The notes: generated by a model not told the origin, from the letters alone. Numbered from the whole stretch's first letter, positions 1 to 63,654 are shown. The stretch is DNA of 63,654 nucleotides, filler included, from Collodictyon triciliatum (GCA_043381765.1; 6 parts of 6 records of this genome joined end to end with filler, not necessarily neighbours in it), one strand, 5' to 3'. A program made the numbers and translations.

Positions 1-7
1 TAATAAA

Positions 8-2320
8 ATGCAAGCGATTGAGTTCATAGTTACAAATCAAATCCCATATGCCTATGCCCATTACTATTTAGAAAATGGTAAAAAGCATACTATCATTGAG
101 AAGAACGACTGCCCATTAAATGAGTTAGACGCGTATAAGGAAAAGAGTAAAGTTATGTATAATACATACTGCTCATATCTTAAACGAAGAGTGACTCGAG
201 AGGAAAAGAAAGATAAGTGTTTTAGAGTTGCGTCACTTTATCTAAAGTATGTTCCCGACCTTGTTTGTATTGATTGTGATTCTGAAGAGGTAAATGACCC
301 TAATCAACTTGGGCAAATTTTAAATGTCCCAACAATCAACAATTCGATGTGCTGGACACGAGGTAACAACAAGGGCTTTCATATCTATGTAAAAGTCAAA
401 GGTTTTCAAAAGTCAATGGAGGGCACCAAGGTGTTTGGTGAAGGAATGCCAGATGTTGATATCATAAAGTATACAAAGAACATCTGGGAGCGTGAAGATA
501 AAGTGTTTAAAAACAAAATATCTGACTTTGATTTTTCCAGCATTTCACATTTGCTAAAGTCAAAGAAACGCACTATTGAACAAACGTTACCTGAAAATGT
601 TGAGTCTACTATTTGTCCTATTATTGAAAGTAAAGTAAAAGCCAACTGTCCTTTGCAAGACAAGATTTTCACCGAGGTGTTAATTGATAAGATGTTGGAC
701 CAAGGATATTTTAAAATAATTCCACCAGACTATGACAATTGGGTCAAGTATGGGTTTATTTTAGTCAATGCAAATGTTGATAATTTGCAAGAGACCTGGT
801 TAAAAGTTTGTGAACAGGTTCCAGATTCTCAAGAGTCAAGTACCAAAGAACGACTTGAAAAATTAAGCCAGTTACAAAATACACCAAAGTCTAAACACCC
901 AGTTACATTTAGAACGCTACTTACAATGCTAAAACAACTATTGTCGGAAAAAGTTTATGAAGCAATGTATAAATTGGTTTTTTATTCTTATAAGAACAAG
1001 TGTCAGGAACAATGGTACGATGTAACCAAAGAAAAATTTGAAAAAGATCATTTTGAATTCAAGGGTAGAGTTATGGAAATCAATTCTGACTTTACTCTTT
1101 ATCAATGGGTGCAGTTGGATGTTCAAATGGCTAATGCGCACTTACATAAAAATTTTGATGGACACCTAGTATATTTCTTAGACCTTTGGCGTCGAGATGC
1201 AAAGAAAAGAGTGGTCAAAAATATAATTATGCGCCCTGACTTGCCACGAGAGTTAGACCCAATTAAATATCCCAACACTTACAATACTTTCCAAGGGTAT
1301 TTAATTGAAAAGCATGGGGACATTCGTGTCCAATTAACTGATGAAGACCTCAGTCAGTGGAAAAAAACGTCATACATTTGTTGGGTGATTTGGCACCAGC
1401 TATGCGACGAGACTCCCGAATTATACGAAGAGGTTATGCAAACATTTGCGAATTTACTTTTTGCTCCCCAGGACATAGGTAGGTACCATTCGTGTCTTAC
1501 ATTTTACAGCGACACGGAGGGTGTGGGTAAGTCTCTCATTACAACAAACTTGTTTGTTAATACGATCATTGGACCCAATTATGCAATCAAGACGAGCAAG
1601 ATGGACGATATCTTTGGTAAGTACACAGAGCTAGCTGAAAACAAAATTTTAGTTGTGATTGAGGAAGGTAAAAAGTCTGATGCGATTCCATTTGCTGATG
1701 TTGCGAAGGACTGGTTGACTTCTGAAACAGCCATTGTACATAAGAAATGCCAAAGCAAGTATATTACAAACAATTGCTGCCATCTGATTTGCAACACCAA
1801 CAATAAGAGTGTTTGGAAGGTTTCAGAAACAAACCGACGATACTTGATTTCCCACTGCAAGGAAGAATTGTTGCGTAAGGACTACCTCGATGATGTCCTG
1901 GCTGAAATCAAGAATTTAGATGAGGTTGTTAAATTTTGTAGGGTGCTTTATACAATCTTTGACAAGAACTGGCAGTGTGAGAAATACATTCAAAATCAAT
2001 ACAAGCAAACTGAAATTTACAAAGAGCAGTTACAGGACCAAATCAGCCAGATTGATATGTTCTATAAGCAGTACTTGATTGACGATACTTTAATTAAAAG
2101 AGACTGTTTGGATAAAGATATCAAACCTTTGGACCTATATACAAAATTCAGGTGCATGATATCAAGCTGCGGAATCCAGGACAAAGACATTTGGACGAAC
2201 CGACGATTTGGAGAGCAATTGAAAAAGACCCCCGGGGTTGAACAGAATGGCTACAAGAATTACAAAATTTCTTGGAAAAAGATTGAAGAGTACCTTCATG
2301 AAAAACATTTACTTGAATAA
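8..2320 (+). CDS. Primase-helicase: PrimPol (AEP) + PriCT-2 + D5-like superfamily 3 helicase + C-terminal winged-helix-like region
   Basis: AEP motifs LVCIDCD, TRGNNKGFHIY and DVDII; PriCT-2-like YDNWVKYGFIL; SF3 Walker A EGVGKS, Walker B VVIEE, motif C ICNTN and arginine finger NRRY. Uninterrupted 770-aa ORF. Confidence 0.88.
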   Translation: MQAIEFIVTNQIPYAYAHYYLENGKKHTIIEKNDCPLNELDAYKEKSKVMYNTYCSYLKRRVTREEKKDKCFRVASLYLKYVPDLVCIDCDSEEVNDPNQLGQILNVPTINNSMCWTRGNNKGFHIYVKVKGFQKSMEGTKVFGEGMPDVDIIKYTKNIWEREDKVFKNKISDFDFSSISHLLKSKKRTIEQTLPENVESTICPIIESKVKANCPLQDKIFTEVLIDKMLDQGYFKIIPPDYDNWVKYGFILVNANVDNLQETWLKVCEQVPDSQESSTKERLEKLSQLQNTPKSKHPVTFRTLLTMLKQLLSEKVYEAMYKLVFYSYKNKCQEQWYDVTKEKFEKDHFEFKGRVMEINSDFTLYQWVQLDVQMANAHLHKNFDGHLVYFLDLWRRDAKKRVVKNIIMRPDLPRELDPIKYPNTYNTFQGYLIEKHGDIRVQLTDEDLSQWKKTSYICWVIWHQLCDETPELYEEVMQTFANLLFAPQDIGRYHSCLTFYSDTEGVGKSLITTNLFVNTIIGPNYAIKTSKMDDIFGKYTELAENKILVVIEEGKKSDAIPFADVAKDWLTSETAIVHKKCQSKYITNNCCHLICNTNNKSVWKVSETNRRYLISHCKEELLRKDYLDDVLAEIKNLDEVVKFCRVLYTIFDKNWQCEKYIQNQYKQTEIYKEQLQDQISQIDMFYKQYLIDDTLIKRDCLDKDIKPLDLYTKFRCMISSCGIQDKDIWTNRRFGEQLKKTPGVEQNGYKNYKISWKKIEEYLHEKHLLE

Positions 2321-2346
2321 ATTTGTGCAACTTGCACCAATTTATT
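2316..2346 (+). terminator. Hairpin overlapping the primase-helicase stop codon; candidate 3'-end/polyadenylation signal
   Basis: AATAAATTTGTGCAA-C-TTGCACCAATTTATT: 15-nt arms with 14 of 15 pairs complementary. Confidence 0.5.
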
Positions 2347-2413
2347 TATTAATATTTCTAATGCGTAAAATCATTAGTAATAGTTCAGTAGTGTAATATT
2401 TTGGATACATCGT

Positions 2414-2421
2414 AAAATTGA
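2414..2421 (+). promoter_or_regulatory. AAAATTGA, identical to the Mimiviridae early promoter motif, about 75 nt upstream of the ATG at 2495
   Basis: Exact octamer in the intergenic region. It is AT-rich, so a chance match is possible. Confidence 0.3.
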
Positions 2422-2494
2422 ATTTCTATATGTATGTGTGACTAGTTTTTTAAGTGCGTTTTTATCTAAAAATTCTTTTCTTTGTAATATTAGG

Positions 2495-3043
2495 ATGGCG
2501 CCAAAGATATCTGAAGAAGTTAAAAAAATGTTACCTGAAAACTGGGAAAAGAATTTTGAGCCGATTGCCCCCGAAGATATCCAAGTGGGGGATTACATTG
2601 CGTACGTCGATGTACCAAGAGCGTACACCAGAAAATTTCAAGGAGAAAATAAAGGTGGTTTCAAAAAAGGCGGGTTCATTACGTTTGTGCCCGACCTAGA
2701 ACAATCCGAGCTGAGAGGAAACAAAGATGAGGTGTTTGGGTTTAGACAATATAGTTTCAGATGGAGCGTGAATGCAAGTAACGTTCTACTCTTTTTGAAA
2801 ACAAAAAAGAACGTGGAGGCAATGATGGAAGCAGCCAAGGATAAATCCAAAAAGTCAAACGCAAAGAAACGTGTTGAAAAGGTTGAACTTGAGAATAGAA
2901 TTTTATCCGAAGAATTGAAGGAAGCCCTGGAAATTACCAAACGTGCAAGAACACGCAAGACTCCCCCTGTGGACGAGGAGGCTCCAGGCCCTGCACCCAA
3001 GAGGACCCGCAAGCGGAGTGCTACACCTTTACCACTTGAATAA
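2495..3043 (+). CDS. Hypothetical element protein (~182 aa): small beta-rich N-terminal domain, coiled coil and basic NLS-like tail
   Basis: First ATG is at 2495 (the ORF track starts at an upstream GTG). Motifs GDYIAY, FKKGGFI and RWSVN; tail PAPKRTRKRS. Confidence 0.7.
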   Translation: MAPKISEEVKKMLPENWEKNFEPIAPEDIQVGDYIAYVDVPRAYTRKFQGENKGGFKKGGFITFVPDLEQSELRGNKDEVFGFRQYSFRWSVNASNVLLFLKTKKNVEAMMEAAKDKSKKSNAKKRVEKVELENRILSEELKEALEITKRARTRKTPPVDEEAPGPAPKRTRKRSATPLPLE

Positions 3044-3044
3044 A

Positions 3045-4346
3045 CTAATCATCCAGTAAAGCAAATGTGTCTTTTCTAAGATTTCTAAAACGTGTTGGAG
3101 GTTGCTCGGGGCTCTCGGGTTCTTTTTCAACTGGCGGTATTTTTTTTGGTCTGCCACGAGGGCGTTTTTCTTTGATTGGCTCGTTGGGGTCTTTTGGTTT
3201 AGGTGGGCGCCCTCGTTTACCCGGTGGGCCTTTGGGACCGATCGGGTTTTTGCGCGGTGCTCCAACCCCGCGTTTTTCCTTATACAATTCTTTAAAGGAA
3301 TACAGTTCATGTTTGGGTTCATGCCTGCCCTCGGTTGTATCGCTATCGACTTTTAAAAGGTCGTGTCGTTGAAACTTCTTTCCAGACAAGTCCCAGTCTT
3401 TGTTATATTTTAGACCGTACATGATAACTGCAAATTCACTTTCTGGTTCATATATTTTTGATATTTCATAAAGGTCAAACGACCACTTGGGCATATACCC
3501 TTTGTCTTCTTTAATTGTTTTTTTAATCGTCGCGCCGAAAACAACTTTATCCATTGCGACGCGCACTTTGTCACCAATTTGCAAACGACTTTGAGGTCCT
3601 TTGCTAATATTTTTATTTGCGTTATAGTAACCTACATTTGCAGCTATCTTATCTTTATACTTGTCAAGGACTGCAAGTTCAGGGATTACTTTAGTTGTTG
3701 CGTTTGGTGTAAGATTAAATGCTTCCACAAATTTGTCCAGGTCGGGTATCGGGTCTTTACCTGTTTTCTGTTTATACGAGTAAAGTGCTTTTTTGATTCG
3801 TCCATTGTAACGTTCCACGTAGGCGTTGGTTGTTGGATTTGCGACGCTCGAAAAAACCTGTCGTATGCCATTTGCTTTCATCCATTTTTCAACTTCTGCG
3901 GCTTTAAAATTTTGAGCATTGTCGGATTGAATTGTATGTAAAAATGGGTATTCTTCTTTTATGTCATCAAGACAACTAACTACATTTTCCGCAGTGGCGC
4001 TTGGCAATGCAAACGACCAGGCCTTTCTGCTGTACACATCCACAAAATTCAACAAATCGGTTATATTTGGCGACCCTAATTTTTTAATATCCATAGCGTC
4101 CATTTGCAGGTAGCCAGGCTTTGAGCGTTGCAGGGTGGGTGTTGTTTTGGCAGTCCCAATTTTTTGGTGTGTTTGCCAGTCGGGTTGGACTTGGATGAAT
4201 TTATCGACGTAACTGCGTGGGATACCGAATTCACGGACTGCGCGGAAAAGACTGTCACGGGAATTAGTGTGTTGGGGTGCATTGTAATATACATCATTTA
4301 ATTTTGCTTGCCATTCGTCTCGCGGTAGAATTTTGGACTTCTCCAT
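3045..4346 (-). CDS. Maverick/Polinton-type retroviral-like (rve, DDE) integrase with C-terminal AT-hooks
   Basis: Maverick-like N-terminus LNDVYYN..FIQVQPDWQTHQK; DDE triad in LQMD, IQSDN and YVERYN; VDVYSRKAW; post-catalytic IGDKVRV..KGYMPKWSFDLYEI; tail KRGRPPK and RPRGRPKK. Confidence 0.9.
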   Translation of the reverse strand: MEKSKILPRDEWQAKLNDVYYNAPQHTNSRDSLFRAVREFGIPRSYVDKFIQVQPDWQTHQKIGTAKTTPTLQRSKPGYLQMDAMDIKKLGSPNITDLLNFVDVYSRKAWSFALPSATAENVVSCLDDIKEEYPFLHTIQSDNAQNFKAAEVEKWMKANGIRQVFSSVANPTTNAYVERYNGRIKKALYSYKQKTGKDPIPDLDKFVEAFNLTPNATTKVIPELAVLDKYKDKIAANVGYYNANKNISKGPQSRLQIGDKVRVAMDKVVFGATIKKTIKEDKGYMPKWSFDLYEISKIYEPESEFAVIMYGLKYNKDWDLSGKKFQRHDLLKVDSDTTEGRHEPKHELYSFKELYKEKRGVGAPRKNPIGPKGPPGKRGRPPKPKDPNEPIKEKRPRGRPKKIPPVEKEPESPEQPPTRFRNLRKDTFALLDD

Positions 4347-4500
4347 TATTTTCGGCCATATTTTTTTTTGCTAATTGATTTTGCATATTTTTGTGAATGA
4401 ACTTACTGCTGGAAAATTCCGGGTCGTACATGTTTTTCAACTTGTAGTCCTTCTTTTTCTTTTCGACTTTAGATTTCTTGTATTGCTTATCCTTGACCAT
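4294..4500 (-). CDS. Small lysine-rich ORF (68 aa) overlapping the integrase start
   Basis: ATG start, preceded by the same TCTTGTT(N6)ATG motif as the ORF at 8566; contains an A9 run. Confidence 0.5.
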   Translation of the reverse strand: MVKDKQYKKSKVEKKKKDYKLKNMYDPEFSSSKFIHKNMQNQLAKKNMAENNGEVQNSTARRMASKIK

Positions 4501-4536
4501 AGTTTGAACAAGAAATAAAATTTGTTTGTAATTGTA
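4501..4536. promoter_or_regulatory. 36-bp divergent intergenic region; putative bidirectional promoter
   Basis: Separates head-to-head ATGs at 4500(-) and 4537(+). Contains TCTTGTT on the minus strand and TTTGTAAT on the plus strand; the latter also precedes the ATG at 2495. Confidence 0.45.
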
Positions 4537-7500
4537 ATGAAACGTGGAAAGATAGTGACAGACGCTAGAGTTGAGGCAATGAAAAAAGCAGCAAAGGAAA
4601 AAAGAATGAAAAAAACAACATCACAAATAGTTCCCGAACAATCACCCCCCAAAGTGGCACCCGACCTAGCAAGAAAACGTATGCCGGACCTTTCTTTATT
4701 GTCCCCCCCTACTCCTGAGGAGACTATAACGTTTTCTAGCCCAGAAAAAACTACACCAGACAAACCTTCTGTTAGCAGAAAACTTAATTTAACTCCTAGC
4801 CCACTTAGTGAAAAGATAAAAGCAGTCACCCCAGAAAAAGTTCAAGAATTAAAAGAAGAAAGAGGAAAGTTAGCCTCAAAACTAAAAATATTGTCCGCAA
4901 CTGATCTGTTTAATTATCACTTTTATGATGAGTTGAAAGACGATTTTGCCAGAGAAGGTTTGCCCATAACTACAGGAGCAGAGTTGATTCAAAAATTAAG
5001 TACGATGCAGCAGTTAAATTTTGGGCCGGGTCGACAACAATTAAATGCAAAAGTAAGAGATAGTATTAAAGATTTTGCAAATAAACTTGTGCATCCCGCG
5101 GACAATAGAAAGTTTGTACCAACGTGGACTGCTCCAGCAATTAATACATTTTTTAAAGAACTTACAGTTGAACCATATGGTGTTGGGGGGGGTCATTATA
5201 TACCACTAACAAATGATATATATAGAAAGCATGAAATAGCAGGTCGGAGTCGGAAGGCATCACCAGCACCACTTGTAAACAGGCCCGCGTTCACACAAGA
5301 ACAACTAGACGAACGGGATGCCCGAAAAAAAGAACGTAGCGCCAGCTATGCAGAAATGAAGGCTAAACGACATGAGGAATTTAAGAAAGATAGGGAAGAA
5401 TTTCGACAGGACTGGAAAGAGGCAATGGAGGAATATGAAAGCACCCTTCCCCCAGGAATGTTGCCTCAATTACAAGATTTAGCACAAATGAGAGAGTATG
5501 TCGAGGATACCGTCGTCCCCACCCGTACTTCAAAACAACGTGAAAATCAAATGATGAAACTCGCGATAAAAGAACAGGAAATGCTGGAAAAACTCAATCA
5601 GGGGATACCCAAAACACCCAAAGCAGAAAAACCAGGGAAAATTTTACCCCCATATGATCAACCTGCAATGGCGTCACCCCCAACATTAGCAAATACACCC
5701 AAACGAGAAAAACCAGGGAAAGTTTTACCCTCAATGCTTCAACCTGCAATGGCGTCACCCGCTCCAAAAAAACCTGTACCTGCAATTGATGTATCCGCTG
5801 CGGCAGACCAATTTAGACTGGCAATAGAGGCAGAAACAAAAGCAAAAGCAAAAGCTGCGGCAGAAGCAAAAGCAAAAGCAGACGCAGAAGCAAGAAGAAA
5901 AGCTGCGCAAGAATTATTAAGACTGGCAGTAGAAGGAGCACAAACAAAAGCAGAGACAGAACAAGTTAGACTGATATTAGAGGCAGAAGCTAAAGCAAAA
6001 GCTGCGGCAGAAGCAAAAGCTGCGGCAGAAGCAAAAGCTGCGGCAGACGCAGAAGCAAGAAGAAAAGCTGCGGAAGACGCTAAAGCGAAAGAAATGCAAG
6101 AAGCATATAACCGGGAAATAGCAAAGGCAGAAAAAGCAAAGGCAAAAAGAAAACAAAAAGCTGCGGCAGAAGCTAAAGCTGCGGCAGAAGCTAAAGCTGC
6201 GGCAGAAGCTAAAGCTGAGGCAGAAGCAAAAGCTGCGGCAGAAGCTAAAATGAAAGCTGAGGAGGACCAATATCAAAGGGTCTTGGCAAAACAACGGGCT
6301 GAACGGGCAGCCGAGTTAGAAAAGGTTGAAGCTTCTGAATTTATGAAAGGTGGACAAAAACAAGATGTAGTTATGACTCCTGAAGTAGCAAGAGGTAATA
6401 AAGTAAACATATCAAGATATATTTCAGAATACAGTAAACTGAAGAATCCCACTATTACACAGATGATTAACTACATGTCACTGTTTGTTGATAACAAAAA
6501 AAGTATTTGGAACGATAGACCAAAGACAAAATTTACATGGAACAAGGCAATTGGATATTTTGAAAAGTTTTTTTATGAGATGAGATACTTGGAACCAGGC
6601 ACAGAAGAAATGTTTGAAAAGCTTACCGTGTTTAGTCCAGAAGGTCTAGCTTTATTAGGACAAGCTATGAAGTTAACAGAATCAAAAAGTACTAGACCCG
6701 TATTTGTTAATTTAATTAAAATAATGAGCACGGACTCAGATGAGGAAATGAGAGAAAATGCGCAAGCTACCTTGATGAAACTTTATTCGTATGTAATCTT
6801 CAATTATTGGAAAACAGAAAAATATGAATTACCGAAAGATACATTTAGTGAATCAAGTTTAAGGAATGTAGGAAGCATGATAGATAAAATACAAAATACA
6901 CGGGATCTAGTACAATATCTATACTCAACAGTTAATCAGAGTAAAGAAAAAAGACTTTGGCGTGAGTGGATACCGTATGCATCATCAAATATACTAGAAA
7001 ATACTGATATATACATTCAACGGATAAAAGGTCAGGCAGGGGATGAGTTTAATAAATACTTTTTAACAAATGAAAGAGGCAATCTTTTAAAAATGTGTAT
7101 AGACCTGGATGATTGGAGATATCCCAATGTAACTAGTAAAAATAGTTTGGTTGCAAAATACCGACAAGCTATTGAAAAAAAAACTAACATTGACATAACA
7201 GATTTAATTAAAGATTGGAAAAGAAAACAAAGGGACCAGATGTATAGTAAAGACACGATTAATTTTGTTAGAAGTTTATACACCATAGATGTGTTGGAGA
7301 ATCCAGAAAAGTATGAAGATGTAAAACGGTTACCGTCTGACGAAGCTAGTCTTTATACTGGAGTTTCAAAATCACCGGGGACATTTGCAAGTGCTACATC
7401 ATCATACATTCAGAGGGAAATGGCCAATATGTTGAATATAAAATTAAACCTTACAACAGAGGAAGAAAAGAGAGGTGAACAAATATTGAATGCAATCTAC

Positions 7501-8544
7501 AAAGAGTTTGAACGGGGATATAATGAAAGTTATAAAATACCTGAAAGAACTGTTGCCCAAATTTTAACAACACCTCAAAGAGCAAAATTTGCGTCAACAT
7601 ATCAAGAGTCATCAAGCGCAGGTTACAATATAACTTTAGTAGACCCACAGTCAGCAAAAGAAACTGAGGTTGATAGTGAACCTGAAGATGAAGATGAGCA
7701 GGATACAAAAACTCCGGTACGAAAAGTAAAGGGAGTTGTTGGTGTATCACCAAGCAGCCCAACTCCTGGTAACACTCCTGTTGTTGCAACAAGTAAGTCC
7801 CCATTTAAAAGACCTGACATCAAAACAAGTTTTAAAATAAATGAACGTCTTGCAGATTTATTTCAAAGATTCTATGAGAATTATGATCCTTTACTTCCCC
7901 TTGAACCGCTTGTAGAGTTTACTACTATCGAAAAATATCACAACAACATGAAAAGAAAAACTTTATCTGATTATTCTGTTTACCCGTTAATTGCTATGTG
8001 GAATGAAACAATATATGAATTACGACAATCATTGCGTCGCACCTATAACATTGATATATCGGTTTTTAAGATTCCAGAAGACAGAATAAATTTGTTAATT
8101 CAAAATCCTGAATGGATAAGAGGGTTATATAGAATACTAGTAAGACTTACAAGCATAAACATAGATGAATTGGAATTTAGATTTCTAGCAGATGAATATA
8201 CCCATGTCATAAAAAAAGAATTCCCGGAAGTGTTTGAATCACCACAGCGGATTGAATCCGCAATTAATCAATGGAATGAAATGGAGTCTAGGCAGGATAT
8301 ATATGGGGATACAGGAGTTGAAGAGGTTCCAAGCGATGAGGATGAAAGTGAAAAAGAAGAAGATGATATGCCAGCTTTTGATCCAGGAGTGATAGATAGA
8401 ATTGCTGATGAAGACATTGATTGGGATGAGGAAGAGGAAGAAGAAGAAGAGGAAGAAGAAGAGGAGCCTAAGGAATATAAACAATACATTATTAAAATTT
8501 GGTTAGATGATGCACATACAAGGTTTATAGGAATAACTGCATAA
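4537..8544 (+). CDS. Large hypothetical element protein (~1335 aa) with SP/TP-rich regions, Ala-Glu-Lys helical repeats and an acidic tail
   Basis: Uninterrupted 4-kb ORF; duplicated TPKxEKPGKxLPxxxQPAMASP; AEAKAA repeats; poly-E C-terminus; no catalytic motif recognised. Confidence 0.75.
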   Translation: MKRGKIVTDARVEAMKKAAKEKRMKKTTSQIVPEQSPPKVAPDLARKRMPDLSLLSPPTPEETITFSSPEKTTPDKPSVSRKLNLTPSPLSEKIKAVTPEKVQELKEERGKLASKLKILSATDLFNYHFYDELKDDFAREGLPITTGAELIQKLSTMQQLNFGPGRQQLNAKVRDSIKDFANKLVHPADNRKFVPTWTAPAINTFFKELTVEPYGVGGGHYIPLTNDIYRKHEIAGRSRKASPAPLVNRPAFTQEQLDERDARKKERSASYAEMKAKRHEEFKKDREEFRQDWKEAMEEYESTLPPGMLPQLQDLAQMREYVEDTVVPTRTSKQRENQMMKLAIKEQEMLEKLNQGIPKTPKAEKPGKILPPYDQPAMASPPTLANTPKREKPGKVLPSMLQPAMASPAPKKPVPAIDVSAAADQFRLAIEAETKAKAKAAAEAKAKADAEARRKAAQELLRLAVEGAQTKAETEQVRLILEAEAKAKAAAEAKAAAEAKAAADAEARRKAAEDAKAKEMQEAYNREIAKAEKAKAKRKQKAAAEAKAAAEAKAAAEAKAEAEAKAAAEAKMKAEEDQYQRVLAKQRAERAAELEKVEASEFMKGGQKQDVVMTPEVARGNKVNISRYISEYSKLKNPTITQMINYMSLFVDNKKSIWNDRPKTKFTWNKAIGYFEKFFYEMRYLEPGTEEMFEKLTVFSPEGLALLGQAMKLTESKSTRPVFVNLIKIMSTDSDEEMRENAQATLMKLYSYVIFNYWKTEKYELPKDTFSESSLRNVGSMIDKIQNTRDLVQYLYSTVNQSKEKRLWREWIPYASSNILENTDIYIQRIKGQAGDEFNKYFLTNERGNLLKMCIDLDDWRYPNVTSKNSLVAKYRQAIEKKTNIDITDLIKDWKRKQRDQMYSKDTINFVRSLYTIDVLENPEKYEDVKRLPSDEASLYTGVSKSPGTFASATSSYIQREMANMLNIKLNLTTEEEKRGEQILNAIYKEFERGYNESYKIPERTVAQILTTPQRAKFASTYQESSSAGYNITLVDPQSAKETEVDSEPEDEDEQDTKTPVRKVKGVVGVSPSSPTPGNTPVVATSKSPFKRPDIKTSFKINERLADLFQRFYENYDPLLPLEPLVEFTTIEKYHNNMKRKTLSDYSVYPLIAMWNETIYELRQSLRRTYNIDISVFKIPEDRINLLIQNPEWIRGLYRILVRLTSINIDELEFRFLADEYTHVIKKEFPEVFESPQRIESAINQWNEMESRQDIYGDTGVEEVPSDEDESEKEEDDMPAFDPGVIDRIADEDIDWDEEEEEEEEEEEEEPKEYKQYIIKIWLDDAHTRFIGITA
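5614..5760 (+). repeat. Two in-frame copies of a coding repeat with 81-bp period
   Basis: ACACCCAAA..GAAAAACCAGGGAAA..TTTTACCC..CAACCTGCAATGGCGTCACCC at 5614 and 5695. Confidence 0.85.
5813..6260 (+). repeat. Coding minisatellite (18-bp GCAGAAGC[A/T]AAAGCTGCG units) within a larger duplicated block
   Basis: Encodes AEAKAA repeats; the block RLxxEAExKAK..ADAEARRKAA occurs twice. Confidence 0.85.
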
Positions 8545-8565
8545 AAATAATATCTTGTTTATAAT

Positions 8566-9486
8566 ATGACTACACCTTTAAAAGATTTGCGATTTAGAAG
8601 ATCAGCAACAGATGAGGGGGAAACAGAGATGGGGGGCTCGGGTGGTTTTGCGCCAATGAGTGGATCACGACCTCAAAGTCAATTCTATGAAGCAAGTCAA
8701 TCCACTCGTCAACGTGCTAGTGCGCAAAGTGCGCAAAGTGCAAGCGGTGGTGGTGGTGGTGGGGACGACGATGATGATGACCCGTGGCGACGACGTGGTG
8801 GTGGTGGGCGTGGGCGTGGTGAGGCTGCACTTGAATTAGATTTAAATGAGTTTAAACTGGCAATAGCTCAAGGGTTTCGTATGGCTCAGAGTGATGACTT
8901 TGAAGCTGAATTGATTAGACAAAATCCAGAAATAAATGACCCGCCGCGAAGTCTATCTGATTTTATTGAACGTATGTATGACCCAGATGTGAGCGTATCA
9001 CAAAAGAGGCAGGACCTTGTTAAACAATTTGATGATTTGGGTGCGCAGTATATTCAATACCCTAATGAAAGCAATAGGGATATTGTTCAGCGACTAGACT
9101 TTATAAAAAAAATAAAATTGCAGAACGAAGCATATGCAGCTTTAAAAAGCGGTGAGCCTATCAAATTGGAAAAAGGATTTATGCAAACATCTGACTTTTC
9201 CCAGGAAAAGATTTTATCAACTGCCGTGAATGGTAGCCCCACTTCAAAAATTATACGATTCACAAATGGTATTTCCGAAGTCAAAATAGTTCCTGATGGT
9301 AATGGGCAATACTTTGGTGTGCAATCTGGCAAACGATTTGGTCCTGGGAAATTCCCTGACATCGAACGCTGGGCACAACGCGGTGGGTTTGAGGCAAACG
9401 AGAAACGTGAATTAAAAAATATTATGGACGCTATCAAGGACCCCGAAAAGATGAAGGCGGTCGTATTCAGAGCACGCAAACTTTAA
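8566..9486 (+). CDS. Hypothetical element protein (306 aa) with a Gly/Arg/Asp-rich N-terminus
   Basis: Intronless ORF 21 bp after the previous stop; GGGGGGDDDDDD and RRRGGGGRGRG; preceded by TCTTGTT(N6)ATG. Confidence 0.72.
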   Translation: MTTPLKDLRFRRSATDEGETEMGGSGGFAPMSGSRPQSQFYEASQSTRQRASAQSAQSASGGGGGGDDDDDDPWRRRGGGGRGRGEAALELDLNEFKLAIAQGFRMAQSDDFEAELIRQNPEINDPPRSLSDFIERMYDPDVSVSQKRQDLVKQFDDLGAQYIQYPNESNRDIVQRLDFIKKIKLQNEAYAALKSGEPIKLEKGFMQTSDFSQEKILSTAVNGSPTSKIIRFTNGISEVKIVPDGNGQYFGVQSGKRFGPGKFPDIERWAQRGGFEANEKRELKNIMDAIKDPEKMKAVVFRARKL

Positions 9487-9824
9487 AGGGTCGCTGGGTC
9501 GCTGGGTTTAACACCGGCTTGATTCCTCTATATGATTGGGCTGTGTGCAGAACTGCATAAACGTAAAGCCGGCTCATAGTAATTTATTATACTACCCAGA
9601 TAATCTATATAATCTATATAATCTATATATTATATAATAGTAAATAGGATAAATATCTATATAATAATCATGGGGGTTGATTCTATGTTAGTGTGTCAGT
9701 GTTTGCAGTCTCGCCTGTCATCGGCACACATCTTTCAGTGTCAGGGGTTATACTCGCCAAAACATACCAAATATAGTATCAGCGAACGGTTTCCAGGTGA
9801 ATTTTCGAGATTGCAGGGTTAAAG

Positions 9825-9866
9825 TGATATCTATATATACTTAATATTAAGTATATATAGATATCA
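9825..9866. repeat. 42-bp perfect palindrome
   Basis: TGATATCTATATATACTTAAT|ATTAAGTATATATAGATATCA; all 21 pairs complementary. Confidence 0.95.
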
Positions 9867-9941
9867 TTGGGTTTTTTTATTGGGTTTTTTTATTGGGTTT
9901 TTTTATTGGGTTTTTTTATTGGGTTTTTTTATTGGGTTTTT
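9866..9941 (+). repeat. Tandem 13-bp repeat (ATTGGGTTTTTTT) x5 plus one partial unit
   Basis: Units start at 9866, 9879, 9892, 9905 and 9918, with a shortened unit at 9931. Confidence 0.95.
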
Positions 9942-10259
9942 ATTTGACCAAAAGATAGAAAAAGACAGATAATTCTACTTTTAAGTAATATTAATTTATA
10001 AAATTCATAGAAATTTACTATTTAAGTGTATTCAAGAGCTAATTGAAAAAGCACGCCAATGCGGGTGTTGGTTGTTGATGTTTTGGCTTTTTCTTGACAA
10101 CAAAGAGGATTACACACCAGAAATCGAGGGATATGAAATGAGATTAAAATACTCACGAAATATACATCCTACCTTCCAGTTTGCGTTACTGCATTCGTCT
10201 AGTAATTTTTCTTCCAAAAATATGATGTTATATTTTATTTTCCAGAAATAATTAGTTTG

Positions 10260-11721
10260 ATGGAATTCTCAGTCTATTTCGGTATGACTACATGGATGAT
10301 TCCACACCAGCACCAGGTTTTCATGCGGTCTCATTTCAACACGCCAGAGGATGAACCGATAGACACCGACTGGAAGGCTGTCAAAGAGAAGCTCATCTCC
10401 TTGCTCAACGAGAAATCCAGCGAATTCAAGAAAAAAGGCAACATAGAGAGAAGGACACTCGAACGAGAAAGAGACTTTCTCATGTCAACCTCTACAAAAC
10501 CCTCATCGTGGAGCGAAGGGCATAAAAAGAAAATCGTATCGGTCGAAGATAAACTGATTGCACAGCTATCGGAGGATATCGCGGCTGAAAGGCAAAAATG
10601 GGAATCACGACACATCAGGTACTACGAGCAAATCGACCGATGGTTCTTCGGATTCGACAAAGAAAAAGAAATGACGCTCTACCCTCCACTGCCAGAGTCA
10701 GACGAGAATGAACCACTGCCACCTGAAGAGATTGGCAAAACCAACATCCAAAACTCCTACGCCGATGTGTGGAAGAAACGAGACTTTGACCGTGCCGCTC
10801 TCGACCTGGTGACAAACAACTGCTCTGTGGCGAACGAAAGGGAGGCAGAATCCATGGTCAAAGACATCGATGACAGCGAATTGTGGAGCGCAATCAAGTC
10901 CATGCTGAAGCGCAAAGCACCAGGCCCTGACCGCCTACCTAGTGAAGCGTACGCCACCTTCTTCCAAGTCATCAAGACATCCCTCCTGGGACTCCTAAAC
11001 AGCTTAATTGCAGATGCAGACAATATCCCGGATGGCTTTACAGAAGCAATGGTGCGTCTAATCCCAAAGAAAGAGGATGCAACTGAACTCATAGACTGGC
11101 GCCTGATATTGCTGCTCAACATCGACTACAAGATATTTGCCACAATCCTAAGAAACCGAATCACTGATATCGCCGACAGGCTCATATCAAAGGACCAAAT
11201 AGGATTCATGCGCGGCAGGAACATCGACACAAACATAGGCTCGTTAACAAGGAATACATGGAATATGAAGTCTACAAAGACCCACGCATCATGATATTCT
11301 ACGACCTTGAAAAAGCATATGACTATGTGAACCATGAAGCCCTAGAAATAGTCTTAAAAAAGAGGATTCTGCTCAAAGTTCACCACACTTATCAAGAAGC
11401 TACACGACAACGCCGCAACTAGGGTTCTGACTGCACACGGCCCTACTGACATAATCCAGAGACAAAGCGGCGTCTACCAAGGCTGCCCTCTGGCGCCGCT
11501 TCTCTTTAACTTTGTTGCCGACTGCCTTGCAATCCACTTCAGAAACAACAACAACAAAATCCGCAACCAGTTCCTCCTGCAATATGCCGACGATACAGCC
11601 TTCATCCTTCGCTCTCCTGAAGGCACTATCCTGGCAAATAAGTGCATGCAAGAATACACACTTGTAGTCGGAGGTAAAATCAACTTCAACAAAACAGACG
11701 GTATCCTATTCGGCCTACAGG
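10260..11721 (+). mobile_element. Degenerate non-LTR retrotransposon (L1/Tx1-like ORF2 reverse transcriptase); 5'-truncated, frameshifted, cut by the contig end
   Basis: KAPGPD, LIPKK, DWRLILLLNIDYKI and QIGFMRGR; then in shifted frames DLEKAYD, GVYQGCPLAPLLF, LQYADD and KINFNKT. Frameshifts near 11240-11290 and ~11360. No endonuclease domain seen. Confidence 0.9.
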
Positions 11722-11821
11722 NNNNNNNNNNNNNNNNNNNNNNNNNNNNNNNNNNNNNNNNNNNNTTAATTAATTAANNNNNNNNNNNNNNNNNNNNNNN
11801 NNNNNNNNNNNNNNNNNNNNN
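11722..11821. other. Artificial contig spacer N44-TTAATTAATTAA-N44
   Basis: Six-frame-stop linker repeated identically five times in the window. Confidence 0.97.
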
Positions 11822-12183
11822 AAAAAAAAAAAAAAAAAAAAAAAAAACAAAAAACAAAAAACAAAAAAAAACAAAAAACAAAAAACAAAAAACAAAAAAC
11901 AAAAAACAAAAAACAAAAAACAAAAAACAAAAAACAAAAAACAAATAAAAAAACAAAAAACAAAAAGAGAGAAAAAGGCAACTTATGCGATCAATATCTG
12001 AGATATAATCAATTAAGTCGAATGATGGGGGGTGGGGACTGGCCCATCCAAACTCCTTGACCAAACGTGTACAGGAAAAAGTGAAACTTCTGATCTTTCT
12101 TTAGTCTCACTGCCTCACGCGCCGTAACGCCAAAGATATTCTGCCCCTGAACAACCGAGCACAGCTTTCGTTTCACGAGAATC

Positions 12184-22420
<10,237 letters not shown>

Positions 22421-22521
22421 GTAAATCTCTGAAGTATTACGTATTTATCTTTATTCAGCATCTGCATAAAAAAAAGCAGAGATTCCTTTCAAAATTGCTC
22501 AGTGCACGGGCTTCAATCCGC

Positions 22522-22637
<116 letters not shown>

Positions 22638-23371
22638 TTCAAATTGCGCAAGATGGGACGTTTCGACTTCGACTCATTCGTCACAACGCACTTGATATAT
22701 TATCAATTTTTATTCAGATGCAAATATCTTATTCACATCCATTTATGATTGTATTGTATATAATGAAGCCATACTTCTGGATACGTTTCTTGGTGCCAGA
22801 AGTTCATTTGAAGGTGTTATCGCCGAGACTGACATTCACAGGTAATTTCGTCATTTTGAATTGTGGTAATGATATTTTCTTTTATTTTCTTTCTTCTCTC
22901 GGGGTATTATTAATTGTATGTATATGTCCACGATCCACGAACACCCACGAATTATTTATATATCAAAGTCAAAACTTTTACTATCTTGCACAAACTGAAA
23001 GCAAGAATATATAACATACGACCCTTGATGATACTATGTACGGGAAAATCAATGTGCCAGATTTGCTGAAGCATGGATGATAGTGTGCGAGCAAGATAAT
23101 ATTTATGTGATGAAATCGGTGAGTAGCAAGACTATAATTCCATCAAAAAGCAATATAGTGATACGCATCATATGATACTACATGTGTCTGCAAGTATATC
23201 TTTATGAAAATAACTTTTATCACACCGAATATTATCGTAGTCTCGAATTGTCATACTACTTGGGCTCCTTGGTCGTCCTTTCCATCATGGTAAGACATGG
23301 CTCTTGAATCAGCGACTTTTTAATGCTTGTTTTTATAATTTTTGATTTTATTTTTGCAAGTATTCTTTTAG

Positions 23372-23459
<88 letters not shown>

Positions 23460-23559
23460 NNNNNNNNNNNNNNNNNNNNNNNNNNNNNNNNNNNNNNNNN
23501 NNNTTAATTAATTAANNNNNNNNNNNNNNNNNNNNNNNNNNNNNNNNNNNNNNNNNNNN
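23460..23559. other. Artificial contig spacer
   Basis: N-TTAATTAATTAA-N. Confidence 0.97.
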
Positions 23560-23699
23560 AAAAAAAAAACAAAAAAAAAAAAAAAAAAAACAAAAAACAA
23601 AAAAAAAAAAAACAAAAAAAGAAAAAAACAAAAAAACAAAAAAACAAAAAACAAAAAAACAAAACAAAAGAGCAAACCTAACCCAAACGAACCGCTCAG

Positions 23700-26600
23700 G
23701 TGCATGCCAAGCTGGGCCACCTGCTGAAGGCGATGATCCCGGAGCCGTTCCACGTGCACGTGGTGGAGGCCGGGGAGACGAGCAAGACGCGGGGCCACAA
23801 GGGGCGGGTGGAGGACTGGATGCTGGGGCTGCGGTGCGACCGGGGGAGCGTGGTGGTTGCGGTCGGGGGCGGGGTGGTGGGGGACCTTGCGGGGTTTGTG
23901 GCCGCGACGTACCTGCGCGGGGTGCGGGTGGTGCAGGTGCCGACGACGCTGCTGGCGATGGTGGACTCGAGCATCGGGGGCAAGACGGGGGTGAATGCGG
24001 CGGGGGGCAAGAACCTGATCGGGGCCTTCCACCAGCCCACGCGCATCTACCTGGACCCGACGGTGCTGCGGACGCTGCCGCGGCGGCAGGTGTGCAACGG
24101 GCTTGCGGAGGTGGCCAAGTGCGGGGCGATCTGGGAGGAGGAGCTGTTTGCGTTCCTGGAGCGGGAGGCGGACGCGCTGCTGGCCGGCGAGGCGGACGCG
24201 CTGCTCCACGTCATCAGCCGCAGCGCCGCCATCAAGGCGCACGTGGTGACGCAGGACGAGAAGGAGACGCTGGGGCTGCGCGCGCTGCTCAACTTCGGGC
24301 ACACGGTGGGGCACGCGGCGGAGGCGCTGCTGCACCCGGGCGTGCTGCACGGCGAGTGCGTCAGCATGGGCATGGTGGCCGAGGCCGAGATTGCCCGCGC
24401 CCTGGGGCACCTGCCGCCCGCCGCCGTGGGCCGCCTCGTGCGCCTGCTGCGCGCCCTGGCCCTGCCCGTCCGCATCCCCGCCGCCCTGCCGCTCCACGCC
24501 CTGATGGCCCGCATGGCCCTGGACAAGAAGAACCAGCGCGGCGCCGTCCGCATGGTCCTGCTCGCCGCCGTCGGCCGCCCCCTCGTCCCGGACGCCGTCC
24601 CGGTCCCGCTCCCCGACATCCGCCTCGCCCTCAGCCGCGCCTGCAGCGTCGTCCCCTCCCCGTCCCCGTCCCCGTCCCCATCGCAGCCCGTCCGCCTGCG
24701 CGTCCCCGGCTCAAAGTCCGTCTCCAACCGCGCCCTCCTGCTCGCCGCCCTCGCCGCCGGCAACTGCAGACTCCGCGGCCTGCTGCACTCGGACGACACC
24801 AGCGTCATGATGGACGCGCTGCAGCGCCTCGGGTGCGCAAGCTTCCGGTGGGAGGAGCACGACACGCTGCTGCACGTGGCCGGGGGCGCAGGCCGCATCC
24901 ACGCCCCGCACCCGCCCGCCCCGCTCTACATGGGCAACGCCGGCACGGCCATGCGCTTCCTCACCACCGCCGCCACGCTCGTGCGCGACGCCGACGTCGT
25001 CCTCACCGGGTCCCGCCGCATGAGGGAGCGCCCCATCCGCGACCTCGTCGACTCGCTCAACGCCGTCGGCGCCCGCGTCCACCATCTCGACACCCCCGGC
25101 TGCCCGCCCCTCCGCGTCGAGGCCACCGGCTTCCACGGCGGGCCCATGCTGCTCTCCGCCGCAGTCTCCAGCCAGTTTGTCTCCTCCGTCCTGCTCAGCG
25201 CCCCTTACGCCCTCAACCCCGTCGTCCTCACCCTCCGCGAGAAGACCCCCGTCTCCCAGCCCTACATCGACATGACCCTCCAGCTCATGGCCCGCTTCGG
25301 CGTCTCCGTCCGCGTCCAACAGCCCCCGCCAGACTCCGACCACGGCGCCTCCTACCACGTCCCCCAAACTCCCTACACAAGCCCTGCCCTCTTCGACGTC
25401 GAGGCCGACGCCTCCTCCGCCACCTATCCTTTGGCCATCGCCGCAATCACAGGCTCTGCTGTCTGCGTCGACGCCGTCGGCTCCTCCAGTGTCCAGGGTG
25501 ACGCCCGCTTCCACCTCTTCCTCCAGGCCATGGGCTGCACCGTCGCACAGGACGAAGCCTCCACCTCCGTCCAAGGCCCTGCCCTCGGCTGCCTCCAGGC
25601 CGTTCAGGCTGACTTTGCTGACATGACCGACGCCTTCATGACTGCTGCCGTCCTCGCAGCCGTCGCCAAAGGAACTACCCGCATCACAGGCATCGCAAAC
25701 CAGCGTGTCAAGGAGTGCAACCGCATCGCCGCAATGGTCACCGAGCTCTCAAAGTGCGGTGCCACTATTGCCGAACTCCCAGACGGCCTCGTCATCGAAG
25801 GCAAACACCCTTCTCTGCTGCATGGCGCATCCATCCACTGTTACGATGACCACAGAATCGCAATGAGCTTCGCTGTCCTTGGTTGCATCGTCCCAGGAAT
25901 CATCATCACTGACAAGTTTTGTGTCGAAAAGACTTACCCAGAATTCTGGGATGACCTCCAAAGACACTTTCGCCTGCAAGTAATTCCAGGATGTGATGTC
26001 TCCAATCAGCCTTCGTCTTCAACTGATTCTTCTTCATCAACATCAACATCAACATCAACACCTTCATCTTCGACTGATTCTTCTTCTTCTTCAACTGCCT
26101 CTGTGCTTTCATCCCTAAGCGAATCTGATTCGCCTTCCATCATCCTCGTTGGAATGAGAGGTGCCGGGAAAACGACGCTCGGGAAAACGGCCGCGCGCAT
26201 TCTCAAATGGAGATTCATCGACATCGATGAATACATGACCGAATTCATCTTTAAGGTTCCAATCACAGAATACGTCGCACAAAACGGCTGGCCTGCATTC
26301 CGTGCTCAAGAAGAAGAAACCGTTCGTCTCATCTTAAATACTTACCCAGCAAATACAATCATATCCATGGGTGGCGGTGTCGTCGAATCCGAGTCCCTTC
26401 GCACCCTCTTGCAGAATAGAAATGTTTGCCCAATCGTAGTCCAAATTAAAAGAAACATCGACGAAATCATAAAGTACCTGGAAGCAGATCAATCTAGACC
26501 AAAACACGCAGAACACCCAAAGGATACATGGGAAAGAAGAAAGACATGGTATTCAAAAGTTTGCAACTTTGACTTCCCCATCATCTCCAATGACACAGAC

Positions 26601-29283
26601 CCTGCAAAATCTGGATTTGAGTTTTCAAATTTCATTAACCGCATTATTGCAAACAAACTTTCATCCATTCGAAAATCATCATCATCATCCTTATCTTCTT
26701 CCTCTCCATTTTGCGTCATCCCACCTGTTTCGTCCAGCGACTCTTATTTCTTGTCCCTCACCTACCCAGACTTGACGGAATACACAAAAGATTTAGCCTT
26801 GGTAACAACTGGGGCTGACGCCGTAGAACTAAGGATAGACTTGTTAAAGTCTCAAAATCAGGATTTCATCGAAGGTCAGCTCGCAATCCTCAGGAGATAC
26901 ACCAATCTCCCAGTCATCTACACAGTTCGTTCAGAATCTCAGGGCGGTGCTTTCGAAGGAGAAGAAGCAGATTATATGAAGCTCGTTGAAATTGGTATTC
27001 GTCTGGGATGCGAATACATCGATATGGAAACATCCTGGAGCATCTCCGCTCAATCTGGTATCCTCCAATCAAAAAGCGCCTCTCGTATCATCGCATCATA
27101 TCACGAGCGTAGTGAAGATTGGGCAGATTCAGATGTAATTGCGGCATTCGAAAATTGCCTATGTGAAGGAAAATCAGACATCGCGAAAGTCGTCTTCCAT
27201 GCTACAAGTGCAGAACAAGGGGCTCGTGTTCATGCAATTGTTTCTAGCCTCCCAAATCCTCGAAATGTTCCTTTCATCGCCATATGCACAGGAGAAAAAG
27301 CAAATTTTTCAAGGATTCTAAACTCTTTCTTGACTCCTGTCACTCACCCCGCACTTCCAACACCTGCTGCTCCTGGCCAGTTGTCCATCAAGGAGATTGC
27401 CGTTACTAAATCGATGCTAAAGCTCGCAAAGCACAAAAAATTCCATCTCTTTGGAGGTTCCTCTATTGCGCACTCTCCCTCCCCAACATTGCATAATTCA
27501 GCTTTCGAAAGGTATATGGTGCCTTTCAACTACTCCATTTTGCCAGCAGAAAACGCAGCCGACTATGTGAGCACACTGCGCGAAGCCGACTTTGGCGGGG
27601 CATCTGTCACAATTCCCCATAAGGAATCAATCGGAGTACATCTCGATGTAATTTCTTACCATGCCAATCAAATTGGAGCAGTGAACACAATCAAGGTATG
27701 GTTCTGGATATATTTTAATTTTTTTAATTTTATGATTATACTATCTTTGATTTGTTTATTTTATCTTGGTCTATCTTGATTTGGTTTATCTTGGTCTATC
27801 TTGGTTTGATTTGGTTTGTTTCGTTTAGTTCATGAAGACAATGCAATATATAAGAGAAAGTTCTGAAGCCGTGTGTTGAAGTTCGGTATCCCTTCCAGGG
27901 ATTTTTTTTTTCCATTTTATTCAAACATCCATGCTTACGATGTAATTTAAAATAGGCAATTCATGTGGCAGGCTTTAGTGGAAAGAGTGGTGAGAACCGA
28001 CTCCTCTATGGAGACAATACTGATTGGTTGGCTCTAAGAGACATAGTAAATCTTCAATAGAATAATTTTTTCTTCCACTCGCTTCTCCTTCTTGTATCTA
28101 GATTTATCTATATTCATGTTAAAAAAAATAAAAGAATATTATTTGGATCTATTATCATCCAATCCATGAATTCTCTAATCTAATACATATTAATATCCGA
28201 TTTAACATTTCCATCTTTGAAGATTTGCCAGAAACTGGATGTCAGCCCTCAAAACTGTGCATCGGCCGGGTTTAAAGCCCTCGTAATAGGCGCCGGAGGA
28301 ACCGCCCGTGCAGCATGCTATACACTCACATATTTAGGTTTCGATGTAACAATTTACAACAGAACTGTCGAGAAAGCCACTGCGCTTGCCGATAAGTTTG
28401 GCTGTAAGGTAAGTTCTTCTTCATATCACTCTCTTACATGATGAATCGAACAATTGGTTGGGAATCTCACTCTTTTTATAAAATTTTGCGATTTACAACA
28501 ATGAGGTTTAATTTGCGTCCTTTTTTTTTTTTTTTTTTATTACACACTGCCTGTTTTGCTATCTCTTTATTTCGTTTATGACCGCCCAACCATCCGTCTA
28601 TGCAACAAATCCTTCTTTTTCCTTTTCTTTTATTCATTTTTTTTTGGATTAATACATTTAGGTGGCAGCATCTTTGGAGGATGTTGGCGTGACTCCTTTC
28701 CATGTTGTAGTTGGTACAGTCCCCGCAACAGCATCATTTGCACTTCCAAGCGCAGTCTATGAAAAGTACGAATTTTTTGCTTTTTTAAAAAAAAACCTCT
28801 CTTTATTTTCATCTTGATGACGCACTTTAAACGAATCATCAATGGGTGCTTCGCTGGGTGCATAATCATTTCCTCTTAGCCAGTTGTCGACTGCATAATT
28901 ATTACTCTTCCCTTGTCATTTAATTTTCAAATATTTTTTCGTTTATCATGTGAACTAATTTCTGATTTAATTATTTGATGATATAATTGCGCAAAATGCA
29001 TCAGAAAACGAAGAGTCTTTGGGTATTTCTGTTTCTGCACACACACACTTACAACACCCTTTGCTGTTTTAACAGATCAAAGCCACTTGTTATTGACTTT
29101 GCCTACAAACCCCGCGAAACGGCACTCCTGCTTGGTGCTCGGCAAAACGGATGCGACACTGTGGAGGGAATCGAGCTTCTCATCCAACAAGGCCTTTACC
29201 AATCCGAACTATGGACAAAGCTCAGTGCGCCACGCGACCTTGTTGCATCAGCCGTCTACGAATTTGCATCCAAAAGCTCATAG
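23700..29283 (+). CDS. ARO1: Pentafunctional AROM protein (DHQ synthase, EPSP synthase, shikimate kinase, type I DHQ dehydratase, shikimate dehydrogenase); 5' exon(s) missing
   Basis: DHQS: GGGVVGDLAGF, PTTLLAMVDSSIGGKT, LNFGHTVGHA. EPSPS: PGSKSVSNR, GNAGTAMRF, SSQFVS, RVKECNRI, DDHRIAMSF. Kinase: GMRGAGKT. DHQase: AVELRID, PAAPGQ. SDH: HSPSP, SVTIPHK, GAVNT, GDNTDW, GAGGTARA. Exons approx. 23700-27695, 27956-28045, 28223-28409, 28662-28765, 29076-29283. Confidence 0.96.
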
Positions 29284-29956
29284 AAGCGTTTCATTTCAGG
29301 CGCCCAACCCCGGCTGTCCGCACCCCCTAAACAAACACCCGCAGAGAATCCTAAACCCCTGCAAAACCAACAAAACAGCAATAAACCAGAAGCCCCCAAA
29401 GAAGGAGAGGAGATACCAAACCACATCATACGGTACCAAATACACCACACTTATAGCACCGGAATTCTCGATAATTCTCTGCATTTTGGGCGGTGTGGGT
29501 GGCTCGGGCGCTTTGAACATTCAAACTTTTGAATTGCAGCCACCAAACAATCCACACAAAATAGCCCGACCTAGAGTCAGAGGCCGTTGTCTTCGTGCGC
29601 TGAAGAGAGCGCGGCGGCGGCGACTCGCAAGTGGTCTCTACGGGCCTGTGAGCCTTCCGATCGCGCAACTGATCATTCGTGTTTCATGGGAATGCATTGG
29701 GCGTTTCAGAGTATATTAGCAAACCGGCATATAAGTTCAACAGCGAAGATACGTCGCCATATGTTCCCGTGCCCCAAAAGGTTACTTATCGGGAGCGAAA
29801 AAACAAACAAACAAACAATAACAACCAACTGCTTCTCGTGAAAGATTTGCCTTGGGCAAATCCCAGAATCTCAAAGTCTCAAAAGACTTAGCACTCGACC
29901 TTTTCCCCCCTGTAACAACTAATATACTCCAGGCGATTCAACACTCCTCCACCAGC

Positions 29957-34836
<4,880 letters not shown>

Positions 34837-35051
34837 GTTTGATGAAACTCATTTGATTAACATAACGTTCCTTCTTGTCGAGTCGATGAAGAACTTGTAT
34901 TTTTTTTCTCTTTCAAATGACACATCATTTTTATTCAACCTTGTCTGAAATGCTATCATAAGGAACCAAACAAGATTCTACTCTCATACATAAAAAAAGT
35001 GAATGGGCCTTCTATGTCTCATTTTTTTTATTTTCCCCATTACATCAGGAA

Positions 35052-35097
35052 ACAATAACAATAACAATAACAATAACAATAACAATAACAATAACAA

Positions 35098-35192
<95 letters not shown>
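35052..35192. repeat. (ACAATA)n-(AAAT)n microsatellite at the contig end
   Basis: Directly visible. Confidence 0.92.
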
Positions 35193-35292
35193 NNNNNNNN
35201 NNNNNNNNNNNNNNNNNNNNNNNNNNNNNNNNNNNNTTAATTAATTAANNNNNNNNNNNNNNNNNNNNNNNNNNNNNNNNNNNNNNNNNNNN
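35193..35292. other. Artificial contig spacer
   Basis: N-TTAATTAATTAA-N. Confidence 0.97.
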
Positions 35293-36642
35293 ATTTTTTG
35301 TTTTATTTTTTGTTTTATTTTTTGTTTTATTTTTTGTTTTATTTTTTGTTTTATTTTTTGTTTTATTTTTTGTTTTATTTTTTGTTTTATTTTTTGTTTT
35401 GTTTTTTGTTTTGTTTTGTTTTTTGTTTTGTTTTTTGTTTTGTTTTGTTTTTTGTTTTGTTTTTTGTTTTGTTTTTTGTTTTGTTTTGTTTTTTGTTTTG
35501 TTTTTTGTTTTTGTATTTTTTGTTTTATTTCTGTTTTATTTTTGTTTTGAATCATAACAATACACTTGGGTGAAAAAAATTATTTAGATTAATTTGTTTC
35601 TAATATATCAACTAGATGCTACTAAGTTGGTCGAGAATATTTGCGCAACTTACAATATGCTTCTTGTAAAAGCAACTACCACGGAACTCATTGTAGAAAA
35701 TTATTTATCTGTTTCAGATATTCAACATGGTGGTTTTATTTTTTCCAATATCACATCTCACACCTTCCGGAAAAAAGATAATAGGAAACCCCAATACTGA
35801 TGCCGGGGATATGGGAGGGAAAATCAGTTTCTATGAAAATGCCACACAATTTGGGTTTCAAGTGGGTCACATCCGCATCTTGAAAAATAGGCGCTCGACT
35901 TCTCAATCACTCTATTTCATAGATAATTTCGATGATGAATTACATAGCTGGCATAGAAGAGAGGATTGAAATTAAACTGGCTGTCGACTGTGGCAGTGTC
36001 ACTTATGGGCTGATGGGTTTGTTTAACTCAGCAATTAACCAACATTATCACAGGAAACAGTTATCTAATACATAGTGTGAGGAAGAAATGTTGTATTTAC
36101 GAGAGAAAGATAAAGCTTACATGTCCTTGGTTAGGTGAATCTGCTTTCTTTTATGATTGCTTCGGGAATCCAGGTTTTTATGGTATTATTAAGCCTCGCA
36201 ACTTGAGTTACTAATCGTAATCACATTAAAGTCGCCAACTCCAGGATGATGAATCAAAACTCCGACGCCGGAAAAATCTTGGTATCAACTCTATTTCACT
36301 TTCATCATCAATAATTCTTTGAAACGTGAAAGAATGGACACATTCAAAAAAAATCCATTAATTCGATTCAATGAGGGCACATCCAAAAATAAAACATAGA
36401 TTACGGAGAGCGTGGAGCGTTGTCTGCGAGGCTCCCACATCGTCGGCGTAGATGTTTCTGGATACCTCACAAAGGAGAATGTAGGAATTACGAGAATTTT
36501 CCAGGTCTACCAGAAGAAAGACGTATGGGGCTTGTATATCAACCAGATAGAATGGATGCACACAGAGTCCCACAACACAGACAATTTTTCGGGGGGCGCG
36601 AGTGCTTGAGGAAGAATTGAACCTCTGCTTTTGAATAAAGAT

Positions 36643-36729
<87 letters not shown>

Positions 36730-37484
36730 TTTTGCCTCGTCTTTTCTTTTCTTGTTTTCAAGGCGAGCTAACTATGAATAGAACATATCTGGAAAATATG
36801 GTATATACTAATTATAAACTTGAACGAAGGGTGTAAAGACTGTATAAGTAAATAGACTCATGTTGTGGTAGAATCTATGATAATATGCACCACAGGGGTG
36901 CTCTTCCCAACGGCCGCTCGCCATGGGGATTTGGAATGAGACTGGAATTTCGTGGAAATATCAGCGGAACTCTTGCAAATATCGAGGGCGGTGCTTTGGC
37001 GGGTGCAGGCATATAAAGCGGCAACCAGCGCGGGTGTTGGTCTGCAGGCATCGGCAAAGAACGAACCCTATGGCGCGACTGTCGGTGCGGATTGTTGCAG
37101 GCGCCCTTTGCCGCTTTCTTGGTGTGGCGGTGGCCGATGTCGGTGGAGATACGAGCGTTCGCCAACTCTTTGTTTGCACTGTGTTGCTTGTTTGTTGTTG
37201 TTATTCCCTTCCTCAAGATTACTCACAATGCGCGTGCGAATTGCAGGCTTCCTGCTGCTCTTGTGACTCTTTCATGAGTTCTCCCCATCATAACCAGTAA
37301 GTTTCTACTCTAAAGCTTGTCTGGGTCAATATTCATCAATACTCGTAGTGCAAATTGCACATCTATGGAATATCCGTGTCATCAAAACCTTTTAAACCTC
37401 TCTTCTCTTCTTTTTCTTTTTCATTCTGGTATTATGCTTGTCAGTGTGAGCGTGTGCCTTTTCAATTAACTCTAATCTCAACAG

Positions 37485-39659
37485 TGGAAGCACCAGATAT
37501 ATCACATAATGACCGACAGGATTTCTTTCATGCATCAGCGCATTCGTTGCTTGGCGCACTGCTTAATCCAGGGGAAATCCTGGACATTGCAAATCTGTGC
37601 TGGTGGGATCAGGTTCTGAAAGATATTTGGAAAACCACCCAACGACACAGCCGCACCGGTCCTGATTCTTTTGTGCAGGGCCACGCAGCACGCGATCAGA
37701 TCGCTGCGTATGCAAAAGGGCTCACGTTTTACAGAGGAATTCGGGCAATGATGTCCAGACTGCTCTCTGCATTCCCACCGCCGAATGAGCTGAACGGCCG
37801 TTTTCATGGCATGCGCTATGGGGACTTGTTTGCAAGTGTTTTGGCAACTGCAGACTTGGAAACAGATGCAGAGGAGTTTTGGAGCATGGAGACGCTTCTC
37901 ACCGACCCATCTCCATTGTTCCCGAACAATAAGTGGGAGGCCGTAGACTTTCTGTTACGTGTGCGACTTCTACAGAGCATTTTAGATGAGGGACTGGCGG
38001 AATGTGTCTCACTCCTTCGCTCCAGGCCAGTATTTGGCAACCAGTGTGATGGCGAGTTTACTTGTTCAATCATGGAAGCGCAAGATTTGTTTACAAGAGA
38101 GCATATTTGCGAGAATGTCTTTAAGGGTTGCCAGGAAAAGTATGCGCAGCATGTCATGTGCAATCCGGGTGCATTGTGTTTTCTTCTTGGGGTTGAAACA
38201 TTGTCCCCTTCCGTGGCTAAACTTCTGCACGAACTGATGCAGATGGAAGCAGAATGTGCAGGAAGGGTTTTTTCGATGGTCATTCACATCACAAAATCAG
38301 AGCTTCTGGGGTCGTTAGCCCTTCTCGCGATGCCTGTTTCTGCCTATCATTCCTTATTTATGCTGTTGGGGATTAAACATAGCCCTACATTTCCAAAGAA
38401 AATGGTTCCTATCAGCCCCACCGCACAAACAAGGAGATATTCTGATTTATGTGTTGGCTTGAATACAGATGTGAGTTCTGATAGCACGCTCAAATATACA
38501 ACAGCATCTGAGGTGAGATATCCTGTAACAAAGTAAGAACTCCATTCAGCACCTTTGTTGTTGTTGTTTTTGTTGTTGTTTTTGTTGTTGTTTTTGTTGT
38601 TGTTTTTGTTGTTGTTTTTGTTGTTGTTGTTGTTTTAAAAAAAAAGCGCCATACAATATGCAATCGTAGTAAGTAATGTGTTATTGTGTATAATTCATGA
38701 AAAGATATACTAAAGCGCCATTACATGGTGGTCAATCTACCATCCAGTGAGGACTTTCGGTGCCCGGTGCTGGCGATGTACACACAGCCACCACCAGAGA
38801 TCACGAAAGACAAGAATATAACCCCTTGTCCTAAGGTTGTGCTCCAGGCACCCAGCGGATTTACGGGAGCAAACTACTACGTGCAAGTCTCGCTAGTCAA
38901 GGACGATAGCTCCCAAGCGGTGCAATCGCTTGATGGGATATTGCGCCACCGCATCACACCTGGTGGGACCGTGGAGTTCAAACGACTCAAGATTAAAGCC
39001 ACAAGTCACAAGATGCGCTGCTTGTATTTCCGCCTGCGCTTCCAGCTCCACGAAGAGCGCGGGGATGCCAGGGAGCCCCTGCAAAACGTCTCAGTGACGA
39101 GCGACCCTGTGCGAGTGTATGCACACTCTAGCCAACTAACCCGTAAGCCTTGCATATCCGCAACCATGTCCGTACACAGCAAACACACAATGACACGTTG
39201 TGATGCTGCAGTTTGAGTCCATGCCGCATGTCCCAAACCCTTTCCGTAGCACCCTTTCCGTAACATCCTCTGCCTCTGCCTCTGCCTTTTCCCACAGATC
39301 TGCCGCTTGCCACCTTGCACGTACATCGCGTCATTCCAGAGTCTGTATCGTCCGAGACGAGAGAGATTGTTGTTATCGGGGCCCACTTTGACGGCGGCAG
39401 CGCCCTTGTGCGTGTGGACGGCTTCGACTGCACAGTCACACAAGGCAGCCTCGGGTGGATGCGGGTGGCCCTGCCTGCGGATGCCGTCCTTTGGGCCCAT
39501 GCGCACTTGGTCACCCTCTTTGTCAGCACAGACCTCGGCGCTTCCTACGTTGCGGTCTGCACAATCCCCGTCTGCTCCACACACCCGGCCGCACAGTGCT
39601 CCCTGTCCACCCTCGCGGCCTCCAGGGACCCGTCTCGCCCCTTCCACCTTCCTGTTTAG
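37485..39659 (+). CDS. Putative transcription factor with an Ig-fold (STAT/CudA/Spt23-like) DNA-binding domain and an IPT/TIG domain; 5' exons uncertain
   Basis: Exon ~38706-39140: QPP..K.NI.P.P.V.L..FKRLKIKATS..FRLRFQL..SDPVRVYAHSSQL. Exon ~39298-39659: VHRVIPESVS..EIVVIGAHF (TIG-like). Long upstream exon 37485-38512 of unknown fold; its linkage to the same gene is inferred. Confidence 0.5.
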
Positions 39660-40299
39660 ATGCCCGTGCCTGGCTTCCGCGTTCAAGAGATTGCAGACGC
39701 TGCGGTTGTGAGCAAAAACACTGGTTTACAGGATTGCACAAAAGATGGCACATGTATAGTACTCGCCAAACATTGTTCCAAGAGTAATTTGCGGGATTGT
39801 TCCCTGAGACGCAAAAGCCCGTCCGTTTGAACAACCCACGCCCTTATTAACCGATGAGAATGCAGCTCTCGGGTGCGAAAGCGAAACAGTATATTCTTTA
39901 AGCACCCAAGCCGAGAACCTCTCTTTTGTTCTCCGAAACGGTGCCTTGGCCGCAATATGACTCGTGAGCCGTGCTCCTTGCTTCTGTTCCGATTAAACGC
40001 CTGCCAAAATAGCCATCACCAGTGATCCGCGCGCTGCATCGAATATAATAAATTTCTCTACTCAACGTTTAAACCCCACGCACCAAGATACCATGCGCCG
40101 CGTTGTTTGCGTATAAATTCCATATTTGACGGACGCATATGGGCTTTTTCTACGAAGCCTTTTCAGAAATGAAGAAGAAACAACAACGTCGACAATAAAC
40201 CTTTGCGCGGGGCTCTTATCCAGGCGCAACGAAGCAAGCAGCCAGCGTGTGAGCCGATACCGAGCCCAAGAGCGCAGGGCCTGTCTTTCCGCAAGCATG

Positions 40300-40448
40300 C
40301 ACTCACTCACTCACTCACTCACTCACTCACTCACTCACTCACTCACTCACTCACTCACTCACTCACTCACTCACTCACTCACTCACTCACTCACTCACTC
40401 ACCCACTCACCCACTCACTCACTCACTCACTCACTTACTCACTCACTC
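40300..40448. repeat. (CACT)n microsatellite
   Basis: Directly visible. Confidence 0.95.
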
Positions 40449-40711
40449 GCAGAAGGACAAGTACAGCAACAGGGTTCTGCGCCAAAGCAACGAGGCCGTC
40501 TGCTCTGAGCTGCTTCTGCCGCAAAGCCAGCGTCCGACGGATGGAGCCGGGGAGTCGCCAGAGCGGATCGTACTCGTTCTCCCACCCGGTCCCGACACGG
40601 CGTCCACCCACACCCACGCCCACAGCCACAGCGGTCGATCGCCCTCGTCCAGCTGCGTCCTTCTCCAGCACTCATGCACCCTTCCACGGTTCCTCTCACT
40701 GGCATTTCTCT

Positions 40712-40840
40712 TCTTTTCTTTTCTTTTCTTTTCTTTTCTTTTCTTTTCTTTTCTTTTCTTTTCTTTTCTTTTCTTTTCTTTTCTTTTCTTTTCTTTTCTT
40801 TTCTTTTCTTTTCATTTCATTTCTTTTCATTTCTTTTCTT
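40712..40840. repeat. (TTTTC)n microsatellite
   Basis: Directly visible. Confidence 0.93.
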
Positions 40841-41476
40841 GTGTTTCATAATGGAGGTTCCCAGCTGCTCTCCCTGCGTGCTTTCTATTTGCCTTTGAGA
40901 ATGGCTGCCAGGCAGTCACACAACGTTTCGCGCAGGGGCCGACCAACTTGCGGATCTGAACGTGCAGGATTTGCCGCTCAGTCATTCGCTTCCCGTCGGC
41001 GTCTCCGACCAACATCCCTCGCGCACCGATTCGGGGCACAATGCCGCAGATGCCACAGACCAGGATGCTCCCGTCGGCGAGCGAAAGATTAAACGCAGCA
41101 GCTCCCTTTCTCGGTAGGCCGTCTGATGTGGCACTTTTCTACTGATTAGCGCCTTATAAATGATTTCAATACATACATATATATTCGCTGGTTTCATCGT
41201 GCAAATTGTTATGGACCAGTAATAAATCATCAAACATATGCATACATCAGGTTAAAGAGATACGTTAAAGACAAACTGTCTGGGCAGGGTGATTCTTTTT
41301 ACCATTTACGGAAAATATAGCAAGATTATAAGATATGCGCCTTTAGTGGCAATTTCACATCAAATAACATGTCTCAGTTTGCGTAATTTTCGTGTATATC
41401 AATGGCTCCAGTTGGAGCAGTCCTACGTTTATCTTCTTGCCTTCTGATATGCTTGCAATTTTCTCGTTGCGCATAG

Positions 41477-43512
41477 AACAACCTTACTGTCCAGAAATCG
41501 TCCATATTCCCAACACACCGCCCCAAACAGACGCTCCTAATCCAAACCAGATATCAACTCATCAGTACCCGAGCAACTATGAGACTCCTACAAAGGCCGA
41601 AGCGCCAAACTCTCATATTGTTCTGGACTCCCGTAGAGGGAAAACTGGCGTGGCTGCCACGGCTATATCTGCGTCTCCAATGGCCAGAGACCTCAGCGAC
41701 CAATACTCAAAAGCCGCACCAAATTTGGATACACCTCAACTAGAAAAGTCTAAGCTCAAAAAGTCTGGCTCGCTATCCAAACTCAAAGGAAAGATCATAA
41801 AGAAGAAGCCAAAACCGCAGAGTATGTGCTGCCAATTAAATATTACCTCGCATCAATATAATGTAACAAAGTATTTGTGTATAATGAATCTTAATTTGTC
41901 ATTTGAAATATCTCCACTTTATATCTATTATTATTTTTTTTTATTCTTCCTCTTCATTTGCATATGGCTAAATATTAACATCACTAAACCTTACTCGCAC
42001 TGGGGTCAATAAAAAAATTGATTTTTATCTGGTTTCATCAGACGCAAATCCTGTTTTTGGGACAGATATAGAAGAAAGTCCTCTGTTTTCAGAGCAAGTA
42101 AGTTGTTAATATAAAGCAATCAACTCGGTATCAATATAAGCAGAATGAAAGAAAAAACCTTTGGGTGAAAACCAGGAACTCGCAAATGTTCTAATATATT
42201 ATAATTGTTGCTATTATTGCTAATATATTGCGTTATTTACTTTATTATTTTACCTTTAAGGATACCTACATTCCTATGTTCCTTGAAAAATGTACATGCT
42301 TTATAATGGCGCACGGTATCTAACTTCTTTAGTGATAAAAGCTGCATCTTCAAATATACCCTTTGAAATAAATAGACCTTCTCTGGCATAAAAATTTTAA
42401 TAAAAAAATAGGTAAGAATTATACAAATGCCTTGTAGGTTTAGAGACAGAAGGAATTCTAAGGGTATCGGGGTCAGCTAGCAAGCTATTGGAATGGAAAG
42501 CAAAGGCAGAAAAGAAATGTACCTTATATCATTTTTAATTGAATCATATATCCATGCATTTACCCTTACATTTTCTATCTCTGCAAATACTTGGCCCAAT
42601 TGGGAATAATATTTTATTAGTAATCCCTTCTGTCATTTCTCAGCTTTTAGACTTTGATTCATCGTTGTCTATTTTAAATTTATTTTTATTAATTTATTTT
42701 GCATATTTTACAGATGGTAAGATGAACTTCAACAAACTTGGAGACGTGCATGTAGTTGCTGGCTTGTTGAAAATGTACTTGCGTAAGACTTTGAAACATT
42801 CTTTATGCGCCTGTTAGTCCCTTCTCTCTGTCTCTTACATACATATGTTTGGTGGGTGCGAAATGATTTCTAAACAAAAAGTATGTAGGCGAACTTCCAA
42901 ACCCGCTGGTTCCCCTTGTAAGTCGATTGCCTTTGGTTGAAGCCATCGAAGGTAACTTGCCCCACAAAAGCGGACGATGAATTATCAGAAGAAAAAAGGG
43001 AAGACTCTTTCACACAATTAAAAATGTGTATGAATATTCGCCACAGACTTCAACCAAGCAAGAAAAGATGACAACTTTGCCGAGACAACACACTTCGTCT
43101 CTGTGCTCCAACAAGAGGCGTCCACATGGGGAGCCTACCGTCTTCGTGTCTTTCTCACCCTGTTTTATCTCCTGGAGCGCATCGCTGCATACTCTGGAAC
43201 CAACAAGATGGACGCACACAACCTCGGGGTTGTCATCGGGTAAAGCTCTTATTTATTTGCAAGCGAATAATCAGCACCCGGGGCTTTGCTAAATCTGACT
43301 GTGGCTTCAGGCCGAACATTTTCCATGATGGAGCAGACTGCGGGGGCGACCCGCTGCAAGCAGAATTCAGCAGCGATGCCATAACACGGGGCCTGCAGAG
43401 CAACGCTTACGCGCAGACGTTTGTGCGGCTGTGTATTGAGAACTATGTGTCGCTTAGCCGCCACTTTTCCTTCCACTACGCCCTCAGAGAATCCGAGTCA
43501 CCGCACACATAG
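41477..43512 (+). CDS. Rho GTPase-activating protein (RhoGAP); multi-exon, start codon not resolved
   Basis: Spliced reading gives PVFG, IPMFLEKC, LETEGILRVSG (arginine finger), DVHVVAGLLKMYLR-ELPNPL and NKMDAHNLGVVIG-PNIF. Confidence 0.88.
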
Positions 43513-43916
43513 CCCCAAAAGCCCCACAGGGCACGCTCAAATCTCATCCCACCAACCCACAGCCTTTATTTAAGCACCATCCCACCATACTCTCCGCTAT
43601 GTTTTTCTCCTCTTTTTCTTCTTCATCCACTCTTTCAGCCATAGAAACGGTGGTGAGCAAGACAATTATCCCGAGGAAGCACAGCACAGACCTTGGATAG
43701 GAAGAATCCTTGCCACAGAGCCCCACTGCACCATAAAACGCTACTAATGATGAGCTTCACGCCGAGAATACCAGTAGCCATTGGGAGACATTCCTGCAAA
43801 CGAGCACCCGATTCCGCATAGCGCACGCCCCTGCCGACTGTGTGTTTGTGCGAGGTTTATCGGCCTGTGCGGGGTGTGGCTGGCTGGTGAGGAGGCCTTG
43901 GTGCTGTGAGCGCAGC

Positions 43917-46900
43917 CTACGGCCCAAGGACGTGGTAGCGGTCCTTTCGGGAGATGGAGTAGAAGATGACAAAGCCATCGTGGGAGAGCGAGGCAAAGAC
44001 CCATGTGTTGGAAGAGCTCCACGCGAGACCGTAGACGCTGTCCTGGTGCTCCGTGTAGGACTGGATGGCCATATCGCCGCCGCTGTCCCTACGCAATGGC
44101 AGCACAGGTCGTGTGAATCTCTGCAAGTCTCTGCGGCTGCGTCGGTGCGCGCAACCGTCTTTGCCTCTGACTCACCTCGGGCGCTCCTCAAGGCCGTCCA
44201 GAAAGGCTGACGACGTGGATATGACGCTCCACAGGACAACCTTCGAGTCTGTGCCGGAGCTCAGCAGCAGCTGGTCGTATGTCGGGTGGTACTGAACTCT
44301 CCACACCCTGCAACGTGCAGCAGAGCATGTGAATCCAAAGGCCCCAAACACGTTCCCATGTCGCTCGACAGCCGATGATACGATATGCTTGAGGGCAAAA
44401 GAGAAAAGGAAAAAGGAAAGAGAAGAGAAGAGTGTATCTTGGAGGTGATTTTGGGGTACAGTGTGGAGTGAATCAAGCAAACCAGTGTGAGTGCTCGCAC
44501 AAGGATTTGATTGGCTCTTTGGAATTACGCACATCCCAGAAGCGAATCTGTCTGCGTTTGTATGTATGTATGTGTGAGTGTGTCCCGAAATCAACATCAA
44601 AGGAAGAATGGTTTGCAAAGGGATATAAAAAGTATACTTCCTTATTGAAGAAATGCCAGTAAGCTACTTTATAGATTCAGAATATTGATCTAAACGGTAC
44701 AGTGATTTTTGACTCACCTGTCATCGCCGCATGTGACAATATAGTGCGAATGGTTTGGATTATAGTCTAGGTCGCGTACACACTGCACATGCGCAAGGTC
44801 AATGACGCTTGATTCTCTTCAGTCAGGTTTTATGCATGAATAAATAATAAATGAGCGATTTTTTTTTTTTTTTGTGTATATTGACAATTAAGTAGACTCT
44901 AAACCATGAAAATAATTTAAGTTCCCCTTCTGAAGTCATTAGAGGACATTTTATACCATGAGGAATGTGAAGGAAATATTTATATGTAAACAATCCAGAA
45001 AAGCTAGAAGATAAGTTGATGATGAATAAATACACAATAGTGGTAGGAAAGATTTATAAAATTTTTGTGTTTGAATCTCACTTTGACTGACGCAGGTCCC
45101 AAAATCGCACGGAGGCGTCGTTTGCCGTAGCTATCTGTTCGGAGTGGTGGGGATTCCAGCGAACAGATCCGAAAGTGTTAACCTCATCGATAGTGAATAC
45201 TGACGTTTGCTAAATTCAGTGAATGTTTGGATGCTTGAGTAGTTAAATAGGAAAAGGAAAATGCATCATATGTGCATGTATACTCCACATTTTAACACAT
45301 GGAGCATTGATGATTGAAGTATAGTGCGAATGCTCTGTTCAAAAGTGTGCATTCTTGTCCAAAAAATATTCAATTCTAACTTGATTCATATAGAAGAGTT
45401 TGGTTTGGTTTGGTTTGGTTTGGTTTGGTTTGGTTTGGTTTGGTTTGGTTTGGTTTGGTTTGGTTTGGTTTTTTCAAAAGAAAAAAAGCAAACTATGATT
45501 TGTATATATTTCAAGGACATACTTGTGCAGAAGATTTAGCTGCATCCAATGACCAAACACGAAGATTTTGATTATCGATGGTCGCGACTCGACTGGCCTT
45601 TTTTGGATCCCAAATGACCCTTTATTTGATTTTAATCTAATGAATTTTCGATACCAGAGCCAATATAGGATAATAATAGACATAGGGTCTATGAAATCTT
45701 CAATAGGTAAAAAAACTATTAAGTAAATGATAAAAATATATTAGTAATACTATCTTTTGATGTTACTTTTTCAAAGACCCGTCCTGTGTTGTGATGGACA
45801 CCATCTCCTTCAAATGAGAAGAATCTAGATCTTCTATTTTCCATAGGGAGCTCTTGAATCCTGATTCTGAAGCAATATTAGATGCGGATTAATGTATGGT
45901 GGCACAGTGCTCACGGAAATACAGTATGTTGAAGAGCCTGCAGCTGAAAAGAGTTCACGATGGGGGAAATTCTTTTCATAAGAAAGACTAATGAAATGAT
46001 GGCGGTGTTATCTTTTACGATTATCGTTGTATGTCGTAAAGAACAGATCTGGGTCGTCAAAGGATGGTGTTATGTCCCAAATTTCGCGTTTATGACTGAA
46101 AGTAGACACGAGGGATGCTTTGTTAGATGATTCATTATAATCGATGAGATTGACCTGGTAAAACATGCAAAAATGGTTAGTATAGACAAAATACATAGGT
46201 GAAATATAATTTTAGCCACCCTTCTTGAGTTAAATATCAATTCTAAGGAACACGGGGTGATGTTGTTTTCTAATGTTTTTTTTAAAAAAAAATTGTGTAT
46301 TCGGTATTTCTTGTCAAATAGAATATGGCCGCTTTAAAGTGCGACATAATAAAAAGGCATGCAATAAGAAAATATAAAAAAACCCATAAAAGAAGGGTAG
46401 AATATAGCACTCAAATACACTGCGGAGAAATGTCAAGCACATTATAGTTAAAACCTCGTTCTCATCTTTAAGTTGGGTTGTCCCTACAAAGAAGCGAGTA
46501 TTTTCCTTATCTCCAGTTTGCGCCGCTATCGACCGTGACTAATTGAATAATATACATGCTCGTACTTAGCGCTGGTATTACATCAAATGCAAACTATCAG
46601 AGGACACTCCAACAAAAACGCACAGAACTTCAGGCCAGATCGGCATGATGTTGATCTCTGCTCAGCGAAGTAAGTCCCACACAACAAAACAGGACTATGG
46701 AGAGAAAAGGAAAAGGAAAAGGAAAAGGAAAAGGAAAAGGAAAAGGGAAAGGAAAAGGAAAAGGAAAAGGAAAAGGAAAAGGAAAAGGAAAAGGAAAAGG
46801 AAAAGGAAAAGGAAAAGGAAAAGGAAAAGGAAAAGGAAAAGGAAAAGGAGAAGGAGTAGGAGTAGGAGTAGGAGAATGTATATATTGAAACACACCACGT

Positions 46901-46940
46901 ATTGGAGTCCGTATGTTGAGGTGACGTTCTCTGCGCTCAT
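43917..46940 (-). CDS. EIPR1: EARP/GARP-interacting WD40 protein EIPR1 (TSSC1), multi-exon
   Basis: MSAENVTSTYGLQY; RSIAAQTGD..RFFVGT; VRDLDYNPN; VWRVQYHPTYDQLLLSSGTDSKVVL; EHQDSVYGLAWS..WVFASLSHDG..RYHVL. Confidence 0.88.
45399..45472. repeat. (TTTGG)n microsatellite
   Basis: Directly visible. Confidence 0.93.
46704..46875. repeat. (GAAAAG)n-(AGTAGG)n intronic microsatellite
   Basis: Directly visible. Confidence 0.93.
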
Positions 46941-47180
46941 CCCTTTGTTGTGCCGGTAGCTGCTTTTCTTGCGCGCCAANNNNNNNNNNNNNNNNNNNNN
47001 NNNNNNNNNNNNNNNNNNNNNNNNNNNNNNNNNNNNNNNNNNNNNNNNNNNNNNNNNNNNNNNNNNNNNNNNNNNNNNNNNNNNNNNNNNNNNNNNNNNN
47101 NNNNNNNNNNNNNNNNNNNNNNNNNNNNNNNNNNNNNNNNNNNNNNNNNNNNNNNNNNNNNNNNNNNNNNNNNNNNNNNN

Positions 47181-47228
<48 letters not shown>

Positions 47229-47390
47229 TTGCTTTGTTTTTGTTTATATCAGATCGCGGTACAGGGGATTCGCCCGGACGGGAAAGGCGCAGGCGGCCGC
47301 ACAGGAGGGACAGCATGGCATCTATCGATCTGTCTGGCAATGCAACCGGCGCTTCCGCGTAGGCCTTTGCTGCCTCACTGCAAGGCATGT

Positions 47391-49500
47391 TCAGGCCTTG
47401 TGCTTTTTGAAGAAAGAGACGATCTGCGCAAACGTCTGTGCAGTCTTTGCGGGCGGGCAGATGCGGTCGCGGATCCATCCGGAAAGCTTTGCCTGCGTTG
47501 CGCGTTGCGTGTATCTGCGGTCGATGAGGATGATGCTTGCAAAGTCGTGCGCGTGGCGTATCGCCCGACCTGTTTGGTGTGCGTGTCAATGAGCCCATGT
47601 GCGAGCGATTCTGTGCCTTATTTGCACCAGTGCATCCAGTCCATTAAAACATAGGGGAACGCGTCACTTGCCGATGGATTGATTCACAGCCTTCATGCAA
47701 AGGTTATCGTAGTAATCCGCTCCTCCAAAAGTTTGGGGCATTCCTAGTGCGCGCTGCTCTTGGCTCACTTGGTCAAAATAGCGCATCTTCTCCTGCAACA
47801 CAGCATCGCTTCGGCTTGGGTAAGGCAGGCCAACCATGACAACGCATCTGTGTTTGCAAGTCGTTATCTTAGAGCCTCTTTTGATTTGTATGACAGACAC
47901 AAAAACATCGTGCCTCTTTTTTTTTCTTTTTTTTTTTTTCGTATTTCGGTCTCGCGCTACTGTCTCTTTCTTTTCATCAACAATTGGAGTATCCTCATTC
48001 GATATACATCTGCGTATGTGGTTTACTCTGTACAATGGATAAATGCATTTACCTCCCATAGTCATCGCTAAAGTTGATTCCTTCACTCAACCGCCCACCA
48101 ACCACAGCAAACATGATTGCCCCACTTAAAATCGACCCTATGTCCTTTTCAAATAAAAATTGAACATGCAGGACTTTAGGTGCTTCAAAAAAGGATAAAG
48201 TTAAGTGGAGTGGTCATGAAATAGTAACTCCTTTGGAATGCAAACAAGATTATGGTTTTCAGTACCTTGGACTTGTCGATACATTCACGGTATTGCGAGA
48301 GCAGTTCATCTATCCCTACGCTAGCTACTTTTTCTCGGAATATCTACAAAATTGGTGATATGAACAGAAATAAGATGGTTTATGCATGCGTATATTAGTG
48401 TTATCTATCTATCTCCTTTTCATTTGGCTAAAGAGACTTCATAAATGAAAAAGAATGTGTTATGATTAAATACATAAGGAATAAGCAATTGTATATATTA
48501 TCTCAAATTAGTGCGGGCTAGGTCATGGTTGCAACCTTTTTCTTTTTAGAAATCCTTTCGAGTACACCTGTTTCAGAAAAATACGATAGTATTCTCTCTG
48601 ACACCGAGTAAGATGAAAAAAATACCACAATACCTCCCGGTATGATAGTGGTTATGTTGCAAAGGTATTGACCCAGCTGGTTGAACTGTTTTCGAAAGAA
48701 AAGAGTGATATGTAATTTATTGTAGTCTTTGCTTGATGGATTTTTAGACTGTATTTTCAAGCAAAAATAAACAAACCATTTCCGTATTCTCTCTATTTTG
48801 AAACGTGAATTCAAAAGGTATTCCATTCAATCCATCTGGCACAATAATAGGGAGCACGCGGTCTGGGTTGATGACATGCCCGAAGGAATCAATCGAAATT
48901 TTTGACTGAGGAAAATCTCGAAAAAGCTGATATTTTAGGTCCTCTATCTAAAAACAATATTTCTTTGTTTTTCATTTGAAAAAAAATGAAAAGAAAAGGT
49001 ATATGCCGAAGTGGAATACTAAATTCAGAGTGGTGCATAAAAAGCTGAGAATTAAAAAAAATTGATAATATTACAAGAAACATGACTGGAAATTTTTTAA
49101 AAATATGTATTATATAAAATAAAAAGGGATCAGAACAAATGTTTGGCCATTATCATTACTGGTTGCATAGTGCCTCCTACAAGTATGACTGAATGTGCCT
49201 CTTGTAGTATATGTTGGAAACCTTGCTCTGGATTGAGTAAAATAAACCGTATCGTGCAGCTTTTTATTGTATCTGTGGATTGCATACAGAGAGAAATGTT
49301 TGACACAACATAAAATATTGATTTGTTCTGTGGGGTTCTCGAAAAATTATTTTATCTTTTTTTGGTTTCTTTTCAACAGTCGGGGTTCTCGAAAAAATAT
49401 GACTTTCAAATTACCTTCAATGTTTATCACTATCCTGCCATGACTGCTCGGGTTAGTCAAACATGTTATGAAATTTAAGGTCCCTTGAAGAGGTGCATCT
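47391..49500 (-). CDS. DDX11: DDX11/Chl1 Fe-S DNA helicase (XPD family), 3' portion
   Basis: [94 protein letters not shown]. Confidence 0.9.
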
Positions 49501-49536
49501 GCCAGCAAAGTTGTTAATTTTTGTATTTGTGTTGTT

Positions 49537-49767
49537 GTGTAGTTGTGTAGTTGTGTAGTTGTGTAGTTGTGTAGTTGTGTAGTTGTGTAGTTGTGTAGTT
49601 GTGTAATTGTGTAGTTGTGTAGTTGTGTAGTTGTGTAGTTGTGTAGTTGTGTAGTTGTGTAGTTGTGTAGTTGTGTAGTTGTGTAGTTGTGTAGTTGTGT
49701 AGTTGTGTAGTTGTGTAGTTGTGTAGTTGTGTAGTTGTGTAGTTGTGTAGTTGTGTAGTTGTGTAGT
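49537..49767. repeat. (GTAGTTGT)n 8-bp tandem repeat at the contig end, within a DDX11 intron
   Basis: Directly visible. Confidence 0.93.
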
Positions 49768-49867
49768 NNNNNNNNNNNNNNNNNNNNNNNNNNNNNNNNN
49801 NNNNNNNNNNNTTAATTAATTAANNNNNNNNNNNNNNNNNNNNNNNNNNNNNNNNNNNNNNNNNNNN
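49768..49867. other. Artificial contig spacer
   Basis: N-TTAATTAATTAA-N. Confidence 0.97.
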
Positions 49868-50519
49868 TCTTGACTATCGTTAAGGTCAATGTGGCTTATT
49901 GATATTTCTTTTCCTTTATATTTAGTTAAGAAAAAAGTTTTTTATTTTTCTGCAGCCAGTCGTAGTTATTGCGCCTTGGTTGGAAGCACTAAGCGTTTTG
50001 GATGCGGGTGCAAGTCAGTTTGGTATAGAAACTAAATTCACCGCTCACCTAAATACATCTATTGTGGGTCGAACTACTTACAATCCTAAATATCTGCATC
50101 TACCAAAGCCCTCATCCGGATACAATCCAATGCCAAAGTCCCGGCAAAGACGAAGCGATGCGACTCATTGACATCAGATAATGAATGCGTAACCTGCAAA
50201 CGCGGCATGTGAAAGTCTCTAATACTATTCTAAAAGAAAAGAACATTCAATTTGTATGAGATGTTATAATATAATTTCTTATATTTTTTTATTTGATTGA
50301 ATGCCTTTTGCCCGTGATAAATATATGTATTTGAACTGTTCTGACCCGCTACAACCCATCTCCTGAGTAACCTCATTTCATCACTTGTTGCAAAGCTCTG
50401 TTTAAATGCATCGTTAAAAGAATCCATCGCATTCGTTTATTAATTTGTTACTACATGTTGAAGCCGAAGCCATTATGACCGACTAATAAATTCATCTTAC
50501 TGGGCCATTCATTGACATT

Positions 50520-50991
50520 TTTTGCATTCTTATTTTGTTTATTTTTCTTTGAGTGAAAATGGAGTTCCTGTTTATAAGGTGCCAGCCATCGTTTGCATGG
50601 ACGCTACTTGTTGGCTGGGTGGCGGAGAAGTAGTCGGTAATCAAGAATGCATCCTGCGGTTTGGCCTGTAGCCTGGGTCTTGTGCTTGCATGAGAGAGAC
50701 AAGGCGAGGTTTAATATCTTTCTCAGCCTCTTTCCACATATCTCTTCTCACATGTTCTGAGTTATAGAGAACGTGCAGGTAGCGAAGGAAGCTGTTGAGG
50801 AAAGAGATTTGTATGATGTCATCTAGCATGTTATCAGGAATGGGTGGCTGGTTGTTGAGTCTTGCTTTGCGTGAGTATATGCGCGCTATCCACATAGTCC
50901 GTAGCAAATGGCCTCGCGTCACTACCCAGAGTGTTTTTGCCTCTGGACACAGCTGTTGAAGAGGTCCATCACAAAATCGGTCTTGTTTCAC
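50520..50991 (-). pseudogene. Possible 3'-end fragment of a LINE ORF2
   Basis: CPEAKTLW and RTMWIARI resemble the C-terminal Cys-rich CPxAxxxW / WxxWxxRN region of L1-like ORF2. A GC-richer island is followed by an A-rich tail on the minus strand. Confidence 0.3.
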
Positions 50992-53156
50992 TTTTGAATA
51001 AAATTATAAGTCTAAAAGTTTTATCACATGGAATACATAAATTCCACTCAGTGTAAATCAGTTTCGATAATTGGAACCAATCGATTTTTTTTAAATACTA
51101 AATCATGCCGGGGTTCATCGAAATATTTTTATCAAGAGCTTGCCTCTGTTATTATTTATAATCGATGTAATGGAAGACTATTTTTTATACATCGTTTGAG
51201 TATTTTTCTTTTTTGAAAATCCACATTCTTTTTTCCGGTAAGTTGAAATGCTTTTAATTAGATGAAAGCAAAATATGCAGGTTGCCGTTTTCAAAACAAA
51301 ATGTCTGCATAAATGCTCAAACTTAGTCGAATAAAGATTAATAGGCGATTCGCAATATGCTTGCGAAGAGAAGACATTCCACAATGATTGATTACATCGA
51401 AGTTACTCAGGTTATCAAAGCATGTCATGATAATTTTGAGAGATTGAAAATACCATGGCTCAAGCCATCCCAGGTTGGTTTTTTCTCACTATTAGTAGAA
51501 AAGTTCGTGAGATTAATTAATCACACAATTTTGCCAAAATTATTAGCCTCATGTTTACCAATGTTAAATACACAAAGATTTATTCCAATATTCGATTAAT
51601 CTTGACAGAGTTATTCAACGAACTCATTGTCTAAACTCTTCTTCGATTATTTTATTTACAAGAAACAATTTAAATTCAAAATTATATGACAAAAGATAAA
51701 ATATTAACTTATACTTGAAGGGGTAAGAACAGAATAATATGCATCATGCATTAATAGTAAGGTGACACATAAATGATGTCTTTTTTCTCTTCAGTAGTCG
51801 CTTTTTGAATATACAAGAGTATGTTGTACAACTACAAAGTGTAAGCTTCTATGGGTGTGTTTTTCTTGGTAAAATAGTGTTCCAAGAGAAAAATAATCAG
51901 GAAATTGGTGCTCTGCATTTTATTTTTCTGTTTGCAAACCTTGCATTTATATCGTGCCCACTCTTTCCCAGGCGCTTATTTCCACTGGCTTCATCAACAT
52001 CAGAAAGGATCGGCTTCGTCGTGGAACATATCAAATCTGCGGTCTCCGTTGACCGAAAGATGTCTGTTGATTTGTCCGCAGCATTGGCTGGGCTGTTGTC
52101 CGGTGAATTTGTTCTATAAACTCGCATCTATTTTTTTTTTTTTCATTCGCACATCTATGTCATGTAAATGCACCGTGTCCTTTTTCTCTTTCAGGATAAT
52201 GACTCTTTTCCTCATGGCCGGTTCCGTCTTCGCACTGTATATGCGGAATGGATTACTTTCGGTTTGATTACAACAGAGGCTCGATTGCGTAGACAAATAT
52301 CCATACTCCCACACAGCCGCGCACGAGAAGCGAGGAAGGCGAANNNNNNNNNNNNNNNNNNNNNNNNNNNNNNNNNNNNNNNNNNNNNNNNNNNNNNNNN
52401 NNNNNNNNNNNNNNNNNNNNNNNNNNNNNNNNNNNNNNNNNNNNNNNNNNNNNNNNNNNNNNNNNNNNNNNNNNNNNNNNNNNNNNNNNNNNNNNNNNNN
52501 NNNNNNNNNNNNNNNNNNNNNNNNNNNNNNNNNNNNNNNNNNNNNNNNNNNNNNNNNNNNNNNNNNNNNNNNNNNNNNNNNNNNNNNNNNNNNNNNNNNN
52601 NNNNNNNNNNNNNNNNNNNNNNNNNNNNNNNNNNNNNNNNNNNNNNNNNNNNNNNNNNNNNNNNNNNNNNNNNNNNNNNNNNNNNNNNNNNNNNNNNNNN
52701 NNNNNNNNNNNNNNNNNNNNNNNNNNNNNNNNNNNNNNNNNNNNNNNNNNNNNNNNNNNNNNNNNNNNNNNNNNNNNNNNNNNNNNNNNNNNNNNNNNNN
52801 NNNNNNNNNNNNNNNNNNNNNNNNNNNNNNNNNNNNNNNNNNNNNNNNNNNNNNNNNNNNNNNNNNNNNNNNNNNNNNNNNNNNNNNNNNNNNNNNNNNN
52901 NNNNNNNNNNNNNNNNNNNNNNNNNNNNNNNNNNNNNNNNNNNNNNNNNNNNNNNNNNNNNNNNNNNNNNNNNNNNNNNNNNNNNNNNNNNNNNNNNNNN
53001 NNNNNNNNNNNNNNNNNNNNNNNNNNNNNNNNNNNNNNAGAAACAAAAAGGAAACAAAAAAAGCAAAAATAATTAATAACCCCTAAAAACGACGCAATTA
53101 GAAGTTTTATTATAAGTATAATGACAATTTAGTTCAAACAAAAAGTAGCATAAGTC

Positions 53157-56339
<3,183 letters not shown>

Positions 56340-56722
56340 CAGCCGATTAAACGAGCATCGCCTACAAAGCATAAAACCAGCCACTTTCCCTCTCAAATAA
56401 TTGTTAAAGTAAAAATAAAACAAGGGCAAAGCTATCATTTTCTTGCATTATATCATTTATCAGACCTTTAAGGGAGAATAAATAGTGTTGATGGTGGGAA
56501 GAAAAAAAAGCGTTGCGCTTATTCGTGGGATGAAGTACAAAGGAAGGGCTTTGATGGAGTAGTATAGAACAAAAAAAAAGTAATTTATACTCCACAAATA
56601 ATTGTTTTTTTTTTAAAATGATATTTCGGGCAACGTGGATATTGTCGATGCAGAGGTTAAGTCTGGGGACATTACATAAGGCTTCTTTCGTAGTTTTACA
56701 CTTTCGGCTCTGTTCATAAGTT

Positions 56723-59161
56723 TTAGCCAAGACCCGCGCTCAGGCGAAGAAGACCTGATTGACGCAGAAGACCTGATTGGCGTCGTGTTCGGTCACGCTG
56801 GTTTGTACTCTTGATTTCGTCGATACTACAAGGGAGTTAAAGAAGCGATGTTCAGCATGGATGACAAGAAAGTGCGCAAGAAACTATGTTTGTATGAACT
56901 AGATATGAAATGATATGTATTGAAATCAAACTCTCTTTCCAACAAATCAATGGAGCGTTGCGCCAGGTCGACTACAATCGGGGTGTTTTCCTTTGACATT
57001 GAATGTCTATAGAGTAACCCACCAATACCTGCATCATTGATGGCGCGATTATGGCGACCTCGGGGTTGGGAAGAGAAAAGAAATGATTTGTTGGACAAAA
57101 TATGTTGAATGGCAGAGTGAGTTCTGGATGAAATATGTTTATGCAACAATTGCACTTGAGTCTGTATCTTTTGCTTCTTTCTTATCATACATATCTCCTC
57201 CAAAAAGTGTGATAATAGGGAAAAAAATGTTGATTACCAGCAGAAGTGAGCAAATACAATGCGCGTGTTAAATTATCTATCACTGGAGGGTCGGGTATGT
57301 CAAACAGCTTCGTGATTGTGGTCATTAACCCATTCGAGCTCCTTTCAAAGTTTGGAACTACAAGAATTGATATGAAACCTTTTGGGAGTAGAAACCTTGC
57401 ATTTGCACCTCAAAATGAAATCGACATGAATGTGGGACTTCATCACGAGATACAAAAGTTTATAATGGATGTCTCACCGTGTTCACAGAACTTTCGCACG
57501 ATGAAAGACAATTTACATCTAATATCGTAATGGTCTATTTCAGATAGATTCACAAGAGCTTCCATGACACCTTTTGAATAAGGAGTATTGATTTAATTTA
57601 TCGCAAGGATTGGTCAGAATAAAAAAAAATACATCTTACAAACATATGTATGAAGCTGATTACAATCTAAACAACGTTTTTTTCTTTCCTACTCCTTTTT
57701 TTTATGTCAAACCTAGATGCACCATCTTTTGAAACTCCATGTTCTTCTCATCTGCGGGTATAAATTCTATGCACAAGAACCAAATATCGTTTTAGAATTA
57801 TATTTTACTCACTTGAGATGCAAAGTGTGGTTGAATAGTAAAATTGAAAATCAGAGGTATCAGCATTTTATTGAAACCTAGTGTTAAGATACCGCACAAA
57901 GCAAACGCAACATCCAGTTGAGTCTCCTGCTCAAAGACCCGACAGAGAGAGAATAAGACCGTTACAGCGCCCATAGCACATAGTGCATTTGCATGACCAG
58001 CTTTCAAAAGTGTTGGAGAATTAGTTTAGAAAATCTGTTTTCTTTAACTTCTTTACTTATCAATTCCAATAAAGATACTATTTGGTATGCAAGTATTGAG
58101 ATTCAGGTTCATTTTACCATGGATATCGCTAATTTATATTTTTCATTTAAAGAATCATATAACCAATAGACAAATGAATATAAAAATACCTTCTACGAGA
58201 TTTCGAAGGGTTTTAGCGACATAACATTTTATTTTCTTGTTATTTGAGTATCCCATATGAATTATCGATGTAATGGCCTTCTCATCCCGCACCATAACTT
58301 GACAAAACACTCCTAATATGAATGAGTGTGTTTCATTTCACATGATAGATTCAAGTTCATAATATTTTCTCAATAAATCAATTTCGTGAATGGCTGCGTA
58401 GATAATTTTGCTTTGTTATTTGTTGCGGTGCACAATGGGTATAATGCTTGATAGAAAGTACCATGCAACGCCATCGAAGAAAACACTCGAATCCCTTCTT
58501 TCTGAATCTCTATGTTTTTGTGCCGGATGGAATCCGAAAGCACCGAAAAAAGATGCAGGTCCATCAGGCATTTAACAGCAGTAACTAAGTGTAAATAAAA
58601 ATGATTCATCTATTGAGTTCGGATCTTTAGTAATCTGTGTGTAATAGCAAATATGATTTGATAAAGTGATCTAGTGGCACCAATAAACTGAATTTACAGT
58701 ATTTTGCGAATGGCATTTTTAAAATAAAAACGGAATATGAAGATGGATTGAATGAAACACCAAACCATCATCAGCAAGCTCATAAAGCACCTGAAGACAT
58801 GTAATGAGAAAAAAGTCATCTTTTTCGTTCTTTTTATGAACGTGAATCATGTCCATGATATACATGTGCATTTCTGACTCCATGGCCACTGGTATAAAGT
58901 TGCCTTGGCCTTTACATGATTTTCATTTATCAAAGTATACGCGTATTCATATGAAAATACTATACTATTAAATTTGCAGTGATTGTGATTAAAAATATAT
59001 TTCACTATCGCAAAAGGTGGCATACCGAGTATTTTTGAGAAGGACTTCAAGCAGCTGTTTTTTGTCTCTAGATCTTTAGATTTGAGCACAATCACAAACT
59101 CTTTCATAATTCCGAGCCGCACCATCAAGATACACGTATTTTCTTGCGTGAGTGGGTTCGA

Positions 59162-59201
<40 letters not shown>

Positions 59202-61270
59202 TTGAACCAAATTGGAATGTATTCAATTTTTTTTTTTTTGGAAAGCTAGCTCTTGTGATTGAAGAGCATACATTCTGAATGTGAGATCGTACTTGTTTCA
59301 TATCTCGTTGATAGAAAAAATGTTCTTTTTTCTTCAAAATTTGAAAACACTCACGATAATCAGACAACGAGAGAATTAGTCCGGCACACAACCGCCGACA
59401 CTCTATATTTTTTCCTCTTAGAATGCGTAAAATGAGCAAAAAATTGTCATCGTCTGTCATATCCAAGGCGTATTGTTCTGGTATGAAAGGGGCATACAGG
59501 CTGTAAGAATATGCCGAACTGGAAAGATTTCATTTAATTGATTTCATTAATAAAGGACACACAATATCAAAATCTAAACATTTGCAATGCCATCTCGCCA
59601 GCACAAACCCATTTTTGCCAATTCATTCAAAGCTCTCAGTCCAAGAATTCGAATCGTAGGGTCTGTATCGTCCAAGATATTAATCAGAACCTTCACTCCT
59701 GAAAGCTCAGCAATCTGAAAAAGAGCTAGTTCTAAAAGGAACATATGATTTAATCGATTGAACCTTAATTTAATTTTTGACAAGTTAATATTTATAAGTG
59801 ATGTTTTCTTTTGCTTTTTAATTAACTTGTTTTCTAATAAATTAAAAAAAGTCTTAAAAATAACTGCTGAGGATTAGTTATCTGTCAACTAACCATTTTG
59901 CGCAACATGAGCGATTGCATGATGTGCATCAATCCTTATTTGATAGTCACTAGATTCTGTATAGCTCAAAAGTGGTGCTATAAGATTTCTCTCCACCATC
60001 CCCTGATGATTTTCCTCTAAAACGATCAAATGAATCTCAGTAATAGAGTCCTTGAAATTACAAAAACTTTCATATAATTTCTTTTAACAAGAAAAGGCTC
60101 TGAGACTTTGAAATGGTAAAAAATAAAATAAAATACATAGACATATAAACAAATAATGATAATGATAATGATAATGATAATGATAATGATAATGATAATG
60201 ATAATGATAATGATAATGATAATGATAATGATAATGATAATGATAATGATAATGATAATGATAATCCACCGCTCATGGAAAGTGTGCACAGCATGGATAC
60301 CGCCTGCTTCCGAACATTCAGCTGCTGTGATTTCATCATGGACATCAAAGGGGAAAAATCGAAGGCCTTCAGTTACCAGTTGATTAGTCAATGACAAGCA
60401 CGAATCTATTTTCTGGACACCCAAATGAAAGGCACGCATCCCCACCCGTGATTCAACCGACTAGCTCATCGAAGGGCAAATAAAATGACACAAAACATAT
60501 CCCATGCAAATATAGGAGTAAAGACTAAATTAAAAGAATCAACCGCGAATGGAGATAGCGCAGCTTACATGCCGCTGACTATGGAGATGCACAGCCCACT
60601 GGGCTAGCACGGCGTGCGAGCCAAGAGAGGAGCGGACCAAAGCAGGAGACGATGCACGGATGGATGCGACTGTGTGTTTCTGGTGATGCGGCACGAGATT
60701 ATCCCGGGACAAAGAAACCGACAGAGAATTTGACAACGCAGAGAACGAAGCAGACGGTGGCGCAGAGCGGACTGTGGAGATGGAGTCTCTGGACACAGGG
60801 CGAGTCACACGACCGGCGGCCGAGACGATTTCATCAATACTTTGCAGTCGGGAACCGAGCATAGGAAATGAGTTTCCCGAAAGCGAGTGACGAGAGCGAC
60901 TGTATCTGCGCGATGCATCGTTTTCTGAATCGGTGTTTTCTGAGACTCGTCCATGCGATTGTGATTGTGATTGTGATTGTGATTGTGATTGTGATTGTGA
61001 TTGTGATTGTGATTGTTTCTTTGACGTGTTCCTTGTCAAGCGCTCTGGAGGCAATGCTTTGAGATACGCAATAGCGTCTTGTGTTTCCCGCTGCTGTTTA
61101 CTCTCACGTTCCTGCGAGTACGCGTCAAAGGCGGCGGTGCGTGTGCGGCTTGTTGAAACCCGGCGCAGAAGCGGAGACACAGACAATCGCTGCAGAGATG
61201 CATCTAAGTTTGTGCTGGTCGGCTCTGCAACCGCGCTCTGCGATACTGGCTCGATAAGATGCATTTCCAT
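56723..61270 (-). CDS. Armadillo/HEAT-repeat protein with a Ser/Arg-rich disordered N-terminus; multi-exon, ends approximate
   Basis: Repeated helical exons: GVKVLINILDDTDPTIRILGLRALNELA; GIMKEFVIVLKSKDLETKNSCLK; MGAVTVLFSLC..QLDVAFALCGI. First exon contains SQ repeats. Confidence 0.7.
60153..60264. repeat. (ATAATG)n intronic microsatellite
   Basis: Directly visible. Confidence 0.94.
60957..61016. repeat. (GATTGT)n coding microsatellite, read as (SQ)n in the ARM gene
   Basis: In frame within the ORF at 60539-61270(-). Confidence 0.85.
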
Positions 61271-61447
61271 GTGTGTCCGTATCCCGATGTATAGCGCTGT
61301 ATGTTGAATTGTTGAGTATCTTTTATTTTTATTCTCTCTTTTATATATTCTCTCTTTTTTTTATTCTCTCTTTTTTTTATTCTCTCTTTTTTTTATTCTC
61401 TCTTTTTTTTATTCTCTCTTTTTTTTATTCTCTCTTTTTTTTTTTCT

Positions 61448-61526
<79 letters not shown>

Positions 61527-61626
61527 NNNNNNNNNNNNNNNNNNNNNNNNNNNNNNNNNNNNNNNNNNNNTTAATTAATTAANNNNNNNNNNNNNNNNNN
61601 NNNNNNNNNNNNNNNNNNNNNNNNNN
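61527..61626. other. Artificial contig spacer
   Basis: N-TTAATTAATTAA-N. Confidence 0.97.
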
Positions 61627-63479
61627 AAAAACCTCCCACAAAAACCTCCTGTCTCCATTAATACTCTTTTTTTTTTTCTTTCCCCCCCTTTTTTTTTTTT
61701 TTTTTTCGTCTCGAGGCGACATCCAAATGCACTCATTTCCGTAAATCAGAGGAGTTTCGCACCTGCAAAACATGTCACCAAAACATACTCAATACACAAC
61801 AGGGCCAGGAAGTCCGGGTCGTGCACACTGCAGGCTCGTCTGCAGACCAATTCGAGATTGAAGTTAACTCGCCCATCCTGTCGAAAAGCGCTCTTCCGCC
61901 TCCTCTCGATGCCGATGCCACCACGATTGTTTCTGACCAGATTATGGCGCGTGATGAGGGCCTTGCAAGGATTGGGACGCAACAGGCTCTGCTTTCTGCC
62001 AGTATGGAGCCTTTCTACATGTAGAGCCTTGCAGTGTAGCACAACTGGCCGTAGTCTCTCCAGACGCTTGGCTTCATCACCCCGTGCTTCATGTCGTCGG
62101 ACTGGCCTCTTTTGCTCGGGCCTGGGTTCTGGTCCTTCGTGTTTAGATAAAGTGGACTTGTGTTATGTTGTCCCATCGTTCTGAACAGTTCTGCGTTAAT
62201 ATACATCCTATCCATTTCTACGCTTCCTTTCCTTTTTTTTCTTCCATTTTTTCCTTATGGATGTTTCTTTTGTTGATGGTAATTTTATTCTTTGTTTTTA
62301 AATTAATGTTTATTTCCTTTAAGAAAAGGCCTGGTTTTGGATTTGAGTTTCGCATAGACCTATCTATATTACCACTTTCTTTGGTAAATGAATATTCAAT
62401 CCAGTATTAGTATTATTTGTTACTATTATTGTTCATTTTCGTTTAGAGAAGTTTTTCTTCTTTTTTTATTCTTGCAACGGTGTCGTCATTCGGCTGGGTC
62501 TGTATGCCGCGCTTAGTCGCGCTTCTTTTCCGTCATGATTAGCTTGCGGTAATTCTTTGTCATGACCAACACTAGGAAGGCTGCGGTTGTGTAGAGACAT
62601 GGCAAGATTAGAGATGATAAATGGAAAGCAGCGTTGTTAAGCAAACTGGGAAGAGGACGATGCTGAGACTCAAAGATGCCTGTCGAAAATCATTTTGTTC
62701 TCTTTACATAGCATACAGACCAGTGAGCAGAAACGCCTGTGTTGCGAATCCAGCCAGCTCAAAAGGGGCGGTTTTGAAGACAAAGATCTCCAGGGCAAAG
62801 TGGGCGCACTCAGTAATGTACGACCAAAGGGCGTTTCGGTAAGCGCCCTGTAATTGTTTCACAAAAGAATGAAAAATAATAGCATTCACGATAAGAATGA
62901 AAAGACTGCATCTTATTTACTATTATTATTATTATCATCATTATTATTGCTATTATTGTTACTATTATTGTTACTATTATTGTTACTATTATTGTTACTA
63001 TTATTATAGTAGTCAAATCATTCATATAATAAGTTAGTTTCGTATTGAGACTGGAACACAGTAAGTTGAATAGGCTGTGTCTTGCTTATTATCAAGGTTT
63101 ATTTTGCAAGCAGACACAGCCATATAATACCTTCTCGTTGATGTTGAGTCCACCATGGAGACGAGCGCAGCCCAGGGCAAACACAAGAGCAGCGTACGAG
63201 CGGCATGTGAATGGTGTCACTTCCATTTAATTAACATTTCGTATTATAATATGGTAAGGTATTTCAATTATGGTAGTGTTGTTAATTATATTGAAAGGAA
63301 ATTCGTACTATTTTATATTTATTTTACGTCTATGCCGATGATGAATCGAATAAAAGTAAAAAAAATAATGTGTTTATGTTTATTTGTTCCTGAATAGACA
63401 GTGACACGAGTTGTGATACTTTAAGAGATGCCAAGAGAGAGGCGGTTTGTGTCTAACTTAGTTATGTAGCAGTGTTTTT

Positions 63480-63654
63480 CTTTTGTTTCGTTTTTGTTTT
63501 TTGTTTTTTTTTATTGTTTTTTGTTTTTTTTTTTGTTTTTGTTTTTGTTTTTGTTTTTTTTTTTTTGTTTTTGTTTTTGTTTTTTTTGTTTTGTTTTTGT
63601 TTTTGTTTTTGTTTTTGTTTTTGTTTTTGTTTTTGTTTTTGTTTTTGTTTTTGT
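63480..63654. repeat. T/G low-complexity (GTTTTT)n tract
   Basis: Directly visible. Confidence 0.9.

Follow-up and report, generated by a model that had tools for sequence, protein, structure and literature searches.

Probable right arm of an integrated polinton-like virus, with a primase-helicase and an rve integrase, at the start of a Collodictyon triciliatum sequence

Endogenous polinton-like viruses (PLVs) that pair a primase-helicase (AEP-S3H or Pri-Hel) with an rve integrase are reported from cryptophytes, a freshwater cryptomonad and other protists in the available text of PMC12220804, PMC12747079 and PMC10120064, and this gene pairing is therefore already in print for PLVs. As far as the excerpts of these papers and of PMC7805220 go, such viruses measure 14-40 kb, are bounded by inverted repeats of several hundred bp and are accompanied by 5-6 bp duplications; the AEP-SF3 helicase fusion is described as frequent among PLVs in the consulted part of PMC12220804. 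The element analysed here resembles these protist PLVs, as portrayed in the same partial texts, in having an AEP-SF3 fusion in place of a protein-primed DNA polymerase B (pPolB), an rve integrase, packed intronless genes with proteins above 1000 aa, a non-coding end of several hundred bp, a position beside a retrotransposon and a low GC content, of about 0.38 (mean of ten 1-kb windows) against 35% for the PLVs of one host (PMC12220804, PMC12747079, PMC10120064).

The element occupies positions 1-9945 of the analysed stretch of DNA (63,654 nt with filler, hereafter the window). The preferred reading, with a probability of about 0.72, is that a PLV has integrated into a eukaryotic genome and that 1-9945 make up its right-hand half. 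On this view the element shows a module for replication and integration, followed by two lineage-specific genes and by the right terminus, and the virion genes would lie to the left of the window edge. Its features, and the one adjoining it, are as follows.

2-2320, + strand: primase-helicase (AEP primase plus SF3/D5-like helicase), 772 aa, open at the 5' end (ORF listing, Pfam DUF5906).
272-460, + strand: AEP primase catalytic motifs, DxD (LVCIDCD), sxH (GFHIYV) and hD (DVDII) (residues invariant in 8/8 homologues).
1505-1840, + strand: SF3 helicase core, with Walker A GVGKS, Walker B VVIEE, motif C TNN and RR (DUF5906 and invariant columns).
2495-3043, + strand: orf182, 182 aa, family-conserved; the first 105 aa or so are globular, and the tail is rich in Lys and Arg (homologues in the metagenomic loci L001, L002 and L003).
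3045-4346, - strand: rve-family DDE integrase, 433 aa, ending C-terminally in a basic tail with GRP motifs that recall AT hooks (Pfam rve).
4347-4536, no strand: divergent intergenic region of 190 nt between the integrase (-) and orf1335 (+).
4537-8544, + strand: orf1335, a large lineage-specific protein of 1335 aa (ORF listing).
8566-9486, + strand: orf306, 306 aa, with a Gly/Asp/Arg-rich N-terminal part (ORF listing).
9487-9945, no strand: non-coding right end, candidate terminal repeat, with a 9-nt repeat, a palindrome and a 13-nt array; the border between element and host is approximate.
10206-11777, + strand: degraded LINE-like reverse transcriptase in two frames, flanking and outside the element (RVT_1 matches).

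The ORF listing gives five large ORFs, all intact, intronless and non-overlapping, which cover 95.9% of 1-9486 and are separated by spacers of 174, 1, 190 and 21 nt in order. An earlier note on this DNA had described six packed, intronless ORFs with intact-looking AEP, SF3 and DDE motifs. The packing and the motifs are borne out by the Pfam matches and the invariant catalytic residues given below, and only the count has to be lowered: the other ORFs of at least 80 aa in 1-9945 all overlap the five in another frame or on the other strand, leaving no sixth gene, and the largest ORF within the end region 9487-9945 has 50 aa.

The helicase half of the first gene is recognised by DUF5906 at residues 500-611 (Pfam E 3.6e-10, above the curated cut-off), which is taken here to be an SF3/D5-type helicase domain. 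PriCT_2 is matched weakly (Pfam E 0.069), and the primase structures 6k9c and 6k9e of the PDB align with the helicase part (E 7.3e-4). Full-length homologues number eight among 5.8 billion proteins. In an alignment of eight primase-helicases (38-100% identity), D97/D99, H133 and D159 are invariant, as are G513-S517, E560/E561, T605-N607 and R618/R619 on the helicase side; the former presumably represent the AEP motifs and the latter the SF3 motifs. The numbering is that of the homologue P0001, a protein of 778 aa reported as 100% identical to the window protein with six additional N-terminal residues. P0001 begins MESEDCNKMQAIE and the window frame begins NKMQAIE, which places the window edge at about codon 7 of the gene, with about six codons missing. 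Since the ORF is interrupted there, the left limit given for the element is arbitrary.

The integrase is matched by Pfam rve (E 3.8e-12, above the curated cut-off); its D83, D142 and E178 are invariant in 3/3 integrases, and the segment with D142 and E178 aligns with a retroviral integrase core in the PDB (3kkr, E 7.7e-4). An AT_hook match in the L001 homologue is weak (Pfam E 0.015, below the cut-off). The neighbouring orf182 had no match in Pfam, PHROG or the PDB; in the L001 and L002 homologues the tail carries RGRPKK, and a DNA-binding role is suggested for this otherwise unassigned protein. Two genes of the PLV repertoire are present, namely a replication gene (AEP plus DUF5906/SF3 helicase, catalytic residues invariant) and an rve integrase with D83/D142/E178.

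Two genes, orf1335 and orf306, make up about half of the coding capacity seen and have no assignable fold or family. The N-terminal half of orf1335 contains low-complexity Ala/Lys/Glu repeats, with tandem repeats at 5610-6249, and the C-terminal 730 aa or so are conserved and mostly helical by prediction; the AF2 model was unusable (pLDDT 35.5). One homologue, P0051, was found among 6399 candidates (53% over residues 600-1300; 55% identical in the alignment with orf1335). For orf306, no assignment was obtained from Pfam, PHROG, PDB or Atlas.

In the right end, a 9-nt repeat (9600-9638) is followed by a perfect 40-nt palindrome (9826-9865), whose stem appears in the DNA fold, and by a tandem array of the 13-nt unit ATTGGGTTTTTTT (5.8 copies, 9866-9941). 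The fold has a z-score of -2.96, and 1/100 shuffles folds as well, in agreement with the structured right end claimed earlier. Elsewhere in the window no inverted copy of 9487-9945 was found, the repeats detected being microsatellites and N-flanked low-complexity stretches. Beyond this end lies the LINE that had also been noted on the contig: RVT_1 is matched at 10260-11294 (Pfam E 1.9e-7) and, in a different frame, at 11358-11720 (E 5.7e-11), followed by an A-rich (AAAAACA)n tail at 11822-11966. The element continues directly into this fragment, with zero N from base 1 to 11721, and further along the window stands a pentafunctional AROM gene with 6 shikimate-pathway Pfam domains.

This contiguity bears on whether a free virus or contaminant was misjoined to host DNA in a chimeric scaffold. 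The element/LINE junction falls among T-rich repeats of low complexity, a possible site of misjoins, and the element is present almost whole (64-84% of its sampled 31-mers, roughly 98.6-99.4% identity by a rough conversion) in 15 freshwater or lake metagenome runs, as abundant free particles would give. However, the sequence runs without an N gap across the junction, the intact rve integrase and the structured end are what an integrated copy would be expected to have, and such PLVs are commonly integrated in protist genomes according to the available portions of PMC12220804, PMC12747079 and PMC10120064. A misjoin is consequently held to be very unlikely.

Sequence of the element occurs in 20 runs from 10 studies altogether, and the contigs of one metatranscriptome contain 40% of its sampled words. 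Near-identical copies in the lake runs, together with the metatranscriptome words, suggest that the element or its host is widespread and possibly expressed. The same copies speak against a dead remnant, in which the left arm would have been deleted or rearranged in the genome and the right arm alone would persist, as a decaying single-copy relic would not be expected to show them. The degraded LINE next to the element and the often fragmentary state of endogenous PLVs (PMC10120064 and PMC7805220, in the parts available) would suit such a relic. Against it, all five ORFs are intact, with 96% coding and conserved catalytic residues, and the primase-helicase frame is open at the first base, so that any truncation point lies outside the window. 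This reading is judged quite unlikely, and the intact ORFs and the near-identical copies in many runs make a recent or active copy plausible.

As had been noted earlier, neither pPolB nor a capsid gene is visible, and no gene for pPolB, capsid or ATPase was found anywhere in the window. This lack of capsid genes is probably due solely to the position of the window edge, which falls within the primase-helicase gene and divides the element. What lies beyond that edge in related elements was examined in metagenomes, where a pattern search returned 237 matches, among them three loci with a common module (L001, L002 and L003). L001 comprises 12,876 nt, and 15,265 nt of the 16,409-nt L003 record were examined. 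In all three, the primase-helicase is 37-40% identical to that of the window, the orf182 homologue 28-37% and the rve integrase 30-50%. Order and strands of the module in L001 and L002 are as in the window; L003 is rearranged, with the orf182 homologue on the other side of the integrase and on the opposite strand, and with an integrase of 655 aa on the + strand. L003 stops 94 nt past its orf182 homologue, where the window continues for 5 kb more. When all ORFs of the three loci were compared with the whole window by tblastn, only the three common genes were matched, at 23-4223, besides two weak matches (E 0.005) at 5056-5172 to a short antisense ORF of L001/L002; the capsid gene fragment of L003 described below had no match in the 63.6 kb. 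In IMG/VR, no relative of the element was found.

Upstream of the primase-helicase, L001 and L003 have the same order: o119/114, a protein above 1100 aa, a protein of 737-804 aa, o254/267, o115/112, a 240-aa ATPase and the primase-helicase, with a 148-aa ORF between the last two in L003. Both relatives whose sequence reaches this far upstream (2/2) thus encode an A32 packaging ATPase, with Pox_A32 matches better than the cut-off (E 1.5e-9 and 7.4e-9). The outermost ORF of L003, 207 aa and cut by the locus edge, has 13 homologues at E <= 0.001 with full lengths of 520-540 aa, the best being P0052 (64% identity, E 3.6e-68). The predicted fold of P0052 (pTM 0.73, mean pLDDT 67.8) matches the double jelly-roll capsid proteins of SGIV (iridovirus), Sputnik, PBCV-1 and mavirus in Foldseek (E 3.5e-14 to 2e-11, probability 1.00; mavirus major capsid protein (MCP), E 1.1e-11), and a BFVD search returned the same kind of capsid match. 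By this model, the outermost ORF is a partial double jelly-roll MCP gene, the fold being about equally close to virophage, NCLDV and PLV capsid proteins. The penton candidates o254 (L001) and o267 (L003) are 35% identical to each other and had no match in Pfam, PHROG or the PDB, and the 737-804-aa protein is possibly a fibre. A motif defined post hoc, TCT(1-3)G-N7-10-ATG, precedes 9/22 annotated starts against 38/1136 ATGs overall; the nine include putative structural genes of L001/L003 and, in the window, orf182 and orf306.

Some points weigh against the right-arm reading. The capsid-bearing relatives are distant (37-40% primase-helicase identity) and lack orf1335 and orf306, which are absent from L001-L003, and the large ORF proper to L001 and L003 sits in the left arm. 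Nor is the architecture identical, since L003 stops where the window has 5 kb more. Closer relatives, at 67-100% primase-helicase identity, come solely from contigs of at most 13.1 kb.

These relatives bear on the choice between a PLV cut by the window edge and the capsid-less element that the earlier note had put in its headline and had called transpoviron-like. The latter would be a PLV-derived element of about 10 kb with five genes between terminal repeats, able to replicate and integrate by itself but relying for packaging or mobilisation on capsid-bearing relatives or on a giant virus. In keeping with it, structural genes are absent from the 9.9 kb seen, orf1335 and orf306 are additional to the gene set of the capsid-bearing relatives, and the close lineage has no recorded contig above 13.1 kb. 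Furthermore, P0051 and P0004 (a primase-helicase with 67% identity) each lie on a 9411-nt Logan contig, a length close to the roughly 9.4 kb estimated for that relative between the beginning of the primase-helicase and the right end. However, Logan contigs are generally short, so that these sizes are weak evidence, and that P0004 and P0051 share one contig is deduced from the equal size alone. Moreover, the primase-helicase is cut by the window edge and not by a terminus, and an A32 ATPase stands in both upstream-extending relatives with a capsid gene in one. The headline is therefore not upheld, and such an element is considered unlikely. Equally unlikely is its extension to the whole lineage of 67-100% primase-helicase identity, as compact elements of about 10 kb that lost the capsid and spread through freshwater protists inside virions made by capsid-bearing PLVs or by a giant virus; if true, this lineage would be the satellite of a satellite-like virus.

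The favoured reading is thus the right arm of an integrated PLV, which the same note had named as an alternative (right arm of a divergent PLV or virophage) and which the A32 ATPase of the module relatives (2/2) and the capsid gene of L003 support. The note had held that a standard Maverick gene set with pPolB would make the element an ordinary Polinton; what the relatives carry is an MCP and an ATPase, and Pfam finds neither pPolB nor protease. No DNA_pol_B match was obtained for the six window ORFs scanned (five of the element, one of the LINE) or for 18 ORFs of L001/L003, and no protease family, adenain-like cysteine proteases included, was above the cut-off in either set; within the integrase of L003, Peptidase_C15 matched weakly and below the cut-off (E 0.0028). 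The element is most likely a PLV and not a Polinton in the strict sense. In such a PLV, the AEP primase-SF3 helicase would start and unwind replication, with elongation by a host or helper-virus polymerase, and the rve integrase would insert the linear double-stranded genome via its terminal repeats, presumably duplicating 5-6 bp of the target site. The left arm of this copy would be expected to supply the MCP, a probable penton, a possible fibre and the A32 packaging ATPase, so that particles would form when the element is active, and some dependence on a giant virus may be supposed.

If this right-arm reading is true, the element is one more endogenous PLV, of a kind whose frequent occurrence in protist genomes and lakes is already known; with its primase-helicase homologues it forms a small family that had no name before. 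Greater importance would attach to it only if the element were capsid-less.

Compared with the protist PLVs as described in the available texts, the element differs by orf1335 and orf306, for which no counterpart was found apart from P0051, and it is placed in no named PLV group because the window contains no MCP of its own. With L001 and L003 it has in common the primase-helicase, orf182, an integrase with the same catalytic residues and a similar upstream motif before many genes, whereas those loci show an A32 ATPase and a possible fibre left of the primase-helicase and L003 in addition a partial MCP gene. The Maverick/Polinton elements and the virophage mavirus are alike in their rve-type integrase and, as regards the relatives of the element, in related double jelly-roll capsid proteins; they differ in the replicase, which here is a primase-helicase, and neither protein-primed PolB nor cysteine protease is found in the window, L001 or L003. 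Transpovirons, which measure about 7 kb, are linear and plasmid-like; they are capsid-less episomes of giant viruses and have no integrase. Identity with them was rejected because of the intact rve integrase and the contiguity with eukaryotic DNA. The part of the element seen here likewise has no capsid gene and a helicase-based replication gene, but it is set apart from transpovirons by its rve integrase, its AEP primase domain, its eukaryotic chromosomal location and its capsid-bearing relatives.

Five large intronless ORFs, none overlapping another, were found in the ORF listing of the element (window positions 1-9945), where they are separated by spacers of 174, 1, 190 and 21 nt and account for 95.9% of positions 1-9486. 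The remaining ORFs of at least 80 aa in 1-9945 all overlap one or more of the five, in a different frame or on the opposite strand, and no ORF longer than 50 aa is present in the end region (9487-9945). The six packed, intronless ORFs described in the earlier note are packed and intronless, but number five.

Large ORFs of the element
2..2320, plus strand: primase-helicase (ORF 1), 5' end open, Pfam DUF5906
2495..3043, plus strand: orf182, 182 aa, from the ORF listing
3045..4346, minus strand: rve integrase (ORF 3), 433 aa, Pfam rve
4537..8544, plus strand: orf1335, 1335 aa, from the ORF listing
8566..9486, plus strand: orf306, 306 aa, from the ORF listing

In Pfam, ORF 1 matched DUF5906 (E 3.6e-10), which we take to be an SF3/D5-type helicase domain, together with a weak match to PriCT_2, and ORF 3 matched rve (E 3.8e-12), while no family was obtained for orf182, orf1335 or orf306. 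When eight primase-helicases (38-100% identity) were aligned, the residues presumed to form the AEP motifs (in LVCIDCD, GFHIYV and DVDII) and the SF3 helicase motifs (Walker A, Walker B, TNN and RR) proved invariant. Residues D83, D142 and E178 were likewise invariant among three aligned integrases, and the stretch holding D142 and E178 aligns to a retroviral integrase core. These results agree with the intact AEP, SF3 and DDE motifs noticed previously.

The primase-helicase frame runs open from base 2 and begins NKMQAIE, and a near-identical primase-helicase, P0001 (778 aa), begins MESEDCNKMQAIE; the longer N-terminus of the latter therefore implies that the window edge truncates the gene near codon 7. 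The left limit is thus set by the edge of the data and not by that of the element. With a first gene cut at the edge and residues that are invariant, a truncated relic is judged quite improbable.

At the other extremity, the non-coding end (9487-9945) carries a 9-nt repeat, a 13-nt array (ATTGGGTTTTTTT x5.8) and a perfect 40-nt palindrome at 9826-9865, and its fold as single-stranded DNA beats 99 of 100 shuffles (z -2.96), confirming the structured right end proposed earlier. The LINE reported on the same contig is also present, as a degraded LINE-like reverse transcriptase split over two frames and followed by an A-rich tail, and further right stands a pentafunctional AROM gene, in which six shikimate-pathway domains were recognised, indicating that the flank is eukaryotic. 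There is no N between base 1 and base 11721. The least probable of the readings considered is a free virus whose sequence was wrongly joined to host DNA. Scans of the element and flank for tRNAs and Rfam families gave no matches.

An AROM-type pentafunctional protein occupies one 1365-aa open frame (window 23682-27779), along which the GC content drops steeply, from 0.75 (24-25 kb) to 0.42-0.44 (26-28 kb). Runs of 44 N occur as five pairs, with 12 bases between the members of each (11722-11821, 23460-23559, 35193-35292, 49768-49867 and 61527-61626), and adjoin A- or T-rich microsatellites; a sixth pair (51 + 45 N, 9 bases between) lies at 18629-18733. Long "inverted repeats" of the window were rejected as element termini, being low-complexity artefacts generated by these N-run pairs.

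Database searches with the primase-helicase, covering 4161 candidates, gave 14 matches at E <= 0.001; eight of these matches are full-length relatives (37-100% identity), all unnamed. P0021, a 56-aa member of the primase-helicase cluster, was set aside as it reads as an unrelated protein fragment. In IMG/VR, 5 pattern matches with the primase-helicase alone and 197 with alignment A1 yielded no confirmed relative. A scan of metagenome contigs reduced 237 pattern matches to three loci (L001, L002 and L003), each of which carries a primase-helicase (37-40%), an orf182 homologue (28-37%) and an rve integrase (30-50% identity), in the window's order and orientation in L001 and L002. In L002 the primase-helicase frame is open at its 5' end, and its initial 38 residues (L002 3-122) look like residues 145-181 of the window protein and stand before a normal primase-helicase N-terminus; misassembly or a duplication limited to this site may explain this.

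Upstream of the primase-helicase, a common gene order was observed in L001 and L003, both of which reach that far.

Common upstream gene order (L001 / L003)
First: o119 / o114
Second: 1342-aa / 1188-aa protein
Third: 804-aa / 737-aa protein
Fourth: o254 / o267
Fifth: o115 / o112
Last: 240-aa ATPase, immediately ahead of the primase-helicase in L001, with a 148-aa ORF intervening in L003

The ATPase matched Pox_A32 above the curated cut-off in L001 (E 7.4e-9) and L003 (E 1.5e-9). An exhaustive HMMER search with the outermost L003 ORF (207 aa up to the locus edge) gave 13 relatives at E <= 0.001, including full-length proteins of 520-541 aa, the best being P0052 (64% identity, E 3.6e-68). The fold of P0052 predicted from a 10-row alignment (pTM 0.73, mean pLDDT 67.8) matched double jelly-roll capsid proteins in the PDB (E 3.5e-14 to 2e-11, probability 1.00), namely those of Singapore grouper iridovirus, Sputnik, PBCV-1 and mavirus, and in BFVD the capsid proteins of giant viruses, virophages, adintoviruses and adomaviruses. 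The outermost L003 ORF is thus, by the modelled fold of its relative, a capsid gene. Since L001 and L003 carry the ATPase and, in L003, the capsid gene upstream, the family of the window module is that of polinton-like viruses (PLVs), with virion genes just upstream of the primase-helicase. No pPolB or protease family scored above cut-off among the 18 L001 and L003 ORFs scanned, and the penton candidates (profile A6) gave zero or chance-level matches to PDB sequences. The L003 record is 16.4 kb long with genes near the one end analysed, which suggests a nearly complete small genome.

The 737-804-aa protein was dropped as a capsid candidate, having Ser/Thr/Gly/Asn-rich repeats and no Pfam family; its composition would be more like that of a fibre. 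The 1342- and 1188-aa proteins, large coiled-coil proteins otherwise dissimilar, have in common a C-terminal motif, IRR.G.NY.V..GG.K..FGS (L001 4309-4395, L003 4426-4512; 55% identity over 29 residues, E 2e-6).

Taken together, window positions 1-9945 are interpreted, with a probability of about 0.72, as part of an integrated PLV that the window edge truncates, leaving its right arm in view. The earlier note had proposed either a PLV or virophage right arm or a capsid-less element; the capsid- and ATPase-bearing relatives and the edge-cut gene favour the PLV arm and render a capsid-less derivative of ~10 kb unlikely.

Right of the integrase, the 5 kb formed by orf1335 and orf306 are missing from the relatives. 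For orf1335, one homologue was recovered in the length range searched (1 match among 6399 candidates), P0051 of 1148 aa, with 53% identity over residues 600-1300, and their alignment displays long conserved blocks reaching a common C-terminal end (55% identity), implying that orf1335 is a real, constrained gene in which an Ala/Lys/Glu repeat region is expanded in the window. P0051 and P0004, a 67%-identical primase-helicase, each lie on a single 9411-nt Logan contig, probably the same one, in which case a second lineage would also keep the two genes linked. The further relatives P0016 and P0020 are carried by contigs of 10,337 and 13,111 nt. No significant similarity of orf1335 to the large ORFs of L001 and L003 was obtained (best E 0.028), nor any of orf306 to L001 o119 and o1342. 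PDB sequence searches with orf182 (profile A4), orf306 and orf1335 (A5) gave zero or chance-level matches, PHROG no usable match for orf306, and Atlas a best score under the lead threshold for orf306 (0.84) and nothing usable for orf1335 residues 600-1270. The AlphaFold2 model of the C-terminal 736 aa of orf1335, from a 2-row alignment, was unusable (mean pLDDT 35.5, pTM 0.24). A PHROG "tape measure" match of orf1335 (E 1.2e-6, residues 204-634) was taken as compositional because it falls on the low-complexity repeat region. orf182 is conserved in all four elements. Its N-terminal ~105 aa are globular and its tail is basic, carrying RGRPKK in two of the relatives; from these features a putative DNA-binding role near the integrase is proposed.

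An upstream motif, A/T-rich sequence followed by TCT(1-3)G, 7-10 nt and ATG, was observed in the window at 2470-2494, 4515-4536 and 8545-8565 and in the upstream regions of L001 and L003. Of 22 annotated gene starts, 9 have it upstream (orf182 and orf306 of the window; L001 o119, fibre-like gene, o254 and o115; L003 fibre-like gene, o267 and o112) compared with 38 of 1136 ATGs overall, an enrichment biased by definition of the motif after seeing the data; orf1335 has the variant TTTGTTTG-N8-ATG. The motif may act as a promoter for late or structural genes in the virus family. A second string, GTGCGTTT (GTTACGTTT in L003) followed by T-rich sequence and TAAA, stands ~40 nt ahead of the orf182 homologues and the L003 integrase (window ~2452-2475; upstream of L001 11795, L002 2600 and L003 12658), and GGCTTAAA(A/G) precedes the L001 and L003 primase-helicase genes and L003 o174; both may be promoters of another gene class.

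Among the 24 sequencing runs listed, 20, which belong to 10 studies, contain all or part of the stretch. In 15 metagenome runs of freshwater, aquatic or lake origin, 64-84% of sampled 31-mers are present, by rough conversion ~98.6-99.4% identity, and the contigs of one metatranscriptome contain 40%; runs X19-X24, with at most 0.07 of these words, were not counted as evidence. The element or its host is shown to be widespread in fresh water, 31-mers not separating free virus from integrated copies, and is perhaps transcribed.

Endogenous protist PLVs often combine a pPolB or primase-helicase with a tyrosine recombinase or rve integrase (PMC10120064), and in cryptophyte PLVs AEP-S3H fusions are frequent and rve integrases accompany 6-bp duplications (PMC12220804), so that the pairing found here is not new. 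In one freshwater cryptomonad, the PLVs measure 20.3 kb at the median, with 35% GC, inverted repeats of median 488 bp and a core gene set comprising replicase, integrase, MCP, mCP and A32 (PMC12747079); the 459-nt end and mean GC of ~0.38 of the element agree with these figures. As most PLVs are described as encoding proteins of >1000 aa with fibre-like features (PMC12220804), orf1335 could, as a guess by analogy, be one of these. Gene content is also stated to blur the line between Polintons and PLVs (PMC7805220), and the element's family might already figure in the supplementary tables of PMC10120064, PMC12220804, PMC12747079 and PMC7805220. Beside these systems the element is ordinary in kind, the remaining points of interest being two large genes that lack an explanation and a population that is apparently cosmopolitan and may be active.
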